DNA from: a virus
Lineage: Duplodnaviria > Caudoviricetes
IMG/VR virus record: IMGVR_UViG_3300043570_000787
Location: 973 to 64,972 of that record
DNA length: 64,000 nt
Strand: one strand, 5' to 3'
Part shown: in pieces, positions 1 through 64,000 of the stretch
How positions within the stretch are numbered: position 1 is the first letter of the stretch
How the letters are laid out: each line of letters opens with the position of its first letter
Position numbers and translations under genes: made by a program
Notes under the pieces: model-generated
Database searches by the model: none
Told to the model about the DNA's origin: nothing
Seen by the model: the letters and a program-made list of their open reading frames with translations, nothing else

Positions 1-1128
1 TTGATATGACTTTCCTTTTCCTGTATTGTCAACATACCAAGTTTTATTTTCTTTCTTATATAATACACCTGGTCTATCAGCATAAGTATATACTCCGTTA
101 GGTTTTTCTTTGGTTGATGCATCTATTAATGCCCTAGCTTGAGGTGTTGCTGATGCATAGTTTGGATCATAGTTAAAGTTTCTATATCCATTTTGCGTAT
201 ACATTTCGGCTTTACCTGGTACATTTGATTTAGTCAATTGATTAAATGCTAAACCTTGTGTAGTAGCAACATTTCCTCCTGCTGTTACTAAATTACTTTG
301 TCTGAAATCAGTTAAGTTACCTGCTCTTTGTTGTATAATTGAATTAGCAATATTTACAACGTCAGATTTATTAGCCTGCATTTTAACTGCATTCTTATTC
401 AATTCAGCAGTACGTTTAGCTACATTCTCATTTAACTTAATGTATTTACCTTTTCCTCCTGCATCTCGATACCAAGCTCCACCTTTGTATTTATATAAAT
501 CATTATTGTTGCCATATGTATAAACACCTTCTCCTTGAAGTCCTTTTTTAACAACAGGAACTTCTGCTTCAGGTACTTCAGTTTTAGTGACTTTAGGTTT
601 AACTTCAACTCTTCCCTGAGGATTAATTTTTACAGCAGTATTCTTATACTCATCTTTTACAGCTTGAGGATTTGATTGCTGAACTAATATTTCAGGATTA
701 TTTGGATCAGGAATAAATTCAATAGGTGCTTCTATTTCTTCTTCAGCAATTGGTTGAACGGCTGAACCTAATTGAGTACTTTCATCAACAATATCAACTG
801 GAACATCATAAATAGAATTGATATTATCATTTTCCTCTTCCTTAATCAATTCATTACCTTCTTCTACAGCAGGTGTTTGTGGAACTTCTTTTTGAACGAC
901 AGGTTGTTGTGGCTCTTCTACAATTGGACCTTGAGCCATAGCTGCTTGTTGAGCCATTGCTTGTTGTTCCGTTGGAACAGTAGCTTGTTGTGCTACAGGC
1001 TTATTTGGTTCGCCTTCAATAGGATTAATTTTTACATCAAATTGTTCAGGAGTTTGTGCATTTGTATCTTGCGATTGAATAGTATTACCCTCTCCTCCAG
1101 TTTGAGTTTGCATTAAATCTTGTTCCAT
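1..1128 (-). CDS. N-terminal part of a large putative ejection/cargo protein (runs off window start)
   Basis: ATG at 1128 (MEQDLMQTQTGGEG...), Q/P/A/E-rich N-terminus, no stop seen to the window edge; preceded by TATATTTG at 1144-1151; absent from the ORF track because it is truncated. Confidence 0.7.
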   Translation of the reverse strand, partial: MEQDLMQTQTGGEGNTIQSQDTNAQTPEQFDVKINPIEGEPNKPVAQQATVPTEQQAMAQQAAMAQGPIVEEPQQPVVQKEVPQTPAVEEGNELIKEEENDNINSIYDVPVDIVDESTQLGSAVQPIAEEEIEAPIEFIPDPNNPEILVQQSNPQAVKDEYKNTAVKINPQGRVEVKPKVTKTEVPEAEVPVVKKGLQGEGVYTYGNNNDLYKYKGGAWYRDAGGKGKYIKLNENVAKRTAELNKNAVKMQANKSDVVNIANSIIQQRAGNLTDFRQSNLVTAGGNVATTQGLAFNQLTKSNVPGKAEMYTQNGYRNFNYDPNYASATPQARALIDASTKEKPNGVYTYADRPGVLYKKENKTWYVDNTGKGKSYQ

Positions 1129-1166
1129 TATAAATATTTTATACAAATATAGCCAATGCGACTATA

Positions 1167-3590
1167 TTATTCATTTGACGATGATGCAGATCCTGATGAT
1201 TCAGATGATGTACCTCCTTGCATTGTGTAACCAAATTGTTTTTTGTCATCTCCCCATCTACTATCTTCTGATCTTCTTGAATTTTCATCATTAATATTAG
1301 CTTGACTATATATAGTTCCTGGCAATGCAATTGCTTGAGATTTAGTAGGGTCTGATTCTAATGGTTTTAAGTAATAAGCAGATCCAACAGAATTCTTTAT
1401 ATTTACAGCTCTATCTAATGAATAATCTCCAATGTTATTTGTATTTATTGGATTCATTTTACCTGTTTGACTACCTACTGAACCCCATGATGATTCATAA
1501 TATTGAGTCTTAAGTCCAAGTTGATTATTTTTAATGGCTGTCTTGTAAAGGTTTATTTCATAATCATTAAATTTCTTAAATGACTTACCATCTTGATACA
1601 TGAAAACACCTGGTTTTGAATTAGCTAATTCATTAGCAGTAATTGTTTTTGGTACTTTTTTACCATTTTTCAATACAAATACTTTAACCATTACAGGAGC
1701 TTGAGTATTGCTAGGATTTACTCTATAAGTTTTTGATGATTCATTAGGTGTAGCATTTTCTTTAAGCACTACTGAATTAGTATGTGAATCCCATGTAGCA
1801 GCTGTAAATCCATACTGTCTAGCTGTCTGAAGCATTTTATTTTTTAATGCAGTACCTGTCAGTCCTTGCTTTTTCATATCTATAAATTCCTGCTGAATTG
1901 TTTTACCTGTGGAAGGATTTGTAGATGACATCATGTTATTTCTAACAGTCCAAGGAGTTTCACCTTCCTTAATCTTTCTTGCGTATTCAGCATTAAACTG
2001 TCTCTTGTCTTCAGCTAATCTAGCAGCCTCTATATTACCTGAATCGACAAATTTATTTTCTAATTCAACTTGCTCTTGTAATTGACCAGCAACATAATTC
2101 ATTGCAGCATCTTTTTGTTGTGCGCTATACTTTGTTGATCCAATTAAACCATCAATAACCTGTTCGTAATTTCCAGTAAAGAATTTTTTGAATCCACTAA
2201 TATACTCAGTCTGTTTTAATGTACCACCACCAAGTTTCTGCATGAATTGATCTCTTTCAGCAACAAAAGTAGGATCATCATATACACCACCAGTACGCAT
2301 ATTAATAGGTAATCTACCAACTCTATTAGGGTCCAATACCTCTTTAAGTACTTTATCTACTTGAGGAATTATGTTCTGATACACCTGTGCCTTAGCAAAA
2401 AGTGGAGCCAAATCTTTCTTACCCGTAAGTATTCCATCAAGATCATCAACAAGTGCTCTCTTAATGTCTTGAGCATTTTTGACTTGTTCAGGATCAATGA
2501 ACTTAGTATCATCAGCAGCGTCTTTCAATACACTACTAGCATATGCATCATATCCATTAACATTCTTAGCTACAGCCTCTAACCTTGAAAACTCTCTTCT
2601 TGATTCAGGATCGGCTAAAAATGCATTTACATTTCCACCATGTTTCTTATATAGTAAGTTATCCATTGCATCATTGACAGTCTCGTTAAATTTAGGTTTA
2701 AACTGAGAAGCGATATCAATACCTGAATAATATTTATCTAATGCAGTTTGTTTAGCTTTAGCTGATTCATTCAATGCTCTTTTTCTAGCATCGTAAAGTC
2801 CTTGAGGTAATAATCCTCCTGCTCCTGAATAAATAGTTTGACTACCTATTCTACTTCCACTAAACGTGCCCACAGCGATATCTCTACCAATCTCAGGGTA
2901 GTAATCTTGTACTCCTAGTTTTTCAACTACAGCCTCCGGAATGTTACTCGTTAAATCTCTATAGTCTTTGGCAATATCTTTTTCTACTTGCTCTTTGTTT
3001 GCTATAGACTCATATGGTGGTCTTATTGGACCTTTTGGACCTCCAGTTACAGCATTATATGCAGCAGGAGCTACACGTACATTCTCTACGGTTTCATTAG
3101 CTGTTTGATTAGCTAATTGATTTGCAGTTGCTTGCCCATATGCTTGCTTTTGCTCCTCAGACATATTAGTAAATGCATTAACTGCATTAACATCTAAATT
3201 AGCTTGTATTTTTTCAGCTTCCTTCTTAGCTTCCTCTGCTACTTTCGGTGCTTCCAATACTTGCCCTGCTGTCTCAGCGTTATCAATACCTGCTTTAAGT
3301 ACAGCATTCTCTGTTGTTTGAGCTGCGGTATTTGATTGAATGGCATTGTTTAGTGCTGTTCCTGGAGCGACATATTGACCTGCTCCAGTAGTAGTTACTT
3401 TTCCTGATCCAGAATCAATAGTAACTGAATTACCTCCTAATAATGGCTCTTCTTCCTCTGTTGTAGGAGTAGTTACTTCTGAAGTTTTTGATACTACTTC
3501 AGCTACTTTACCATTTGTTAAATTATCTTGAATAGGTGTAGCTTCTGTTGTAGATACTACCTCGGCTATTCTTCTTTGTCTCTTAGCCAT
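1167..3590 (-). CDS. putative internal virion/ejection protein (807 aa)
   Basis: long ORF with low-complexity A/T/E-rich N-terminus, located after the tail genes as for podovirus ejection proteins. Confidence 0.55.
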   Translation of the reverse strand: MAKRQRRIAEVVSTTEATPIQDNLTNGKVAEVVSKTSEVTTPTTEEEEPLLGGNSVTIDSGSGKVTTTGAGQYVAPGTALNNAIQSNTAAQTTENAVLKAGIDNAETAGQVLEAPKVAEEAKKEAEKIQANLDVNAVNAFTNMSEEQKQAYGQATANQLANQTANETVENVRVAPAAYNAVTGGPKGPIRPPYESIANKEQVEKDIAKDYRDLTSNIPEAVVEKLGVQDYYPEIGRDIAVGTFSGSRIGSQTIYSGAGGLLPQGLYDARKRALNESAKAKQTALDKYYSGIDIASQFKPKFNETVNDAMDNLLYKKHGGNVNAFLADPESRREFSRLEAVAKNVNGYDAYASSVLKDAADDTKFIDPEQVKNAQDIKRALVDDLDGILTGKKDLAPLFAKAQVYQNIIPQVDKVLKEVLDPNRVGRLPINMRTGGVYDDPTFVAERDQFMQKLGGGTLKQTEYISGFKKFFTGNYEQVIDGLIGSTKYSAQQKDAAMNYVAGQLQEQVELENKFVDSGNIEAARLAEDKRQFNAEYARKIKEGETPWTVRNNMMSSTNPSTGKTIQQEFIDMKKQGLTGTALKNKMLQTARQYGFTAATWDSHTNSVVLKENATPNESSKTYRVNPSNTQAPVMVKVFVLKNGKKVPKTITANELANSKPGVFMYQDGKSFKKFNDYEINLYKTAIKNNQLGLKTQYYESSWGSVGSQTGKMNPINTNNIGDYSLDRAVNIKNSVGSAYYLKPLESDPTKSQAIALPGTIYSQANINDENSRRSEDSRWGDDKKQFGYTMQGGTSSESSGSASSSNE

Positions 3591-3592
3591 AA

Positions 3593-4270
3593 TTATTGTC
3601 CTAATCCCATTATACTCATTAGTGATGCCCCTTGTTGAGCAAATGCAGGCGTTGTTGCTGTAGTTGCAGTTGCTGCTGTTTCGTCATTCTTAAGGACTCC
3701 TATGCCCATTCCTTTTTTCTTTTGAGCAGGTGTACCTTGTCCTTTGTTAGCACCAAGGGTAGCTAATAAGTTCTGAGTTCCTGCTTTCATTTGATTCTCA
3801 GCCTGAGCAGATAATCTATTTGATCTAAGTAATGCTAAGTCATTAGATAAATTAGCCATTCCTTTAACTTGTTCAGCCTCCATTCCTAATACTTGATTCA
3901 ATTGCTGACCATTTGCTGCAGCTAAGTTACCTGCGGCATTCTGCATTAATTGATTGTATTGACCAAAGTTAACAGGGCCTCCTGCTCTCATAGCTCCAGT
4001 CTGATAACCTTTTGCCATTTGACGCATAGCAGCTCTATCAGCTGTTCCTGCGGTTCCTGTTTGTAATGCTTGTCTCCTACGTCTGATTGTATTGAGCATC
4101 TGACGCTCCATTGGATTCTCAGACATTGGGATAGCAGCATCAGCTTTCTTTCTATTGATAGCTCCTGCAATCATTTGACCTGCTGCAAGTCCTAATTTAG
4201 CACCTTGTCCTTGAAATTTTTCCATCATTTCAGGGGCCTTACTCATTAACATTCCTAATCCTGGGACCAT
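3593..4270 (-). CDS. putative small ejection/pilot protein (225 aa)
   Basis: G/A/Q/M-rich helical composition typical of podovirus ejection proteins; directly follows the large tail protein. Confidence 0.6.
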   Translation of the reverse strand: MVPGLGMLMSKAPEMMEKFQGQGAKLGLAAGQMIAGAINRKKADAAIPMSENPMERQMLNTIRRRRQALQTGTAGTADRAAMRQMAKGYQTGAMRAGGPVNFGQYNQLMQNAAGNLAAANGQQLNQVLGMEAEQVKGMANLSNDLALLRSNRLSAQAENQMKAGTQNLLATLGANKGQGTPAQKKKGMGIGVLKNDETAATATTATTPAFAQQGASLMSIMGLGQ

Positions 4271-4296
4271 AATATATATTTTTTCAAATTTAACAA

Positions 4297-7200
4297 TTAT
4301 TTTAATGCTTTGTATTGTACAGCGGTAGATGTAACTAAGAATTCTTCATCTAATGTACTGACAATCTTGAATATTGCAACACGTCCTTGGTTTCTTTCGA
4401 ACGGTGCAGTTGCTGATCTAGGGATATAGCATTCATATCCGAAGTAATCTTTTATGCTTAAAGGTACGGCATTTGCATCAATTACTGAATCAAATGTATC
4501 AGTTTTATAATCAGCAAATGATTTGTAGAAGTAAATCTTTTCAGGCTTACTATTTGAGTTAACTCTGATTCTAATGAACTCTTTGTCAGCAATAATATCT
4601 TTATCAGATACACCTGTCAAATAACATTCCATGTCAACTCCATTCATCTGATTACCAATACCTAATTGATATGTACCCGAACCTTTCATTCCAAATAAAT
4701 TGTTCTTATAGTACAAATACTTATCGTAGTTGTATGAGCTTTGACACTGCAATGCAGACTGTTGAATACCGTAGATTAATGTACTGAACTCAGGGGCTTC
4801 ATCCTTTGTACATACATTCATAATATACTCTTTAGTTAACACGTTGAATCCTCCTGACAACTTGGCATCGTATCCTTCACCAATCAATTGGTTGTATTTA
4901 CGGTTAAGTAATTCAAAGAATCCTGTTCTTGCAATCTCATTCAATTGGTTGTCAGAGAATGTGTAAGCAGAGATACCATTAGCAAAGAATATAGCATTTG
5001 AATATTCAGCCCAACTTCTCCATGTCTCATCAGACATACCGATAGTCTTATCTATCCAAAGTTGATTTAAGATGCCACCTACATCTGATCCAACTGTCGC
5101 TAACTCATTTGCATTAATCTCGTGGATAACGCGCTTATCAACAAGTAATAAACAAACTCCGCTATCTGTAAATGCATAAAGGTTATTACCCTTATCATTA
5201 GACAATGCGCTCCATCCAAACTTAATTTCACCTGTATCATCAGAGATATCAAAGTAATTAGATGAAGGGAATGTTTTGATTGATGGTGTATTCTGAACAT
5301 TCATAGGTCTTTTCAATGACCAAATGATACGTGTACAGAAATCTGTTTGCTCTTCAAAGCCTACCGATGGTATAGTAGTAAACGTATTTGTTGACTGATC
5401 CTTAGAGTAATCAAGATTAGTCTGAAGTTCATTCATAGTAAATCTAAATCCACCTTTGTCCCATAGATTCCATTCGTATCCATAGTCATCAAAGTATTCA
5501 GGCTTTAAATTATTATCTGACTCAAACTGAGTTCTGTCTCCCGGATCACTAGTGTTCCATTTGTTAGGTCTCGGAATATAATTTATTAATGGGTAATATT
5601 GATCGCTTACAGCTTTATCAGGTTGTTCTACATTGAATGCAAATGATAAATTGATTCTTGTTTCAGCTGTCCATACAGTAACTAACTGACGGATAAATGA
5701 TGAGTGTGTACCGATGCTATCACAGAATTCAAATTGTTCATTGAAATTGTAATTCCATGGACTAGTATTTTCCCATGTTGGATATGTATCTACATACTCA
5801 TATGTCTTCAATGGGAATGGTGAGTTCATTTTAAACTCATTGTCTGGGAATAACCATCCTCCATCTGTTCCTGAAGGCTCCCCATTATTATTATAATTGT
5901 TATCAATAGGAGCCCAAATAGATTCATTGATATAAGTATCTCCACCAAATACACGAACAGGAATACGATTATCATATTGAACATATACTTTAGATCCTGC
6001 CGGTACTACTGAAAATGCTGTGTAACCTACTATATTATTGAAGTTTAGAGTGAATACTCTACATACTCCGTCACTATCACCTGCTGTTTCTGTGCTTGTA
6101 TATACACCATATATGGGGAATCCATTGGTTAATGTAGCATTACTATAAGGAACACCTGCTGCTAATCCTGTTAGTACAGTTGTCAAATCACCACCACTAA
6201 AGAATTGAACATTCATCCATCTACGAGATACTCCATTAGCATCCTCTACATAAACAAATCTTTTAAAACTTGTATAAGCAGCAGATGTTTGTCCTGTGAT
6301 TTGTGGAATACAATCTTCCCATCTTTCAGATACTAATACAGCACTTTGAGTAGTAGCACCTGTTGATTCAAGAACTAATGACTTAAATTTAATAAAGTTA
6401 GCCCCATACTTATATTGAGTAGTAAGCCCAGGATTAATATCCGTAGTCTTTATGATATTCAATACATACATTGGCTCTCTCCACTCCATAACGCCTTCTA
6501 CATCTGCGTTCTTACTTACATTTGCAGGAGTATTCATTCCTGATCTATTGTAAATAGCACCAAGTCCAGAGTCATTAACTCTCACTTTGAAATAACTTTG
6601 TCTAGTAGAATTAGTCGTTACTTCATCAAATTCTAATATAGGAAATTGTTTGTTTCCACTTCCATTACTTGGATATGCAGGAGAGCTACCCGTAGTGTAG
6701 TTTGTGTATCTTCCATAAGCTACATATCTATAGTTTAACAATGGAAAAGTAGCATCATTAATACCTGATTGATCTGCAATAACAGGATTTAAAGGAGTCA
6801 AATCTCTATCTCTTAAAATACGAGCATAGGTAATCATATCAGCAGATTTTCTTCTCTGAGATCCTGTATCATTTCTACTGCTATACACTTCAGTAAAATA
6901 ACCTAATGGAGATACTAATTGTAATTTATATCCACTTGGGTTATTAATAATGTCATTTGCAATATCAGGATATAGTAATTCTAAATCAGGGAAGTACGCC
7001 CAAAACGTATCGACATCTTTCTGAGTATCAGCACCAAATACACCTTCAGCAGGCTTCAATGAATAGAATCCAAGTCCTTGAGCAATAACTTGTTGAGCAG
7101 GATCAGTCTGAACTACAGAGAATCCATCTGCCCATGAAGGCCAAGAGTTAATACCCTTGAAACCAAATCCTTGAGAGTAATAATTTAAACCAAATCCATC

Positions 7201-8868
7201 AGGAGTATAATCTTGCCAAGTAGGAGCTATACCAGAATTTGCAGCTACTCTAGAGTTTACTGCTTTATTTAATTTATTTCTAGTGTCAAATTGAGATGTA
7301 GGAGATAACGCTTCATACGTCTCATCATCTTTATAATTGTATAAGTAAGGATCAACTGATCTATCATCATCTTGACCTGTTTTCTCTACAGCATCATAAT
7401 GATCAAATACTTCGTGAGTTTTTGTAACTACACCATCAGTATTAGCAGCTCTAACCACACCTTTATATGACGTATAATTAGTTTCTGTTAAGTCTGTAAT
7501 GATACTTCTTCTGTTCGGGAACTCAAAATTGGTCGCATTAGGGATTTGCGTGGCATATGATGGATTATTATTCTTATCGAATAGTACGATACCAAAGCCT
7601 GTCTTTTCTCCTCGCATATTGCTTCTATGCATTGCCGCATTATATACGTGCTTATGTCCGGGCTTACCCATGTTCTCAATAGTAGCAAATCTACCAGTTA
7701 CAGAACTGTCTACAAATCCAATTTCCCCTTGAATATTCTTAGAGTCATACCCAATATTCATTAGATATAATCTCTCATTGTAGTATCTAATAGCTTTAGC
7801 TCTTCTAACTGAAGAACCTGTATCAGTCTGCTCGTCAAGAGTCAAAATTGTTGATCCTTCAAATGTAGCTTCTGCTCTATCTAGTACGTCAATTACTTCC
7901 ATTCCATCAACTACAGGAATACTAGCAATAATTTCAGATACAGGAGCAACTCCAATCGGGTCTCCTGCATACCAAGAATCTCTTCTTAGTTCAATAAATG
8001 CAAATTGACTATCGTTTTGATATCTAATTCTAATGTGATTTCCGTAAGGAGTTGAAGACGTAATATCAGGTGCACTAGAAAACGTTCTAGAATGAGGATA
8101 TTGTGGCTCATTCTTAGGGCTATTGTTTCTAACTACAGGGATTAATTCTGTAATATGCGAGAATGGAGTAGCTTCACCTTGATCATCAACAAATCTATAT
8201 GAGTAAGAATAACTACCTACACATAATCCTGAAGTTCCAATAACTACATCATATCCCGATGTACCTGTAACTTGCTTAATAAATGCAGGTTTGTAAAGTG
8301 TAGCTGAAACTTGTACCGTGTAATCTTCTACATTGAAGTCAACAAAGTAAGTTGGCGTACAAGTTGTTCCAGGATTCATGCCTGAATTATCCATTAAGTC
8401 TTTAATTGAAAAAACTAATGGAGGTGTGTTGTTATTTGTTACGTAAATCTCTCCACCTATGCAACTCTCATTCTTATCGTATTGTAGTGGATAGTCTAAA
8501 TCAAATGGTAAATCAATAGAATATGCGACAATTTTACCGTCTACTCTAATTATAGGGTACTCTGTTACCACTGATGATGCCCATATCTCTACAATGTGTC
8601 CATTTACTTCTTGTGCCATCATGCACTCATATCCTGTAAACGTCAGTGTACCAATTGGATTACATCTATTGTCTATTAAACGGAATAGAATCTCCTCTCC
8701 TTTAATTTTCTTTTTAGCAAAGTTATCTCCATCCATAGAGATACTACGCATATTTAACGCATCAAGGTGCTCTCCATTTGGTGATAAACCTAGTATCTCT
8801 TTGTTTGAGTCAGAATTAATGCCCTTCTCATACGTCTTAATATCTTGGGGATGATGCTGTTGCTTCAT
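4297..8868 (-). CDS. large tail protein, muzzle/tail-stabilisation-like (1523 aa)
   Basis: N-terminus KGINSDS...DALNMR resembles crAss-like muzzle/stabilisation proteins; beta-rich; synteny after ring-like genes. Confidence 0.65.
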   Translation of the reverse strand: MKQQHHPQDIKTYEKGINSDSNKEILGLSPNGEHLDALNMRSISMDGDNFAKKKIKGEEILFRLIDNRCNPIGTLTFTGYECMMAQEVNGHIVEIWASSVVTEYPIIRVDGKIVAYSIDLPFDLDYPLQYDKNESCIGGEIYVTNNNTPPLVFSIKDLMDNSGMNPGTTCTPTYFVDFNVEDYTVQVSATLYKPAFIKQVTGTSGYDVVIGTSGLCVGSYSYSYRFVDDQGEATPFSHITELIPVVRNNSPKNEPQYPHSRTFSSAPDITSSTPYGNHIRIRYQNDSQFAFIELRRDSWYAGDPIGVAPVSEIIASIPVVDGMEVIDVLDRAEATFEGSTILTLDEQTDTGSSVRRAKAIRYYNERLYLMNIGYDSKNIQGEIGFVDSSVTGRFATIENMGKPGHKHVYNAAMHRSNMRGEKTGFGIVLFDKNNNPSYATQIPNATNFEFPNRRSIITDLTETNYTSYKGVVRAANTDGVVTKTHEVFDHYDAVEKTGQDDDRSVDPYLYNYKDDETYEALSPTSQFDTRNKLNKAVNSRVAANSGIAPTWQDYTPDGFGLNYYSQGFGFKGINSWPSWADGFSVVQTDPAQQVIAQGLGFYSLKPAEGVFGADTQKDVDTFWAYFPDLELLYPDIANDIINNPSGYKLQLVSPLGYFTEVYSSRNDTGSQRRKSADMITYARILRDRDLTPLNPVIADQSGINDATFPLLNYRYVAYGRYTNYTTGSSPAYPSNGSGNKQFPILEFDEVTTNSTRQSYFKVRVNDSGLGAIYNRSGMNTPANVSKNADVEGVMEWREPMYVLNIIKTTDINPGLTTQYKYGANFIKFKSLVLESTGATTQSAVLVSERWEDCIPQITGQTSAAYTSFKRFVYVEDANGVSRRWMNVQFFSGGDLTTVLTGLAAGVPYSNATLTNGFPIYGVYTSTETAGDSDGVCRVFTLNFNNIVGYTAFSVVPAGSKVYVQYDNRIPVRVFGGDTYINESIWAPIDNNYNNNGEPSGTDGGWLFPDNEFKMNSPFPLKTYEYVDTYPTWENTSPWNYNFNEQFEFCDSIGTHSSFIRQLVTVWTAETRINLSFAFNVEQPDKAVSDQYYPLINYIPRPNKWNTSDPGDRTQFESDNNLKPEYFDDYGYEWNLWDKGGFRFTMNELQTNLDYSKDQSTNTFTTIPSVGFEEQTDFCTRIIWSLKRPMNVQNTPSIKTFPSSNYFDISDDTGEIKFGWSALSNDKGNNLYAFTDSGVCLLLVDKRVIHEINANELATVGSDVGGILNQLWIDKTIGMSDETWRSWAEYSNAIFFANGISAYTFSDNQLNEIARTGFFELLNRKYNQLIGEGYDAKLSGGFNVLTKEYIMNVCTKDEAPEFSTLIYGIQQSALQCQSSYNYDKYLYYKNNLFGMKGSGTYQLGIGNQMNGVDMECYLTGVSDKDIIADKEFIRIRVNSNSKPEKIYFYKSFADYKTDTFDSVIDANAVPLSIKDYFGYECYIPRSATAPFERNQGRVAIFKIVSTLDEEFLVTSTAVQYKALK

Positions 8869-9062
8869 TGATCTTTTTTAAATGGGAATCTCTTATTTAA
8901 AGTATCTTTTCGTTTGTTGCAGCTACTACAGCCACCCGATTTATCTCCAGATGCTTTAGCTACAAATTTAGCAACTTTATCCATTTGTGTGATTCTAGCT
9001 ACTTTCTCGACTACATCTCCTAATCCCTGCATCTGTGTCATATGAAATATGTTGTTTACCAT
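8865..9062 (-). CDS. small conserved phage protein (GLGD...CxxCxxRK..LN motif)
   Basis: 65-aa ORF translationally coupled to neighbours; motif recalled from Bacteroidota phage hypotheticals. Confidence 0.6.
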   Translation of the reverse strand: MVNNIFHMTQMQGLGDVVEKVARITQMDKVAKFVAKASGDKSGGCSSCNKRKDTLNKRFPFKKDQ

Positions 9063-9328
9063 TTTACTTTATTAGCCCAATAAGCTGCACTCATCTTTCC
9101 TTTAGCAATATTCTTTGCATGACGAGACTTAAATCTGCTTCTTCTACTTGCATAAGCAGCTGATTCTCCTTCTTTCTTCGGGGAACCTTTTACTCCTTGC
9201 TGACCAAAACGAATAATCTTCTCAACTCCATTAGCACAAGCCTTAACGACATGTGACTTGGTAGCGTGACCAGGAGTACTCTTCGGTGAGTTGCATTTCA
9301 TCAACTCTTTCTTAAGTTGTTTAGGCAT
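9056..9328 (-). CDS. small basic protein (RFGQQG...RFKSRH...SAAYW)
   Basis: 90 aa, K/R-rich, in the structural operon. Confidence 0.65.
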   Translation of the reverse strand: MPKQLKKELMKCNSPKSTPGHATKSHVVKACANGVEKIIRFGQQGVKGSPKKEGESAAYASRRSRFKSRHAKNIAKGKMSAAYWANKVKW

Positions 9329-9330
9329 AA

Positions 9331-10101
9331 TTATTTATGATACATTGATGAGATGTATTCTTCCATAGATTCTTTCTCTTTTGAATCCATAGATTTAATA
9401 CGTTTTCTTGCTTTATTCCAACTACCTGAAGTTAAGTCATTTAATTTGCTAAATGAATCTTGCCATAATGGACGATACATACGTACATCTCTTGACTTCA
9501 TTGCATTGTAGAATTTCTCCTCTACGTAATCAACTACTGCACGCTCAAAGAAACGTGGAATAGTAGGCATATCTCCATTCTCTACACCCATTCCGTTGAA
9601 TACAATACGAACATAAGGGAAGCCACCACATTCTTTACTGAACATGATCAATCCGTTAAGTACATTGTAGTAGAATTTAGGCCCGTAGAAACCTGCTTGA
9701 TTATGCGTATAAATACGTTGATTTGGCTGATAGATGTCTGATCCATTACTTCCATCGTCTTTTACTTTGGCAGTATATCCATTTCCATCTGCTGTATTGT
9801 TGAATAAACGTTTCCAATATACTACTTGGCTCTTTGTAGGGTTACATAATGAGCCATTGTACATATAGATCTCACGAATATTAAATACGTTCTTAGGCAT
9901 CTCAATTTGGAAGTTATCAGGCATTTCATAATCATGCTGAATCTTCAACCAAAATGTATCAAATGACAACTCTTGTATTGCATCTTGAATACGTGAGATA
10001 TACCATCCTTTTGGGAATCCCTTCTTATAATCAGTGTCATTTACAGTAGCAGTAATCTCTGCTAATAAATGCTCTATGGATACAAAATCGTTAGCTGTCA
10101 T
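9331..10101 (-). CDS. tail tubular/ring (head-tail adaptor) protein
   Basis: 256 aa, third of three similar-sized genes between capsid and large tail gene; C-terminal PTIPRFFERAVVDYV pattern typical of adaptors. Confidence 0.55.
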   Translation of the reverse strand: MTANDFVSIEHLLAEITATVNDTDYKKGFPKGWYISRIQDAIQELSFDTFWLKIQHDYEMPDNFQIEMPKNVFNIREIYMYNGSLCNPTKSQVVYWKRLFNNTADGNGYTAKVKDDGSNGSDIYQPNQRIYTHNQAGFYGPKFYYNVLNGLIMFSKECGGFPYVRIVFNGMGVENGDMPTIPRFFERAVVDYVEEKFYNAMKSRDVRMYRPLWQDSFSKLNDLTSGSWNKARKRIKSMDSKEKESMEEYISSMYHK

Positions 10102-10826
10102 TATTCTGCTTGTTGTTGAGTTGTTTCAGGTAAATTTATGGATCTATTTGCATACATCTGAGTATTCAATTCTGCACCGTCTTCACCATCATTAATATTT
10201 TCTTTAGGCATTAACATTACAAATCTACCTAATTGTAGTACTTGCATCATTAAGTCCTGAATCATTTCGTCTGGTAATGGAATCTCATCGTCAAGACTAC
10301 ATACTTGTTTTGGATCTAGTGTTGCTTTAATTGCAATCTCTAAATCAATAACATCAACGCACTCAAGTCCTAATAAATAGATTCTATTTACCTTAACTCC
10401 ATCAATATGGTCACCAATTCTATAGAAATAAGGATTCTTAGCACTAGGTTTAGTGTATTCATCAAGGTATAAGTGTTGAACACTACCTAAATTTACTCCC
10501 TGAAACCATACCTGAGCGAAAGATGGTCCTTCACAATGGCAAGTTTCTTCGTTATATGTGATATAGATTACCCCTGAGTTATTTGGAAGATCCATGATCT
10601 GAGCAGGTAAGTCTATGTATTTTCTTCCTTTGGTATCTGTTAATACAGGTACATTATTAAATGTAGATGTAAACAAATCAGTATTAGTAGCTATAGTTTG
10701 CTGTAGACGCATTCTATTAGCAACTACCATCACCCAATACATTATTTGATTTAAGGTGAAGTCAGCATCATCAAATGCAGCATTAAAGCTCTTATCTAGA
10801 TCATATATTACGTATCTGTATGTCAT
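10101..10826 (-). CDS. tail tubular/ring protein
   Basis: 241 aa; C-terminal DDEIPLPDEMIQDL pattern resembles crAss-like ring proteins; synteny. Confidence 0.6.
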   Translation of the reverse strand: MTYRYVIYDLDKSFNAAFDDADFTLNQIMYWVMVVANRMRLQQTIATNTDLFTSTFNNVPVLTDTKGRKYIDLPAQIMDLPNNSGVIYITYNEETCHCEGPSFAQVWFQGVNLGSVQHLYLDEYTKPSAKNPYFYRIGDHIDGVKVNRIYLLGLECVDVIDLEIAIKATLDPKQVCSLDDEIPLPDEMIQDLMMQVLQLGRFVMLMPKENINDGEDGAELNTQMYANRSINLPETTQQQAE

Positions 10827-10827
10827 C

Positions 10828-11586
10828 TTACAATATAGTTAAAAGTTGTTGTACATCTTGTGCTGTTACTGCGTATAAGTTAGTTCCATCTCCTTGTTTG
10901 TAAGAGATATAACTCAATGCTTTATCAAATAGCAATTGGAATACACTATTTGGGAACTCAATGTTTTGAGACAATGAGATGATAACAGATGGTTTCTTAG
11001 CCCAAAATACTGTTACCTTATCATTCTTAATTTGTGGTCTAATTTCAATCTCTGCCGCTTTATCACCTGTATTTACACCTTGGTAATTTGCAGGAGCTAA
11101 ATAAGCATATAATTTCAATGCATCACATATCTGATTCCCATCATATCCTGCCTCAAATGGATTAGATGCGTTAGTTGACCATTCCTCAACAGTCAATCGT
11201 TTACATGAATCAGTAGATGCTAAATGCAATTTGTCACTCAAGAAATAACTTCTAGTTACGTCAGGAGTAGGCACAGGAGGATATCCTGCGATAGTATCTG
11301 TAGTTGGGTTAGCAAATACCCCTAAAATAGTCCATACTTCGCTAGGGAATACGTTTAGAGAAACCCTAGAGGTGTTCGTTGTTTGGAACACCCCAGAGTA
11401 TGCTAAGTCTCTAAAAAACTCTTCTCCTAGTTTATCTTGACCATACGCAGCATTTACGATATTAGTTAACCATTTTACCGAAGCATTAATTGCTGGTATA
11501 TAGTCTAATGAATCCAAATAGTGATCTGAATTCTCTGCATCCAATGCGAATGCTAACTGATTACGTAATTCCTGTGCTGAGATCAT
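10828..11586 (-). CDS. tail tubular/ring protein
   Basis: 252 aa; C-terminal KKP...IEFPNSVFQLLFDKAL adaptor-like pattern; synteny. Confidence 0.55.
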   Translation of the reverse strand: MISAQELRNQLAFALDAENSDHYLDSLDYIPAINASVKWLTNIVNAAYGQDKLGEEFFRDLAYSGVFQTTNTSRVSLNVFPSEVWTILGVFANPTTDTIAGYPPVPTPDVTRSYFLSDKLHLASTDSCKRLTVEEWSTNASNPFEAGYDGNQICDALKLYAYLAPANYQGVNTGDKAAEIEIRPQIKNDKVTVFWAKKPSVIISLSQNIEFPNSVFQLLFDKALSYISYKQGDGTNLYAVTAQDVQQLLTIL

Positions 11587-11588
11587 GT

Positions 11589-12377
11589 CTAGTTATTAAT
11601 TGTTTTTTCAGTAACTATACGTCCTTCTTTGTCCATAGTTGAATTTCTCAAGTTACCGTAAAGCATTCTATCTTGTTGATTGATAGATCGTTTTGCAGTA
11701 AGCTCAACTAATTGTCTACGCATAGCCTCTGGGCTTTGGTTAATTGTAACTCCTTCTTGTTTAGCACGTGCAATAATCTGCATGTCAGACAATTTAGAGA
11801 TAGATTGTTGTGCTTCAACCATTTTCTGAGCCCATGTAGAGTCAACATTCATTGCTGATTCCATGTTCTCGTAAAATGCGATACCATATTGGCTGTGATT
11901 TCTTAAGTAATCCAACTCTGATTGGGATTGAACCTTAACAGAAGATACAGATACAACTTGTACATCACGACCTTTCTTTCTACGTGTTCTTACTAATGGT
12001 TTGAATTTGATAGCTCCGTGTGGAGGTAACGACTCTAAACCACGTCTCTTATCACCGTGAATAGAAAAGTTTAATGAGAATGCGAAGAATACTACGGGTT
12101 GTTCTAACCAATCTTCTTCTAATTCAGATATATAGTTAGATTCCTCATTAAGAGACTCTCTAGCTGATGATGTTTTTAATTTATTAAGTTGATTAGTGAA
12201 CTTAGTCTCTAATTCTTGCATCCATTGCTGAACTGTAGATAATGGAATAGCAGGCTCTGCTTTAGGCTCTACGTATTCTTTCTCTTCTTTCTTTACCTCT
12301 ACTGGTGCGCTCACTTCTTCAAATACTGATTGTTCAGCCTGAGGAGTAACGTCTTGATTTGCTTTTTTAATAGCCAT
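11589..12377 (-). CDS. hypothetical protein following major capsid gene
   Basis: 262-aa ORF in the structural operon. Confidence 0.7.
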   Translation of the reverse strand: MAIKKANQDVTPQAEQSVFEEVSAPVEVKKEEKEYVEPKAEPAIPLSTVQQWMQELETKFTNQLNKLKTSSARESLNEESNYISELEEDWLEQPVVFFAFSLNFSIHGDKRRGLESLPPHGAIKFKPLVRTRRKKGRDVQVVSVSSVKVQSQSELDYLRNHSQYGIAFYENMESAMNVDSTWAQKMVEAQQSISKLSDMQIIARAKQEGVTINQSPEAMRRQLVELTAKRSINQQDRMLYGNLRNSTMDKEGRIVTEKTINN

Positions 12378-12401
12378 GACTAATTTATTTTAAATGATTA
12401 A

Positions 12402-12428
12402 ATAAAGGGGGAGATTTTGTCCCCCCCT
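12402..12428 (-). terminator. intrinsic terminator after the major capsid gene
   Basis: G-run/C-run inverted repeat (aggggga...tccccccct) followed on the minus strand by TTTATTT, just after the capsid stop. Confidence 0.7.
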
Positions 12429-12441
12429 GAATTTTTAAATA

Positions 12442-13680
12442 TTACATTGTAAGGTCTAACCATGCACATGCAAGTGGGTTGTGGAATTTAACCCCCATGT
12501 TACAGTCTACCCATACATCTCCGTAACGTTTCGGAACACCATCCTCTAATTTCAATGTGTCTCCAGAACGCTCACCCCAAAGTTGTGTACGTTTGATGTT
12601 TTTCATATCCAAGATTACGATACGGTTTTCGAATGAACCTGGGAATGATGCTTTGTCTTCAAAACGTTTGAAAGGCACAAGAACGATACGAGAAGAACCT
12701 AAGTTTACTTCTTTCAAGTTCAATAATGCGATATCATCGTTAGGAGCGTAACGTGTCAATTCTTCTTTGTAAGCCAAAGATAATGCACGGTGAACACGTG
12801 GAGTCATGAATGCCATACGAGCTTGACCGTAGTCACCATACTCAGAAGACAATACCATATCCTCGAATGCGTCAACTAAAGATGCGTTCGTAGCCAATGC
12901 GTTTGGAGAACCTGCCTCTAACATTGAAGAGAATACACCACCTGTAGTTTTTGCAGGAGTACCATCAGCAGTGATGATTTCACCTTTTTGTCCTGTCCAG
13001 AATGCGTTAGACAAATCGATACGGTGTTGGTTGAACATTGCGTTACGTTCCATTTCAAGGAAGTTAGCAGTTGTTCCCAAAGTTTTCAATTTGTGTAATT
13101 CTACTTCAGAGTAACGAATCGCTTTGTTAAACAATTGGATGTAGTTGTTACGCTCGATTGTAGAAGCACGGAAGTACTGAGCAAAACCGTCAGATCCATC
13201 GTGGTCAACGCTAGATACGTTAGCCAATACATCGTCAGGAGAAACTGCTGGTAAAGTATCACCATTGTAAGGAGAAACAGTAATTGTCAACAAAGACGTA
13301 TCAACAGAAACAACACTACCTTTTTGTCCGTTAGGGTAAGAGATAATTGTGTTAGTTGAGATGTTGTCTGTAGACGTTACAGAAATTGTTTGAGTTGTAG
13401 GCCAAGATACAGTCGCAGATGCAGCTGTAGCTACAAGAGGCTCACGTTGGTAACCCATTTCTTGGTAGAAGAACTCGTCAGAGTTAACTTGCTCTGCTGC
13501 TACCATGTTTAACAATTTCAAGTCCATGAACTGCTGAGGAGCAGCATCAAAGATTGCACGATTAGTTAATTTTTGTACTAACAATGAAATATCATGTCCG
13601 TACAATGCAGCGTACTCAGATCCTACGGAGTTGTAGTTCTGATTGTCGAACTTAATGTTCGGTTCATTATATAAAGCCAT
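12442..13680 (-). CDS. major capsid protein (HK97-fold, inferred)
   Basis: 412 aa, strongly biased codon usage, after portal and scaffold-like gene; NYIQLF and TTGG motifs; followed by a terminator. Confidence 0.8.
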   Translation of the reverse strand: MALYNEPNIKFDNQNYNSVGSEYAALYGHDISLLVQKLTNRAIFDAAPQQFMDLKLLNMVAAEQVNSDEFFYQEMGYQREPLVATAASATVSWPTTQTISVTSTDNISTNTIISYPNGQKGSVVSVDTSLLTITVSPYNGDTLPAVSPDDVLANVSSVDHDGSDGFAQYFRASTIERNNYIQLFNKAIRYSEVELHKLKTLGTTANFLEMERNAMFNQHRIDLSNAFWTGQKGEIITADGTPAKTTGGVFSSMLEAGSPNALATNASLVDAFEDMVLSSEYGDYGQARMAFMTPRVHRALSLAYKEELTRYAPNDDIALLNLKEVNLGSSRIVLVPFKRFEDKASFPGSFENRIVILDMKNIKRTQLWGERSGDTLKLEDGVPKRYGDVWVDCNMGVKFHNPLACAWLDLTM

Positions 13681-13714
13681 TTTGCTTCGGTTTTAAAAAT
13701 TTACAATTTAATTA

Positions 13715-14881
13715 CTATGCGTAAGGGTCTCCTTTAAATAATCCACTTAAGTGTCCTGCCTCTTTAGCAAATGCACCCTGTTGAGGAGCAGCAGCTTTAT
13801 TCTTGCGAAGTGCAGTTGGACTTGAGTCAACTATTTTTTGGTTCGCTTTACTCTCACCTTGTCGTTCAGCAATCTTTTTAACAGATTCTAACATTTTCTT
13901 GCCGTACATAGCGTATGCAACTAACTCTGCTGCATCCTCTTTATATGTACCATCAGCATTCACAAACAGATTCTCCGCTTTCCCCTCAACCAAGATAGTC
14001 CTAATTTTTGCAACCTCGGACTTACTGAAGCTTGGGTAAGCCTTACTTAGATTTTCTACGGAAAGGAGGGCTGTCTTTTTCAAGTTTTGAAACTCGTTTT
14101 TTTGACGGTTGGTAAACTCCTCACGCTCTTTTTCTAATGCTTGTTTATCTTCAGCGAATAAACGTTTTGTTGAATTTGCTAAAAGCCTTACGCTATTATC
14201 GAACTCAGACTCTGAGATATCTCCATCCTCTAAAGATGTTGTTAGCTCATCATACTGCTCTCCAAAATAGTGCTGGACAAGGCTCTCTGGATCTTGACCT
14301 TTATAGTCTCCTGAGAAGTCCAGTCTTTGTGAAGATGTAAATGCTGTAGTGTGATCTTCTCCATTTGCCCACAATTGAACTGCCATACGGATATCGCTTG
14401 GCATCGCTTGTAAGTCAGCTGTTAAAGCCTCATACTCTTTCTTTACTTCAGAACCCTCTTGGGCCTGATTTCTCCATGTATCGACAGATGAAAAGAACTT
14501 AGAAGCATCATTAACCCCAAACTTAGAAGAGATGAGGTCAATCATTTCCTTCGGTGCTTCAAAGTTAAGTTTAATTTCTTTACCCTTTTTTGGAGTAGCC
14601 ATGATTCCAAAGATGTCATCGATGTCTGCGCTCTCGTCACTATCATCTTCGTCTTCTTCTTCCTCTTCTTCTTCCTCATCATCTGCTTGAACGCTTGCTT
14701 GTCTCATGCTAGCCATCAAGTCTTTATACTCTGTTGAGTTTGCGAAGCTTGGGTCCATTGCGGCCAATGCTTCAACTTGTCGAAGTTGTTCTTGCATCTC
14801 TGGCTCCAACTGCTCCAATGAAGGAGCGTTAGAAAATTCACCAGATACTCTTTCAACTTCTTTTTCAAAGTTAGTATCCAT
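13715..14881 (-). CDS. putative capsid scaffolding protein
   Basis: acidic, coiled-coil-like, poly-E/D tract; lies between portal and capsid. Confidence 0.6.
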   Translation of the reverse strand: MDTNFEKEVERVSGEFSNAPSLEQLEPEMQEQLRQVEALAAMDPSFANSTEYKDLMASMRQASVQADDEEEEEEEEDEDDSDESADIDDIFGIMATPKKGKEIKLNFEAPKEMIDLISSKFGVNDASKFFSSVDTWRNQAQEGSEVKKEYEALTADLQAMPSDIRMAVQLWANGEDHTTAFTSSQRLDFSGDYKGQDPESLVQHYFGEQYDELTTSLEDGDISESEFDNSVRLLANSTKRLFAEDKQALEKEREEFTNRQKNEFQNLKKTALLSVENLSKAYPSFSKSEVAKIRTILVEGKAENLFVNADGTYKEDAAELVAYAMYGKKMLESVKKIAERQGESKANQKIVDSSPTALRKNKAAAPQQGAFAKEAGHLSGLFKGDPYA

Positions 14882-14916
14882 AACTATTTATTATTTGATT
14901 CAAAAATACACATTTA

Positions 14917-17118
14917 TTATAAACCCTGTTTTTTAAGAAGGTCTCTTTCCGTCTTAGAATTCTCCTTAAATGCTATTTTCTCCATTTCTTGTTGGTGTAG
15001 CATCTCTTGATCATCCATTACATCTTGTTTTTGCTGTTGTTGTGCAGCTTGTAATTGCTGTGCCATATCTGCCTGAGCAGCTCTTCCCTCAATCATACCT
15101 TCGTTAGCAGCTTTGTCAGCTTGTTGCTGTGCCATCAATTTATCTCTATGGAATTGACGTAGTGCTTGAGCTACTAAATCAGGACTTGCTCGGTTAAACA
15201 AGTTAGCAAATGTGATTTGATCAATCATACCTGCTTGAAGTAACGTAAACAATAGCTGATTTGCTGCATTTAAGCCTTGCTCAGGAGTTTCTGAACGCTT
15301 AATGAAGATTCTATAGTCTTGTAGTAAATGATCCTCTGTAATCGTAATTCTAGATAACCCTTCGTCACCTACCATCATCGCTAATTTACGAGGATTGTCG
15401 TGATAGATTGATTTACCTACAGTTGCCATGTGCTCGTATGCTTGACGTAAGATAGATGTCAATGCCCAATAGAATGGTTCCTGTACTAATGAACCTCTTT
15501 GGATTTGAGCTTCAACAACTCCTACTAGCATATCACTACCACCTTGAGTTCCTGTCATCGCTTCGTTCACTCCTGTAACATCCTGAATAGATTGCTGTAC
15601 AGTTTGAATAACTTGGAACATCTGAAGTGTACCTGATCCAATGTTTGTTCCGTATGTACCAATAGCATTCTGAACTGATCCAACTCGGTCTGTGTCTACG
15701 AAGATTGGCTTAGATGAGTTAATGTTACGCATGATATCTGCTTCTCCATCTCTATCGTCAACTGCTGACTTAGAAATAACTGTACCTGAACCACGCATGT
15801 TAGCCATCTGAGACTCTACAACAGATAAAGTTCTGTTTAAGAAACGCTGTGGATCAATAACATCATCAAGTGGAGTCAATACTTCACCTCTATCGTATAT
15901 GTAAGTGTAGCATTTGTACGGAAATTTTACGTTAGCTGGATCGTATAATTGTTTTTCTTGGTAAGGTAATACACCATACTCAAGAATGATATCACCATAT
16001 CCAATCTCCTCTTGAGGGATCATGATACAGTAGCGAAGAACATCAACATAAATTGTTTGTTTCTTGCTCTTGCCCATTTTCTTTTTGTGCTCTTCTGTTT
16101 GAGGCTCAATTAAATCCTTATCGGTATACTTGGAATCCTCATTGTTGATCATCGTGTAGTATGGATATCCTGCTTCATCAAGAACCCAACCATAATCTCT
16201 TCTCTCAACGTCTTTCCAATATGTCTCGTATGTAGGAACTTTACCACCTGGTATAGTATAGATACCATTTACAATCTTGTGCATATTGTTTTGATTCGTA
16301 TGATTAGAATACTCCTCAATAGCTTGTCTCTCGTCCTTTGTTAAGTGTTGGTATCTTTCGAAAATAGTCGGACTATCCATATAATACCATTCCCCCATAA
16401 ATTCAGCATCAGATAGATCAGGCTTTTTAGCCGACATATCCCACATGAAGAACAATGGATTGATGGACTCAGCAGCGTAGTTCTCATTAGCTTCATATCC
16501 TTTGTATATTCCTAATCCACAAATAGCTAGGTTACGAGTAATCTGAGTCTTTAACTCATCAATGTTTACTTCGTTAGCAATAAATTCAAGTAAGTTATTA
16601 ATGTCCTTCTCGTAGTTCTCTACGAATGTGTTGTAGAATAACTCTTCGGTCTCCATCTCTGTATCTTCGATAGGAGCATTCTCTTTGATGATGTCCTTGA
16701 AGAATGGTAAAGCATCAGCTACTTTTTGAAGTGACTTCAATTTAGCTAGCTCTTCTTCTCTTTTGTTGATTACGAAATCAGAAATACAGTTTGCTTTTGC
16801 ATCGTATCCTAAGCGAATAGCATTACCAATGTATTGTTGTACCATTGGCTTGATAACGTTCTTTGTCCATTTAAGGCGATTACGTACATCACCTGATTCA
16901 TCTAGGAAGAAAGCCTCGATATCCTCTTCGAATATCCATTGACCATCTTGCCCTTTAAAGAAAGACCAGTTGATTAAGCATTTGTTAATGTATCTGCGGT
17001 AGATGTAATTACTCATTATGGCAAGGCAATACTTCGCATATTCCTTATGGTAATCTTTATCTTTTTTGGAGGTTAACTTATTAGGTCTTTGTCTCCCTGT
17101 GCTAAACATGTAACTCAT
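14917..17118 (-). CDS. portal protein
   Basis: 733 aa; DPQRFLN and IQDVTGVNEAMTG patterns and Q-rich C-terminal barrel typical of P22/crAss-type portals. Confidence 0.85.
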   Translation of the reverse strand: MSYMFSTGRQRPNKLTSKKDKDYHKEYAKYCLAIMSNYIYRRYINKCLINWSFFKGQDGQWIFEEDIEAFFLDESGDVRNRLKWTKNVIKPMVQQYIGNAIRLGYDAKANCISDFVINKREEELAKLKSLQKVADALPFFKDIIKENAPIEDTEMETEELFYNTFVENYEKDINNLLEFIANEVNIDELKTQITRNLAICGLGIYKGYEANENYAAESINPLFFMWDMSAKKPDLSDAEFMGEWYYMDSPTIFERYQHLTKDERQAIEEYSNHTNQNNMHKIVNGIYTIPGGKVPTYETYWKDVERRDYGWVLDEAGYPYYTMINNEDSKYTDKDLIEPQTEEHKKKMGKSKKQTIYVDVLRYCIMIPQEEIGYGDIILEYGVLPYQEKQLYDPANVKFPYKCYTYIYDRGEVLTPLDDVIDPQRFLNRTLSVVESQMANMRGSGTVISKSAVDDRDGEADIMRNINSSKPIFVDTDRVGSVQNAIGTYGTNIGSGTLQMFQVIQTVQQSIQDVTGVNEAMTGTQGGSDMLVGVVEAQIQRGSLVQEPFYWALTSILRQAYEHMATVGKSIYHDNPRKLAMMVGDEGLSRITITEDHLLQDYRIFIKRSETPEQGLNAANQLLFTLLQAGMIDQITFANLFNRASPDLVAQALRQFHRDKLMAQQQADKAANEGMIEGRAAQADMAQQLQAAQQQQKQDVMDDQEMLHQQEMEKIAFKENSKTERDLLKKQGL

Positions 17119-17119
17119 A

Positions 17120-17710
17120 TCACTTCAGTACGTCATTAATTTTTACGAGTACCTGTTTTCTAGTTTTTCTCTCGACAACTTTAGCTCCGTATGAAGATTC
17201 TAATGTCTTCACCATCTGAGGTAGCTCTCCGTATACTTTTACCACTAGGTCAGTGTACTTTTTCTTTTCATCAATGTCCATCCCTGCCAAGGTTACCGAG
17301 TCAAGGACAATCATTTCGTTTAATACTTCAAACATATACTGACTCATTAATTTCGCTCTTAACCTGTATTCAGGATTAAAAGATTCCATCTTCTTGATGC
17401 CAGCAACAATTTCATCCGGGAGGTCTCCGTTTACTATTCCTCCCAAATCTTTTCTTATCGCATAATCCTTACCATAAGTAAGTTCAAGAGCTTTAACAAC
17501 TCTTTCTCTTTTGCTCAAACTGTAAATAGGACTTGTTCTGTTTCCTAGTAACCAGCAGAGTCTTACCTCTTTTGCCTTTAGGCTTTTAAATTCATCTACG
17601 TCAGCTAGTTCGGGATATTCTAATCTTAAATCTCCGTCTCCTTCCATTCCAAAGATGATCAATTCAACTTCTTTCTCTGCCATAAAATTAGTAAAAATAA
17701 GGGTAGGCAC
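17120..17710 (-). CDS. hypothetical protein upstream of portal (probable true start 17683, MAEKE)
   Basis: ORF abutting the portal start; own TATCTTTG element at 17728-17735. Confidence 0.65.
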   Translation of the reverse strand: MPTLIFTNFMAEKEVELIIFGMEGDGDLRLEYPELADVDEFKSLKAKEVRLCWLLGNRTSPIYSLSKRERVVKALELTYGKDYAIRKDLGGIVNGDLPDEIVAGIKKMESFNPEYRLRAKLMSQYMFEVLNEMIVLDSVTLAGMDIDEKKKYTDLVVKVYGELPQMVKTLESSYGAKVVERKTRKQVLVKINDVLK

Positions 17711-17726
17711 TTTTGATACCTACCCT
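17695..17726 (-). terminator. intrinsic terminator after the 273-aa virion gene
   Basis: agggtagg/cctaccct inverted repeat (17700-17726), followed on the minus strand by TATTTTT. Confidence 0.65.
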
Positions 17727-17747
17727 ACAAAGATAATTAAATTTTAA

Positions 17748-18569
17748 TTATACAGCTGGACAACCTAAGAAGTCAGCAACAGGAGTATAAGAACCATTTA
17801 AAATTGAAGTCAATTTAGTAACAGTTGCAGCAGCTCCAGCATCAGCAGCGTTCAAGTAAACCAAAGCGATAACAGGTTTAACAACCTCAAGGCCATTAAC
17901 GATGTTATGTTTGATATTTTTACGGTAGATGATTTGGTATGTTTGGTAGCTAGCAGCAGTAACGTAAGTTGCGTTATTTGTTTGAGCCAATACCTGAGCA
18001 GGTGTTCCAGCAGGAGCAACCCAAGCAGTTTGATCAGTGATAACAGAAGCAGCAGGAGCTTTAACGATTAACGCACCGTATCCAGCGTTGTCAGCAGTGA
18101 TACGAACCGTAGTTCCACCTGTAACAACAGCAGAGAAATAAGCATTAACGTCAGCATTGATACGTGCAGTAAACAATGTAGCTAATTCAGCAGTAGTTGC
18201 AGATCCATCAACTCCAACTTCGTAAGTACGAGTTTGGTAAGTTGCACCTGTTTCTTTACCTCCACCGAAGAAGTTTTGTACGTTTGGAGCGTAAACAGTC
18301 AACACGTAGTTACCGTTGTTAACCATTGTTACAGCAGACAAAGCAACATCAACAACGTTAGCAGTTCCAGCAGCATTTGCAGCATAACGGAAACCTAAAA
18401 AGTCAGTAGCTTTGATTTTTAAAGCTGTAGCACCAGACTCATCTTTGATGCTTAAAAGTCCTGAAGCCAAAACTACGTCTGTAGCCGCAACCGGAGTGTT
18501 TAGAATCAACGCTGAATCAGCATTGATAACTGGTAATTTAAAAGTAATCATAATAATTTGTTTTTTCAC
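17748..18569 (-). CDS. abundant virion protein, possibly capsid decoration/auxiliary protein (probable start 18551)
   Basis: A/T/V-rich; codon bias resembling the capsid gene; own promoter element (18623-18630) and terminator. Confidence 0.55.
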   Translation of the reverse strand: MKKQIIMITFKLPVINADSALILNTPVAATDVVLASGLLSIKDESGATALKIKATDFLGFRYAANAAGTANVVDVALSAVTMVNNGNYVLTVYAPNVQNFFGGGKETGATYQTRTYEVGVDGSATTAELATLFTARINADVNAYFSAVVTGGTTVRITADNAGYGALIVKAPAASVITDQTAWVAPAGTPAQVLAQTNNATYVTAASYQTYQIIYRKNIKHNIVNGLEVVKPVIALVYLNAADAGAAATVTKLTSILNGSYTPVADFLGCPAV

Positions 18570-18789
18570 TGACCGAAGTCTGTGTTGGTTAAAATTAATT
18601 AACTACACCGTGTAGTTCTCTGCAAATGTAAACAAAAAATTTAATTAAAAATTATGGGTTTGGGTTTTTTCTTTTTCTTTTTGATTAAGTATATGTGAGT
18701 ATATACGTAGTATATACGAATATATAGTTAATCTTTTCTTTTCTCTTTTTCTTTTTTTGCTTCTTTTTTTAAAAAAAATGCAGAAATAG

Positions 18790-18820
18790 TTTGGAGATTA
18801 AAAAATGATTCATAGATTTG
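18790..18820 (+). promoter_or_regulatory. Bacteroidota primary-sigma promoter
   Basis: TTTG (18790-18793) + 19 nt + TAGATTTG (18813-18820) matches the -33/-7 consensus TTTG...TAnnTTTG. Confidence 0.75.
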
Positions 18821-18824
18821 CAGA

Positions 18825-18920
18825 GTGTTGGCGCATAAGCATAGAAAAAATTTAAAGGTTATACTAGCCCCCTATTCTCCAGTAACGCCAACACACACTC
18901 AATGGGGGGCTTTTTATTTT
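18825..18920 (+). promoter_or_regulatory. attenuator-like leader / small RNA ending in a terminator
   Basis: stem 18866-18876/18901-18911 plus T tract; loop segment cgccaacac (18886-18894) complementary to 5' gtgttggcg (18825-18833). Confidence 0.55.
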
Positions 18921-18927
18921 TGTTGGT

Positions 18928-19212
18928 ATGGAACAATTTAGAGTAGTGTGTGTGAATGACAGATTTTGCCCAATGGGCTTCCCTCCTCAGTTGTGGATTA
19001 TGAAAGGAGAGATCTACACCGTGGTAGACGCAAAGTATTTAGCAAGGCAGCATATGACGATAGGCTACAAGCTTGCAGAGATTGAATTACCTGAGGATTC
19101 AGTGTATCAGTACTTTCTTTCGAATAGATTCAGGCCGTATACTGATGAGGATGAAATGCTAGAAGCAGCACTAGAAGAATTGTTAGAAGAAACAGAGCCT
19201 ATTGTTGTGTAA
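18928..19212 (+). CDS. hypothetical protein (counter-oriented gene in late module)
   Basis: 94 aa; VVCVND...GEIYTV...NRFRP pattern, possibly a small beta-barrel. Confidence 0.7.
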   Translation: MEQFRVVCVNDRFCPMGFPPQLWIMKGEIYTVVDAKYLARQHMTIGYKLAEIELPEDSVYQYFLSNRFRPYTDEDEMLEAALEELLEETEPIVV

Positions 19213-19272
19213 CGAATAATTTATATATTTGTTTCATAAAAAAAGAAATAAATTGAATTTAATCGCCACATT

Positions 19273-19629
19273 ATGAGTACCTCATCTTCGTACTCAAGCA
19301 ACAAACTAAGACAAGTCCTAACGAATGGGACTCAACACTTCATCATCAAGTCTTATGTCTATACGGCTTTTGAATACGACAGAAAAGTTCCCGAATATCA
19401 TCTTTATTGGATCAACATGAATAAAGGTTTACTTGAGGATATGCCCATGTATCAGAGATTGTCATGTAAGCATATGAATAAGAAAGAGAAAAGCTACTTC
19501 TGGTCTATAGCTGATCAATATAATGTTGTGGTTAGCGGTGAAGATGGAATAGTTTGGGAAAATAAAAAACTAGGCCTCAATAAAGACCTAGTTCAAAATC
19601 AATCTTACGAAGAAGATATTATTTCTTAG
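19273..19629 (+). CDS. hypothetical protein
   Basis: 118 aa; TATATTTG at 19224-19231 upstream. Confidence 0.65.
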   Translation: MSTSSSYSSNKLRQVLTNGTQHFIIKSYVYTAFEYDRKVPEYHLYWINMNKGLLEDMPMYQRLSCKHMNKKEKSYFWSIADQYNVVVSGEDGIVWENKKLGLNKDLVQNQSYEEDIIS

Positions 19630-20440
19630 ATTTAAGAGCTTTTAATTCAGTAGATAATTCCTGTATAGCTTTAACTAAGATAGGAATTAGTTTACCGTAT
19701 GATGCTTCTAGCTTCTCAGGGTTCTCGTCATAAACTAACTTAAGCACTTCAGACATCTCTACTGCTTCTTCAGCTGATTTCAATTCTTGAGCAATAAATC
19801 CAAAGTCAGCGATGTCATGTTTACCATTCTCGTCACGGTCATCCCAAACAAATGTTACAGGGCGAAGACCATCAATAAACTCAAGACCTACATTTAAGTC
19901 TTTAACTTCTTTCTTATCTCTTGCATCTGATAAAGATGTAATCGAAGTAACTGCACAACGTAAAACATTGTGATCTGAGCTACCTAATGTAATAGAGTTT
20001 GAAGTAGTTGCCGCAGCAGCATTAGATTGATATCCTAATACAATATTGTTTGTTCCTGTTGTCGTTGTTCCTCCTGCGATATGACCTAAAAAAACATTAT
20101 TGTTTCCTGTAACTTGTTGGCCTGCACCTGTACCAACTACAACATTAGCTGTACCTGTAGTTATAAGCTGACCTGCTGCTGCTCCAATAGAAACATTACT
20201 AGATCCTGATGAAATATTAGCTCCTGATTGTTTACCAAATAATGTATTACCATTTGATGAACCATTTAACATTCCACCTGTTCCCCAACCTATATATGTA
20301 TTATTTATTCCAGCTACAGCAGTACCTGAATACGTAAGTTTCATTGAACTTAATGAATCATCTAGATCCAAAAATACATTACTTACTCTTACACCATTTC
20401 CACTAAATGGTAATATCTCATCTACGTTTATTTGACTCAT
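19619..20440 (-). CDS. fibre/spike protein with C-terminal intramolecular chaperone (peptidase S74-like)
   Basis: N-x-x-x-G beta-roll repeats, SDARDKK autocleavage motif, GFIAQE, C-terminal coiled coil. Confidence 0.8.
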   Translation of the reverse strand: MSQINVDEILPFSGNGVRVSNVFLDLDDSLSSMKLTYSGTAVAGINNTYIGWGTGGMLNGSSNGNTLFGKQSGANISSGSSNVSIGAAAGQLITTGTANVVVGTGAGQQVTGNNNVFLGHIAGGTTTTGTNNIVLGYQSNAAAATTSNSITLGSSDHNVLRCAVTSITSLSDARDKKEVKDLNVGLEFIDGLRPVTFVWDDRDENGKHDIADFGFIAQELKSAEEAVEMSEVLKLVYDENPEKLEASYGKLIPILVKAIQELSTELKALKSKK

Positions 20441-20442
20441 GT

Positions 20443-21264
20443 CTATTTATTTTTTAATGTTTCTACTTCTGCAGCTAAATCTTTTATAGCTTGAACTAAT
20501 ACAGGAATTAATTTACCATAAGTGGCTTCTAATCTTTCAGGATTAGACTCATATACTAATTTTAATGTATCGGCCATCTCAATATCTTCTTGTGCGGATT
20601 TTAAGTCTTGCGCGATAAAACCAAAGTCAGCTATATCGTGCTTACCTTCTTCTCTACGGTCATCCCAAACAAACTCTACAGGACGAAGTGACTTAACAAA
20701 GTCAAGTCCTGCACGTAAGTCAGTAATATCTTTTTTATCTCTTGCATCAGATAATGATGTGATAGCTGTTACATTACAACGAAGAGCTGAAATCAAAAAG
20801 TTACCTAATGTTATTTCATTACTTACTGTGTTTGAAGATGGAGAAGCAAAGTCTCCTAATAATATATTATTAGAACCTGATTGTAGCATATATGATGCTA
20901 ATGAACTACCACCAATAATTACATTTTTGTTACCATAAACAAGATTTGCTCCTGCCTGTACTCCCAAAAATATATTACCCGACCCGCTTAGTGATGGATT
21001 TGATGGATGAGTTTGAAGATAATATCCTGCCTCTTGTCCAATTGAAATATTATGAGCTCCACCTGTTAAAAAGTTTAATGATTGCTTACCAATTGCAACA
21101 TTACCAAGACTACTTGTTAATGACTCTAAACTTCCTTCTCCAATAGCTATATTGTAATGTGTAGGATTTGCTACAGTTGGTTTACTAATATTAATTCCAC
21201 TAACAGTAACAACATCAGATCCTAATGTAAATGGTTGTACTATGTCTACGTTAATCTGACTCAT
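20443..21264 (-). CDS. fibre/spike protein with C-terminal intramolecular chaperone (paralogue of 19619-20440)
   Basis: same architecture, MSQINVD start, SDARDKK, GFIAQD. Confidence 0.8.
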   Translation of the reverse strand: MSQINVDIVQPFTLGSDVVTVSGINISKPTVANPTHYNIAIGEGSLESLTSSLGNVAIGKQSLNFLTGGAHNISIGQEAGYYLQTHPSNPSLSGSGNIFLGVQAGANLVYGNKNVIIGGSSLASYMLQSGSNNILLGDFASPSSNTVSNEITLGNFLISALRCNVTAITSLSDARDKKDITDLRAGLDFVKSLRPVEFVWDDRREEGKHDIADFGFIAQDLKSAQEDIEMADTLKLVYESNPERLEATYGKLIPVLVQAIKDLAAEVETLKNK

Positions 21265-21282
21265 TTGTCTTTGTTTTTATTG

Positions 21283-21558
21283 TTATAAAATATTTAATGT
21301 TGTTCCTAATGGAATAGTTAATGCACCAGACATAAGTAATGGTCCAGTATAGTTAATTGTTGCTCCAGCAGGTAAAGTAATGTCTTGTGTAATTGCACCT
21401 ACAATAGTAAACCCATTAGCATAAATACTAGATCCTAATACTTGTTGATTTCCACCTGCATTTAATTCAGATACAATCTGTTGAATATCTTCTACGATAT
21501 ATTTTTCATTTGATTTCTGACCGAAACCAGACAATGATGATCTTTGAGTAATTGCCAT
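21283..21558 (-). CDS. small virion-associated protein
   Basis: 91 aa with beta-rich C-terminus; upstream TATATTTG at 21575-21582. Confidence 0.6.
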   Translation of the reverse strand: MAITQRSSLSGFGQKSNEKYIVEDIQQIVSELNAGGNQQVLGSSIYANGFTIVGAITQDITLPAGATINYTGPLLMSGALTIPLGTTLNIL

Positions 21559-21591
21559 AATTATTTATTTTCTACAAATATACTTGTTTTA

Positions 21592-23652
21592 TTAATCTAA
21601 TACTTTTAGGATCTTTCCGGTGCGAGAGTCGACCCGCGCCCTCTTCATCCTGAAGTTAGTCTCCTTACACTGCACATATCTGATCACTACGTGCGTATTC
21701 TTATCTTCGTTACGTATGTTCTCAGGTTCGTACCTAGAATGCGACTGAGCGTTTATATAAGCAAATGTAATAGCGAATATAGCATCATCATAATCGTATC
21801 TAGTATCAGCTGCCTGGTATCTAGTCTGTCTATGACTCGTAGTACTCTTTAAATCCTTCTCAACAAAGGTCTTCAGCTGCTCCCACAACCAAGGTACATC
21901 TATGTTGATGCCGTAGGCATCAATCATCTCCTCTGTTTTCGCAATTATACGTGGTGCTGTGTTTGATTTGTTGGAAATGCCGAACCATTTCCCTCCATGA
22001 GTTTGAAAGTATTCAGCTAATTGCGTATTTGCAGTAAACTTATTCTTAAATCCGTGTATTTCTTGGAAATCGACATGCATATCGCCAATATTATTCTCTA
22101 CTAGCTCCTTTACACCGCCTCTACGTTGCTGATCGTAGTATAAACTCTGCAATAGCACCTGTAAATAGGTCTGTTTGAACTTTCTGTCCCTATGGAATAC
22201 TACGGAAGACACACAATTAGTCAATGCATCCCATATTGCACTACACATCATGGAGTGTCCTGTCTCTGAGTTGATGGGGTCAGTACCTTGATACCATCTA
22301 TTCTTCCAAACTTCGTTATTTGGTGGGTGATGAACTATCATTGCTGAGGTTGATACGTCTTCTCTGCCACTTGTGTTCACCCATCTAGCTCCAATTATCC
22401 TATAATCAGTCAATAAGTCAGGTGTTGGTTGGCTCATATCCATAATTGGCTCGAAATAACCGTATTCAATGGGCACATCCTTGCCATATATGTCTGCTAG
22501 ACGTTGATTGCAGGTATGAATTGGCACTAAAGTACGTGCTTTACGCAAGAACATGTCATCTATGGTGATTGGGTAGTGCTGATGGAACTGTACTTTGGCA
22601 ACTTCACCTTTCTTTGTTCCCTCTAGGGATAGATATGCTTTACGTTCGTTATTGATGTGCTCATCGCTAACTCCTCTACGTGCGTATGCGTTAAAAAACA
22701 ATGGAATGATACCGTATTCAAAGTTTTTCTCTCTCCATTGGCTTAGACACATCTTAAATTCTGCCTCGAATACTGATCCACCCTTATCCATTTCACCTCC
22801 TGTACCCCAAGCAATGAACTGCTGTTGCATAGTCATTTTACCTGTCTCAGGATTGTACTTAAATAAAGCAGGACGACCTTCACGCATCATCTCACCAAAG
22901 ATATCGAATAAACCAATCTCATCGATGAATACCGCAGAAGGAGATCCCCCGTTGATTGCATCAATCTGTGGGCTGTCTACTTGGAATCGTGATGCTCCAC
23001 CATCGTCTCGTCCTTTCTTATCGCCCTTCTTATCGAATGACATTACTTGATCGGTCCAGTTTTTTACATCCTGCGCTAGGTAGTCAGGAATCTTTGTGTA
23101 TGTCCACTTAACTTTATCCCGGAAAATCTCCACCCCTTTATCTTTGGAGTGAGTAACGAACTTAATGAAATAAGATTTGTTTAGGTTGACACGTTTCATT
23201 CCTGCAAGACACATGGTTGTAGTAAATCCAATCTGACGGGCTTTACCAATCATCATAGAGTATCCACAGTCGAATAGGAATAGAAGAACCTTCTGTGCAT
23301 CCCACGCTTGGTAGCGTAGCATACCATTCTCAGCTTTATCTTCTTTAATCCATCCGTATTTATTACAGAAGTAAAGTGTGTTATCGTTACACTTTTGGAT
23401 TTCAGTAGCTAAGAAATTGTATTGATCTTCTTCGTTGTCGAGATCGGTAATAACCGTATCATCTTCTAGCCATATTCTGGCTTGTTCGCAATATAGATCA
23501 AAGGGCTTAAACCTCAATTTGTTTTGCCATCCTGAGTTAATGCTGTTTATCCAATCTACAAATTCTTTTGGATATTCAAACTCTTTATGTGATGGTTTCC
23601 ACTCTGTTGTAAGTATCCTCCTTTGAACTACATCGTCTTTTGATTGACGCAT
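21592..23652 (-). CDS. terL: terminase large subunit
   Basis: Walker A KARQIGFTT, Walker B VFIDEIG, nuclease motifs GTDP and YDDAIFA. Confidence 0.92.
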   Translation of the reverse strand: MRQSKDDVVQRRILTTEWKPSHKEFEYPKEFVDWINSINSGWQNKLRFKPFDLYCEQARIWLEDDTVITDLDNEEDQYNFLATEIQKCNDNTLYFCNKYGWIKEDKAENGMLRYQAWDAQKVLLFLFDCGYSMMIGKARQIGFTTTMCLAGMKRVNLNKSYFIKFVTHSKDKGVEIFRDKVKWTYTKIPDYLAQDVKNWTDQVMSFDKKGDKKGRDDGGASRFQVDSPQIDAINGGSPSAVFIDEIGLFDIFGEMMREGRPALFKYNPETGKMTMQQQFIAWGTGGEMDKGGSVFEAEFKMCLSQWREKNFEYGIIPLFFNAYARRGVSDEHINNERKAYLSLEGTKKGEVAKVQFHQHYPITIDDMFLRKARTLVPIHTCNQRLADIYGKDVPIEYGYFEPIMDMSQPTPDLLTDYRIIGARWVNTSGREDVSTSAMIVHHPPNNEVWKNRWYQGTDPINSETGHSMMCSAIWDALTNCVSSVVFHRDRKFKQTYLQVLLQSLYYDQQRRGGVKELVENNIGDMHVDFQEIHGFKNKFTANTQLAEYFQTHGGKWFGISNKSNTAPRIIAKTEEMIDAYGINIDVPWLWEQLKTFVEKDLKSTTSHRQTRYQAADTRYDYDDAIFAITFAYINAQSHSRYEPENIRNEDKNTHVVIRYVQCKETNFRMKRARVDSRTGKILKVLD

Positions 23653-23658
23653 AGTAGT

Positions 23659-23760
23659 CTATTTTTTTTTCGGCATTTCTTTTTTGCCTTTCTTAATCTT
23701 CTGTCCTAATGCATAAGCTTTCTTAAGCAAGATAGGATTGATTTCTTTTTTCTTGTCCAT
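23659..23760 (-). CDS. 33-aa lysine-rich peptide
   Basis: MDKKKEINPILLKKAYALGQKIKKGKKEMPKKK, hand-translated; start overlaps the upstream stop (TAATG). Confidence 0.55.
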   Translation of the reverse strand: MDKKKEINPILLKKAYALGQKIKKGKKEMPKKK

Positions 23761-23921
23761 TACTTTTTCTTTTTAAACTTAGACATCATTTTTTCTTTAA
23801 ACTCTGCTCTCTTTGATTCACCTTTCTCGTGCTTCATTTTAGCTTTAGGAGATTTGTATGACTCCTCAGACATTGACCCTTCGTATTCCATTAGGGCTTT
23901 CTTAATTGCTCTTCCTTTCAT
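23760..23921 (-). CDS. 53-aa lysine-rich peptide
   Basis: MKGRAIKKALMEYEG...MKHEKGESK...KKKK; TAATG coupling at both ends. Confidence 0.6.
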   Translation of the reverse strand: MKGRAIKKALMEYEGSMSEESYKSPKAKMKHEKGESKRAEFKEKMMSKFKKKK

Positions 23922-24100
23922 TAGTCGCAGTATTTTTTATCTTTAGTATTCTTGTACATCAACTTAAACTTAGGTTGACAAGCACATGACATATCTTGTG
24001 CCAATGTAGGTGTAGCTACAGGTCTCCCTTCTACACGACCTTTGTCAGTATAGCTTCCACTTTTCTTGGGATCTGATGCGTAATATTTATCTGTCTTCAT
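23921..24100 (-). CDS. 59-aa basic peptide
   Basis: MKTDKYYASDPKK...KKYCD; TACCTTTG promoter element at 24115-24122. Confidence 0.55.
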   Translation of the reverse strand: MKTDKYYASDPKKSGSYTDKGRVEGRPVATPTLAQDMSCACQPKFKLMYKNTKDKKYCD

Positions 24101-24348
24101 GATTAATGTTTTTTCAAAGGTATAAATTATTTTTGTTAAGTTATTTTATATCAGAAAAATGCATATAATTATTCCGTTATTATGGACAAAAATGGGTGTA
24201 ATGTACGTTAAAACACACATTATAATATGTATTTATCCTTTATATGACCACTTATGAATAATATAATATGCAAAATCACATTGTAATGTGGATTGCGATA
24301 TGCAATATGTCAAGTTTTTTGTCCCATTAACTAGAGAAATTTGGGACT

Positions 24349-24386
24349 AAAAAAAAGGAGGGCCGCTTTCAACTGGAACCTCCTTT
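24349..24386 (-). terminator. putative terminator downstream of the phosphoesterase gene
   Basis: aaaggagg/cctccttt inverted repeat with a plus-strand A run (U tract on minus); loop is long. Confidence 0.45.
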
Positions 24387-24425
24387 CTTGTAAAACTAAA
24401 CAATTTAACAGAACAAATATACTAA

Positions 24426-25304
24426 TTAAATCGGGAACTTGATACTATCTATTGATTTTAATAATACATCTTTTCCTCCTGTAGAATCTCTGCGTGTATC
24501 GATGATTAAGATTCTACTTCCTACAGGTTTTGGAGGGGCACCTCTTTCTACGTGCCATCCTTTAGATCCATCACCAAACTCTTCTTTGTAAGTACCGGTA
24601 ATCATTAAATGGATTTGTCGTTGCTTATTTCTATATCCTGAAATAGAGTGGTGCTCAATTACATCACGTGCTATGTTAGTGCATTTGTTTTCGTGAATAT
24701 GCCCCATAGCAAACACATCAAAATCCTCATACATTTCAAGGGCTCTAGTCAAATTGATCTCGCCACGTGTAACAATTCCACCGCCCCCAGAACCATGAAA
24801 ATATTTTATCTTGCTGACAACGTGATACTTAGGTCTAGCTTCTTGACGTACAAGAAACCATCCACCGTATCCACCTGTTTGAACATTGCTGCCATTCTTG
24901 TAGTTAAGCAAGTCAACAAAGCGTTGAAGGATGTCAGTCTCTTGGCGTTTAATCACAGAAGTCTCATGGTTACCATAACCAATCACAGTAATTAAGTGTG
25001 CGTATGGTGAAAAGAAATCTACCGCAGTTTCTACGATAGAGTCTAGGTATTTAATGTTGTTATGCTCAGGACGGATATCAGACTTAGTCCCCCTTGGGTC
25101 CCATTTTCCTTGCATGAGGCAAAATGTGTCTCCGTTGAACATCATTGGTATTGAGTGTTTAAGGCAATAGTCTAAGTCTCTTCTTAGCAAGTCCCAATCA
25201 CATTTAGGATTATCCCAGTGTATATCTGAGAACATTCCAATCTTAACTTTTGATCCCGTAATATTTAATTCGTGGATGTTTTTTGCATGCCTAATTAATT
25301 CCAT
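24426..25304 (-). CDS. calcineurin-like metallophosphoesterase
   Basis: SDIH, NGD, GNHE, HG and GHIH motifs. Confidence 0.85.
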   Translation of the reverse strand: MELIRHAKNIHELNITGSKVKIGMFSDIHWDNPKCDWDLLRRDLDYCLKHSIPMMFNGDTFCLMQGKWDPRGTKSDIRPEHNNIKYLDSIVETAVDFFSPYAHLITVIGYGNHETSVIKRQETDILQRFVDLLNYKNGSNVQTGGYGGWFLVRQEARPKYHVVSKIKYFHGSGGGGIVTRGEINLTRALEMYEDFDVFAMGHIHENKCTNIARDVIEHHSISGYRNKQRQIHLMITGTYKEEFGDGSKGWHVERGAPPKPVGSRILIIDTRRDSTGGKDVLLKSIDSIKFPI

Positions 25305-25307
25305 AAG

Positions 25308-25847
25308 TTAGTCGTTTGATTCATATTCTTCTTCTAGATCAACATTGCGCTTGGGCATTCGATCATATTCTTTTGAGCAATAAAATATCTTCTTGATTGT
25401 TCCTTTGTAAAAGTAGATAGGATTAACCATGTAGGTTCTCCTGTTTTTTTCTTTGGTAAATCTAATCACATCACGCTCACATAACTCAGCAATACTCTTC
25501 ATGACATATCGCATGTTCATGTCAGTCAGCTGCTGAATATCTCTAAGGCTATAATTCTTGATTGTATTTCCGTAGTTCATCTGTCTAGTAAAAAACCTCA
25601 GCATCTTATTAGCCGCAGGCTTCAATTCGTCCATCACTTCTAAAGACTCCGTAAAGGTAATCATATACCTCATACGCTTTCTTTTAAGCAGGTTACTAAT
25701 TACATCATCAACCTCAGCAGTATAGCTATCAGCCAATGGAATCAACTCACCGTGAAAATCCTTGTAGTATAAATCAAGGTCCTTCATCTTATGTGAGATT
25801 ACCCTATCTGCCTCTAGCAAGATAAGGTCAAATACAATGTCGCTCAT
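25308..25847 (-). CDS. winged-helix DNA-binding protein, RepL-like
   Basis: HTH-like segment SLRDIQQLTDMNMRYVMKSIAEL followed by YMVNPIYFYKG. Confidence 0.55.
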   Translation of the reverse strand: MSDIVFDLILLEADRVISHKMKDLDLYYKDFHGELIPLADSYTAEVDDVISNLLKRKRMRYMITFTESLEVMDELKPAANKMLRFFTRQMNYGNTIKNYSLRDIQQLTDMNMRYVMKSIAELCERDVIRFTKEKNRRTYMVNPIYFYKGTIKKIFYCSKEYDRMPKRNVDLEEEYESND

Positions 25848-26146
25848 TTCTTTTTGGTATTAATTATTTCATCTACATTAATCTTAATCTTCTTCAGATT
25901 AGATATACTCTCACGATGTCTAGTATGCTCATAGAATATTAATCCATTCAACGCCCTACTAAATTCAGTAATACTCATATTACCTTTCATCTTATTACAA
26001 TCGCCACAACAAGGAACCTTATTATCATTACTCAACTTACCACCCCTGCTCTTAGGATACAGATGATCCACAGTCCTGCTATAGTTATCTAAGGTTGTCT
26101 TACAGTAAGCACACACACTTAGATCTATTCCGCTTTTAGTTATCAT
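25844..26146 (-). CDS. HNH endonuclease (possibly packaging-associated)
   Basis: CAYC...TVDHLYPKSRGG...N..PCCGDCNKMKG. Confidence 0.9.
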   Translation of the reverse strand: MITKSGIDLSVCAYCKTTLDNYSRTVDHLYPKSRGGKLSNDNKVPCCGDCNKMKGNMSITEFSRALNGLIFYEHTRHRESISNLKKIKINVDEIINTKKK

Positions 26147-26937
26147 AGTACAAATATAATACTATTTACACAACTACTAGGAAAAGTGTTACCACTCGTC
26201 TGGCACAACTTGTATACACTTTTTACACCCTTAACTATCTGTACTACAAACACTTAAGAAAAAATCCCTTATATTGTTTATCTCTAAAGATCTCTTAATC
26301 GAAAAACATGACACCTGGAGATAGTATAATTCGATGATACTTCATCTGATTATCTGTCATAAGGATAGGATCACATAAACATCAATGATAGCCCTCTCGT
26401 GTATAACATCAATGATTCTGTACTTGTATCTACCCTATCCCATCTAGCTAACCTATGGTTACGCTTGTAATGCTACCCCCATAGGGTACATTAATGGTAC
26501 TACTATCCCTCCCCCTTTTTATATCGGATGTTCCTAACCCCAATTACAATACCCCCTGTCGTCAGGAAAAAGTATCTGTGTTTTTGAGGGACTTATACGC
26601 GCTAACCTATCCCCTCCCCGTTTCAAAAGGAAAACCGACATTGTCAAACCCTTGATTGTCAATCAGTTAACTATCTTTTTTGTCCTGTGTTACTCTTCAA
26701 ACCCCCGTTGGTATTGGGTTTCAGACGTTCGGACATATATTTGCACCATTTTAGGTATTATTCACCCTCTTTTTTATGTACTTTTTTGCTTCAAATATGC
26801 ATACATTTTAGCCTTTTAATTCCTTTCATTTGTGCCAAAAATCACCTATTTATTGGGAAAATCCAGTATTTTTATCAATTTGTAACTCATTGATTTTCAG
26901 TAACTTAAATACAATTTCAAATTTATTTTCACATTAG

Positions 26938-26971
26938 ATTGTAATTTATTCAAATTTAATTATTAATATTG
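26938..26971 (+). promoter_or_regulatory. putative first early promoter (host-sigma type)
   Basis: TAATATTG (26964-26971), one mismatch to TAnnTTTG, with TTG at 26939-26941 in an AT-rich stretch; a hairpin starts at the expected start site. Confidence 0.5.
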
Positions 26972-26977
26972 CTCCAT

Positions 26978-27482
26978 GTTTGAAACGTCAAACGTATTGA
27001 AACAAGCGGGAATTAATATAGCACGAATGTAGGGGACGAAATTAGTAATCCTTAATGCGTAATGCGTTACTAAGTAGATAGGCTACCTTATCGAAATGTA
27101 ATTAAACGAAAAGTACTGAAATTAACGCCGTCCCTAGTGGACGTAACCAAATAGCAATATTGGGGACATATTGGAAAGTAATTAGATAGCTTGGATTTTA
27201 AAAAATTGCCTTGAAATTCCCTACCAACACCATTTAGCGAAATGCTAGGCGAAAGGTAGCAAGTAGTGGGGATTAAGTAATACAAAGTTTTTTTATCGGT
27301 TTGTCATCTAGTAAAATTCAATAAGGGAATAAGTTGCAACGATAGGGTGAATGTTAATAAAATCCCCGAATACTTGAAATAGTATACGCAATACCTAGTA
27401 GAATAGTGAGCGTCAACGTGCTAATCAAAATAACGTGATTAGGTTTAAAGATAGCAATTTAAACAAAACTGCAAAATTCCCG
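26978..27482 (+). ncRNA. candidate large structured ncRNA (~500 nt)
   Basis: no plus-strand ORF; long-range helices cgggaatt 27007-27014/aattcccg 27475-27482 and tagcacg 27019-27025/cgtgcta 27417-27423; many internal hairpins, several with GAAA/GCAA-containing loops. Confidence 0.6.
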
Positions 27483-27486
27483 ATAA

Positions 27487-27554
27487 GGTTAACCGATGAG
27501 CTTTTATTAAGCGAAACGTAGGTAAACGAAATAATTTTTGCCTACGTCTTAACC
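27487..27554 (+). ncRNA. hammerhead ribozyme, type I, variant core (CCGAUGA)
   Basis: stem I ggttaa/ttaacc; core ccgatga 27493-27499; stem II gctt/aagc; GAAA 27513-27516; stem III cgtaggtaaa/tttgcctacg; GUC triplet, cleavage predicted after 27548. Confidence 0.85.
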
Positions 27555-27571
27555 AATTAAATTTTTTTATT

Positions 27572-27943
27572 ATGGCAACAACTGCTAACAAAACAAAAGT
27601 AAACGTAGTTAAAACGACAACTACGAAAGTAATTAACGCAACTAAAAAAGTTGAAAAAGTTGCAAAAGTAACCTACTTAACAGAAGGAGTAACAGGCAAG
27701 CAAATGATGCGTTCAATTTTCGATGCGAATAACGCACATAAGCAGGACTTAGGTACATTTAGCCAATGTTTGAAGCGTGCAACTGAATTTGGTGCAACTG
27801 AATTAGCAAAGAATATCAAAGGATTTGATGTCAAAGAATGTACACCAAAGAATTTAATTCCATTACGTACAAAGGACATGGACGCAAAATTTAGTGTGTA
27901 CGAAGTGCTAATGTTAATCAAGAAATTCTACCAAACAAAGTAA
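27572..27943 (+). CDS. first early gene, basic hypothetical protein
   Basis: 123 aa, K/T-rich N-terminus, followed by a terminator. Confidence 0.8.
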   Translation: MATTANKTKVNVVKTTTTKVINATKKVEKVAKVTYLTEGVTGKQMMRSIFDANNAHKQDLGTFSQCLKRATEFGATELAKNIKGFDVKECTPKNLIPLRTKDMDAKFSVYEVLMLIKKFYQTK

Positions 27944-27964
27944 TTCAATGAGTTTTAATCAATG

Positions 27965-27993
27965 AGGGGATGCGATAACGTGTCCCCTTTTTT
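27965..27993 (+). terminator. intrinsic terminator
   Basis: aggggatgcg-ataa-cgtgtcccct followed by a T tract. Confidence 0.8.
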
Positions 27994-28005
27994 AATATCT
28001 ACCAA

Positions 28006-28179
28006 ATGACAAAAGCCATTTTTATTGTGATGCTAGTTGGAGTACTAGTATCGTTTTGTGTTATGTGCGTATCTATGTGCATAACAGACGTGAATCTGTT
28101 TACATTCAGCGTTTTCCAGACGTTGCTATGTCTTGCAGGAATGTGTATAAGTGTTAAACAATTAGATAAAGAAGCATGA
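28006..28179 (+). CDS. 57-aa membrane protein
   Basis: two hydrophobic segments; ATGA overlap with the next gene; hand-translated. Confidence 0.5.
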   Translation: MTKAIFIVMLVGVLVSFCVMCVSMCITDVNLFTFSVFQTLLCLAGMCISVKQLDKEA

Positions 28180-28388
28180 AAAAGAACGTACTAATCAATA
28201 GAGTATTCAGTTTAGAGTACTCATTGGAATCAAACCGAACACTAATCCTTCAAGGAGGGAAATGGATAGCCGTTAACACGTATCTACCATTGAAGAAAAT
28301 TGTACGCAAGTATAAGAACGCAACGGACGTAATGTATGAGAACGTCCAGCAGGATCTATGCACACGTTATTACTCACTACATAAATAG
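28176..28388 (+). CDS. hypothetical protein
   Basis: 70-aa ORF in early operon. Confidence 0.55.
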   Translation: MKKNVLINRVFSLEYSLESNRTLILQGGKWIAVNTYLPLKKIVRKYKNATDVMYENVQQDLCTRYYSLHK

Positions 28389-28516
28389 AAGGATATGAAT
28401 GCAGGAGAACTAATGTACCTGAGTGTACTGGCGAACGTGTACCTACTAATGAAGTACATTCAATACAAACCGAAATATAAGAAATAACATTCTGTTGTGG
28501 TAGATAGAGGCGGGTG

Positions 28517-28546
28517 AAGGCGTATACATAATTGTGTACGCTTTTT
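28517..28546 (+). terminator. intrinsic terminator
   Basis: aaggcgtataca-taat-tgtgtacgctt followed by T tract. Confidence 0.7.
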
Positions 28547-28679
28547 GCTTTATACCATGACGCAAACCTTTAATACAAAAAGAAATGACACAAAAAAAGA
28601 AAGAAAGAATAGGGATGATACTGATGTATTCATTCGTATTGAGCGTAGTAATTACATCTATATTACTAACAAGAAACTA

Positions 28680-28934
28680 ATGGATAAGATGGATACGAAC
28701 ATAGACTTGATGAATGACTTGATGCTTAATCAACCTCATCAAGCTGTATCGCAAACATTTATCCTTACAGCTATCCAGGATTATTGCCAAAAAATGTTAT
28801 CTAATAAGAATTGGATAATACAATTTGAGGAGAGAGCAAAGATAGAAGGGTTGATACCTAACCTACCTGCGAGTACTTGGATTGAGGTGGCCGGTAATAT
28901 TAATGATAAGTTGTACAAGTTTTACAATCGTTAA
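28680..28934 (+). CDS. hypothetical protein
   Basis: 3' part of track ORF 28545-28934; ATG at 28680 preferred because the track start lies within the terminator. Confidence 0.55.
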   Translation: MDKMDTNIDLMNDLMLNQPHQAVSQTFILTAIQDYCQKMLSNKNWIIQFEERAKIEGLIPNLPASTWIEVAGNINDKLYKFYNR

Positions 28935-28955
28935 CCACTGTCAAAGCAATAAAAA

Positions 28956-29189
28956 ATGAGCAAGATAATTCAGAAATTCAAGAAAGAAAAAGATATCATC
29001 GGGAGTGATGTTATCAAAAAGCTAGTCGCTGAGTGTTTAAGTCAAAGAGGCGAAGACAGCCTTATGTCATGTCTAAAAAACTATCAAGATGAAGAGAATT
29101 CAAATTACGTGAACGCCCTTCATACTTGGAGTTCATCTAAGGATGGTCGTGAGTATTGGGATGATTTAAACAATAAAGTAGGATATTAA
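28956..29189 (+). CDS. small protein of the WxxxxxGxxYW family
   Basis: TWSSSKDGREYWDDLN. Confidence 0.7.
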   Translation: MSKIIQKFKKEKDIIGSDVIKKLVAECLSQRGEDSLMSCLKNYQDEENSNYVNALHTWSSSKDGREYWDDLNNKVGY

Positions 29190-29251
29190 CATAAGTAAAT
29201 AGGGGTAGCTGAAAACCTTATAGAGTAAGCACAATTAATTATTTAACTACC

Positions 29252-30709
29252 ATGAATAATAGAAATTTATTACCCGAAGACTTCTTAATTAAGAGAGATT
29301 CAAACGATCCATTATGGACTGAGTACATTAACTACCTAAACACATTCTTTGATGGTGTTCAGCCTAGTGTTTCAATTATGGGACAAGCAGAAGGATACTA
29401 CGGGCTTATTGATGATTGCCCTATCGTTCTCGATTCACCAAATTCATTAACATTGCTATCTCTTTCAGAATGGGATGCGATTGTTTCTGGTGCAGAGGTT
29501 GTTCATGTAACTACCTATGATGGTCACGAAGAGATTGAACGCAGATGTGTTTCGCTATGCAGTGATGCACCCAACAATGCGGGAGAATGGGCTAGACGCT
29601 CGGACTGTAGTTATGTTGAGAGTATCGGTTGGGTATTGTCAGAAGATACCATTACAACTCACGATGGCACAATTATGCTAGAGGGGGATGAAGATGCTGT
29701 ATGGAGTGATTGGCATGGCGAGTGGCTAGATAATAGCGACTCAAGAACTTATCATGGACATGTGGAGAGCGGTCGGCAAGATTACTTCTTCGATAGACAT
29801 GATGATTCAGTCTATATCCATGGTGAACACTATAGAAATAATAGTGTTGCCTCAGATTGTGGATGGAGATACATCAGTAGAAGAGATGAGTGGGTAGATG
29901 CCGATGACTACTGTTGCGTTGATGATTGCAACGCAGGTTATCACGACCTTGAGCGAGTTCATAAGTTTGGCAGAGATGCTAAGTTTACCATTGGATTCGA
30001 GATTGAGAAGGAAGATGACGATGCCGGTATGATTCATTACGAAGACCTATACCTTGATACCAAATGGATTAAGGAGCATGATGGTTCATTAGATGACGAC
30101 ACTGGCTATGAGTTAGTTAGTCCTGCCTTCAATCTATATGACGATGGCTTAGACAAAGACATCGAGTCTGATGATAGACTTGTTAGACTAATCAATGCTG
30201 ACAAATCAAATAGTTGTGGTGGGCATATCAATGTAGCCGCCAAAGATTACGACACCGAGCAATTGTTCGAGGGTCTGTCACACTTCTTCCCATTGTTGTA
30301 TTCATTGTACGATGGTCGATTAGATAAGACATACTCTAAGGCTAAAAAGAAACACAGGTACTACGACAAGGATAAGTACTCAGCAGTATACATCAAGTCT
30401 GAGGTGCTTGAGTTTAGAATCTTCTCAGCTGTTAGTAGTGTTGACAACTTACTATGGAGACGTGACTTAATACGTATCATGTGTGACAACATCAATCAGT
30501 CAGAGCTTGACGTACTACGCATGCTTCTCAATCACAAGTCAGACTTATACCTACACTTACGCAAGGTATACTCTCAGGAGAAACTGATAGATAAGATTGA
30601 GCGATTCATCAGAATGTGTAGCGACTTCAATAGTAAGAAGTTACCTGAGATTGTTCGAGCATCAATCAAGCCTGACAACTTAGACGTGTCAAACGAATTA
30701 GGAGCATAA
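29252..30709 (+). CDS. putative amidoligase (COOH-NH2 ligase family)
   Basis: IGFEIEKE, HDGSL, GYELVSP, SCGGHIN and EFRIF motifs; adjacent to a glutamine amidotransferase. Confidence 0.8.
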   Translation: MNNRNLLPEDFLIKRDSNDPLWTEYINYLNTFFDGVQPSVSIMGQAEGYYGLIDDCPIVLDSPNSLTLLSLSEWDAIVSGAEVVHVTTYDGHEEIERRCVSLCSDAPNNAGEWARRSDCSYVESIGWVLSEDTITTHDGTIMLEGDEDAVWSDWHGEWLDNSDSRTYHGHVESGRQDYFFDRHDDSVYIHGEHYRNNSVASDCGWRYISRRDEWVDADDYCCVDDCNAGYHDLERVHKFGRDAKFTIGFEIEKEDDDAGMIHYEDLYLDTKWIKEHDGSLDDDTGYELVSPAFNLYDDGLDKDIESDDRLVRLINADKSNSCGGHINVAAKDYDTEQLFEGLSHFFPLLYSLYDGRLDKTYSKAKKKHRYYDKDKYSAVYIKSEVLEFRIFSAVSSVDNLLWRRDLIRIMCDNINQSELDVLRMLLNHKSDLYLHLRKVYSQEKLIDKIERFIRMCSDFNSKKLPEIVRASIKPDNLDVSNELGA

Positions 30710-30739
30710 TTAATTAATAACATTCAAAAAATAAACATC

Positions 30740-31624
30740 ATGTGTATAGCAATTTTAAATACCAATAGATCAACCTTAAAGAAACAAACTCTTCGTAACT
30801 GTTGGGAGAATAATGGCGATGGTGCAGGGCTACTGTATATCGACAACGATAACAAGTTAGGTGTTATCAAGGAGATGCGTAGCTTCGATAACTTCTACAA
30901 CAACTATCTCGACATCAAAAGAAAGTACGGCAAACGTAACATCGTGCTACACTTCCGTATCTCTACTCACGGTAAGGTCAACGAGACTAATTGTCACCCA
31001 TTCATTACCAATGATGAGGTAGGGTTTGTACATAACGGAATGATTTACGATGTACCTACAAGTACTGAGTTCTCCGATACTTACATGTTCAATGAGACAA
31101 TACTTAAATCGTTCAAGCATGGCTTCGAGACCAACGAGATTATCTTAGATATGATTGAGATGTATATCGGTCCAGGTAGTAAGTTAATCTTCCTTAATAC
31201 TGACGATACATATTCGATTGTCAATGAGAAGGCAGGTCATTGGTCGATGGGTTGTTGGTTCTCTAATCATTCATACGAGCAAGTTAATAGTTGGGTTGAC
31301 TACGGTGGTGTTAGAAAAAGCAAGGCGCAAGTCGGCTTCACCCCTAAGTACAGTGCTCCACTTGTCAAGCAAGAAAACAATTGGTGGTCAGCAGATAGAC
31401 AGATGTGTTCATGCGTAGGATGTGACTCAACGCTGTATGGCGTACAAGAAATCAATGATGGTATGTGTACGTATTGCAAATGGGATGAGATAGATGAGCA
31501 AGAAGCAATCAAGATATTAGAGTCTGCCAATGCATGCGACATGTGCGGCATAGACAAGGATAAGTTCGTGCCAATGGAAGATTGTCTAATATGCGAAACT
31601 TGTAATGAATACCTAGGAGCATAG
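30740..31624 (+). CDS. class II glutamine amidotransferase with C-terminal Cys-rich (CxxC) region
   Basis: N-terminal MC nucleophile, N.DGAG, HFRISTHG, NCHPF, HNG, SDT. Confidence 0.88.
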   Translation: MCIAILNTNRSTLKKQTLRNCWENNGDGAGLLYIDNDNKLGVIKEMRSFDNFYNNYLDIKRKYGKRNIVLHFRISTHGKVNETNCHPFITNDEVGFVHNGMIYDVPTSTEFSDTYMFNETILKSFKHGFETNEIILDMIEMYIGPGSKLIFLNTDDTYSIVNEKAGHWSMGCWFSNHSYEQVNSWVDYGGVRKSKAQVGFTPKYSAPLVKQENNWWSADRQMCSCVGCDSTLYGVQEINDGMCTYCKWDEIDEQEAIKILESANACDMCGIDKDKFVPMEDCLICETCNEYLGA

Positions 31625-31647
31625 TTATCACTGTCAAAGCAAAAATT

Positions 31648-31890
31648 ATGAACGCACAACAAAAAATAAAAATGCTTAAAAAGCTCTATCAAGGTAAAGA
31701 ATTGGTAGAGTTTATGGCAGATGTAATCGCTCAAAGGGAAGACGAAGGCTCAGCATATAGACTTGACTCATGGTTGAAGGGTAGATATTCAGGATGCACG
31801 GATGCTCTATTGGTTTGGGACCAATCTGTGAGAGGAAGTAATTACTACATGCTCAAGAATAGGCAGGAAGCCGCAATGTCAGACATTTAA
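31648..31890 (+). CDS. small protein of the WxxxxxGxxYW family (degenerate)
   Basis: LVWDQSVRGSNYY. Confidence 0.65.
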   Translation: MNAQQKIKMLKKLYQGKELVEFMADVIAQREDEGSAYRLDSWLKGRYSGCTDALLVWDQSVRGSNYYMLKNRQEAAMSDI

Positions 31891-31901
31891 ATTATAGGGT
31901 A

Positions 31902-32126
31902 ATGGTATTAAAGAAAATAAACAAGAAGTATCGCATAAACTTAGTAGCTGAAATAATGGCTAGAGGTATCGCGAGAGGATCATGTGCGGACAGGTATTTG
32001 AGAGATTGTTTTAATGTGTATAGTAACCCTCAATCATTGATAGATATGCCTACTTGGTCAGAAAGTGCCAAAGGTTTTAATTACTGGCAACAAGCATTCA
32101 ATGAACACGGACATGAACAAAGATAA
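31902..32126 (+). CDS. small protein of the WxxxxxGxxYW family
   Basis: TWSESAKGFNYW. Confidence 0.65.
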   Translation: MVLKKINKKYRINLVAEIMARGIARGSCADRYLRDCFNVYSNPQSLIDMPTWSESAKGFNYWQQAFNEHGHEQR

Positions 32127-32131
32127 ATATC

Positions 32132-32329
32132 ATGGAGAGATTTAAAAAACTAACCGGTCAGGAAAGAAAAGAGTATGTAGCTAATATCTTAAGTAGAGAC
32201 GATGAAGATGCATTAAGGTATAAATTAAGTTATGATGTAGGCTTATCAAGTGCGTTCACTTGGGACACAACTATTCAAGGTCATGACTATTGGAGAACTA
32301 TAAATAGAAGAATTGAAAACCTTAACTAA
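32132..32329 (+). CDS. small protein of the WxxxxxGxxYW family
   Basis: AFTWDTTIQGHDYWRTIN. Confidence 0.7.
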   Translation: MERFKKLTGQERKEYVANILSRDDEDALRYKLSYDVGLSSAFTWDTTIQGHDYWRTINRRIENLN

Positions 32330-32335
32330 ATACAT

Positions 32336-32950
32336 ATGCCAAATTGGTGCTCAAATACCTTACACGTATCAGGTGATGCAGGTAAAGTAAAATCATTTTT
32401 TAATAATGGTATTCACAATGGAATATGGAAGATGAGTTTATATTTTCCAATGCCCAATGAATTAGAGAATACCACAAGTCCAAGCAAAGAACCTAGTGAA
32501 AACCTAATCAAGCGATTCGGTTACGATAATTGGTATGATTGGAGATGTGCTAACTACGGTACTAAATGGGATTCAGACTCAGATAATTATGGAGATGACT
32601 ATGTGCATTTCGAGACAGCCTGGAGTCCACCATTACCTTGGCTACAAAAAGTAGCTATGGATTACCCTGAACTAACATTTAGATTAGATTACTCAGAGGA
32701 AGGTATGCAGTTCGGTGGCACATGTGTAGCGTTACATATGCATAATACATTCAAGATTGCAAATCAACAATGCGATTTAGTAATGCAGGATGAGTATGGT
32801 GTCAGCTATGATTGGAGTAACGAACATGATCGATACATTAACCGTGAGACTGGAGAAAAAATAGCGTGGGATGAATTCAATGGATACGAACACAATCCAT
32901 TAGAAGAATTGTCAACGGAAGAATTTATTAACACATACATAAACGATTAA
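32336..32950 (+). CDS. Api92/YubB-like ferredoxin-fold protein (DUF1281-related)
   Basis: MPNWCSN start, WYDWR..NYGTKWD, FETAWSPP, YSEEG. Confidence 0.8.
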   Translation: MPNWCSNTLHVSGDAGKVKSFFNNGIHNGIWKMSLYFPMPNELENTTSPSKEPSENLIKRFGYDNWYDWRCANYGTKWDSDSDNYGDDYVHFETAWSPPLPWLQKVAMDYPELTFRLDYSEEGMQFGGTCVALHMHNTFKIANQQCDLVMQDEYGVSYDWSNEHDRYINRETGEKIAWDEFNGYEHNPLEELSTEEFINTYIND

Positions 32951-32952
32951 CT

Positions 32953-33219
32953 ATGGAGAAATTTGCAAGACGTTGCGATGCTACGGGAAAAGGCATCAAC
33001 GAAGGTTATGTATTCGGTGACGGAGAACACTACGCGTGTGATGAGGAAAGCGCAATACAAATAGCTAAACTATACGGGTACATAGGTAACACTTATAACC
33101 TTGACGATGCATACAACGATGGTGTGTACTACTACACCGAGTGGGATGAGGTTGATGAGGACGAGTGGTACGATGCAGACGGGAATTTACACATTTTAGA
33201 TAACGAATTAAACAACTAG
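32953..33219 (+). CDS. acidic hypothetical protein
   Basis: 88-aa ORF; RRCDATGKGINEGY and YYTEW. Confidence 0.7.
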   Translation: MEKFARRCDATGKGINEGYVFGDGEHYACDEESAIQIAKLYGYIGNTYNLDDAYNDGVYYYTEWDEVDEDEWYDADGNLHILDNELNN

Positions 33220-33411
33220 AAATCATGACAATGTACAATGTATATTACATCGACCAACTATATGGAGGTAAAGATGAGTATGAAATTACGACAAGTAATT
33301 TTAATAAATGGCTACAAGAAACCAATGCCGAAAGAGAGGCTAATGGAGAGATACCATACACTGAAGATGAATTTAGACTAGAAGAAATATTAAACAACTA
33401 GAAATCATGAC
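33207..33411 (+). repeat. 23-bp direct repeats at gene junctions (33207-33229, 33389-33411)
   Basis: attaaacaactagaaatcatgac occurs twice, each copy containing a stop codon and the next ATG. Confidence 0.85.
33225..33401 (+). CDS. 58-aa acidic protein bounded by the 23-bp repeats
   Basis: MTMYNVYYIDQL...EEILNN, hand-translated. Confidence 0.65.
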   Translation: MTMYNVYYIDQLYGGKDEYEITTSNFNKWLQETNAEREANGEIPYTEDEFRLEEILNN

Positions 33412-33709
33412 GGAAATTAAAAATCACATCACAGAATCCATGTTAAACTACGTAACAAAAGCATCAGCAGACCAATACGGACAGCTAAGAACAATGGACG
33501 TGTACGCAGTATTCGGAGACCGAACGAAAGAGGCTCTTGAATACCTTAAGGAAGACCGAATGATAAAGGTGCAGACCTACGGAGATAGATACGGGTCATA
33601 CGCTGGCATCGGTGGTATACACGACATCAATGATGAGACACTACGGGCTGCGTGTTTAGATGCATGGGGTAAGAACGAGAATAGAATTAGAAACTTAAAC
33701 CAATGGTAA
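33407..33709 (+). CDS. hypothetical protein
   Basis: 100-aa ORF whose start lies in the repeat. Confidence 0.7.
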   Translation: MTEIKNHITESMLNYVTKASADQYGQLRTMDVYAVFGDRTKEALEYLKEDRMIKVQTYGDRYGSYAGIGGIHDINDETLRAACLDAWGKNENRIRNLNQW

Positions 33710-33936
33710 AGATGAGAACAGTACAAATCAATGCACCATCATGGTCTAGTGAAGACCTGTACATTGAAACATCTCTTAGTGATGAGCAACTTATAAAGAC
33801 ACTACGCCAAATAATTGACATCGAACGTGATGAGGGTGAGTGGTATAGTAATGACATATTAGTTGATTGGCTACAGTATCATTACCCAATAGAGTATGTA
33901 AAAGCAATTAGTAAGATTGATAAATTAATATTTTAA
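33703..33936 (+). CDS. hypothetical protein
   Basis: 77-aa ORF in operon. Confidence 0.6.
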   Translation: MVKMRTVQINAPSWSSEDLYIETSLSDEQLIKTLRQIIDIERDEGEWYSNDILVDWLQYHYPIEYVKAISKIDKLIF

Positions 33937-33939
33937 ACA

Positions 33940-34182
33940 ATGGAAAGAGTAATATCGAATGACACAAGACAGTTTATGATTATGACAATCGTGACAATTC
34001 ACAACAACATGGACATCATTGAGCCGGAAACTATAGCGTCCATATCAATGATGGATGATGAAGATTTAATCTATGAGATGGGTGAGACAGCAATTACATT
34101 AAGTAAGTATGTAGCTGAGACAGCATCAAACGCTAAAAAATTATTAGACAACGCAACAATTATAACAGATGGAAGCATTTAA
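33940..34182 (+). CDS. hypothetical protein
   Basis: 80-aa ORF in operon. Confidence 0.55.
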   Translation: MERVISNDTRQFMIMTIVTIHNNMDIIEPETIASISMMDDEDLIYEMGETAITLSKYVAETASNAKKLLDNATIITDGSI

Positions 34183-34405
34183 AGAGTTAATCGGCAAGAA
34201 GATTGTCGAGGTTAGACACATGTCTAGAGAAGAAGCTGATACATGGGGATGGCATAAACGTCCAGTGATAATTTCATTCGAGGATGGTACTACGTTAGTG
34301 CCTACTTGTGATGATGAACAGAATGACGGTGGTGCTATGATATACCTTGGAGGTAATGATGGGGATGAATTCTTTACGGAACATATATTATATACCGAAC
34401 GATGA
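34169..34405 (+). CDS. conserved phage hypothetical protein
   Basis: LIGKKIVEVR.M..EE...GW...DDEQNDGGA. Confidence 0.7.
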   Translation: MEAFKELIGKKIVEVRHMSREEADTWGWHKRPVIISFEDGTTLVPTCDDEQNDGGAMIYLGGNDGDEFFTEHILYTER

Positions 34406-34553
34406 ATACATATCACATATGCTACCTGCTAGCATCAGAACTTTGTACAGGCATAAACGTACATGCCAATGATTACATGGAAGCTCTTAAAGGATTCAAT
34501 AGAATCTATGGGAGCAGAAAGATTATTTATATAACCCAATTAAATTAATTATC

Positions 34554-34979
34554 ATGCACATCTCTAAAACAAACAAGAAGTATTTGGATTTCTTACACGA
34601 CTTCCATAACCATTGTAATGCAAACATTCAGTTCGCTGCACGTGATCTAATCAAGGACCACAAAGTAACTACCACAGTAACAAACATTATGGCTCATGGT
34701 GGGCTAATTAAAGTAACGGGTAGAGGTCGAACTACTGAGTATAAATGGAACTCTAAAGCTCCTGATATCAGAATGGCAATGGAGTTAAGAAAAAGAATGA
34801 CTGAGTATCATAAGAAGTATCTTACTGAGAGAAATAAACCAACACCTATCATTGAAAAGAAAGCTGTTATCGTAGCTTCTAGTGAGCCAGTAAGAAGAAG
34901 ACGTACTAAAGTTGTTGAACCGCAACCTAAGACAAGGTCAATCAATATCTTGTGGGGTGCATTTAAAATCGTATACTAA
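34554..34979 (+). CDS. basic hypothetical protein, possibly DNA-binding
   Basis: 141-aa ORF. Confidence 0.65.
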   Translation: MHISKTNKKYLDFLHDFHNHCNANIQFAARDLIKDHKVTTTVTNIMAHGGLIKVTGRGRTTEYKWNSKAPDIRMAMELRKRMTEYHKKYLTERNKPTPIIEKKAVIVASSEPVRRRRTKVVEPQPKTRSINILWGAFKIVY

Positions 34980-35298
34980 TGATTGATCAATATGACGTAT
35001 TAAATGTAGCTAACTCATTAGAGATGGAAGTTAATGAAGATATTATAGCTGAGGTTATATATCAATACAATACATCTGCTGATGGATATGGCACACAGGT
35101 TTTAGTAATAGAGAGGATACTGCATCACGTAATGAGCAATGGTTAATGTTTCATTATTTCTATTATTAATATCCATGACATTTATGCATGGTATGTCTAT
35201 AGTACTCAGAGTATTGTACATATTTATACTGTGCATAATTGTTATGTCAAGAGTCACTTTACATTTTACAAAAAAGAATAATAACTAAATTAGTAAAA

Positions 35299-35691
35299 AT
35301 GAAAGACATGAAAATCTTGGACCTACTAATGAATCACCTGCCCAATGAATATGTTGACTGCATAGTTAACAATCTTGATGACTTCCAGGTGCTAGAAGAT
35401 GAAGGCTTCTCTATTGAGGCTGAGCTGATGTCGTTGTTTGATTGGGTTGAATCAAGAGAAGGATATGAGTTTTGGAATCAGGTATTCCATTACATCATTG
35501 GCGAAGCTGATCTACCACAATTACCAATCGACATTAAATACAAACCATCCCTAACCATAACTATGAAGGATGGCATGTACGTTATGAATGCAGGAGACAC
35601 AGGTCTCAACATTAGGTATCAAGTCATTATGAAAGACCTACCTAAGGCAGAGAAGAAAGCCCAGGAACAAGTGATGATGTGGTTAAATTAA
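35299..35691 (+). CDS. WxxxxxGxxFW-family protein with C-terminal extension
   Basis: LFDWVESREGYEFWNQV; ATG at 35299 within track ORF 35239-35691. Confidence 0.7.
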   Translation: MKDMKILDLLMNHLPNEYVDCIVNNLDDFQVLEDEGFSIEAELMSLFDWVESREGYEFWNQVFHYIIGEADLPQLPIDIKYKPSLTITMKDGMYVMNAGDTGLNIRYQVIMKDLPKAEKKAQEQVMMWLN

Positions 35692-35746
35692 TCACTGTCA
35701 AACAAAAAAAATATTCACCTAAATTTTTTTATTTAAAAATGTTTTA

Positions 35747-35855
35747 TACATTTGTGTCATCGAATTCGTCCTTCGATCTATAGCTTTGCTTATATCATGG
35801 TAGATATATATACAAAAAGCCCTAGCCGAGGACGAAGAGCGGTTAGGGTTTTTTT
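35747..35855 (+). promoter_or_regulatory. promoter plus attenuator-like leader
   Basis: TACATTTG 35747-35754; stem 35819-35828/35840-35849 plus T tract; loop aggacgaa complementary to ttcgtcct at 35765-35772. Confidence 0.6.
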
Positions 35856-36230
35856 ATGCCCGAAAGGCGTTGTATATAAGCAAGATACCCCTCCAAGTCA
35901 CAAGCAAGGATATCGTGTTCTCTATGTAGCACGATGTAAAAATAAATGTCTTAAATGATATCAGGGTTTTCTTAACTTGTCTCCCAGTATCAGCCTCAAA
36001 TGAAACTGACAACTCAACGGAAGTAAGTTATGGTGATAGATAAGTTGATAACCTTTCTAGTTGGGGTTGGGGTTGTCAACTTGTTTATTGTCACCTTAAA
36101 TCTACATCCAATCTAACAAAAGTAAATTAATAAACATGAAGAATGATATATTAACATTCATAAGCTTCTTCTTAGTAGTTGGAGCTTTGATATTAGTAAT
36201 AACAGCTATAGTACAGCAATTATTTTAGAT

Positions 36231-36485
36231 ATGAAAAGAAGAAAGATAGAACCATGGGACTATAGATCAAGTGAACAATATAATTCATCGTTAGATGCTA
36301 TTGGAATATCATTACTTGGATTCATCATTATAATATTATCATTGATGATGGTAAGTAAATGTAAATCACCTGATCAACCTAAGGTAAAGAAGGAAGTAGT
36401 CACTGAATATCAAGAAAAGTATGCAGTTAATATTACTGACGGCAAACGTAAGTATCTAAACCACTTATTTAATACACAAGAGTAA
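36231..36485 (+). CDS. single-TM membrane protein
   Basis: hydrophobic stretch AIGISLLGFIIIILSLMMV. Confidence 0.6.
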   Translation: MKRRKIEPWDYRSSEQYNSSLDAIGISLLGFIIIILSLMMVSKCKSPDQPKVKKEVVTEYQEKYAVNITDGKRKYLNHLFNTQE

Positions 36486-36712
36486 TGGAAGATAAAATCA
36501 AATCAACAGAGAGATGTGTCAACTATGAATACATCAAGACAGATCCTGTAATTGAAGCACTGAAAAAAGAGTTTGATCAGAGAAGCTTCGTAGGCATCAA
36601 GAAGTACGGAACTACATTACATGACAATAATGAAGATGACTTCCTACTGCATTTGCAACAAGAATTAATGGACGCTTGTGCTTACATTATGAAGTTAAGA
36701 ATGCAAAAATAA
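36485..36712 (+). CDS. small MazG-like (all-alpha NTP pyrophosphatase-like) protein
   Basis: GIKKYGTTL...HLQQELMDACAY. Confidence 0.5.
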   Translation: MEDKIKSTERCVNYEYIKTDPVIEALKKEFDQRSFVGIKKYGTTLHDNNEDDFLLHLQQELMDACAYIMKLRMQK

Positions 36713-36723
36713 AAATGATTTTA

Positions 36724-36757
36724 TTTGTTGTATTTTAAATTAGAATTATTACATTTG
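36724..36757 (+). promoter_or_regulatory. host-sigma promoter for recombination/replication operon
   Basis: TTTGTTG (36724-36730) and TACATTTG (36750-36757). Confidence 0.7.
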
Positions 36758-36775
36758 TAAACAATCAGATTAGTT

Positions 36776-37066
36776 ATGAACAAAAAACAAGGAGTTAAGG
36801 ACTTGATGAAAGCCAAAAGGTATTCAATCATTCACCTTACAGAATCCCTTCAGGCAAAGAATGTGCCTGGTAATTGGGACACTTATCAAAATGTATACAA
36901 CTTTATAAATGGTCGTACACCGCGTGATTCATATGCATTCATCGTGTTAGCAGACCTGTTAGATGTAGACTTAAGAACAATCCTTTTGAGATACTCAACC
37001 GTTGAGGAAGGAATTACAAAAGCAGTGGTTGATTTAAACGAAAAGAATTACGAGTATGGATGGTAA
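36776..37066 (+). CDS. XRE/Cro-like HTH regulator
   Basis: YQNVYNFINGRTP...LADLLDVDLRTI. Confidence 0.65.
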   Translation: MNKKQGVKDLMKAKRYSIIHLTESLQAKNVPGNWDTYQNVYNFINGRTPRDSYAFIVLADLLDVDLRTILLRYSTVEEGITKAVVDLNEKNYEYGW

Positions 37067-37280
37067 GGAAGTAGTATTCTCTATTATTGACAATGGAGAG
37101 TCAACTGACATTAAAGTTCTAGGTCATGGACATGACTTAATAGCTATGATTGGTGGAGTGTTGCACGAGAATGATGAATTGAAATTCTTAGTTGAGATGT
37201 CACTAAAGGCTATATCAGAGGGTGCATTCAATGACATCCCTAAGTTAGATCCAAAACTTAAGACAAATGGAAATGCGTGA
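37056..37280 (+). CDS. hypothetical protein
   Basis: 74-aa ORF. Confidence 0.6.
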   Translation: MDGKEVVFSIIDNGESTDIKVLGHGHDLIAMIGGVLHENDELKFLVEMSLKAISEGAFNDIPKLDPKLKTNGNA

Positions 37281-37342
37281 TCGATTTTATGAAGCAATAG
37301 GAATTGCATTCGGATTATTATTAATGTACTTAATTTATTAGT

Positions 37343-38347
37343 ATGAACTATCAAGAACTATCAAGACCATTAGATATTAGTGACATCGACTTTCGAGTAC
37401 AGTCAATTAATAACGGTGGCTATGCTACAATCTTAGCATACAAAGACGCACGTGTAGATATGGCACGATTAGATGCTGCTGCTGGTCCATTAGAATGGCA
37501 ACGTAAGCATGAGATTATCAATGGCAATCTTTATTGTCACGTTGGTATCTTTAATGTTAGCATTGGTGAGTGGGTATGGAAATGTGACGTAGGTACTGAA
37601 TCAATGACTGAGGCTACCAAAGGGCAGTCTTCTGATTCATTCAAGCGTGCATGTTTCAATTGGGGTATTGGTCGTGAACTATATGACTATCCAATGATTA
37701 GTGTGAAGCTTAACGATAATGAGTGGAGCAAAGATGGTGGTCGGCCTAAGCAAACATACAATCTTAAGATTCGTGATTGGGTATGGTACTCTGAGTTTAC
37801 TGATGATCGTTTATCTTTCTTGGCTGCCAAGGATGAGAATGGTAAGGTACGATTCAAGTGGGGAACTATGAAGCCTAAACAAACTGAGCCTGAGTACAAG
37901 CCTGCATCAGGATCTCCTGAGGTAGCTGTAGAGGTAGCACCTGAACCTGTAGTTGTTCAGCAGGAAGATGCTAACGTAGCAGGAATTCTCAAGAAAAAGA
38001 ATGAGGATATTGATGAGCAGAGAGAGTTGTTAATCACTGAGTATACTCGTGTTATCGGTAAGAAGCCTGATGGTAGAATGAAGAACGAAACCATGAAGAA
38101 AGCTATTGATGATGCAGTTGCTCAAGCATTAGAGTTACCTGAGGAGTTATTAGCCGAAGAACCTGCTGTTGTTGTTGCAACTTCACTTAGAGATTTCTAT
38201 GATAGAATCGAAGAGTTCAAGATACCAGCACAGTTCATTGCATGGGCTAGAGATATCGTGTCTAAGTATGAGGATATCGAAACAGCTGATACAATTGAAG
38301 AGTTCAGAATCCTTTGTAATAATCACTACAAGAAAATCGCGCAGTAA
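37343..38347 (+). CDS. Sak/Rad52-like single-strand annealing protein
   Basis: DFRVQS, AYKDAR...RLD, KGQSSDSFKRACFNWGIGRELYD. Confidence 0.85.
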   Translation: MNYQELSRPLDISDIDFRVQSINNGGYATILAYKDARVDMARLDAAAGPLEWQRKHEIINGNLYCHVGIFNVSIGEWVWKCDVGTESMTEATKGQSSDSFKRACFNWGIGRELYDYPMISVKLNDNEWSKDGGRPKQTYNLKIRDWVWYSEFTDDRLSFLAAKDENGKVRFKWGTMKPKQTEPEYKPASGSPEVAVEVAPEPVVVQQEDANVAGILKKKNEDIDEQRELLITEYTRVIGKKPDGRMKNETMKKAIDDAVAQALELPEELLAEEPAVVVATSLRDFYDRIEEFKIPAQFIAWARDIVSKYEDIETADTIEEFRILCNNHYKKIAQ

Positions 38348-38826
38348 TGGATATCTTTAAAGAAGATAGCACAGGAATGGTAATAGCCTTGGATAATTTA
38401 TCTAAGGCTAACCTTTCTAAGATGGCTAATGAAATAGTATTGACCTCTATAGAAGGAGGCTACGAGGATCCACTAGAGGCTTACATTAAAGCTAAGGGAT
38501 TGTCTGAGATTGCTGATGGTATTATGACTGGTCTTAAGGACTACGCTATGAAAGAAGCATATCGATATGAGAAAGATCAGAAGGTATTAGGATGTAGTGT
38601 ATTAGTAAAGGCTACACCTAACACGTATGACTTCTCACATAATCCTTCATGGGTTCACCTCAACAATGAGATTAACAGACTGAAAGCAGAGCAGAAAGAG
38701 ATTGAGAAGCAGATGATTCTCGCTATCGGATACTCTGAGATGATATCAGCTGATGGAGAATTGATTGAGCCTGCCACTATCAAAAAAGCAGGAGGAGAAA
38801 CTATTCAAGTAACAATACCTAAGTAG
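38347..38826 (+). CDS. hypothetical protein coupled to Sak
   Basis: 159 aa with a coiled-coil segment. Confidence 0.7.
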   Translation: MDIFKEDSTGMVIALDNLSKANLSKMANEIVLTSIEGGYEDPLEAYIKAKGLSEIADGIMTGLKDYAMKEAYRYEKDQKVLGCSVLVKATPNTYDFSHNPSWVHLNNEINRLKAEQKEIEKQMILAIGYSEMISADGELIEPATIKKAGGETIQVTIPK

Positions 38827-38935
38827 TACATTTTAATAAAGGATATGGGGTAATTTTTACCACTTAAATCAAAACGAAATGTAAAACTACGAGATATTGA
38901 AAGAATCTCGCAATTTTAACTAAAAAACAAGAACA

Positions 38936-39112
38936 ATGAAAACAATTTTAACATTAAAAATGCCTATTAGTATTGAACCATCAACTGCTGATAAAGGCTA
39001 TGTAATTACAGATGCTAACAATACAGAACATTTCTTTTATGAAGAGAATGGTGAGTTAGTATATGATGGATGGTGTGCAGAAGCTAAGGTAGATGAAGGT
39101 CAAGAAAATTGA
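38936..39112 (+). CDS. 58-aa hypothetical protein
   Basis: MKTILTLKMP...EGQEN; starts in the first repeat copy. Confidence 0.55.
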   Translation: MKTILTLKMPISIEPSTADKGYVITDANNTEHFFYEENGELVYDGWCAEAKVDEGQEN

Positions 39113-39434
39113 GGTACCAATATACAACTGTGATCTCACAATCATCCTTAATAAAGACCTGAATGAAGTTGTAAAAAAGTATAAGCTTCCTGGTAATTGG
39201 GGTGAGTTTGGGGCACTAACATTTGAGGACAAGTCAAAATATAGACACTACGTTGTAGCTTTTACTGATGCTAATCATCTGAGTAATATAGCTCATGAGA
39301 TAGTACATATTAAGAACTACATCTTCTTAGGTATAAATGCTAAGGTTGATTTACACAATGATGAACCTGAGGCTTACCTAACAGGGTGGTTATTTGACCA
39401 AATAAATAATTTTTTTAAACAACAAGAACAATGA
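39093..39434 (+). CDS. HExxH metallopeptidase-like protein
   Basis: IAHEIVH...DEPEAYL. Confidence 0.65.
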   Translation: MKVKKIEVPIYNCDLTIILNKDLNEVVKKYKLPGNWGEFGALTFEDKSKYRHYVVAFTDANHLSNIAHEIVHIKNYIFLGINAKVDLHNDEPEAYLTGWLFDQINNFFKQQEQ

Positions 39435-39640
39435 CACCACAAGAAAAAGCAGAAGATTTATATCAAATGTATTACGAATGTTTATGGTACAGCAGTAGAA
39501 AGAGCAGAATAAAAAACGCAAAACAAGCCTCTCTTATTGCAGTTGATGAGATAATAAAAACATTTGATTGCACAACCCCACAAAGTATTGAATATTGGGA
39601 GGAAGTTAAACACGAACTATTTAAACAACAAGAACAATGA
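39431..39640 (+). CDS. small hypothetical protein (cassette)
   Basis: MTPQEKAE...AKQASLIAVDEII...YWEEVK. Confidence 0.75.
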   Translation: MTPQEKAEDLYQMYYECLWYSSRKSRIKNAKQASLIAVDEIIKTFDCTTPQSIEYWEEVKHELFKQQEQ

Positions 39641-39864
39641 AAAAAGAAAAACAAAAAACAGCAGTAGAGTTATTTGCACAAAGATTAATTCAAAGAGGAA
39701 TTGGTTATAATAAGATGGACTTTGAGGAAGCTAAAGAAATGGAGAATGAGCAGATAAAAGATGCTTATCTAAATGGCAGATATGAGGCTGATAAAATTGT
39801 AATGGGACATAGTTTTTATGCTAAGCAATACTATAACGAAACCTTTAAACAACAAGAACAATGA
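39637..39864 (+). CDS. small hypothetical protein (cassette; TAVE...QYYNETF family)
   Basis: paralogue of 43887-44096. Confidence 0.75.
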   Translation: MKKEKQKTAVELFAQRLIQRGIGYNKMDFEEAKEMENEQIKDAYLNGRYEADKIVMGHSFYAKQYYNETFKQQEQ

Positions 39865-40004
39865 AAATAGTTAGCCTTTACCCAAGCAATGATGTTTACC
39901 AAGTAGTAAGTGAAGATGAATCAAGTGTTCACTTTCAAGGTAGTAAGGAAGATTGTATGAGGTATTTACTTGAACAAGAATTAATTAAAAACGGAATAAT
40001 CTAA
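39861..40004 (+). CDS. 47-aa hypothetical protein (cassette)
   Basis: MKIVSLYPSNDVYQVV...KNGII; exactly fills the space between two repeats. Confidence 0.65.
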   Translation: MKIVSLYPSNDVYQVVSEDESSVHFQGSKEDCMRYLLEQELIKNGII

Positions 40005-40016
40005 ACAACAAGAACA

Positions 40017-40547
40017 ATGAAAGAGAAAGTAGAGAAGGAAGAGATTCAGTACGACACTGTATACTTGCTTCGTGGTGTGATGAAGATATCCTCAGCATTA
40101 GTTGACCTTGATGAGATTATTGATAACGGAAAGTATTATCGATTCAGATTCAAGAAAGAAGTTGAGAAGTGGGCTAAATTCATGGAGTTACATACTGCTC
40201 AGTTAATGAGTTCATTAGTAGAAGAAGACTCCACGTTACTCATGGATATATACAAGGCATTAGATGAATCAACAAGCAAGGTTCAGATAAGTCCAGAGAA
40301 GACTCCATTAGTTATCTTCTATTGTAAGATTAAGAGTGCGATGAATGATATCAATGAGATGAAGGAGAATAGAAATACATTCTATCCACGCTTCATTGAG
40401 ATATACACCAATGCTGTCATCAATCAGATGGAGAAACAATTCAATGCCATCCTTAATACAAAGGATGCAGAGGATAGAGGATTAGATTTTATTATTAACT
40501 TCTTCGATGAGTTCGGTAAGAACATCATGAAATTCGAGGACAAATAA
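40017..40547 (+). CDS. hypothetical protein
   Basis: 176-aa helical ORF. Confidence 0.7.
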   Translation: MKEKVEKEEIQYDTVYLLRGVMKISSALVDLDEIIDNGKYYRFRFKKEVEKWAKFMELHTAQLMSSLVEEDSTLLMDIYKALDESTSKVQISPEKTPLVIFYCKIKSAMNDINEMKENRNTFYPRFIEIYTNAVINQMEKQFNAILNTKDAEDRGLDFIINFFDEFGKNIMKFEDK

Positions 40548-40694
40548 ATTTACTATGTTACATTTTATAGGAATACTATGTTACTCAATAGTTATATTGT
40601 TTTGTTGGATAGTATCTACTAGCCTTACTATTAACTATGAGATTGATTACGAGACAAGAATTCTTCGTTCAGTACATTTCTTTTTAGCTATTAT

Positions 40695-41051
40695 TTGCTC
40701 GATTGGTATTGGATTTCTTTTAAATTAATCGCTATGAGTTGGGAGGATTGGTTAATAAATCATGGACACTCTAATGATATTTCTATGCTTGATAAATTAT
40801 TGGAATTAGCTGTTAATTCTTATGACATTGGAACCAAGAGCAGAAAAATGGAAATCATAGATAGAAAACATTTCTTAGTTTTATGGTGGGAACAGCACAG
40901 AGATTACTTCAGTAAGTATGATACCTTGACATCTTTAGGTATCTTAATTAATATTGACCACTCTACTGTTATTCATTACAAGAAGACTAGAAAGAAGTCA
41001 AGATTATTCAATGAGAATACTAAATGCATTAGGGATTTTTTAAATAGCTAA
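40695..41051 (+). CDS. DnaA C-terminal-like HTH protein (probable start 40734)
   Basis: KSRK.EI...H, then TLTSLG..INIDHSTVIH, resembling the DnaA domain IV DHTTVIH signature. Confidence 0.6.
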   Translation: MLDWYWISFKLIAMSWEDWLINHGHSNDISMLDKLLELAVNSYDIGTKSRKMEIIDRKHFLVLWWEQHRDYFSKYDTLTSLGILINIDHSTVIHYKKTRKKSRLFNENTKCIRDFLNS

Positions 41052-41056
41052 CTACC

Positions 41057-41476
41057 ATGGTATATAAAAATTTAGATGCGGTTCTGAATAAGTTATTCGG
41101 ACCGTTCGCGGAAGAACGCACCCTTATTTTGAATGCCCTTAAGAAAGATGAAGAATCAAATGCGTCACTCAGCAAGTCTGATGATGTGTCTAAGATTATA
41201 AATATCTTCAACGAGGTGTTTAATAAGAACTCCAGGGTAATGAGTAAGAAGGTTCTCAACAAGTACAAAGAGATTCTCAAGTACTATTCTCTAACAGATG
41301 TCCAGTCTGCTATGCGTAATGCTCAGGCTGATGAATTTCACATAGAGAACAACTTTAAGTACTGTACGATTGAATACTTCTCAAGAATAGAGCAAATTGA
41401 TAAATGGATGAATGTTGTTAAGGAAGAAAAACCTAAGGGTGATTTCGTAATGCCTAAGTTTAATGTTAGGGGGTAG
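41057..41476 (+). CDS. putative replisome organiser/helicase loader (phage conserved C-terminal domain-like)
   Basis: IINIFNEVFNK...YCTIEYFSR..QIDKWMN; directly upstream of DnaB. Confidence 0.5.
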   Translation: MVYKNLDAVLNKLFGPFAEERTLILNALKKDEESNASLSKSDDVSKIINIFNEVFNKNSRVMSKKVLNKYKEILKYYSLTDVQSAMRNAQADEFHIENNFKYCTIEYFSRIEQIDKWMNVVKEEKPKGDFVMPKFNVRG

Positions 41477-41478
41477 GT

Positions 41479-43884
41479 ATGAATCAGACAAAATTACGTT
41501 CAGAAAGATTAGTTATACATGCTATCCTTGCAAATCCTGCATGCATTCATGACGTAATGAGTAAGATAACGTCTGACATGATTGAATTGCCAGTCAACAG
41601 ATTGTTATTTGAGAACATAACGGAATTGTACATCGTTCAGCAACCGATAAATTTAATTACATTAGCACAACACATTAGCCAATCTAAATCTATTTATCGT
41701 AATGATGCGATACAAGAGATGGCATCTATTCATTCAGCATTCGATTACACGCAGACAAGCGAGGTAAACAGTGCGATGATATACCTGATTGGAGAAAGCA
41801 TACGTCATGAGCACATAGACCTAGGCAAGAGCATATCGTCTATGGCAGAGTCAGAAGCATATGATCCTAAGAAGACCATTGATAAGATTCAAGCGCATAT
41901 CGCAGACAATAGGTTCAAGTCTATCTCTAACAAGAAAGAATTTAGCAACGAGGATCTCCTCGATGAGTTAGGTAAGCGAATGGCTGATGCATCAAAGCAT
42001 CAAGGTATTAGTGGTATCCAGACGGGTTACAAACGATTCGACACGGTTACGTCAGGTATGCAACCTACCAACTTTATCATTGTTGCGGCACGACCTGCGA
42101 TGGGGAAAGAATTAAAGAATAGCTCTAAGGTATATACGCCTGATGGATTTATTGAAATAGGTTCTGCTAAAGCTGGTGATAAGGTGCTAGGAAGCGATGG
42201 AAGACACTACAATATTACAGGTGTGTTTCCTCAAGGCAAGAAGGATGCTTATAGAGTATGGTTTGATGATGGGTCTTATGTTGATTCGGGATTAGAGCAT
42301 CAATGGGAGGTAACCACTAGGAAAGTACGTAAGTCAAAAGATAAAACACCTATAGTTGTAACGACTAAAGACATGCTTGATGATGTACTTTTGAGTGATG
42401 GAAGAAAGAATTACTCAATACGAATGTGTGAACCATTGCAATTCAACCATGTTAATGTTGAGATTAACCCATACCTTCTTGGATTCTTGATAGGAGATGG
42501 TCATTTATCTGATGGATCAATTGCATTCAGTAATACTGAGAAAGATGTTATCGAGAAAGTCGGTTCATTACTTCCAGGAGATGATACCTATTCATTTAGG
42601 TCAGGATGTACATACGGGATAAAAGGCGGTGCAACATTAAGTGCTATAAGAAAATATGGTTTACATGGGACTAGGTCTTACGAGAAGTTTATACCTAATG
42701 AATTCCTTTATAATTCTATTGAGAATAGAGTTGAGTTGTTGCGTGGATTAATAGATAGCGATGGGTATTGTGTTAATAGTAACTCTATTGAATACTCTAC
42801 TACATCTGAGCAACTATGCAAGGATATACTTGAACTTGTACGTGGTCTAGGTGGTAAGTCTAGTTACGTTAAAAAGCAGGGTGCTTACACTAAAGATGGT
42901 GAAAGATTTCAATGCAGAGAATATTATCGAATGTACATATCAATGAACTCAGATATTGTTCCAGCTTCGTCTTCAAAGCATCTAGCTAAGTATAACTCTA
43001 ACAAGAAGTATCACGCTAAGTTTATATCTAGGATTGAGAAGCTTGGTTATCAGGAAGATATGACTTGTATTTCAGTTGATGCGCCTGATTGTCTTTATGT
43101 TACTGATGGGTATACACTTACTCACAATACTCAATACGCTTTGGGACTTATGTGTCATGCATCAGTGCGTAACAACTACAAAGGGCTATTCATTTCTTGC
43201 GAGATGGATGAGGTTCAGGTTATGAAAAGAGTTATTGCTGTTGACAGTGGCATCCCCGGATACCATTTGAAACGTGGTAACTTAGAGCGACATGAGATCA
43301 TGCGATATGAGAAGTCAAGGCAACGCATCATTAAATCGAATTTAAAGATCGTAGCGGGTGCTTTTACCATTTCTGATGTCTTATCATTGATTTACAAAAT
43401 GAAGTACTCAGAGGGGCTAGATTACGTTGTTATCGACTATATTCAGAAGATTACTTCACCAGGTTCTCAGAATCGTACCAATGAGGTAGGTGATGTGTCT
43501 AGAAGATTAAAGGATATGGCTAACGAGTTAAAGATACCTGTCGTTGCATTGGCTCAGTTGTCTCGTGCAGTTGAGCACAGAACTGATAAGAAACCTATGC
43601 TATCTGATTTACGTGAGTCAGGTGACATTGAGCAGGATGCCGACATTGTTATGTTCTTATATCGTGCAGGTTACTACATGGACTCAGATGAGAGAATGAA
43701 TAATCCTGTTGCCGAAGATGGCTATGCTATTATAGCTAAGCATCGTGATGGTGAGTTAGAGGATATACACTTGAAGTTTGATGGTAATGTACCTGCCTGG
43801 AAGAATCCTAACGACAGAGATGAGCCTGATGAGGATTATATTCAGACAGCAATTAAACCTAGTAATGATTTTGATATATTTTAA
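41479..43884 (+). CDS. dnaB: replicative DNA helicase with intein
   Basis: AARPAMGK[intein]T Walker A, VVIDYIQ, LAQLSR, SDLRESGDIEQDAD, IIAKHRDG. Confidence 0.95.
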   Translation: MNQTKLRSERLVIHAILANPACIHDVMSKITSDMIELPVNRLLFENITELYIVQQPINLITLAQHISQSKSIYRNDAIQEMASIHSAFDYTQTSEVNSAMIYLIGESIRHEHIDLGKSISSMAESEAYDPKKTIDKIQAHIADNRFKSISNKKEFSNEDLLDELGKRMADASKHQGISGIQTGYKRFDTVTSGMQPTNFIIVAARPAMGKELKNSSKVYTPDGFIEIGSAKAGDKVLGSDGRHYNITGVFPQGKKDAYRVWFDDGSYVDSGLEHQWEVTTRKVRKSKDKTPIVVTTKDMLDDVLLSDGRKNYSIRMCEPLQFNHVNVEINPYLLGFLIGDGHLSDGSIAFSNTEKDVIEKVGSLLPGDDTYSFRSGCTYGIKGGATLSAIRKYGLHGTRSYEKFIPNEFLYNSIENRVELLRGLIDSDGYCVNSNSIEYSTTSEQLCKDILELVRGLGGKSSYVKKQGAYTKDGERFQCREYYRMYISMNSDIVPASSSKHLAKYNSNKKYHAKFISRIEKLGYQEDMTCISVDAPDCLYVTDGYTLTHNTQYALGLMCHASVRNNYKGLFISCEMDEVQVMKRVIAVDSGIPGYHLKRGNLERHEIMRYEKSRQRIIKSNLKIVAGAFTISDVLSLIYKMKYSEGLDYVVIDYIQKITSPGSQNRTNEVGDVSRRLKDMANELKIPVVALAQLSRAVEHRTDKKPMLSDLRESGDIEQDADIVMFLYRAGYYMDSDERMNNPVAEDGYAIIAKHRDGELEDIHLKFDGNVPAWKNPNDRDEPDEDYIQTAIKPSNDFDIF
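42109..43128 (+). mobile_element. class 3 intein (340 aa) with LAGLIDADG homing endonuclease
   Basis: inserted in the P-loop at GK|T; ends THN; Trp in HQW, Cys in MTCISV, Thr in LTHN; LLGFLIGDG and LLRGLIDSDG motifs; first residue Glu. Confidence 0.9.
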
Positions 43885-43886
43885 TT

Positions 43887-44096
43887 ATGACACCAACACA
43901 ATGGTTATTTGAAAAGCTATGGGATACACCCAAGGATAAGTTCACATGGTATGCATTACTGAAGGAAGCTGAGGAAAAGTTTCAGGATCAAATTGAAGAT
44001 GCCTATGAGACAAGTCATATATCAATGATGACAAGTAAACAATACTATGATGAAACATTTGGGGCAGATAATCGGAATAAAACCGATTTAGTATAA
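43887..44096 (+). CDS. small hypothetical protein (paralogue of 39637-39864)
   Basis: QIEDAY...KQYYDETF. Confidence 0.7.
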   Translation: MTPTQWLFEKLWDTPKDKFTWYALLKEAEEKFQDQIEDAYETSHISMMTSKQYYDETFGADNRNKTDLV

Positions 44097-44149
44097 CTTA
44101 GCGAACAATACCACAAAATGGTATAAAACGCTCTATAAAACTAAATGAT

Positions 44150-44347
44150 ATGGGTATAACAATGTGTAACGGTGAAGGATGTGAAGTAAAAGAAACATGC
44201 CTTCGACATAAAGGAAAATGGGATGAGTATTGGCAATCAATATTTGTTGATGAACCTTTTGTAATGCATGATGATAAGCAAGTTTGTAATTATTTTATAA
44301 AATTTAAACCAACGAAAGATGAACGAGATACAGATATTCATCAATAG
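44150..44347 (+). CDS. small four-cysteine protein
   Basis: ITMC.GEGC.VKETC.R...C pattern. Confidence 0.65.
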   Translation: MGITMCNGEGCEVKETCLRHKGKWDEYWQSIFVDEPFVMHDDKQVCNYFIKFKPTKDERDTDIHQ

Positions 44348-44555
44348 GATGAAAAGGATAGGTATAGATCTTGAACTATCAGGTAATGTACCATGGATAT
44401 ACCTTGAGAAGGTAAATGGAAATAGAATTCAGCGTGAGGACTATAGTTCTAATCATGGATATACAATTGCTTGGCATCCTGTTAGGCTAGGAGAAGAACC
44501 TCATCTTGACGAGGATATTAAAAGAACATTTAATATAATAAGAAAGTACAGATGA
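44319..44555 (+). CDS. hypothetical protein
   Basis: RIGIDLEL.GN.PWIYLEKVNG. Confidence 0.7.
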   Translation: MNEIQIFINRMKRIGIDLELSGNVPWIYLEKVNGNRIQREDYSSNHGYTIAWHPVRLGEEPHLDEDIKRTFNIIRKYR

Positions 44556-44857
44556 AACTAACAAGAGAAAAAAAGAAAGAAAAAGCCCTTGAAGATTTAA
44601 TCAACCAAATGTTTATCATAGCAGGACATGATGTTACATTTGAAGACATTAAAACACGCCAAGATAATTGGTTTCAGCAGTATACAATGACCATAAAACA
44701 AAATGAGGAATGGCAAGCATGGGGTAAAAAATACCTTCAAACCAATTTACGTACCCCAGCCAAACTAGCAGAAAAACAAATGCAATGGTTTAGTTTACAA
44801 TATGGATTATCATTTTCAGATTTTCCTAGTTTTGAATCAAATAATACAGAAGATTAA
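44552..44857 (+). CDS. hypothetical protein
   Basis: 101 aa; ATGA coupling. Confidence 0.7.
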   Translation: MKLTREKKKEKALEDLINQMFIIAGHDVTFEDIKTRQDNWFQQYTMTIKQNEEWQAWGKKYLQTNLRTPAKLAEKQMQWFSLQYGLSFSDFPSFESNNTED

Positions 44858-44863
44858 GCAGAT

Positions 44864-45175
44864 ATGTTTGATATATTTGAGGAGAAGCCTAAACCTAAGA
44901 TATACTGCTGTGATGTAGTTATTGAGGTTAAAGTCCTAGCTAGAGGTAAGCAGAAGAAGTATGATTCCATGACGGTAAAGCTTTACAACATATCCCTAGT
45001 GATGAATGATGGAGATATAGCTACTCAGAAACAAAAAGATAATTTGTTCAGAAAGATATTCGATAAACACATACACAGAGGTGAATTTCATAACGCGATA
45101 TTCGATATTAAAGAAATCAAAGTACTGGGATTAATGGGTAATTTATCATATGATTTTAATTATCTTCTACATTAG
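44864..45175 (+). CDS. hypothetical protein
   Basis: 103-aa ORF. Confidence 0.6.
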   Translation: MFDIFEEKPKPKIYCCDVVIEVKVLARGKQKKYDSMTVKLYNISLVMNDGDIATQKQKDNLFRKIFDKHIHRGEFHNAIFDIKEIKVLGLMGNLSYDFNYLLH

Positions 45176-45215
45176 TGTTAACAATTTTATTTATATTTGC
45201 TAAAAAAATATTAGT

Positions 45216-45836
45216 ATGCAGAAGCAAATCCTACAAGTAGTGAAATTCCAGGAAGCATTTGGAATTCAAGGTCCGGAGCAACCTAAGATGCTTAAGAAAA
45301 CAAGAGCAAGACTTCGTCAGATTCTATTAGAAGAAGAGGTAAAAGAACTTAGCGAAGCACAAAACTTACTTGATGTTGCTGACGCAATTTGCGATATCAT
45401 GTTCATCACGTTAGGAACTGCCCATGAGTATGGTTTAACTGATCGCTTAGAGATGTTATTCGATGAGGTGACTAGATCTAACATGAGTAAGATTGATAGA
45501 GTTACAGGGAAGGCTATCTTTAGAGAAGATGGTAAGATTCTTAAGCCTGAAACATTCTCAGAGCCGAAGCTTCGACCAATCATTGAGCGTAACTTTAAGC
45601 TATACAAAGACAGCGAAGTAATGCAACAGATTGCTGCGGTACAAAAGAAGCTTACAGAGGACATAATTAAGAATAAGATCAAGTCTAAGTTAAATCTAGT
45701 TGACCGTGCTTTGTTTTGGTTATCAGATAAGATTGAAACGTACTTAAAGAGACAAGTTCAAGTTACTTTTCCTCAGACTATTGATGGGGAGATTATTGTA
45801 AAGGTATACGATGAACAACATACCATCAACTCGTAA
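45216..45836 (+). CDS. MazG/PRA-PH-like nucleotide pyrophosphohydrolase
   Basis: LLEEEVKEL, VADAICD, EVTRSNMSK, REDGKILKP; promoter element TATATTTG at 45192-45199. Confidence 0.85.
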   Translation: MQKQILQVVKFQEAFGIQGPEQPKMLKKTRARLRQILLEEEVKELSEAQNLLDVADAICDIMFITLGTAHEYGLTDRLEMLFDEVTRSNMSKIDRVTGKAIFREDGKILKPETFSEPKLRPIIERNFKLYKDSEVMQQIAAVQKKLTEDIIKNKIKSKLNLVDRALFWLSDKIETYLKRQVQVTFPQTIDGEIIVKVYDEQHTINS

Positions 45837-46206
45837 GTACGGGAACAAAAAAATAGAGGCATATGGGATCAAGTTTGACTCCAAACTAGAATTCTATTGC
45901 TACAATGTATTTAAAGATTTGGGATTTGATTTTGACTTCCAGAGAACTGTGCTTTTGCAGGAAGGCTTTAGATATGTAGGTAAGGCGATACGACCTATAA
46001 CAATGATAGTTGATTTTGTCCTGAGAATAAATGGAACATCATACTACGTTGATACAAAGGGGTTCGCTACCGAAACATCTAAGCTTAAATACAAAATGCT
46101 CAAGTATCAATTGAAGGATGACTCAAGTACAGATGTTATTTGGTTGCATTCCCAAAAAGAAATCAAAGAATTTGTAAATAAAGTTAATAAGTTAGAAAAT
46201 GAGTAG
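45811..46206 (+). CDS. DUF1064-like PD-(D/E)xK nuclease
   Basis: KYGNKK...GIKFDSKLE...VDF...VDTKG. Confidence 0.8.
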   Translation: MNNIPSTRKYGNKKIEAYGIKFDSKLEFYCYNVFKDLGFDFDFQRTVLLQEGFRYVGKAIRPITMIVDFVLRINGTSYYVDTKGFATETSKLKYKMLKYQLKDDSSTDVIWLHSQKEIKEFVNKVNKLENE

Positions 46207-46612
46207 TGTAAACAAAGTGACATTATTAGGAAATGTCGGAAACATCGAGGTTAAGAGCTTCGATAACGGAAAAAAATTAGTTCAATTATCTTTAGCTACG
46301 TCTGATGGCTACAAGAAGAATGATGAGTGGGTAGAGAAAACAGAATGGCACAGATGTATTTTTGCTATTCCTGCGTTAGCTGATCGTGCCGCATCAATTC
46401 AGAAAGGTGATAAGATCTATGTTGAGGGAAGCATTAGTACAAATGCATGGACAACTAAGGATGGTGAGAAGAAAGAGATTAAAGAAATCTCATGTACGAT
46501 GTTCAAGACATTCTCTAGAGCAAAATCTGCTGAACAAGAATTCAACCAACCTAAAACAACAGTAACTAAGCCTGCGTCAAGCTTCGATGATTTCGGAGAT
46601 AGTCCCTTTTAA
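46199..46612 (+). CDS. ssb: single-stranded DNA-binding protein
   Basis: SVNKVTLLGNVG, LATS, TEWHR, KGDKIYVEG, acidic tail ending in PF. Confidence 0.95.
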   Translation: MSSVNKVTLLGNVGNIEVKSFDNGKKLVQLSLATSDGYKKNDEWVEKTEWHRCIFAIPALADRAASIQKGDKIYVEGSISTNAWTTKDGEKKEIKEISCTMFKTFSRAKSAEQEFNQPKTTVTKPASSFDDFGDSPF

Positions 46613-46629
46613 TATTTAAGAAACGGAAC

Positions 46630-46775
46630 CACCTAATAGTATTGGGTGAGTACCTTGCGGACGAGGCGCACGTTGTCGCAAGTAGCTGTGTAAGGTATAA
46701 AGCCACGCGCTTACACAATACCACCAAGCTAAAGTCGGGTGGTTTATTACCAAGTAGTAACTTACCAAGTAGTAA
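46630..46775 (+). other. structured intergenic segment: four consecutive hairpins then a tandem 14-bp repeat
   Basis: stems 46630-46648, 46654-46682, 46687-46717, 46720-46743; ttaccaagtagtaa at 46747-46760 and 46762-46775. Confidence 0.5.
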
Positions 46776-46784
46776 GGAGTAATT

Positions 46785-47018
46785 ATGGAAAAATACGAAT
46801 TAGATTTAACAGCTGGAGATGTAGGAGAAATCATTGAGATTATCCGTGTTCAGCATTTAAGATTACACGCAGAACCATTCGCTAGTAAGATAGGAATGAA
46901 AGAAAAAGTTCTGTTATCTATTGAAGAAGGGAGAGGGCCACATGGTTTACTTGCCCTCAAGAAAATGAATGAAGCCTTCCACAATGTGAAGGTAAAAATA
47001 CTTGTAGAGGTATATTAA
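46785..47018 (+). CDS. XRE-like HTH protein
   Basis: FASKIGMKEKVLLSIEEGRG. Confidence 0.65.
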   Translation: MEKYELDLTAGDVGEIIEIIRVQHLRLHAEPFASKIGMKEKVLLSIEEGRGPHGLLALKKMNEAFHNVKVKILVEVY

Positions 47019-47152
47019 CGACCTTGACCTACGTTTCGCTTTTTGTACAGCTTAGAACCTTTGATCTTACTTGATCCTTTCTTAGCATGAGTTCCTGGAC
47101 GCTTCTTTTTAGGAGTTTCCAACTTCAGTGTTGTACCTGCTTGCTTTGCCAT
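47015..47152 (-). CDS. 45-aa basic peptide
   Basis: MAKQAG...KKRPGTHAKK...YKKRNVGQGR, hand-translated; TAATG coupling. Confidence 0.6.
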   Translation of the reverse strand: MAKQAGTTLKLETPKKKRPGTHAKKGSSKIKGSKLYKKRNVGQGR

Positions 47153-47433
47153 TATTTAAAGAATTTACGTTTCTTGTCTCCTCTATTCTTAGATTGAGAT
47201 TGACTAATAGTTTTTGTCTTAGATACGTGAGCTACATCCTTCCCATCATGATTGCCATGAGTTCCGTTTGCACGATTGATTGCCTGTAGTACAGTACGAT
47301 ACTTCTTACGAGCAGGAGTATCTTGGTAGTTAGTATCATAAGCTACCTTTTTCTTACGGGCCTCCGGATGAGTCTGATAATACTTAGCACTCTTAGAGTT
47401 ACCTGTTTTAGTACCTGCTAGTTTATTTCTCAT
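47152..47433 (-). CDS. basic protein with degenerate HNH-like C-terminus
   Basis: 93 aa; DGKDVAH...SKNRG. Confidence 0.6.
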   Translation of the reverse strand: MRNKLAGTKTGNSKSAKYYQTHPEARKKKVAYDTNYQDTPARKKYRTVLQAINRANGTHGNHDGKDVAHVSKTKTISQSQSKNRGDKKRKFFK

Positions 47434-48008
47434 TAGAATTCATTTATTAAACAGTAACTTACTAATTTCTCAGTCTTTAATAGTCTGATCATAGTCTTGT
47501 ACTTGTTTGGATTATTTACTACTTGGCATCCAGCAGACCACCAGCCGATGTCATTACCTACTGCACCATCAAGATTATAAGTGTTAGGATGAAAGTTTAT
47601 ACCATAGTATCCTTCTTGTAGCTTTCCTTGCTCTTCAGACTTAACGTCCTTGTCAGTATCACGATATACTTTTATCTTACTGCCTAGCTGAAGTAATCCT
47701 TCTACCTTACCGTTGTGCTTTCCGTACTTCCAAAGATTGTAGTACCACTCATCAGATTTAACGACAGCAGCACCATCATTATTTACTTTCTCGAATTGCT
47801 TTAATGTAGGTGTGCCAGGATTAGTGGTAGCTGTAGTTACCTCGATAAACTCTTCACCTTTGAATAGGTATATCTTATCGTCAAACTTATTTGGGGTGTC
47901 TTCGTTAGATCTAACACCCAATAGCCAATAGCCTTCAGGTATTTTTTTGTAAGAGTCGAGTTGTTTAACTCTATCTAAAAGTTCTTTATCTTTAAATGTG
48001 CGAACCAT
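47433..48008 (-). CDS. putative endolysin with L,D-transpeptidase (YkuD)-like catalytic motif
   Basis: GINFH...WSAGCQV His/Cys motif; adjacent to holin- and spanin-like genes. Confidence 0.65.
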   Translation of the reverse strand: MVRTFKDKELLDRVKQLDSYKKIPEGYWLLGVRSNEDTPNKFDDKIYLFKGEEFIEVTTATTNPGTPTLKQFEKVNNDGAAVVKSDEWYYNLWKYGKHNGKVEGLLQLGSKIKVYRDTDKDVKSEEQGKLQEGYYGINFHPNTYNLDGAVGNDIGWWSAGCQVVNNPNKYKTMIRLLKTEKLVSYCLINEF

Positions 48009-48009
48009 A

Positions 48010-48435
48010 TTATTTCCATTTGTCTAATTCGTCTTTTGATCTAGAGACAAATTTCTTCATTGATGATAAGATATTCTTACCGGTAACAGACTCGTATGAT
48101 TCATTCATGCTCTTAACTTCTACAACTACGCAGAAGAATGCTACAAATTTTGTCATTATAAGGTCTATAGAGATGAAATTAGCCACGATATCTCCTGCGA
48201 TGTACTTCTCAATCAACCAAGTGAAAAAGATTCCTCCTGAGTAAAGAACGGATTTTGACATTGTGTCAGCTAATCTTCTTGATCTGAATGATACCCATCC
48301 ATTTTTCTTTACCGATCTCCACACTCCAAAGCATGTATCAATAAAAATTGCTAGTAAGGAAACGTAAATCATCGGCAACACAGGTGAAATCACCACAACA
48401 GCACTAGCAAACATCATCATCATATAGTTTTTCAT
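48010..48435 (-). CDS. holin
   Basis: several TM segments; IDTCFG, SRRL, EVKSMNE pattern of phage holin family 4-like proteins. Confidence 0.75.
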   Translation of the reverse strand: MKNYMMMMFASAVVVISPVLPMIYVSLLAIFIDTCFGVWRSVKKNGWVSFRSRRLADTMSKSVLYSGGIFFTWLIEKYIAGDIVANFISIDLIMTKFVAFFCVVVEVKSMNESYESVTGKNILSSMKKFVSRSKDELDKWK

Positions 48436-48860
48436 AATAACTTCCTGTATATATTATATAATAAGTATACAATAACAAAGATAATTAAAAATGCTAACAG
48501 GTTACTTAAGAGCTTCTTCCACCATGGGTACTTCTCATAGTACTTGACAGGTATCTTTCTCTCAACGATTTTAGTAATGTAAACAGGATCACATTTGCCC
48601 TGAATATATACCTTCTTTTCTTTTGGTACATACCAAGCCTTTACAGTGACTCTATCTTTAGTTATTGTGATTGTATCAGTGAGTTCTTTTAACGTCACTA
48701 CGGTGTCCGTATGGACTTCAGGGACGTACAATGTAATGGTATCATGCACAATTAATGTGTCCTGAGTTAACAAATAAGGATACTTCTCAACTAAACGAGT
48801 GAATCTTTTTAGTGGGCTACAAGAAGCCAATAAGATTAGGAATGGTAATAGATATTTCAT
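48432..48860 (-). CDS. putative unimolecular spanin
   Basis: N-terminal lipobox LLASC, beta-rich periplasmic part, C-terminal TM helix; lysis cassette position. Confidence 0.65.
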   Translation of the reverse strand: MKYLLPFLILLASCSPLKRFTRLVEKYPYLLTQDTLIVHDTITLYVPEVHTDTVVTLKELTDTITITKDRVTVKAWYVPKEKKVYIQGKCDPVYITKIVERKIPVKYYEKYPWWKKLLSNLLAFLIIFVIVYLLYNIYRKLL

Positions 48861-49663
48861 TAGTATGTTTTTGTTAATGTGAATAACTCTGAATAGATAA
48901 TATCTCCTATGTTAGCAGTACCCCATTGAGCAGTAATTACAAGTGTGTTATCTATTGTTGTGTCGAATCCTGTAGATGTCTCAGTGCTAAAGTTAGCACC
49001 TTCAAATGCATTTGATGCATTCTTATTATATATAAATGATCCTCCTGTTGCTATAGAAGCTACACCTGATGTCCCAATCGTTCTGATTGTAAAATTAACA
49101 TCTAACTTCCAATGCTTACTTGTTGTTGCTGGCATTGTAATTATACCTGTATCAGCTAATGCAATACCATCTGATTTCAGTCTAATGTGAAGTGTATGAT
49201 TATTAATAGATGATATATGACCTGTAAGTACAGCTAAGAAGCTATCTCCAACTTTAAATCCATTAGCAGGTACAGTTAATGTTCCTACTCCACCATCTAG
49301 TAAAGATGTCTCAACGGTGGTATTCGTTATGCGTGCACTTGAACTTGTCTGAGTATATAAACCTTTTGGAGCTGATGAGTAATCAGGAACATTCAATACA
49401 TTGTTTACAAACGTAGAAGGACCACTTGATCCTGTTGTAGTTAATGTGATTTTATCTTGTTTGCTATCTTGTAGATCCGTTATATCGGAGTGTACGGATA
49501 ACAAATCATTTTCAATTGCTTTGATTTCAGATGACTGGGCATTAGACAAATTAGCTAACGCCCTTATGTCATCGATGTTTTTGTTAGCCATAAGTCCATT
49601 GAGTGTATTCTTTTTCTGAACGCTCCCTGTTTCGACTAATCGTTTGGACTTAGGCTTGTACAT
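48860..49663 (-). CDS. tail fibre-like protein
   Basis: coiled coil + KQDKITLTTTGSSG linker + beta-rich C-terminal domain. Confidence 0.6.
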   Translation of the reverse strand: MYKPKSKRLVETGSVQKKNTLNGLMANKNIDDIRALANLSNAQSSEIKAIENDLLSVHSDITDLQDSKQDKITLTTTGSSGPSTFVNNVLNVPDYSSAPKGLYTQTSSSARITNTTVETSLLDGGVGTLTVPANGFKVGDSFLAVLTGHISSINNHTLHIRLKSDGIALADTGIITMPATTSKHWKLDVNFTIRTIGTSGVASIATGGSFIYNKNASNAFEGANFSTETSTGFDTTIDNTLVITAQWGTANIGDIIYSELFTLTKTY

Positions 49664-49794
49664 TACTCCTCCTCTTTCTTCGACTCTTGTGCCGCAGCAT
49701 TAAGAATGTTGAGGATACTGATACCATACTTTGTTGGCATCTCGCTGATAATTGCTTCAAGTTGTTTAACTTGCTCTTCGTTTAAAGTGATCAT
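49663..49794 (-). CDS. 43-aa fibre-associated peptide
   Basis: MITLNEEQVKQLEAIISEMPTKYG..., hand-translated; TAATG coupling. Confidence 0.55.
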   Translation of the reverse strand: MITLNEEQVKQLEAIISEMPTKYGISILNILNAAAQESKKEEE

Positions 49795-49815
49795 AGTATA
49801 AAATTTTCGACTAAT

Positions 49816-50085
49816 TTACGAAATAATTGTTACTCCAATAGCATCTGCTACATATTGATTCACAACTGAATTATCAGTCCCCCAAGTTTGAAACTGCTCC
49901 TCAGTCAAAGTGTAGTTCCCTTGTGAAAGTTGAACGCCTTCTTCGGTTAGTAATTGCCAATACGTTGTGCAAGTCGTTGCAGTGGTTTCAAAGTTCAATA
50001 CAAGTACGCTTAATCGTGTCGCAGTACCTTCGTTAAGTGGATATACGATTGGTTGAATCGCTACTCCGTTTGTGTTTGTTTCCAT
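49816..50085 (-). CDS. putative fibre assembly/accessory protein
   Basis: 89 aa directly after the fibre gene. Confidence 0.6.
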   Translation of the reverse strand: METNTNGVAIQPIVYPLNEGTATRLSVLVLNFETTATTCTTYWQLLTEEGVQLSQGNYTLTEEQFQTWGTDNSVVNQYVADAIGVTIIS

Positions 50086-50086
50086 A

Positions 50087-51628
50087 TTATGCTAATAAAA
50101 TTTTTCTTGCTACTCCGTTTATAATTACGTTCCAAACTTGTGTGGATGCGTTTACTTCAGTTGTTACGCTTCCCGCATTTGTTCCCGTGCTACCTACTAC
50201 AAATTGATTGTTTGCAGTTGCCGTTGCCGTGCGTCCAAGAATTACCGAGCCACTAAAATTACCCGATACTGTATCTGCTCCAAGTACACTATTGCTATCT
50301 CCCGTTGTATGTGCAAACAATGCGTTTCTTCCAAGTATAGAATTGTTTGAACCCGTTGTAAGTGATTGAAGCGCTTGTTGACCAAGAACGCTATTACTAC
50401 TACCGTTACCCGTTCCTTCAACTGCTCTATGTCCAATTACTGTATTTTGAGCTCCCGTATTATTTAACATTGCACGTCTACCAACAGCAACATTTGCTCC
50501 ATTGTTACTATTTCGTAAAGCAGTTTCCCCAACTGCTACGTTTTCTTGACCCGTAGTTGTTGCAAACAAAGCTTGATAACCAACTGCCACATTTGAAATA
50601 GCAGTTGTATTTGCATTTAATGCTTGATATCCTAAAGCAGTGTTTGTTGCTTGTTGCCCACCACCTAGTCCAATTGTAAGCGTGTTTAACCTCGCAGTAC
50701 CATTAACGTCAAGTTTGTATCCTGCGTCTGTGGTGGTGTTGATGCCTACGTTTCCCGTTGCACCAAATAATCTAAATCTTTCGGTTTGAGTGATACCCGT
50801 TGAAATTGTAAAATTAGCAGTTGATGTATTGTTATATAGTACAATGCCAAAACCATTATTTCCCGATGATGTAAATGTTGCTTTCCGTAGTAAAGAAGAA
50901 CTTGCAAATGTACTACCAAATATTTCTAAAGCTCCATATTCTCCTAAATCATTATAAATAGATAAATAAGCCTCACCCGTCGCTGTATTATTTCTTGTAC
51001 CAATTCCAACTGCTCCATTAGCAACGGATGATTTTATAACGCTAATATCTTGTGCAGGACTACTCGTTCCAATCCCCAACCTTCCATTCGTATTATCCCA
51101 AAACAAGTTAGCCGATTCACTCACTACATTTCCCGTACCTTCAAACAATACACGTCCAACAGTACCCGAAGTGATTGCAGTCGTACCGATTGTGATTCCC
51201 GTAGATATAGTGAATGTTCTATCTGCTGAAAGGTCTTGTGTAGTTCCGTTTATTGTTAGGGTGCGTGATGTTGGGACTGGAGTGAATCCGAGTGCGTTTT
51301 GTTTCCCGTTGAATGTATTCCAATCAGTCGATGACAAAGCACCCGTTGTGGTAGTGTTCGCAGTTGCAATGCTTAAAGTCCTATTTGCTGACAAGTCACC
51401 ACCTCCGCTCAAAGGTGCAGTTGTTGAAATTGTGCGAGTCGTTGGGACGTAGCTAGATAATCCACTTGTTCTTACAAAAGGATTAACACTAGTATTCGTG
51501 AATTCAGATAAATCGTAAAGCCCTGGATCAATAGATGCAGAGTTCGTTACGTTAACAATGTTTACCGTTGGTGTAGCAATGATATCTACTACATCTTCTG
51601 TTATGCTTACTGATATATCTACACTCAT
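50087..51628 (-). CDS. tail fibre protein
   Basis: DWNTFNGKQ, LSGGGDLSANRT, GRLGIGTSSP, GNVGINTT, NTALGYQAL beta-roll repeats. Confidence 0.85.
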   Translation of the reverse strand: MSVDISVSITEDVVDIIATPTVNIVNVTNSASIDPGLYDLSEFTNTSVNPFVRTSGLSSYVPTTRTISTTAPLSGGGDLSANRTLSIATANTTTTGALSSTDWNTFNGKQNALGFTPVPTSRTLTINGTTQDLSADRTFTISTGITIGTTAITSGTVGRVLFEGTGNVVSESANLFWDNTNGRLGIGTSSPAQDISVIKSSVANGAVGIGTRNNTATGEAYLSIYNDLGEYGALEIFGSTFASSSLLRKATFTSSGNNGFGIVLYNNTSTANFTISTGITQTERFRLFGATGNVGINTTTDAGYKLDVNGTARLNTLTIGLGGGQQATNTALGYQALNANTTAISNVAVGYQALFATTTGQENVAVGETALRNSNNGANVAVGRRAMLNNTGAQNTVIGHRAVEGTGNGSSNSVLGQQALQSLTTGSNNSILGRNALFAHTTGDSNSVLGADTVSGNFSGSVILGRTATATANNQFVVGSTGTNAGSVTTEVNASTQVWNVIINGVARKILLA

Positions 51629-51963
51629 CTTGTTACGTCATTTGATACATTAAATATTCCCTCTATCCATGTCTTAACTTCTCCATTGGATAATGTTATT
51701 TGGATATCGTACTTATATGAAAAAGCCTCTAGTTCAATGATTGTTTCATTGATCTTAAACTCTCCATTGGCAGCATTAGTAATCGTAATGCCATTTGAGT
51801 CTACTGACGTTAGCTCTAAATAAACATCTCCACCATAGTCAGTACGTAACTGCATACGGATAACAGCTCCCGTTAAATCTAAAGGAACAGCGTTTACGTT
51901 GATCTGGAAAGGTACTTCCTCGAAAGTATCTCCTCTCTTAGTGGATAGGTTTAATGTATTCAT
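51625..51963 (-). CDS. BppU N-terminal-like tail accessory protein
   Basis: RGDTF...PLDLTGA...YKYDIQ...G.F.V..DVTR. Confidence 0.6.
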   Translation of the reverse strand: MNTLNLSTKRGDTFEEVPFQINVNAVPLDLTGAVIRMQLRTDYGGDVYLELTSVDSNGITITNAANGEFKINETIIELEAFSYKYDIQITLSNGEVKTWIEGIFNVSNDVTR

Positions 51964-52211
51964 TAGAATGGACTTGGTGTTGGTTTCGGTTTGTACTCAA
52001 TAAGCTCAAGGTCTTTAACCCACATGAACTCCTCGTTCGTGCAGTAAATCATCTCCTCAGTTGAGATTACCCATTCTTCTGTAATCATTTGCACAGGGTT
52101 GAATAGACTGTCAGCAGAGTAAGGCTTACCTGCAATCTCATCTTTTTGTTCTACTGTTAGCAATCCTACTAAGGTTGCTAAATCTTCGGTTGTTATGTCT
52201 GCTAGTTTCAT
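51963..52211 (-). CDS. small fibre-associated protein
   Basis: LLTVEQKD...FNPVQ...WVIS.EE...WVKDL. Confidence 0.65.
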   Translation of the reverse strand: MKLADITTEDLATLVGLLTVEQKDEIAGKPYSADSLFNPVQMITEEWVISTEEMIYCTNEEFMWVKDLELIEYKPKPTPSPF

Positions 52212-52942
52212 ACTTGTTCTTTAAATTTCTTTAATATATCTCTAAATAGCTCATCCTTATATGTACCACGCGCTTTGTTTGCCCATACACATACAAATTG
52301 AACGTTACCTTCTACATATCCTAAGTCATTATCAATTCTATCCAAAGATACTAAATAAGGACTAGATGTCATTTCACGCTTCTCAAGAAATGTTTTTGGA
52401 CATAACATTTCTATATTTGTATAAGCACATTTAAAATCTTGCTTCTCTAATATATCCTGCAAATTATCTATACTTACTGTAAATGGATATTCTCTTGACT
52501 TAGCACCTGCTTTCCACCTCCCAAATAGTGAATTATAAATATTTTTAGTACCTCCTTTATTGCAGTTACTAGGTTTTCTTTTTCCCGATGCCCACGTACT
52601 TAATGTTCTTTGCCCTCTTCCTTGTTTTCTATCTACATTATTTCTTTCAAGAATCATTTTTACTTTTTCTTGACCTACTGAATACTTTTTAAGTATACCA
52701 ACTAAAGACATACCATTTTTATAGTCTTCACATAATGCGTCTTCATATTCAAACTTTAATTGATTGATGTTTGAATACAATGCAGATTTACCCATCATCT
52801 CAACACCATTCATCTTTAATACTCTACGTACTCTTTCCGTAGTTGCATTTAAATCAGTTGCAATTTGTTGTACTGTCTTCTTCCCATAGTTGCCTACTAT
52901 ATATTCAGCATCTAATGGCTTTAAATTATTCCATCTTCCCAT
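52208..52942 (-). CDS. free-standing HNH-like homing endonuclease with N-terminal HTH repeats
   Basis: KCAYT...SLDRIDNDLGYVEGNVQFVC..AN; ATG at 52942 just after TATATTTG (52947-52954); interrupts the fibre operon. Confidence 0.75.
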   Translation of the reverse strand: MGRWNNLKPLDAEYIVGNYGKKTVQQIATDLNATTERVRRVLKMNGVEMMGKSALYSNINQLKFEYEDALCEDYKNGMSLVGILKKYSVGQEKVKMILERNNVDRKQGRGQRTLSTWASGKRKPSNCNKGGTKNIYNSLFGRWKAGAKSREYPFTVSIDNLQDILEKQDFKCAYTNIEMLCPKTFLEKREMTSSPYLVSLDRIDNDLGYVEGNVQFVCVWANKARGTYKDELFRDILKKFKEQV

Positions 52943-52974
52943 AAGACAAATATACAACAGTGTAAGCATATACC

Positions 52975-54345
52975 CTAAATATTTCTACTCAAACTTGTTT
53001 GATATGCTTGAACTCGTGTGTATAGGTTTGATGCTTCGGTGTCGGTAAGTCCATCTCCTATTGAAGAGAATGCACATTGTTTGTTATCATATGAATTTGG
53101 TGAACCTGAACCGCTTAAAGCTCCAATATAATTATTTGTATTTTGAACGCCAATTGAAGCATCAGTTTGTGCTATTATTGAACTTTGTACAAAATTTCGT
53201 GTTCCTGCAGAACTTATTCTATTTGCAACAAAATAGCCTAATGAATTTGTAGTTGATATAGGTAAAGTAGTTCCTGTACTATTAATTCTTAAATAAGTTT
53301 GATTTGCTGCAAATGTTAAAAATATAGCTGATTGAGAGCCGCCTGAACCAACACCACCCATTGAACACGACGAAAAAACGGAATTAGTGCGTGAATAAAA
53401 ACTTAAATGTCCTGAATTTGCATCAGTTATTTTACACTTCGTATCAGCATATCCATTAGTTCCATTAGGAGTAGCACCATTACTTGAATGCGTCCATCCT
53501 CCGTTGAATACTAATCTAAACGCAGCGTCTGAGTCAACAGGATTAACAAGGTTATACTTGAACTGTGATGCGATGTATGCTTGTTGTGTAGTTGCTATTG
53601 GTTGGTAGGTTGTAGCGGTTGAGCCTTCTTCTAATTGAATACCCCAAATAAATGCTCCTGATACTGTATCACCAATAAATGATTGAGCGCGTGTTGCACT
53701 TAATGAATTAATTAATAAAGTGTAGATTCTGTTACCTGTTCCTGTTGATGTTGCTGTTCTGCTAAAAGAACATCTATACCAACCATTTCCTGCACTTGTT
53801 ATCGTAGCAATTCCACCTAAAACAGTTCCTAAAACTCCATTTTGTAAATCAAAATTTGCATATTGTGCTGCACCAAACTGACCTGTATCATAAGTCAATT
53901 GAATATTCCTACCGTTATATTTTGCATAAATAGTAGAGGTATAAGTAACGCCTGATGTTGCATTAATATTATCAGTCATTATAATTCCGTGATAGGAATT
54001 AACCGTATTGTCAGTTAATTTATCTGCAGTTAATGTTCCATTCGGAGCGGTTGTTGAATTAATAACTACAGTTGAATCTTGTTTACCCCAATAAGCATTA
54101 CTGAAATCCTCAGTATAACTTAATAAGTTTCTATTATCAGTAACAAAAGGATATACTGCTTTCATTTTTGACCATAAGCCATCTGATTTAAGTCCTTTGA
54201 CTAGATTGTCAATCGCAGCTTGTTGAGTCGCTCCTGTGATTCCTGAGGCAGCAAAGAACGCAGCGGCATTTGCATCAATAGATGGTGCAATAATACCTCT
54301 GAGGCCTATACCTACATATTTGTCAGTATTTATAGAATTACCCAT
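52975..54345 (-). CDS. virion spike/fibre protein with carbohydrate-binding-like domain
   Basis: NLLSYTEDFSN...APNGTLTADK...GWYRCS...WGIQLEEGSTATTYQP module and a lectin-like C-terminal part. Confidence 0.65.
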   Translation of the reverse strand: MGNSINTDKYVGIGLRGIIAPSIDANAAAFFAASGITGATQQAAIDNLVKGLKSDGLWSKMKAVYPFVTDNRNLLSYTEDFSNAYWGKQDSTVVINSTTAPNGTLTADKLTDNTVNSYHGIIMTDNINATSGVTYTSTIYAKYNGRNIQLTYDTGQFGAAQYANFDLQNGVLGTVLGGIATITSAGNGWYRCSFSRTATSTGTGNRIYTLLINSLSATRAQSFIGDTVSGAFIWGIQLEEGSTATTYQPIATTQQAYIASQFKYNLVNPVDSDAAFRLVFNGGWTHSSNGATPNGTNGYADTKCKITDANSGHLSFYSRTNSVFSSCSMGGVGSGGSQSAIFLTFAANQTYLRINSTGTTLPISTTNSLGYFVANRISSAGTRNFVQSSIIAQTDASIGVQNTNNYIGALSGSGSPNSYDNKQCAFSSIGDGLTDTEASNLYTRVQAYQTSLSRNI

Positions 54346-54354
54346 ATTAACTTA

Positions 54355-54876
54355 TTAAGCTACGTATGTAACGATAAATGTAGTTCCTGTAGCATTCCAT
54401 GTTACAGCTCCTGAGTAGAATTTACAACCAAGTCCTCCTGCATCAAAGTTAAGAGTAACTCCAGCACCAATAGATACAGCTGTACCACCTGACAATGTTA
54501 CTGTCCCTGCGGCAGCTCCTGAATTGTAGATTGAGAAACTATTACATTCTCCTGCGATTGATCCTGCTGCGGTACTAGTAAGTATGTAAGGATATCTAGC
54601 AGTCATCGTAGCATTGTTCGAAGATGCCCATTGCGATATAGTTCTTACTAAATCAATAGCACTAGTTTGAGTATTTGATAACCCTAAATTAGTCACATCC
54701 TTTACGTACAATCTCAATGAGTTGTTCTTGTCGTTAGCGATGAAGTTAATTAATACATACCAGTTATTCTTAGCATCCACCTCAGGTGAGAAACTTTTCA
54801 TCGTCTCAAACTTGTAGAATTCTTGATTATTACTAGTAATTATCTGTAGCTGATTATTTATGTTATATAATTCCAT
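54355..54876 (-). CDS. putative virion structural protein
   Basis: 173 aa with beta-rich C-terminus. Confidence 0.6.
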   Translation of the reverse strand: MELYNINNQLQIITSNNQEFYKFETMKSFSPEVDAKNNWYVLINFIANDKNNSLRLYVKDVTNLGLSNTQTSAIDLVRTISQWASSNNATMTARYPYILTSTAAGSIAGECNSFSIYNSGAAAGTVTLSGGTAVSIGAGVTLNFDAGGLGCKFYSGAVTWNATGTTFIVTYVA

Positions 54877-54887
54877 TTCTTTATTTA

Positions 54888-55445
54888 TTAAGTAGTTATT
54901 CTAATGTAGTAACAATCGTTAGCCTTGCGTCCATTCGCATCAGTAATTCTAACCTTAACCAACGCATCGCTTGAAGCAATCGTAGGAGCCAATGTAACAG
55001 ATGCTGAAGTAGATGATCCACTAATAGTAATCTGAGCTCTTGAGTCCTGAATAAACCATTGGTATGTATAAGGAGCAACTCCACCCGTAGGAGTAGCTAA
55101 CAATGTATTTGAACCTGTCTTAGTTACATCCACATATACTTGGTATGTTGTCAATGTATTCAAGTACGTAGTGATGGCAGTAATGACTTGTTGGATTGAA
55201 TATGTCCCAGGAGCTAACCCGTAAGGATTCTCAGCAACAGTAACACTAGTCATTCCATCCAATTCATTCACCATGTTAGTAGTGTATGCCTCTAACAAAG
55301 CAAGGATATCATTCAATGAAGCTCCACAAGGAACCTCTAACGTATTCAATATACCATCAAATACCGTAATATCAGAAGTCTTATTCGGACAGTTATCCGA
55401 GCAAGAACAATTTGAATTTGTGCTTCCGCAACCTGTACAGCTCAT
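54888..55445 (-). CDS. virion protein with Cys-rich N-terminus and Ig/SprB-like C-terminal domain
   Basis: MSCTGC...C.C..C; ATPTGGVAPYTYQW...VRITDANG. Confidence 0.65.
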   Translation of the reverse strand: MSCTGCGSTNSNCSCSDNCPNKTSDITVFDGILNTLEVPCGASLNDILALLEAYTTNMVNELDGMTSVTVAENPYGLAPGTYSIQQVITAITTYLNTLTTYQVYVDVTKTGSNTLLATPTGGVAPYTYQWFIQDSRAQITISGSSTSASVTLAPTIASSDALVKVRITDANGRKANDCYYIRITT

Positions 55446-55448
55446 ATC

Positions 55449-56678
55449 TTAACAATTACAATTTTCACTTAAGTTATTCATTAAACACTGCTCCGATTCT
55501 TCGCATAACACTCCGTAAGGTAAGCAATGTAATACATCCATGATCAAATGGTGCTTGAATAAAGTACTCCATTCAGGCCCACATTTTAATCCGAATAATT
55601 CTTTTGGTCGAATAGTATCGATATCCTCTACTAATTCGTATTTCTTTTTCTTGATAAAGTTACTAAATCTTGGCGTATAGTAATCACAGCAGTCAAAGCA
55701 CTCAGTACCTGTTACGCTGAAACGATCAAATAATCCACCTGATAAATATGGTCCAAATGGACATTCATTAGTTGAATTTAACAATGTGAATGTTGCAGCT
55801 GAATTTGAAACAGTTTGTGCCACGGCCCATTTATCTCCTTTAAAGAATAAATAAAATATCATAGGCGTACCTAAGTACGTAATACTAAATGAATAGTATG
55901 GATAACCATTAAATCCTAAGGTATTGCCAAATTCATCTAAAACTATCGAAGCTACAGGTGTATAGCTATTGCCAGCGTATGTGAATGCTAAATTTAATTT
56001 TTGATCGCAACATCCACACTCTTTATCGTATACTTTAATGTAATATCCTGATACACCTAATGCTGATGTAGCTACTCTGAAAGTACCAGGGCCAGGAAGA
56101 GTCTGCCAATTACCTAGTGGACAAGCTAATGTTCCATCTGTTAATTCAGCTACGTTAACTCCTGTATCAGTTCTTCTAAAAGTCCATCTACCACTTGTTG
56201 TATTGTAGTAAATCTCATAATTAATATTTGATCCTGACAGGTTAGAAGTAAATTTATATACTTTCTTTCCATTGATATATTGACCTCCCCACGTAACTAC
56301 TATAGCTGTTCCACTCTCTGGAACAAGTCTAAAAGAGATACAATCTAAATCCCAATCACACATTGATGTTGGACAAGGACTAGTCGTAGAAGGAAGGACT
56401 CCAAATACTACTGTTGAACTCAATGGAGTACTGAAGTAAGACATCTCCCATTGTTCATTGACAGAATCGTAATCTATACGAATAGGAGAAGTAACTCCCG
56501 GACTCCAAATAGTTGTCTCTGTTGTTTCAAAGAAATTATTTGTACCATCGTTGTATACATTGAAATCAACTGTATCTACAAGTAAATCTGTGGACGAATT
56601 ATATATGTCCATAGTTACTCCGCAGAGGCAAGTCATTACCTCATCACAATTGATATTTTGGTTACAAGTACAGCTCAT
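55449..56678 (-). CDS. Cys-rich putative virion protein with internal repeats
   Basis: 409 aa; three modules each ending near a CP motif; Cys clusters at both termini. Confidence 0.6.
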   Translation of the reverse strand: MSCTCNQNINCDEVMTCLCGVTMDIYNSSTDLLVDTVDFNVYNDGTNNFFETTETTIWSPGVTSPIRIDYDSVNEQWEMSYFSTPLSSTVVFGVLPSTTSPCPTSMCDWDLDCISFRLVPESGTAIVVTWGGQYINGKKVYKFTSNLSGSNINYEIYYNTTSGRWTFRRTDTGVNVAELTDGTLACPLGNWQTLPGPGTFRVATSALGVSGYYIKVYDKECGCCDQKLNLAFTYAGNSYTPVASIVLDEFGNTLGFNGYPYYSFSITYLGTPMIFYLFFKGDKWAVAQTVSNSAATFTLLNSTNECPFGPYLSGGLFDRFSVTGTECFDCCDYYTPRFSNFIKKKKYELVEDIDTIRPKELFGLKCGPEWSTLFKHHLIMDVLHCLPYGVLCEESEQCLMNNLSENCNC

Positions 56679-57427
56679 TAGTTACAGCAACAAAGTGATT
56701 TAAGTATATCAATGTGCTTCTGAGCACTTACCCAGTCTTGCGCACACGCAGCGAATTCTAATCCATCCATTACTACTCGCATCTTCATAGCTTTCATAAA
56801 GTCCTTATTATCACACATATCTTTACATGGAGATGACTGCATTCCGCAGAAAGCATCAGATACTGCCTTACGGTAGCAATCCATGATTGAAATACATAAT
56901 ACTACAATCTTTTGAGTACTGCAATAGCGAGTGTCACTACAAGCAGAGGTATCAGTATAAAGACTCCAATAAGTATGGTTCGTATCAAGAGCAGGATCAA
57001 CATTAGTAGAAGAACCAACAGCTTTGTACAATACGCCATTGCGTAAGACAATCGGTTGTAAAAATGCTTGGTAGTAAACATCGTCTCTCCAGTTTGGATA
57101 TGTACAAATCTCAACAGTCCAAATTCCATCAACGTCCGTATTAATGAAGTTGTATGCAAATGAATTGCTTGATACTAAATGAGATGGGATCGTCTTGTCC
57201 TTGTGTGCAACATCTGCCGTAGCCATGATGTATGAACTACCATCTCCTCTTGTGATAGTGATAGTTCTACTAGTAAAGTCTGTTGACTCATGTCCTGGCA
57301 AGTCATTAGTAGTGTAATTTGACGTGTCTTTAAAAGAAATCTTCTTGCAATCACAAGATATTTCTAATGAACTACATCCATCAACTAGTAATGAAGCTTT
57401 AAATGGGTTATTTATAGGTGTTGCCAT
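56678..57427 (-). CDS. Cys-rich putative tail hub/collar protein
   Basis: 249 aa; small YW-containing module; TAAATTTG promoter element at 57443-57450. Confidence 0.55.
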   Translation of the reverse strand: MATPINNPFKASLLVDGCSSLEISCDCKKISFKDTSNYTTNDLPGHESTDFTSRTITITRGDGSSYIMATADVAHKDKTIPSHLVSSNSFAYNFINTDVDGIWTVEICTYPNWRDDVYYQAFLQPIVLRNGVLYKAVGSSTNVDPALDTNHTYWSLYTDTSACSDTRYCSTQKIVVLCISIMDCYRKAVSDAFCGMQSSPCKDMCDNKDFMKAMKMRVVMDGLEFAACAQDWVSAQKHIDILKSLCCCN

Positions 57428-57481
57428 CTTATATTATTGTTACAAATTTAAGTTTTTATTCGATACTTATTTTTTAGTCAA

Positions 57482-60400
57482 TTATTGTATGTTTGAAGCA
57501 TCATCAATTTCATCGATGGTTTCTGATTCATTATAATCATCTATGTCATCAATACTTACTCCTCCTGTAGATGATTTATATCTTGGTTTAAAATTCTGAA
57601 CACCTGCTCCAAGTAAGTTTAGCATAGTTAATCCTGTTCCTGCTACAACGCCATGCTCATCATTCAATTTTTTAACATCTTGAGTCCAAATAGGAACTGT
57701 TAAATCTTGTGCCCATACAGGATATCCTAGATCATTCCAAATACTATTTTCTTTTTCTTTTTCTAGTTTGTCTTTTTCTTGTTGAGATGCTGTTTTATCA
57801 AGGAAATCATATCCCATTCGTGGAATAGGAGCTAATTTATTAGCAAAAAAGTCTTTAGCTATATCAAACTTTGTTGTTCCTCCAAATTTTTGATTTAATT
57901 CCTCAACTTGTGCTGAAGTTAAGTTTTTCTTTTGGCCCATTAATATTTGAGATGCACTTCTGTAGAATGGTAAGAAACCTCCTAAGAAATCAACTCTAGT
58001 ATTTCCATTTTTAATTTTGCCAAAATCAGAGCTTCTTGGATCTAATTCTACTGATGTATCATCATCATCATCATTATTATAATATAAAGCAGCTAATGCA
58101 GTCATTGTTGTTGCCATTGCAAAGAATGTACCTGTTTTCTTTAATGCCATTTTTCTTGCAGCAGGAGATAATTTAGCATAATAGAAAGGATTCATACCTA
58201 CATTAATACGAGACGAAATTAATCTAGGTGAAAAGAATACTGATCCTAATTTTAATGCTAGATTCGGGTCCATTGTACCTCTACCTGTTGCATTATTTAT
58301 ATAATTAGCCCAAGATTTGAATTCATCTTTATTTGCTTCTGGAGTAAATCCCATTTCTTTTAGTGCATTTGCTCCATCTAAAAATGATTGAACACGTAGA
58401 TTATTTAAGAATCCTGAATATGCATACTCAGATCTTTTATATAGATTGGTTCCTGGAAGTACTGTCTTTCCTTTTATCTTGTATGATTGACCTAATATTG
58501 GAATTTTGTTACCTAAGTTATTAGCTAATACCTCTTCCATTGCTGATAATTTACCGCTTTGTTCAGCAATAAATAATCCACTTTCTTTTAATAAAGGATA
58601 ATATTCAGATGATTTTAATTCAGCTATCCATTTGTCATATTTATCAGGATTAGCCCAAAAAGAAAACATTTGCGCTATTTGCTTTCCTGATTTAATAGGA
58701 TTTTGAGTAAGCATCATAATGATGCCCTGTCTTAATGGAGCAGATACATCTATTGATGCTTTTAATCCTTTAGGTAAATTTGAAATTGACGAAAGACCTC
58801 TTCCTGCTTTGGCATACCAAGGAGCTGCTGCCATCTCGGCTTTTTCTAATTCATACTCATAATCAGTAATCAATTTTTGACGCTCAATTTCTAATTTTCT
58901 AGCTTCATCATCTATTCTGATAGATTCAGGTTTAGGTTTTTTAGAGAAATCTTTTTCAGTGATACGTCTCTGCAAATCTTTATTACGATCAGATAAACGT
59001 TTCTTATACTGCTCTAATCTCTTGGCTCTTCTTTCTTCTATTTGCTCATCAGTTAATGGCTGTTGTCTTCTTAACTGCTCAAGTTCAGCATTTAAAGCGT
59101 CTCTCTTATCTTTAAGTTCTTGAGCTTCTTTATCTAATAATGTAGATTGCTTACCTTTCTTAGCTAAATCATTTCTAAGTATCTTCTCCTCAAGTTCGGC
59201 AATTTCATTTTCTTTTCTCTTCTTGTAAGATTCAAGCTTTTGTTCATTCATGAACTCTATATCTTCAAGTGATAATGGCAACTTAGCCATCTCCTCTCTG
59301 ATTGCTCTTTTTAGTTGCTCTTCCTGTTCAGATAATCTTCTTCTAGCATCTCTCCTCGCTTTTTTACTTTTTAAGTTATCGAAAAGAGAATTATTAGCTA
59401 ATGCTTTTTGTATATCCTCAAGCTTAGATAACATTCTACCAATGCTTTTTATTTCATTGATTTTCTTTTGTACCTCATCTTTAGTAGGATTTACTTGCTT
59501 ACCGTAATTACTAATAGCATCTCTTATCTGTCTATCACTAGCATCAGTAAACATTGCCTGAACATCTGCTCTAACATAGTTGATTACATCCTCTATCGTC
59601 TCTGCTCCTTGCTCTACTGCTTCGCGAATTAATGCTGTACTTACAGATATTTTACCATCTTTAGATGACACATACGTATTATCTTCTTTGGTTTTCTTCT
59701 TGCCTTTTCTACGAGCATTATCTTCCTTGATGTCATTTACTGCTTCAGAATCACTTGATTTTTCAGCTTCTTTTTTAAGTCTTTCAATTTCTTTATTAAG
59801 ATCCTTAATTTTATTGCTTGCTTCTCTTAGTTTCTCCTCAAGACCTTCAGGCATTTTAGTATCAGCGTACTTAGCTCTTACTTTATTAACCATCACTGCA
59901 GCATCATATTGAGAGTTAAGCATTACTCTTCTTAAAGCCAATGATAGACCATTAAAATACCCTGTAATGTTAGCCATTACATCATAGTCAGCAATTTTCT
60001 GTTCAACTATATCTATTTCATATTTTAATAAATCTTCAATATCTGCATTGTTATTTTTAGATAATCTTTCATATAAATCAGCTAATTCATTATCAAGTCC
60101 AACTTTATAGTAAGACATAGCAACTGTCTCAATTGGATCTAATGAACGACCTTTAACATTAATGATTTGATTGATTATTTCAGAAGGATTAATTTCACCG
60201 CTTTCGATTGCTCTTTGACCAGCATCAAGAGCTTCTTTATATGTCATTTTCTCAATCTTCTCAGCAGACAATTCTTTTGCAGCATCACTAGACAATGCAT
60301 TTTTCATTCCTGAATACTCAGGTCTTAATCTAAAATCATCACTAGACACATAATTAATAACTTCCTGAGCTTCTGCTTCAGTCATTTTATTTTCCTTAAC

Positions 60401-62374
60401 CATTTGATCAGTGACTTTCTTAGCAGCATCATTAAGTGCAAATGTCAAGTCAGCTCCAGCTAATACTAGTTTCTTAGTTAATTCAATTATTGCATTCCAT
60501 GATATCTGAATAATAGGAGTAGAATTTAATTGACCTTTTAAATTAAACTTTTTGCTATCAAATGCTTCAGATATTTTTCTTTTAAGATCTTCTCTTTTGC
60601 TTTTATAAGCTTTCTCAGCAGCGTTAGCAGATGGTTCAGTTACATTAATTAATACACCATCCCCATTGACTTCCATCCATTTATTAGTGGTATTACTGAA
60701 TACCATTTGTCTATTTCTTGTGCCAGCCTCTAGTGCTGGTAGCGAAACAACTTTAGCATCAGTTCTTGTCTGTTGGTATATTGCCTCTGCCTTTTCTTTT
60801 AAGGTATCACTTGTCTCATAAGTAGTGCCGTCAGATCTAAGTGCTTGCCATTGATTGGTTCTTTTGTTCTTAACCATTTTGACTACAGGTGAAGACACGC
60901 TTCTACCCGGTACATCAACGGTGATATTAGCTCCTTTTCCTTCAGATACTCTTTCTTTTGCTTCTGTAGTTTCTTCTACTTTCTCTGCAATTGGTTTATC
61001 TAGGTAAATAGTGTCTCCTGCTGGAGTTTCTACTACTCGTTGACCATTTATGTTAGTTGTGATTGGTAAGCCCTTGTAAGAGGCTCCAGGGACCATTTTA
61101 GTATTGTCCATTGGACTTGGTCTCTCTTCACCTTTTACATCTGCTGTATTACCATTTACTTTAACGGTAAATGCTTTTTCTCCTCCACGCTTATCAATTG
61201 CTTTAGCTTTGTATGATTCTTTAGCTTCTGCTTTAGGTGCTTTTTCTGTTTTTACAGGTTCAGCTTTAGCTTCTGCTTTAGGCTCTGCCTTTGTTTCTGC
61301 TACAGGTGCTTTCTGCTCAAGCTTGGCTTTTCTATTTTCTTTTCTTTTTAAATCAGCCTTCTCTTGTTTAAGCTCATCTTTATTGTAATTAATAGTAGCA
61401 TTTCTATCTTCGATGTAGTCTTCTAGATTAGCATCAAGTTCATCAAGCTTCTCTGTCTTTTCTGCCTTAGACATTTTAGATGCTTTAATCTTTTCTTTCT
61501 CTGCCTTAACTCTTTCTTTCTCCTCTTGAATATTACTCTTTTCGATACCTATCTCTTCCTCTAAGTCCTCAATCTTCATTGTTGTGGAACTAATGTCTTT
61601 ATCTAATTGAGTAAGTTCTTGTTGTTCTTTCTTAGATAAAGTAGGTTCAGCTTTAGGTGTTTCTGCCTTAGCTTCAGGTTGTTTAGTCTCAGCAACAGGA
61701 GCCGCCTCTTGTGTTGGAACCTCTAATCCTAAGTCTTTAGCGAATGCACGGAATTGTTCTTCAGTAGCTAATTGTGTATCATCTGAAATAATGTAGCCAG
61801 CTAATTCTTCCCAAGTCATTCCATTTTTACCACCAACATTCCCTCCATTTCGAGATTCATTATTTGCTCTAGTAAAATATGGATCTATATGCTTTCTGTA
61901 TGCATTACCAAATTTTCTAAATGGAACTGAATTAAATGCTTTTCTAATAGCAGAATCAATATAACTTGATTTTAATTTACCATCCTTATCTACAGGAGAT
62001 ATTGATTCATTATGTTCTTTAGTAGCTCTTATAGATTGTTCATTAGATCCTTGATATTCAATTTTCTTTCCTGATAAATTAAAACCAGATCTTCTTGATT
62101 CACCTTGAATTTCTTTGATAGCTTCTTCTTCAGAAACTTCTTTTCCATCAATAAAGAATTTACCTTCTTCTTTAACCTCAGCAACAGGTGCTTCTACGAT
62201 AGGTGCTTCTGCAACAGGTTGTGCTGTTTCTGTCTTAGCCTTGAGTCCGTTAATGTTGATTACCTCATCATTAATATATTTATCAATAAGACCATCATTC
62301 AATGTTTTCTTAAAATCAGCTTCAGACAGCCACGTATCCGTACCTGGCAATCTATATCTACAAGGCTTCGCCAT
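57482..62374 (-). CDS. giant cargo/ejection-type protein (1630 aa)
   Basis: long coiled coils; C-terminal region (LRQG, INNATGRG, FFSPR, DPRSSDFGKIK) resembling phage large polyvalent proteins. Confidence 0.65.
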   Translation of the reverse strand: MAKPCRYRLPGTDTWLSEADFKKTLNDGLIDKYINDEVININGLKAKTETAQPVAEAPIVEAPVAEVKEEGKFFIDGKEVSEEEAIKEIQGESRRSGFNLSGKKIEYQGSNEQSIRATKEHNESISPVDKDGKLKSSYIDSAIRKAFNSVPFRKFGNAYRKHIDPYFTRANNESRNGGNVGGKNGMTWEELAGYIISDDTQLATEEQFRAFAKDLGLEVPTQEAAPVAETKQPEAKAETPKAEPTLSKKEQQELTQLDKDISSTTMKIEDLEEEIGIEKSNIQEEKERVKAEKEKIKASKMSKAEKTEKLDELDANLEDYIEDRNATINYNKDELKQEKADLKRKENRKAKLEQKAPVAETKAEPKAEAKAEPVKTEKAPKAEAKESYKAKAIDKRGGEKAFTVKVNGNTADVKGEERPSPMDNTKMVPGASYKGLPITTNINGQRVVETPAGDTIYLDKPIAEKVEETTEAKERVSEGKGANITVDVPGRSVSSPVVKMVKNKRTNQWQALRSDGTTYETSDTLKEKAEAIYQQTRTDAKVVSLPALEAGTRNRQMVFSNTTNKWMEVNGDGVLINVTEPSANAAEKAYKSKREDLKRKISEAFDSKKFNLKGQLNSTPIIQISWNAIIELTKKLVLAGADLTFALNDAAKKVTDQMVKENKMTEAEAQEVINYVSSDDFRLRPEYSGMKNALSSDAAKELSAEKIEKMTYKEALDAGQRAIESGEINPSEIINQIINVKGRSLDPIETVAMSYYKVGLDNELADLYERLSKNNNADIEDLLKYEIDIVEQKIADYDVMANITGYFNGLSLALRRVMLNSQYDAAVMVNKVRAKYADTKMPEGLEEKLREASNKIKDLNKEIERLKKEAEKSSDSEAVNDIKEDNARRKGKKKTKEDNTYVSSKDGKISVSTALIREAVEQGAETIEDVINYVRADVQAMFTDASDRQIRDAISNYGKQVNPTKDEVQKKINEIKSIGRMLSKLEDIQKALANNSLFDNLKSKKARRDARRRLSEQEEQLKRAIREEMAKLPLSLEDIEFMNEQKLESYKKRKENEIAELEEKILRNDLAKKGKQSTLLDKEAQELKDKRDALNAELEQLRRQQPLTDEQIEERRAKRLEQYKKRLSDRNKDLQRRITEKDFSKKPKPESIRIDDEARKLEIERQKLITDYEYELEKAEMAAAPWYAKAGRGLSSISNLPKGLKASIDVSAPLRQGIIMMLTQNPIKSGKQIAQMFSFWANPDKYDKWIAELKSSEYYPLLKESGLFIAEQSGKLSAMEEVLANNLGNKIPILGQSYKIKGKTVLPGTNLYKRSEYAYSGFLNNLRVQSFLDGANALKEMGFTPEANKDEFKSWANYINNATGRGTMDPNLALKLGSVFFSPRLISSRINVGMNPFYYAKLSPAARKMALKKTGTFFAMATTMTALAALYYNNDDDDDTSVELDPRSSDFGKIKNGNTRVDFLGGFLPFYRSASQILMGQKKNLTSAQVEELNQKFGGTTKFDIAKDFFANKLAPIPRMGYDFLDKTASQQEKDKLEKEKENSIWNDLGYPVWAQDLTVPIWTQDVKKLNDEHGVVAGTGLTMLNLLGAGVQNFKPRYKSSTGGVSIDDIDDYNESETIDEIDDASNIQ

Positions 62375-62375
62375 A

Positions 62376-62852
62376 TTATTTTCCTAATTCTTGATCAATT
62401 AAAATAGGTTCGCTAGTTCTCATCAAGCGAGCAATTAAATCACCGTACTCTCCAACGCTTTCTACTTGAATCTCAATGTAATGGTGAATAAGGGGTTTCA
62501 TCTTAGGACTGCATTTATCCCAAGCTTCTTCGTATTTACCAAGAAGGTCCATCTCCATATCAAGAGCAACTTCAAATGCTTCCATTAAATCATCTACATC
62601 AATAGATACAGCTTGTAATGTTGGTACTTCGATTTGCTCATTCATATCATTCATGAATGCCTCTAATCCATTAAAATGCTCTCTCTCACTATTGGACTCT
62701 GCCATGAAGAATTTCTCAGCTCCTGTGAAGCCAATAGTTTTCATAGTATTAGATAGGTGTAAATACGCTTGACTAGCCGTAAGTTCTTCTACACCAAGTG
62801 CATTAATCATTTTAACTTCTTCTTTTGTTAATAGCTTTTTCATTATCCGCAA
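62376..62852 (-). CDS. ferritin-like protein (probable start 62843)
   Basis: EELTASQAY, GAEKFF..ESNSEREH, ALDMEM, EIQVE, DQELG; matches the ferritin four-helix pattern. Confidence 0.8.
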   Translation of the reverse strand: MRIMKKLLTKEEVKMINALGVEELTASQAYLHLSNTMKTIGFTGAEKFFMAESNSEREHFNGLEAFMNDMNEQIEVPTLQAVSIDVDDLMEAFEVALDMEMDLLGKYEEAWDKCSPKMKPLIHHYIEIQVESVGEYGDLIARLMRTSEPILIDQELGK

Positions 62853-64000
62853 TCTTTTTCAATTAAATTATTCTTCTCTAGGTCTCTAACGATACTAGCA
62901 AAGTTAGTATCTATTTTTGAAATTCTATTATAGTCAGGCCCATACTTTTGCTTTAAGGCTTTCACTGCTTTAGTTTTTGCCGTACCCTTAAGGCTTTTGG
63001 TTGATTCTAGTTCAGTAAATGGATTACCTGTTGTAGGTTCAGTTGTTCCCATTTCGGGAACAGTTGTTTCAGTTTCTGCTACAGGTGTAGGTGCGGGTTC
63101 AACTACTTCTTGTTCTTCTTGAACCACTCCACTAGGGCTAACCTCTTCTTGGCTTGCTTCAACGACAGGTTCGGCTTGCTTAGGTTCTTCCCCTTTTCGC
63201 TCTTCACCTGGTATCCCTTGTTCGTTTTCTTTATCATATTTTTCTAAATCTAAAATGTCAATAGGTTCAGTAAATGAAGATGGATTCTCTCTTTCTTCTT
63301 CTACTGTAGATGGTGTTCCTTCTGATGCTTTTTCTATATTGTCTACATCAAATTCAATACCTCCCGTTTCAGTTTCTTTAACCTCTACTTCAGGTTCTTT
63401 CTCTACTTTTGCTTTCTTATCGTTTTGCTCAGTCTGAGCTTCAGCGTAATCGTCAACTTTTGATTCAGCTTTATTGATATCCTCTTTAACAGATTCTAAT
63501 ATCTCATCAACTTGTTTTTTCTTAGCTTCAGGTAAAGACTCATATGCAGCTCTTTGTTTGTCAGAGTCTACAATACCAAATCCAACCCCCATAATATAAG
63601 TTGATATCACAAATTCCTGAACTTGATCAAGAGTACCAAATCTTTCAGCTACCTCAGCAAAGAATCCTTTATCTCTTAATTCATCAGTGTATATGTTGGC
63701 AAATTCATTACCAAATTCCTCGGCTGTTTCTTTAAGACCTTGTACATTCGCCTCTCCAATTTTCTTAAGTACATTGACAGCTTTGTCTGTATTTGCACCA
63801 AATATCTTCTCAACATATGAATAAGCTTTCTCAGCAGGTAGTTTCGCCATTAATGCAGCAAATGATTCAGATGCTAAACCTCCAACTAATCCTGATGCAA
63901 AATACATCTCTTCTTGAGTAGATCCGAACACACGACCTGTAGCTTCAAATTCAGCAGCAGTCTTTAATGGAGATACTAAATACTTACCATACTTAGTTGA
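62843..64000 (-). CDS. C-terminal part of a large cargo-type protein (starts beyond window end)
   Basis: frame stays open from 63931 to 64000; E/P/T-rich tail; stop overlaps the ferritin ATG. Confidence 0.75.
   Translation of the reverse strand, partial: STKYGKYLVSPLKTAAEFEATGRVFGSTQEEMYFASGLVGGLASESFAALMAKLPAEKAYSYVEKIFGANTDKAVNVLKKIGEANVQGLKETAEEFGNEFANIYTDELRDKGFFAEVAERFGTLDQVQEFVISTYIMGVGFGIVDSDKQRAAYESLPEAKKKQVDEILESVKEDINKAESKVDDYAEAQTEQNDKKAKVEKEPEVEVKETETGGIEFDVDNIEKASEGTPSTVEEERENPSSFTEPIDILDLEKYDKENEQGIPGEERKGEEPKQAEPVVEASQEEVSPSGVVQEEQEVVEPAPTPVAETETTVPEMGTTEPTTGNPFTELESTKSLKGTAKTKAVKALKQKYGPDYNRISKIDTNFASIVRDLEKNNLIEKDCG

What the first reader, a model, noticed from the sequence alone, without database searches (positions are those of the whole stretch)
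27487..27554. Variant-core hammerhead ribozyme between the large RNA and the first early gene
Seen: a complete three-stem hammerhead topology (stem I ggttaa/ttaacc open, so type I; stem II gctt/aagc; stem III 10 bp; GAAA; GUC site) with core CCGAUGA instead of canonical CUGAUGA (U4C). It starts 4 nt after the large RNA's closing helix, and the predicted cut after 27548 is 23 nt before the ATG at 27572. Known: hammerhead cleavage yields a 2',3'-cyclic phosphate and a 5'-OH. Inference: a self-processing unit (promoter-large RNA-ribozyme-gene-terminator at 27965) that releases a ~570-nt RNA with a defined 3' end and a 5'-OH mRNA for the 123-aa basic protein, a possible partner of the RNA.
Basis: partly seen in the sequence, partly recalled or inferred. 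Interest (0 to 1): 0.9.

Follow-up and report, generated by a model that had tools for sequence, protein, structure and literature searches.

The report
Phage hammerhead ribozyme, U4C core variant
A genuine self-cutting hammerhead RNA sits between a long non-coding leader and a small gene of a lake-water phage; it is an ordinary kind of phage element whose one odd core letter arose recently and may slow the cut.

Summary
The motif at 27487-27554 is real. It is a type I hammerhead with a 6-bp stem I, a 4-bp stem II, an 11-bp stem III, GAAA and a GUC site, and its core reads CCGAUGA (C for U4 at 27494). A descriptor scan found it once in the window and once in total across 100 shuffles. Four related phage contigs carry the same ribozyme at the same place with the canonical CUGAUGA core, and stem III covaries among them. 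Assemblies of two other lake samples repeat the C. Two slightly diverged relatives have U, so C4 is real and recently derived. C4 was the only core deviation among 68 closing hammerheads of this phage subclass, seen twice. Published work says U4C considerably lowers activity in vitro but remains sufficient in vivo for viroid infectivity.

More distant relatives of the downstream gene carry a type III hammerhead or other three-way-junction elements at the same junction. This supports an RNA-processing role there. Cleavage, a stable ~570-nt RNA and any RNA-protein partnership remain untested.

Earlier notes of this scan report phage hammerheads, U4C ones included, on other DNA. Verdict: a new member of a known kind, of moderate interest.

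The parts
26964..26971 (+). Promoter-like -7 box TAATATTG (inferred), which would put the transcript start near 26975
   Evidence: It aligns by position with TAnnTTTG-type boxes (TATATTTG, TACATTTG, TATGTTTG) lying 239-586 nt upstream of the junction element in 11 related loci. That this is the Bacteroidota -7 consensus is recalled, not tested. The sigma-70 scan found nothing here.
26975..27486 (+).
   Evidence: No + strand ORF of 40 aa or more lies within it. No Rfam family matches at E<=10. The MFE fold has a closing helix 27007-27014/27475-27482, but z is only -1.42.
27487..27492 (+). Hammerhead stem I, 5' strand (GGUUAA)
   Evidence: Pairs 6/6 with 27549-27554. Identical in the relatives L003, L004, L005 and L068.
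27493..27499 (+). Core box C3-A9, CCGAUGA; C at 27494 replaces U4
   Evidence: The C is repeated in contigs of runs X7 and X8. It is T in the diverged contigs of X9 and X18.
27500..27512 (+). Stem II hairpin GCUU-UUAUU-AAGC
   Evidence: The X9 variant has GGCU/AGCC here, which is compensatory.
27513..27515 (+). Core G12 A13 A14
27516..27547 (+). Stem III hairpin (A15.1 to U16.1, 11 pairs) with the conserved loop CGAAAUAAUU
   Evidence: The stem covaries among the relatives. GAAAUAAUU is kept in all five sequences, preceded by C in the window and U in the others.
27548..27549 (+). Predicted cleavage site: C17 (27548), then U1.1 (27549)
   Evidence: GUC triplet at 27546-27548. The relatives have GUC or GUA. 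Cleavage itself is not shown.
27549..27554 (+). Stem I, 3' strand (UUAACC), which would be the 5' end of the mRNA
   Evidence: A YUAAC(C) leader follows the junction element in all related loci.
27572..27943 (+). ORF of 123 aa with a Lys/Thr-rich tail and a conserved four-helix domain; function unknown
   Evidence: (112 homologues). No Pfam, PHROG or PDB match.
27964..27989 (+). Intrinsic-terminator-like hairpin with a T run
   Evidence: The same hairpin follows the gene in L003/L075 and L068. In L069 and L071 a like hairpin forms stem III of a second hammerhead.

Best explanation
This is a type I hammerhead self-cleaving ribozyme, a member by descent of a large class found in phage operons. 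It is transcribed as part of the rightward transcript that starts near 26975. If it folds as predicted it cuts between C27548 and U27549. That cut would separate the roughly 570-nt non-coding leader, which keeps the ribozyme body and a 2',3'-cyclic phosphate, from a roughly 450-nt mRNA that begins 5'-OH-UUAACCAAUU, 23 nt before the start codon of the 123-aa protein. The C at core position 4 is a recent substitution in this phage lineage. It most likely slows the reaction without abolishing it. Shown here: the motif, its homology, the covariation and the conserved junction. Inferred: transcription, cleavage and its rate, and any use of the released leader RNA.
For: The complete topology is found at one site only and is rare by chance. 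Four distinct related contigs (L003, L004=L006 type, L005, L068) hold the same ribozyme in front of the same gene with CUGAUGA. Stem III shows compensatory changes, for example G-C to A-U at its third pair and C-G to G-C distally. The X9 variant swaps stem II GCUU/AAGC for GGCU/AGCC. In the wider subclass, 39 sequences chosen by core and stem II only show 6 of 6 stem I pairs and 3 of 5 stem III pairs with changes on both sides, with 99% of cells paired against 31-44% when partners are slid. The gene's relative in L078 has a type III hammerhead at the same junction (RF00008, 37.1 bits, E 8.5e-5, below the gathering score of 48.5). Other relatives have three-way junctions whose closing stem ends 1-2 nt before the same CUAAC leader. 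On U4C: all stems and all other core positions are intact. The C4 strain was assembled identically from runs X7 and X8. C4 was the only deviation from CUGANGA among 68 closing hammerheads and was seen twice, in the window and in L016. Perreault et al. [quoted passage not shown] The same paper reports a halovirus hammerhead 13 nt upstream of an early gene, with the mapped 5' end within three nucleotides of the cut site.
Against: There are no cleavage data. The RNA-library contigs of X18 cannot show ends. U4 is invariant in 66 of 68 closing hammerheads. Comprehensive mutagenesis of another hammerhead found low activity for all single mutants of the CUGA U-turn (PMC9901934, section 7 passages). 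U4 in the nearest relatives means that selection has not had long to act on C4. No convincing stem I / loop II tertiary contact was found. Family member L068 has a weakened stem II (C.A at 10.1/11.1; its MFE fold does not form stem II), so constraint on catalysis in this family may be relaxed.
Confidence: 0.55

Rival explanations
1. It is a freshly disabled hammerhead. The element is a hammerhead by descent, but C4 has in practice killed cleavage in this lineage. The gene is then translated from the uncut transcript, or host RNases do the trimming.
For: U4 lies in the U-turn, where all single mutants had low activity (PMC9901934 passages). Perreault 2011 says U4C considerably decreases activity in vitro. 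The nearest relatives still have U. Related phages do without a recognisable ribozyme at this junction (L070, L072-L077, L079, L081/82). L068 also looks impaired.
Against: The C4 strain is assembled identically in runs X7 and X8, and the word index lists six further lake runs that hold the whole stretch, which may include the source. No second lesion has accumulated. C4 is the only core deviation seen in closing hammerheads of the subclass, and it was seen twice. The viroid precedent shows in vivo activity (PMC3088659).
Confidence: 0.33
2. The fold matters more than the cut. The ribozyme-shaped three-way junction, with its conserved stem III loop GAAAUAAUU, serves mainly as a structural or protein-binding 3' domain of the leader RNA, or as a substrate mimic for a host RNase. 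Self-cleavage would be secondary.
For: The stem III loop is kept in all five family members while the stem below it changes. Non-ribozyme three-way junctions occupy the same place in relatives.
Against: The whole catalytic core is also invariant in the relatives, which a mere scaffold would not need. The motif YGAAATA is not enriched in the window (28 found against 34 expected). Loop II / loop III complementarity is lost in L068 and in the X9 variant.
Confidence: 0.1
3. It is a chance match to a short degenerate motif in A+T-rich DNA.
For: One core mismatch. No Rfam hit.
Against: One hit in total in 100 shuffles. Canonical orthologues with covariation exist. 0 of 37 non-hammerhead cores that matched the stem II/GAAAC half-pattern closed into a hammerhead.
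Confidence: 0.02

Closest known systems
Type I hammerhead ribozymes between genes of phages and prophages (Perreault et al. 2011, PMC3088659; Rfam clan of RF00163/RF00008)
   Same: Three-stem junction, core, GUH site and placement just upstream of a phage gene. In my sample of the same subclass, 23 of 50 distinct loci had a same-strand ORF ending within 12 nt upstream of core position 4, and another ORF shortly downstream.
   Different: Here the upstream neighbour is a noncoding leader of about 500 nt rather than an ORF. The core has C4. Rfam's models do not reach this subclass at their thresholds.
Natural U4C hammerhead of a viroid (Ambros and Flores 1998, known to me only through the sentence and reference in PMC3088659; the paper itself is not held)
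   Same: The same single core substitution in an otherwise intact natural hammerhead.
   Different: That one is an RNA replicon with a type III hammerhead used in rolling-circle processing. This one is DNA-encoded, type I, and lies in a phage mRNA leader.
HHphage of haloviruses HF1/HF2 (PMC3088659, Discussion)
   Same: A variant-core hammerhead a few nucleotides upstream of the first ORF of an early phage transcript. The mapped 5' end there lies within three nucleotides of the cut site.
   Different: A different core change (insertions near C3), an archaeal virus, and no long leader RNA described.
Hammerheads in UTRs of RNA viruses that enable translation initiation (PMC13725137, passages seen)
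   Same: Type I hammerheads with a long helix III, sited a few nucleotides upstream of a start codon.
   Different: Those are eukaryotic RNA viruses with cap-independent translation. Nothing here tests translation.

Membership tests
Hammerhead ribozyme (type I) | Three helices around a junction, with stem I open and stems II and III closed by loops | tested here: met
   MFE equals centroid, both alone and in context. Full-length match to model R1.
Hammerhead ribozyme (type I) | Core C3 U4 G5 A6 N7 G8 A9, G12 A13 A14, and the A15.1-U16.1 pair | tested here: not met
   All positions are consensus except U4, which is C at 27494. Natural U4C hammerheads are reported as active in vivo (PMC3088659), so this is a variant core and not an exclusion by descent.
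Hammerhead ribozyme (type I) | Cleavage triplet with U16.1 and a non-G H17 | tested here: met
   GUC at 27546-27548.
Hammerhead ribozyme (type I) | Homology to canonical members, with compensatory changes in the stems | tested here: met
   L003, L004/L006, L005 and L068 have CUGAUGA and a covarying stem III. The X9 variant has a compensatory stem II.
Hammerhead ribozyme (type I) | [quoted passage not shown] | tested here: inconclusive
   By eye, loop II UUAUU can pair with AAUAA-like flanks in some members, but not consistently. A+T-rich flanks make chance matches likely.
Hammerhead ribozyme (type I) | Mg2+-dependent self-cleavage giving a 2',3'-cyclic phosphate and a 5'-OH | not testable with these tools
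   Only contigs of runs were available, and these show no ends.
Hammerhead ribozyme (type I) | Match to Rfam hammerhead models | tested here: not met
   No hit at E<=10. However, canonical relatives and other phage type I hammerheads are also missed at the gathering thresholds. L002 gave only an 18.3-bit partial RF00008 hit.
Known large structured RNAs (ROOL, GOLLD, OLE, HEARO and others in Rfam) for the upstream leader | Match to the family's covariance model | tested here: not met
   No family matches at E<=10 over 26700-28100, or at gathering score in the relatives.

The most novel reading that the evidence does not exclude
The hammerhead may be one interchangeable 'cutter' in a conserved three-part module of freshwater phages. 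The module would consist of a long, fast-evolving non-coding RNA (about 240-590 nt) transcribed first from a TAnnTTTG-type promoter, then a processing element, then a conserved small basic protein. The processing element would be a type I hammerhead, a type III hammerhead, a T-arm-bearing tRNA-like fold or a covarying three-way junction. Whichever is present would define both the 3' end of a new class of phage RNA and the 5' end (YUAACC...) of the mRNA.
Probability: 0.3. Interest if true: 0.7.

Novelty: new member of a known kind. Interest (0 to 1): 0.4.

Why it matters
The element itself adds one more phage hammerhead, plus a dated natural experiment on core position 4: C4 and U4 strains that are about 96% identical over this stretch coexist in lake samples. 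Such a pair is a convenient way to measure what U4C costs in a natural type I ribozyme. The context is the more interesting part. The same junction in related phages holds different structured elements, which points to a required RNA-processing step after a long leader RNA of unknown role.

Tried and rejected
Rfam at the gathering and E-value thresholds gave no hammerhead for the window. I do not count this as evidence against, because canonical relatives are also missed.

The phage GenBank collection held no DNA match to 26900-28000.

A scan anchored on the 3' half of the ribozyme found no further family members in metagenome contigs or in IMG/VR beyond L003-L006.

A pattern taken from the window-type leader found 11 stretches. 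Of these, only L162 is a known relative (it lies on the same contig as L079), and none carried a family hammerhead.

I used the search for related loci with the protein alignment instead.

Loop II / loop III kissing (UUAUU with AAUAA) is rejected. The complementarity is lost in L068 and in the X9 variant, and the two loops lie at opposite ends of the stacked stems II and III; that geometry is recalled, not tested.

Enrichment of YGAAATA as a binding motif is rejected (28 found, 34 expected). YTAACCAA is not enriched in the window either (7 found, 6.6 expected).

A consensus structure for the leader RNA of eight relatives was weak (-4.11 kcal/mol, 11 pairs). The window's leader fold is not significantly stable (z = -1.42; z = -0.97 with the ribozyme included).

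ARAGORN calls no tRNA in L070, L079, L081, L082, L078, L072 or L076, so 'tRNA-like' rests on a T-arm and a closing stem only.

The L072-type element could not be aligned convincingly to the hammerhead.

The protein model (mean pLDDT 70) has no PDB match at E<=0.001.

RNA-library run X18: its contigs cover 27011-27218, 27333-27500 and 27847-27997 of a relative and not the stretch between. This shows neither transcription nor an end.

The supplements of PMC3088659 (Figures S6 and S7, on active and inactive core variants) are closed and may bear on U4C.

I made no literature search aimed at the leader RNA family, so I make no claim that it is undescribed beyond its absence from Rfam.

Full report
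WHAT IS THERE. The window is an IMG/VR virus record of 64,972 bases, estimated 96% complete. The public runs that hold this stretch are lake-water metagenomes. At 27487-27554 the + strand reads GGUUAA / CCGAUGA / GCUU-UUAUU-AAGC / GAA / A-CGUAGGUAAA-CGAAAUAAUU-UUUGCCUACG-U / C / UUAACC. This is the full type I hammerhead layout. Every core position is at consensus except position 4, which is C instead of U (27494). The predicted cut after C27548 is 23 nt upstream of the ATG at 27572. A terminator-like hairpin follows the 123-aa ORF at 27964-27989.

IS IT MORE THAN CHANCE? The minimum-energy and centroid folds give the three-stem hammerhead, both for the piece alone (z = -2.85) and within a 626-nt context. 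A descriptor scan that allowed one core mismatch finds this one site in the window and a single hit in total across 100 dinucleotide-preserving shuffles of the whole window.

RFAM. Rfam reports no hammerhead here even at E<=10. It also reports none at its gathering thresholds for the canonical relatives, or for the 15 loci holding other complete phage type I hammerheads that I tested. The miss therefore says little.

RELATIVES OF THE RIBOZYME. The downstream protein and a DNA pattern led to related phage contigs. In L003 (the same contig as L002 and L075), L004 and L006 (near-identical; the same contigs as L080 and L069), L005 (L071) and L068, the same ribozyme stands in front of the same gene. 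All of them have the canonical CUGAUGA.
- Stem I, most of stem II and the GAAA are identical across these relatives.
- Stem III changes in a compensatory way. Its third pair is G-C in four sequences and A-U in L068, and a distal pair is C-G in L004 and G-C in L005.
- GAAAUAAUU in the stem III loop is kept in all five, preceded by C in the window and U in the others.
- L068 has a weakened stem II, with C.A at 10.1/11.1, and its MFE fold does not form that stem.

THE C AT POSITION 4. Contigs of two further lake runs (X7 record 5 and X8 record 9) are identical to the window across the ribozyme, C included. The C is therefore not an assembly slip of the record. A diverged contig in X9 has 12 differences and 2 gaps over 27290-27565. 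It carries U at position 4, C at the variable position 7, an extra U after A9, and stem II changed from GCUU/AAGC to GGCU/AGCC, which is a double compensatory change. A contig of the RNA library X18 has 6 differences and 1 gap over 27333-27500 and also has U at position 4 (all). The C is thus a recent, derived substitution in an otherwise well-kept ribozyme.

THE WIDER CLASS. A pattern that fixed only N4-A9, stem II and GAAAC found 64 IMG/VR stretches.
- Of the distinct sequences, 44 closed into a full type I hammerhead with a 6-bp open stem I. One of these (L061) closed only weakly. Two distinct sequences did not close; one of them is cut short by the end of its locus.
- An alignment of 39 of them, which left out the window, L016 and three long or doubtful rows, shows 6 of 6 stem I pairs and 3 of 5 stem III pairs with changes on both sides. 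99% of cells are paired, against 31-44% when the partners are slid.
- A caveat applies: my script required at least 5 of 6 stem I pairs, so the stem I pairing is partly by construction. Stem III pairing was not required.
- In 23 of 50 distinct loci, a same-strand ORF ends within 12 nt upstream of core position 4. This is the intercistronic arrangement described by Perreault et al. 2011 (PMC3088659; sections 6, 8 and 11 read in part).

HOW COMMON IS C4? I repeated the scan with positions 3-7 left free. It gave 108 distinct rows, of which 68 close into a hammerhead: 45 CUGAUGA, 13 CUGACGA, 8 CUGAAGA and 2 CCGAUGA (the window and L016). None of the 37 rows with unrelated cores closes. C4 is therefore the only deviation from CUGANGA seen in this sample, and it was seen twice.

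WHAT THE PAPERS SAY ABOUT U4C. [quoted passage not shown] It cites Ambros and Flores 1998, which is not held in the library. PMC9901934 (section 7 passages) reports low activity for all single mutants of the CUGA U-turn in another hammerhead. Earlier notes of this scan also call U4C a recurrent minority variant in phage hammerheads. These are unchecked notes; my searches agree with them for this subclass.

THE JUNCTION IN MORE DISTANT RELATIVES. The 123-aa protein has 112 homologues. An alignment of 30 of them found 15 viral loci.
- Besides the type I hammerhead loci, L078 (55% identity) has a type III hammerhead in the same place. The evidence is RF00008 at 37.1 bits, E 8.5e-5, a full-length match below the gathering score of 48.5, and the matching MFE fold at z = -2.94.
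- L070 has a cloverleaf-like fold with an 8-bp closing stem and a canonical T-arm, GGGGUUCGAAUCCCC.
- L079 and L081/L082 have three-way or long-stem elements.
- L072/L073, L074, L076 and L077 share a three-way junction whose outer stem (GCCUUG/CGAGGC, GCCUUG/CAAGGC, GCCGUG/CAUGGC) and inner hairpin (CUUCG/CGAAG, CUAAA/UUUAG, CUAGA/UCUAG) covary.
- In every case the closing stem ends 1-2 nt before a CUAAC(C) leader. This corresponds to the UUAACC that the hammerhead cut would expose.
- All these loci have a long ORF-poor stretch upstream. A TAnnTTTG-type box lies 239-586 nt before the junction element.
This pattern is the best support for the view that the junction is an RNA-processing site. 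It remains an inference.

A SECOND HAMMERHEAD IN SOME RELATIVES. In L069 and L071 a second hammerhead follows the stop codon of the gene directly. It has the same stem I (GGUUAA/UUAACC). Its stem III is a terminator-like hairpin (45-47 bits; z about -5). The window, L003 and L068 have only the terminator hairpin at that place. The two-ribozyme arrangement therefore does not apply to the window.

THE LEADER RNA AND THE PROTEIN.
- The 512 nt upstream of the ribozyme match no Rfam family.
The fold is not significantly more stable than shuffles (z = -1.42).
- Leaders of eight relatives share sequence blocks but give only a weak consensus structure.
- The window's leader resembles that of L079 in parts, by eye.
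- The protein has a disordered Lys/Thr-rich tail and a four-helix domain (mean pLDDT 70.3). It has no Pfam, PHROG or PDB match.
- Nothing ties the protein to the RNA beyond adjacency.

VERDICT. The element is a hammerhead by descent and an ordinary kind of phage element. Its C4 is a recent substitution that probably weakens the ribozyme and may or may not cripple it. The 'self-processing unit' reading is plausible and gains comparative support, but cleavage, a stable leader RNA and an RNA-protein partnership are all untested. I rate it a new member of a known kind, with interest 0.4.

Noticed in passing
window 29199-29231 (+); also L062:9224-9258 and L070:3968-4000: A DUF805b RNA motif (RF02914) scores 35.9 bits, just above its gathering score of 35.6. 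It lies about 20 nt upstream of the 485-aa gene at 29252. The same motif occurs in two other phage loci fetched here (45 and 47.4 bits).
   Followed up: no
L071:2283-2355 and L069:2337-2410: A second type I hammerhead starts right after the stop codon of the homologous gene. It has the same stem I as the first, and its stem III is a terminator-like hairpin followed by a U run. In those phages the gene is therefore flanked by two ribozymes. The window has only the terminator hairpin at this place.
   Followed up: partly
L072:1876-1924, L074, L076:1930-1978, L077:1858-1906: A 49-nt three-way junction with covarying outer stem and hairpin (loop AGCGAAA) replaces the hammerhead in front of the homologous gene. 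It matches no Rfam family at E<=1 (L072 and L076 were tested). It may be an RNase substrate or an unknown ribozyme.
   Followed up: partly
L070:1906-1965; L079:2315-2364: tRNA-like folds with canonical T-arms (GGGGUUCGAAUCCCC; GGAGUUCAAGUCUCC) and long closing stems lie directly before a CUAAC leader. ARAGORN does not call them as tRNAs.
   Followed up: partly
window about 26870-26905 (+), and the same place in L004, L005, L006 and L068: A conserved DNA block, TTTATCAATTTGTAA...TGATTTTCAGT, lies about 70-100 nt upstream of the promoter-like box. It is shared by phages whose leaders have otherwise diverged, and may be a regulatory site.
   Followed up: no
L016:24-80 (-): An independent type I hammerhead with the same U4C core (CCGAUGA) and perfect stems (z = -3.03). 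It starts directly after the upstream ORF, which ends 4 nt before core position 4, in an unrelated 35.5-kb viral contig.
   Followed up: partly
loci: Rfam release 15 hammerhead models reported none of the complete, canonical phage type I hammerheads in the 20 loci searched at gathering thresholds. This subclass seems to be outside the current models.
   Followed up: partly

Follow-up and report, generated by a model that had tools for sequence, protein, structure and literature searches.

We found that a 19-nt sequence, TAAACAACAAGAACAATGA, occurs five times on the + strand of the window, i.e. the whole stretch of 64,000 nt of viral DNA analysed here, where it forms an array. The array occupies a variable slot of a ~65-kb uncultured lake phage, with the Rad52/Sak operon on one side and the replication genes on the other. 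Judged from its letters and its distribution, the 19-mer is probably (we put this at roughly 0.7) a portable stop/start translation linker, with a second function as a short patch of homology through which gene cassettes are shuffled.

At the RNA level, the linker would offer an unstructured, adenine-rich start to a host that makes no use of Shine-Dalgarno sequences, closing whichever gene precedes it and starting the next one within one short sequence. As two of the three frames meet a stop in it (a TAA formed by its first letters, a TGA that overlaps the ATG), the upstream gene would usually be closed. At the DNA level, it would act as a short homology patch between co-circulating phages, since the same letters stand at many junctions in many such phages. 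Recombination between copies, either within one genome or between co-infecting phages, could delete, insert or re-pair whole small genes, and such an exchange of cassettes would leave expression unbroken. Presumably the linker actually drives translation and the crossovers fall inside it rather than merely being selected there, with the phage annealing protein, host RecA or replication slippage as candidates for the acting machinery.

The linker array and its variable slot

The first-pass annotation had described a five-copy repeat just downstream of a Sak/Rad52 operon, which provides the ATG of each following gene and a common end to unrelated proteins, and this observation is confirmed (Table 1). 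Four copies are exact and one has a single mismatch, while the - strand has no match; the chance expectation in the window is 0.10, and five matches were reached in 0 of 100 shuffles. Consecutive copies are 495, 206, 224 and 156 nt apart, with an extra TT on copies 2-4 and CT on copies 1 and 5. The ATG of every copy opens an ORF (58, 69, 75, 47 and 176 aa). Three ORFs upstream of a linker are closed by FKQQEQ* via an ATGA overlap, and their products, assigned to phrog_1365, to phrog_21441 and to no family, fall into separate blastp clusters. The gene product of 37343-38347 in the upstream operon is Rad52/Sak-like by Pfam (PF04098, E 2.6e-7) as well as by phrog matches (phrog_1097, E 1.5e-24; phrog_14970). 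Moreover, one 1244-nt contig from another sequencing run corresponds to 38816-40059 and covers all five copies with zero differences; hence, the array is not an assembly artefact of the window record.

Table 1. Linker copies, genes and non-coding box of the array region and related features of the window.
Feature	Position	Strand	Remarks
Private second linker type (ATTAAACAACTAGAAATCATGAC), copy 1	33207..33229	+	TAG stop of 32953-33219, ATG of 33225-33401
Private second linker type (ATTAAACAACTAGAAATCATGAC), copy 2	33389..33411	+	TAG stop of 33225-33401, ATG of 33407-33709
Rad52/Sak-like single-strand annealing protein, 334 aa	37343..38347	+	backbone gene upstream of the slot; in 15/15 related loci
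Conserved 159-aa backbone gene	38347..38826	+	in 14/15 related loci, absent from L175
Conserved non-coding box	38843..38890	+	holds palindrome GGGGTAATTTTTACCAC (38847-38863); single copy in window
Linker copy 1	38921..38939	+	1 mismatch, TAAAAAACAAGAACAATGA; leader and ATG of 58-aa gene
Cassette gene, 58 aa	38936..39112	+	linker copy 1 start
Cassette gene, 113 aa	39093..39434	+	HEIVH motif; without linker in front; FKQQEQ* end; phrog_1365, E 3.5e-21
Linker copy 2	39416..39434	+	exact; stop of 113-aa gene and start of 69-aa gene
Cassette gene, 69 aa	39431..39640	+	FKQQEQ* end; phrog_21441, E 9.8e-8; relatives in 7 motif loci
Linker copy 3	39622..39640	+	exact
Cassette gene, 75 aa	39637..39864	+	large TAVEW...QAKEMEKEQ...YYNETF mini-protein family; FKQQEQ* end
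Linker copy 4	39846..39864	+	exact
Cassette gene, 47 aa	39861..40004	+	TAA stop = first three letters of linker copy 5
Linker copy 5	40002..40020	+	exact; fused to start of conserved 176-aa backbone gene
Conserved 176-aa backbone gene	40017..40547	+	right slot edge; in 15/15 related loci
69-aa gene without linker	43887..44096	+	ends ...KQYYDETFGADNRNKTDLV*

The slot is embedded in a backbone common to 15 loci, in which the Sak gene and the 159-aa gene are followed by the slot, the 176-aa gene and DnaB. An identical gene order and content in all relatives had been named as the outcome that would speak against a swapping system; we found the slot content to be entirely different among close relatives. 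The window has five genes in the slot, L163 seven others and L164 about 11, and L162 and L170-L176 have none. Sak is 98% identical between L162 and the window, with flanks of 90-96% nt identity; the values for L163 are 94% and about 88-92%. The empty slot of L162 has no linker copy inside, so it did not arise from the state seen in the window by a plain deletion from motif to motif. The left edge of the slot is the stop codon of the 159-aa gene, and homology stops at 38825 in the comparison with L163 and at 38881 in that with L162. The right edge coincides in the window with the 3' edge of the motif, inside the opening codons of the 176-aa backbone gene. The similarity to L162 and L163 restarts at 40015, at the ATG of this gene, whose native start in these two relatives (MAKKKKVEK) differs from that in the window. 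By its letters, this edge looks like a microhomology join.

The conserved non-coding box at the left of the slot may be the promoter or operator of the array. In 17 IMG/VR contexts, with 15 downstream sequence types, the linker is preceded by a related box, and in L162 such a box is joined straight to an ATG. In the window this one candidate box stands before linker copy 1 only. In a sigma-70 scan of 36000-41500, a tool whose scope does not extend to Bacteroidota promoters, promoter-like matches were as frequent as in shuffles (24 vs 24.8), and so were terminator-like sites (2 vs 1.9). The Rfam search of 35000-45000 gave nothing credible (a single match, E 0.96).

Pfam assigned no family to the five cassette proteins, and the Atlas search returned unnamed viral clusters only, beyond a weak Peptidase_M78 lead for the 113-aa protein (score 0.87). 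The genes of the 58-aa and 113-aa proteins are also adjacent in L112. The 75-aa protein has relatives in 23 motif loci and in 6/6 genomes compared; its predicted structure consists of a helix and a long helix (pLDDT 87.5), and the model had no PDB match at E <= 0.001. A homologue of the linker-free 69-aa gene at 43887..44096 is found in L098, where it ends in ...ETFKQQEQ* and is followed by the linker; the 86% homology between the two stops at 44060, at the ETF codons.

The linker as a probable translation start and stop

In Flavobacterium johnsoniae, adenines at -3, -6, -12 and -13 were reported as positive determinants of start sites (PMC6847099). The linker has all four of them, and this pattern is found in 5/5 motif genes vs 10/89 other genes of the window. 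The further features given there for starts of Bacteroidia that lack a Shine-Dalgarno sequence, namely little secondary structure and no extra AUG nearby, are likewise found in the linker. Four of the five 60-nt junctions folded at 0 kcal/mol and the 19-mer was unpaired in the fifth, the folding revealing no inverted repeat or hairpin in the motif. Chance copies of the 19-mer in Bacteroidota genomes are mostly located at real gene starts. These features suggest a repeat well suited to start translation in a host of the Bacteroidia. Among 202 sites, the upstream ORF ends with the TGA of ATGA in 92 and with the TAA of the motif in 34, and a downstream ORF of at least 30 aa follows at 191 (median 65 aa).

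The 19-mer is not the only linker of this kind. The window has a private 23-nt type (ATTAAACAACTAGAAATCATGAC), which had 0 matches in IMG/VR. Another type, TTTAAATCAGAATAAGATG, has the same left half as the 19-mer and occurs at more than 123 IMG/VR loci; it also possesses the four adenines, and its flanks are shuffled as those of the 19-mer are. Both types are present together in six contigs.

Spread of the linker and exchange of cassettes

The exact 19-mer was found at more than 131 IMG/VR loci, comprising at least 71 distinct contigs among the 80 matches listed; as the collection was restricted to loci with the exact 19-mer, part of its conservation follows from the sampling. In 596 Gb of prokaryote genomes there were 25 single matches only. 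Among deposited phages, the motif query gave chance-level matches only and no carrier, no close relative of the array region was found, and the sole match of the portal protein was to a crAss-like phage (21% identity). A full-text literature search did not find the 15-letter core of the motif. In 24 large records we counted 93 sites at up to one mismatch, 67 of them exact and all on a single strand within each record, and a reversed-pattern control over the same records gave 0 sites.

Six motif-bearing genomes of 29-174 kb have 2-11 of the 94 proteins of the window. Short stretches around the linker are nevertheless nearly identical between such phages: positions 38921-39095 have 98.3% nt identity to G004, G010 and L092, with which the window otherwise has almost nothing in common. 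Homology to the ERF-type phages G004 and G010 begins exactly at linker copy 1, and this is the best-conserved tile between the genomes. Likewise, the motif-gene-motif unit at 39844-40020 is 92% identical to L010 218-393, which stands in a different context. An 89-aa gene (49816-50085) is common to unrelated phages without a linker.

The first-pass annotation had proposed to search viral metagenomes for the 19-mer and to tabulate its neighbours. Done on IMG/VR, this gave 211 unique contexts with 133 upstream and 124 downstream sequence clusters in 200 combinations, demonstrating that the flanks are reassorted. Thirty-one of the 35 multi-member upstream clusters were joined to at least two different downstream clusters, and 26/27 downstream clusters to at least two upstream ones. 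Flank identity ends at the edges of the motif: on the upstream side the median distance to the 19-mer is 0 nt (403 pairs), and on the downstream side identity stops at a median of 2 nt past ATGA (250 pairs). Some breakpoints fall a few nt outside the linker. At six independent long-form loci (8 pairings), an arrangement of upstream flank, motif and downstream flank in one record corresponds in another to the same flanks with one to four genes and a second motif in between. The cleanest case is that of G025 and G013, where G025 1-541 equals G013 30520-31060 (98.9%) and G025 518-953 equals G013 31477-31908 (96.1%): a 417-nt block of two genes is present in one and absent from the other, one motif remains and the genomes are collinear. 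The repeat is therefore located at mosaic breakpoints and bounds indels of whole cassettes, rather than being a translation signal free of breakpoints.

IMG/VR records are assemblies, in which some joins at shared short repeats may be artefacts; however, the same alternative junctions recur in contigs of two to four sequencing runs. Joints between linker copies in assembled contigs had sides of 22-35 nt, stemming from motif copies of other organisms. Some points weigh against the favoured reading. Efficient homologous recombination usually takes more than the 19 to 27 nt offered here. Selection for viable junctions could also by itself bring breakpoints to the borders of genes, with no promoting effect of the motif; other slots of these phages vary in the absence of a linker, and the 89-aa gene is likewise common to unrelated phages without one.

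It is rather unlikely that the repeat is an expression signal only, i.e. a conserved translation start or operator comparable to the start-associated sequences (SAS) of mycobacteriophages and perhaps bound by a factor, with the shuffling being ordinary mosaicism at gene boundaries. The perfect fit to the start rules of Bacteroidia, the lack of structure and the ORFs downstream of 191/202 copies would agree with this, as would the observation that other slots of the same phages, e.g. the one after DnaB, vary without a linker. Linker types are also homogeneous per genome, as predicted for a lineage-specific factor; L168, for example, has the TTTAAATCAGAATAAGATG type three times in a row. However, only 5/94 genes of the window use the linker, the other 89 having ordinary leaders, and the exact identity of 19 nt at ~200 junctions of genomes with so few common proteins requires copying and not convergence. 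Both flanks reassort independently around the motif, cassette indels leave exactly one copy, and the two protein families common to the window and five whole genomes, the TAVEW...YYNETF cassette family and a small DUF3654-like protein, do not include an evident RNA-binding factor.

A wider reading, which we consider unlikely, is that the linkers are a community-wide standard connector for unrelated phage genera of lake Bacteroidota, positioned beside Sak/ERF genes, with cassettes possibly excised in circular or linear form and captured by single-strand annealing. If this were true, single accessory genes would pass between phages as ready-to-express units, and the system would be a recombinase-free counterpart of the integron across phage families, not within one lineage.

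With very low probability, the junction was instead inherited by tandem duplication of the TAVEW...YYNETF mini-protein family, the 3' end and the leader being repeated together. The 19-mer is often extended on the left to AAACCTT+19-mer, and this extension encodes the conserved ETF end of the family, which is the commonest neighbour of the linker on both sides; G001 also has a 651-nt tandem duplication of two cassettes. On the other hand, only 1/5 cassettes of the window belongs to the family, the FKQQEQ* proteins are in three different families, most of the 124 downstream clusters are unrelated to it, and the linker is also found after tRNA genes, terminator-like hairpins and non-coding boxes. 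Duplication within this family may be the source of the linker's origin, not of its present distribution.

Recombination functions and known systems

The absence of an integrase, as claimed before, holds for the 92/94 gene calls of the window scanned against Pfam (E limits 0.01 or 1e-4), in which no integrase, resolvase, recombinase or transposase was found; the scan did reveal an HNH endonuclease and a LAGLIDADG intein of DnaB. The proposed link to Sak is not specific, since 76/80 Sak-related loci are without the motif, and the near-complete motif-bearing genomes have a Sak relative in 0/14 and an ERF protein in 11/14. In 11/12 ERF-bearing records, the array lies within 3 kb downstream of the ERF gene on the same strand. 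RecT was found in 0/24 records; the family searches for annealing proteins give lower bounds, because the Pfam Rad52 search missed the Sak gene of G016, which BLAST detected. No exonuclease family was found among the neighbouring genes of G004 and G005. Overall, the first-pass reading of a swap system stands in part: the variable slot, the breakpoints, the lack of an integrase in the scanned gene calls and the fit of the repeat as a translation start support it, while a specific role of Sak is not supported and the comparison to an integron is overstated.

We regard as still less probable a dedicated site-specific system, in which an unrecognised recombinase would cut and join at the 19-mer as in a true integron analogue. 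The precise junctions, the constant orientation and the position of arrays near recombination genes (Sak in the window, ERF in the records mentioned) would be expected of such a system, but there is no recombinase-type family in the scanned gene calls or common to the window and the five whole genomes, the motif has neither an inverted repeat nor a hairpin, the linker often occurs in decayed or indel forms, and the breakpoints outside the linker also argue against it. Least probable of all is that assemblers fused different phages at the shared repeat: Logan contigs of four runs do break at linker copies, where the depth rises, but the 19-mer is shorter than the usual final assembly k-mers, the 1244-nt contig and the junctions recurring between runs speak against it, and the G013/G025 indel flanks (96-99% identical) continue into collinear sequence.

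We thus favour the portable linker with a homology-patch function. The data give countable evidence on the exchange of small genes of little-known function in the early regions of freshwater Bacteroidota phages, which are poorly studied. One short sequence would both express accessory genes and mark the sites of cutting and pasting across phages of 29 to 174 kb. The linker may also be of use in Flavobacterium genetics as a natural, compact translation linker free of a Shine-Dalgarno sequence. Two 19-mers provide a sequence handle with which viromes could be mined for hundreds of mobile accessory genes, and anti-defence genes are likely hidden among these cassettes. It is already known that conserved junction sequences guide modular exchange, as published for T4-type and lambdoid phages; as the principle has been published, the advance does not concern the concept; it lies in the scale, in the host group and in a linker that is translational in nature.

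Boundary or linker sequences of lambdoid phages were reportedly described by Susskind and Botstein in 1978 and by Clark et al. in 2001, as part of the modular theory of phage evolution. These, too, are short conserved sequences at gene or module borders, with the idea that they guide homologous exchange; they are few per genome and bound to a lineage, whereas the 19-mer links one single gene to the next in a row and is found hundreds of times. The term 'boundary sequences' was not found in the lambdoid-phage literature searched.

Integrons consist of IntI, attI and attC cassettes. As in an integron, the cassettes of the array are small, lack promoters of their own, all point the same way and vary in content, and their expression would come from upstream. 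Unlike an integron, the array has neither an IntI-type tyrosine recombinase in the scanned gene calls nor hairpin-forming attC-like sites, and its junction would be a signal for translation.

Modular shuffling in T4-type phages has been described for promoter-early stem-loops, PeSLs (Arbiol et al. 2010, PMC2839356; Comeau et al. 2014, PMC4122927). PeSLs, like the linker, are repeated short regulatory sequences in variable regions before small genes of little-known function, bound insertions, deletions and replacements between close relatives, and have been proposed as homology for a shuffling that brings expression signals along. A PeSL is an intergenic module of about 100 bp that contains a sigma-70 promoter as well as a terminator hairpin, and experiments have demonstrated mini-circles. 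In contrast, the linker measures 19-27 nt and overlaps the stop and start of both coding sequences; it bounds indels but contains neither a stem-loop nor a sigma-70 early promoter, promoter hexamers being absent from the 19-mer. It would act in translation, and it is common to phages with largely unrelated genomes.

The SAS of Cluster K mycobacteriophages (Pope et al. 2011, PMC3203893) are, in the sections available, asymmetric short repeats by start codons which, like the linker, have one orientation, accompany non-structural genes of several families only and are nearly absent from host genomes. They are 13 bp long, lie 3-7 bp upstream of the start and contain a Shine-Dalgarno core, whereas the linker departs from the 13-bp consensus and includes the start and two stops. 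Since its sequence is unrelated and has no GGAG core, the linker is an analogue of the SAS and not a member. Those sections do not describe the SAS as a recombination seam; the linker is demonstrably located at breakpoints. As far as these sources extend, the close published analogues of the array are PeSL shuffling (PMC2839356, PMC4122927) and the SAS (PMC3203893), not integrons.

The linker array and its slot among relatives

The window covers nearly all of a virus record of 64,972 bp that is rated 96% complete. It has a G+C content of 36%, and its gene content includes a P22-type portal, an SSB and a DnaB with an intein. The 19-mer TAAACAACAAGAACAATGA, hereafter the linker, was found in five + strand copies (0.1 expected by chance; 0 of 100 shuffles got to five), and no additional copies occur elsewhere in the genome. 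A small ORF begins at the ATG of every copy. Three ORFs (ends at 39434, 39640 and 39864) share the tail FKQQEQ* via an ATGA overlap, and the TAA at the start of copy 5 is the stop of a 47-aa ORF. The repeat, the start codons, the common tails and the upstream Sak-like gene of the first-pass annotation were all borne out. Only 5 of the 94 window genes use the linker. The 113-aa cassette protein may be a small metallopeptidase, the Atlas lead to Peptidase_M78 being weak.

Features of the window and slot contents of related IMG/VR loci
Feature	Position	Description
Linker copies 1-5	38921, 39416, 39622, 39846, 40002	copy 1 with 1 mismatch
Rad52/Sak-like gene	37343-38347	upstream of array
113-aa cassette protein	39093-39434	HEIVH (HExxH) motif, phrog_1365
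Palindromic box GKGGYAAWWWTTRCCAC, then ..AAATG(T/A)(A/T)AAC	38847-38863	also many IMG/VR loci, e.g. L030, L051, L082
Private 23-nt linker	33207-33229, 33389-33411	two identical copies
A(T/C)CACTGTCAAA(G)CAA... repeat	28934-28952, 31627-31645, 35691-35709	three copies
Tandem 273-aa paralogues	19619-20440, 20443-21264	- strand; Peptidase_S74 intramolecular chaperone domain in both
89-aa gene	49816-50085	- strand; no linker at ends
DnaB helicase	41479-43884	801 aa, LAGLIDADG/Hom_end intein
Window slot		5 genes, 5 linkers
L162 slot		only a 38-aa ORF, no linker; Sak 98% identical, flanks 90-96% nt
L163 slot		7 other genes, 5 exact linkers, decayed copies, 17-codon gene remnant; Sak 94%, flanks ~88-92% nt
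L164 slot		~11 genes, 9 linkers; more distant from window
L170-L176 slot		nothing; more distant from window

From 80 loci encoding Sak relatives, we took the 15 closest for comparison. In all 15, Sak is followed by the 159-aa gene, the slot, the 176-aa gene, two small genes and then DnaB. Gene content is not the same in all relatives, as the contents of the slot differ; the slot is variable. No cassette of L163 matched one of the window (blastp E < 1e-4 over half the length), and the N-terminal blocks of the TAVEW family (see below) are visible by eye in one 43-aa ORF of L163. The homology of the window ends on the left at 38825 against L163 and at 38881 against L162, and sets in again at the ATG of copy 5 (40015) in both comparisons. 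A decayed cassette in L163 (10735-10800) consists of a 17-codon remnant (MKEQTLEEYWDEKFKRQ*) together with one linker that has lost 1 nt and another with 3 mismatches, and shows that arrays undergo erosion as well.

The window's DnaB (801 aa) carries an intein. DnaB has 459-466 aa without intein in most relatives; that of L174 is likewise long (804 aa). An insertion of ~1.1 kb, perhaps an intron or a mobile gene, splits the Sak gene of L053 / G016:C1:54216-56312, leaving residues 1-103 in one frame and 98-332 in another; the first piece contains one stop.

Translation start, linker types and spread

In Flavobacterium johnsoniae, a lack of structure and adenines at -3, -6, -12 and -13 promote initiation (PMC6847099). 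All four adenines are present in the linker, and they precede 5/5 linker genes vs 10/89 other window genes; folding energy is 0 in four of the five window junctions. Of the three upstream frames, two meet a stop in the linker. Among 202 sites, 92 have an upstream ORF that ends at the overlapping TGA and 34 one that ends at the TAA; in 47 it ends earlier, in 7 it reads past, and 22 have none. A downstream ORF of at least 30 aa follows at 191 sites (median 65 aa). From the window leaders, which are without Shine-Dalgarno sequences, a short 81% nucleotide match of one window gene to Flavobacterium phages, a distant crAss-like match of the portal and the lake-water label of the sequencing runs containing the region, we infer a Bacteroidota host.

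A linker with a different right half, TTTAAATCAGAATAAGATG, chains three genes in L168 (tail FKSE*). For this type, IMG/VR gave more than 123 loci, of which the 80 listed come from at least 77 contigs. Its 131 unique contexts are shuffled like those of the first linker, and both types stand together on six contigs. Some further variants preserve the frame: the one in L166 lacks 3 nt, and L170 has tails such as KKEEQ*. The left half common to the linker types encodes the ETF end of the TAVEW...YYNETF mini-protein family, and the 3' end plus leader of this family is probably the origin of the linkers. The family (73 distinct members in 131 loci, including window 39637-39864) keeps three blocks, TAVEW, QAKEMEKEQ and YYNETFK, with variable segments in between. 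Members have C-terminal halves in common independently of their N-terminal halves, which suggests shuffling within the gene too.

The window holds further repeats. The private linker, with a TAG stop, a 5-nt spacer and ATG, connects three small genes and has no match in IMG/VR. The CACTGTCAAA repeat, which may be a promoter or other junction element, lies directly after gene ends, two copies also standing directly before the next ATG. The 273-aa paralogues match at 72% identity over 300 nt and probably form alternative tips of a tail fibre or spike.

The exact 19-mer was found in more than 131 IMG/VR loci (at least 71 contigs among the 80 loci listed) and in none of the deposited phages searched. 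Prokaryote genomes (596 Gb) hold 25 single copies, two of which resemble mis-binned phage fragments; the Bacteroidota copies are mostly ordinary gene starts. In 24 large records we counted 93 sites at one mismatch or less (67 exact, 26 with one), confined to one strand per record, while a reversed-pattern control gave 0; in one 174-kb record, 21 sites form five clusters. Of the 94 window proteins, 11 were matched in G013, 7 in G004, 6 each in G005 and G010, 4 in G002 and 2 in G001 (99.6 kb compared), and judged by these matches the linker carriers compared are not relatives of the window.

Exchange of flanks and cassettes

We consider it likely (roughly 70%) that the linker is a dual-purpose junction, a portable Shine-Dalgarno-free stop/start signal and a homology at which small accessory genes would be shuffled within and between phages. 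Grouping the flanks of the 211 unique contexts (60+60 nt) by sequence gives 133 clusters upstream and 124 downstream, which occur in 200 combinations. At least two different downstream clusters are met by 31 of the 35 multi-member upstream clusters, and 26 of 27 downstream clusters meet at least two upstream ones. Upstream contexts include ORF ends, tRNA 3' ends, terminator-like hairpins and the conserved palindromic box, a candidate operator or promoter. The box lies directly 5' of the first linker in many arrays, is joined to 15 different downstream genes (17 contexts), and its core occurs in both orientations.

In pairs sharing one side only, identity extends a median of 0 nt past the 5' edge and 2 nt past ATGA. 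Over 38921-39095 (linker and 58-aa gene), two 30-kb ERF-type phages are 98.3% identical to the window; the match starts exactly at the linker and is the best-conserved tile between them and the window. In L010, where the context differs, a stretch is 92% identical to window 39844-40020, a 47-aa gene with a linker on either side. For the window gene at 43887, which ends ETFGADNRNKTDLV*, the L098 homologue has ETFKQQEQ* as its end and the linker after it; the homology breaks off at the ETF codons. The 89-aa protein is 93% identical to proteins of G004 and G010 (30-kb ERF-type) and 81% to one of G005, and since it is common to other phages without a linker at its ends, single genes move linker-free too.

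A search for U-linker-D in one locus against U-linker-(genes)-linker-D in another found 16 relations. Eight trace to two overlapping loci within a single record and to its 651-nt tandem repeat; the other eight come from long-form loci, six in all, whose inserts measure 218-831 nt. In the cleanest indel, G025 1-541 equals G013 30520-31060 (98.9%) and G025 518-953 equals 31477-31908 (96.1%), the 24 letters common to both matches being the linker, and homology stays collinear for ~7 kb. This pattern is the footprint expected of direct-repeat recombination in either direction. At the end of the 174-kb record (G001:C1:172239-173749), two linker-bounded cassettes make up a 651-nt unit that is repeated in tandem, which is either a duplication or a contig-end artefact.

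The main rival, that the linker is an expression signal only, would take in its translational features, yet we regard it as unlikely: the repeat is not without breakpoints, as flank identity ends at the linker edges and cassette indels are bounded by it. Paralogy is a minor alternative, and the three FKQQEQ* ORFs fall into different families. An unrecognised site-specific recombinase is likewise minor; no recombinase family was found in the window's scanned gene calls. Assembly artefacts can be set aside for the array, which is real because a contig of another sequencing run covers 38816-40059 without difference.

Annealing proteins and known analogues

The first-pass annotation had tied the array to Sak-promoted swapping. 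This link is not specific: the linker (at most 1 mismatch) occurs in only 4 of 80 Sak loci, and a Sak relative in 2 of 24 large linker-bearing records and in 0 of the 14 with a completeness of at least 90%. An ERF protein is encoded in 12 of the 24 (11 of the 14 near-complete) and RecT in none. Eleven of the 12 ERF records have a linker on the strand of the ERF gene, 1.0-2.7 kb downstream of it; in the window, the distance downstream from Sak is 574 nt. Since the ERF records are mutually related, these represent only about two independent backbones, and the proximity may merely reflect a common early operon. Rad52-like recombinases drive mosaicism on short, diverged homology (PMC3945230), and it is plausible that they act in linker shuffling.

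Two published elements come nearest to the dual-purpose junction: the PeSLs of T4-type phages (PMC2839356, PMC4122927) and, in Cluster K phages, the start-associated sequences (PMC3203893). The linker array is a member of neither, nor is it an integron, to which it had been likened. The linker follows the same principle in a translational form that is far shorter and shared far more widely.
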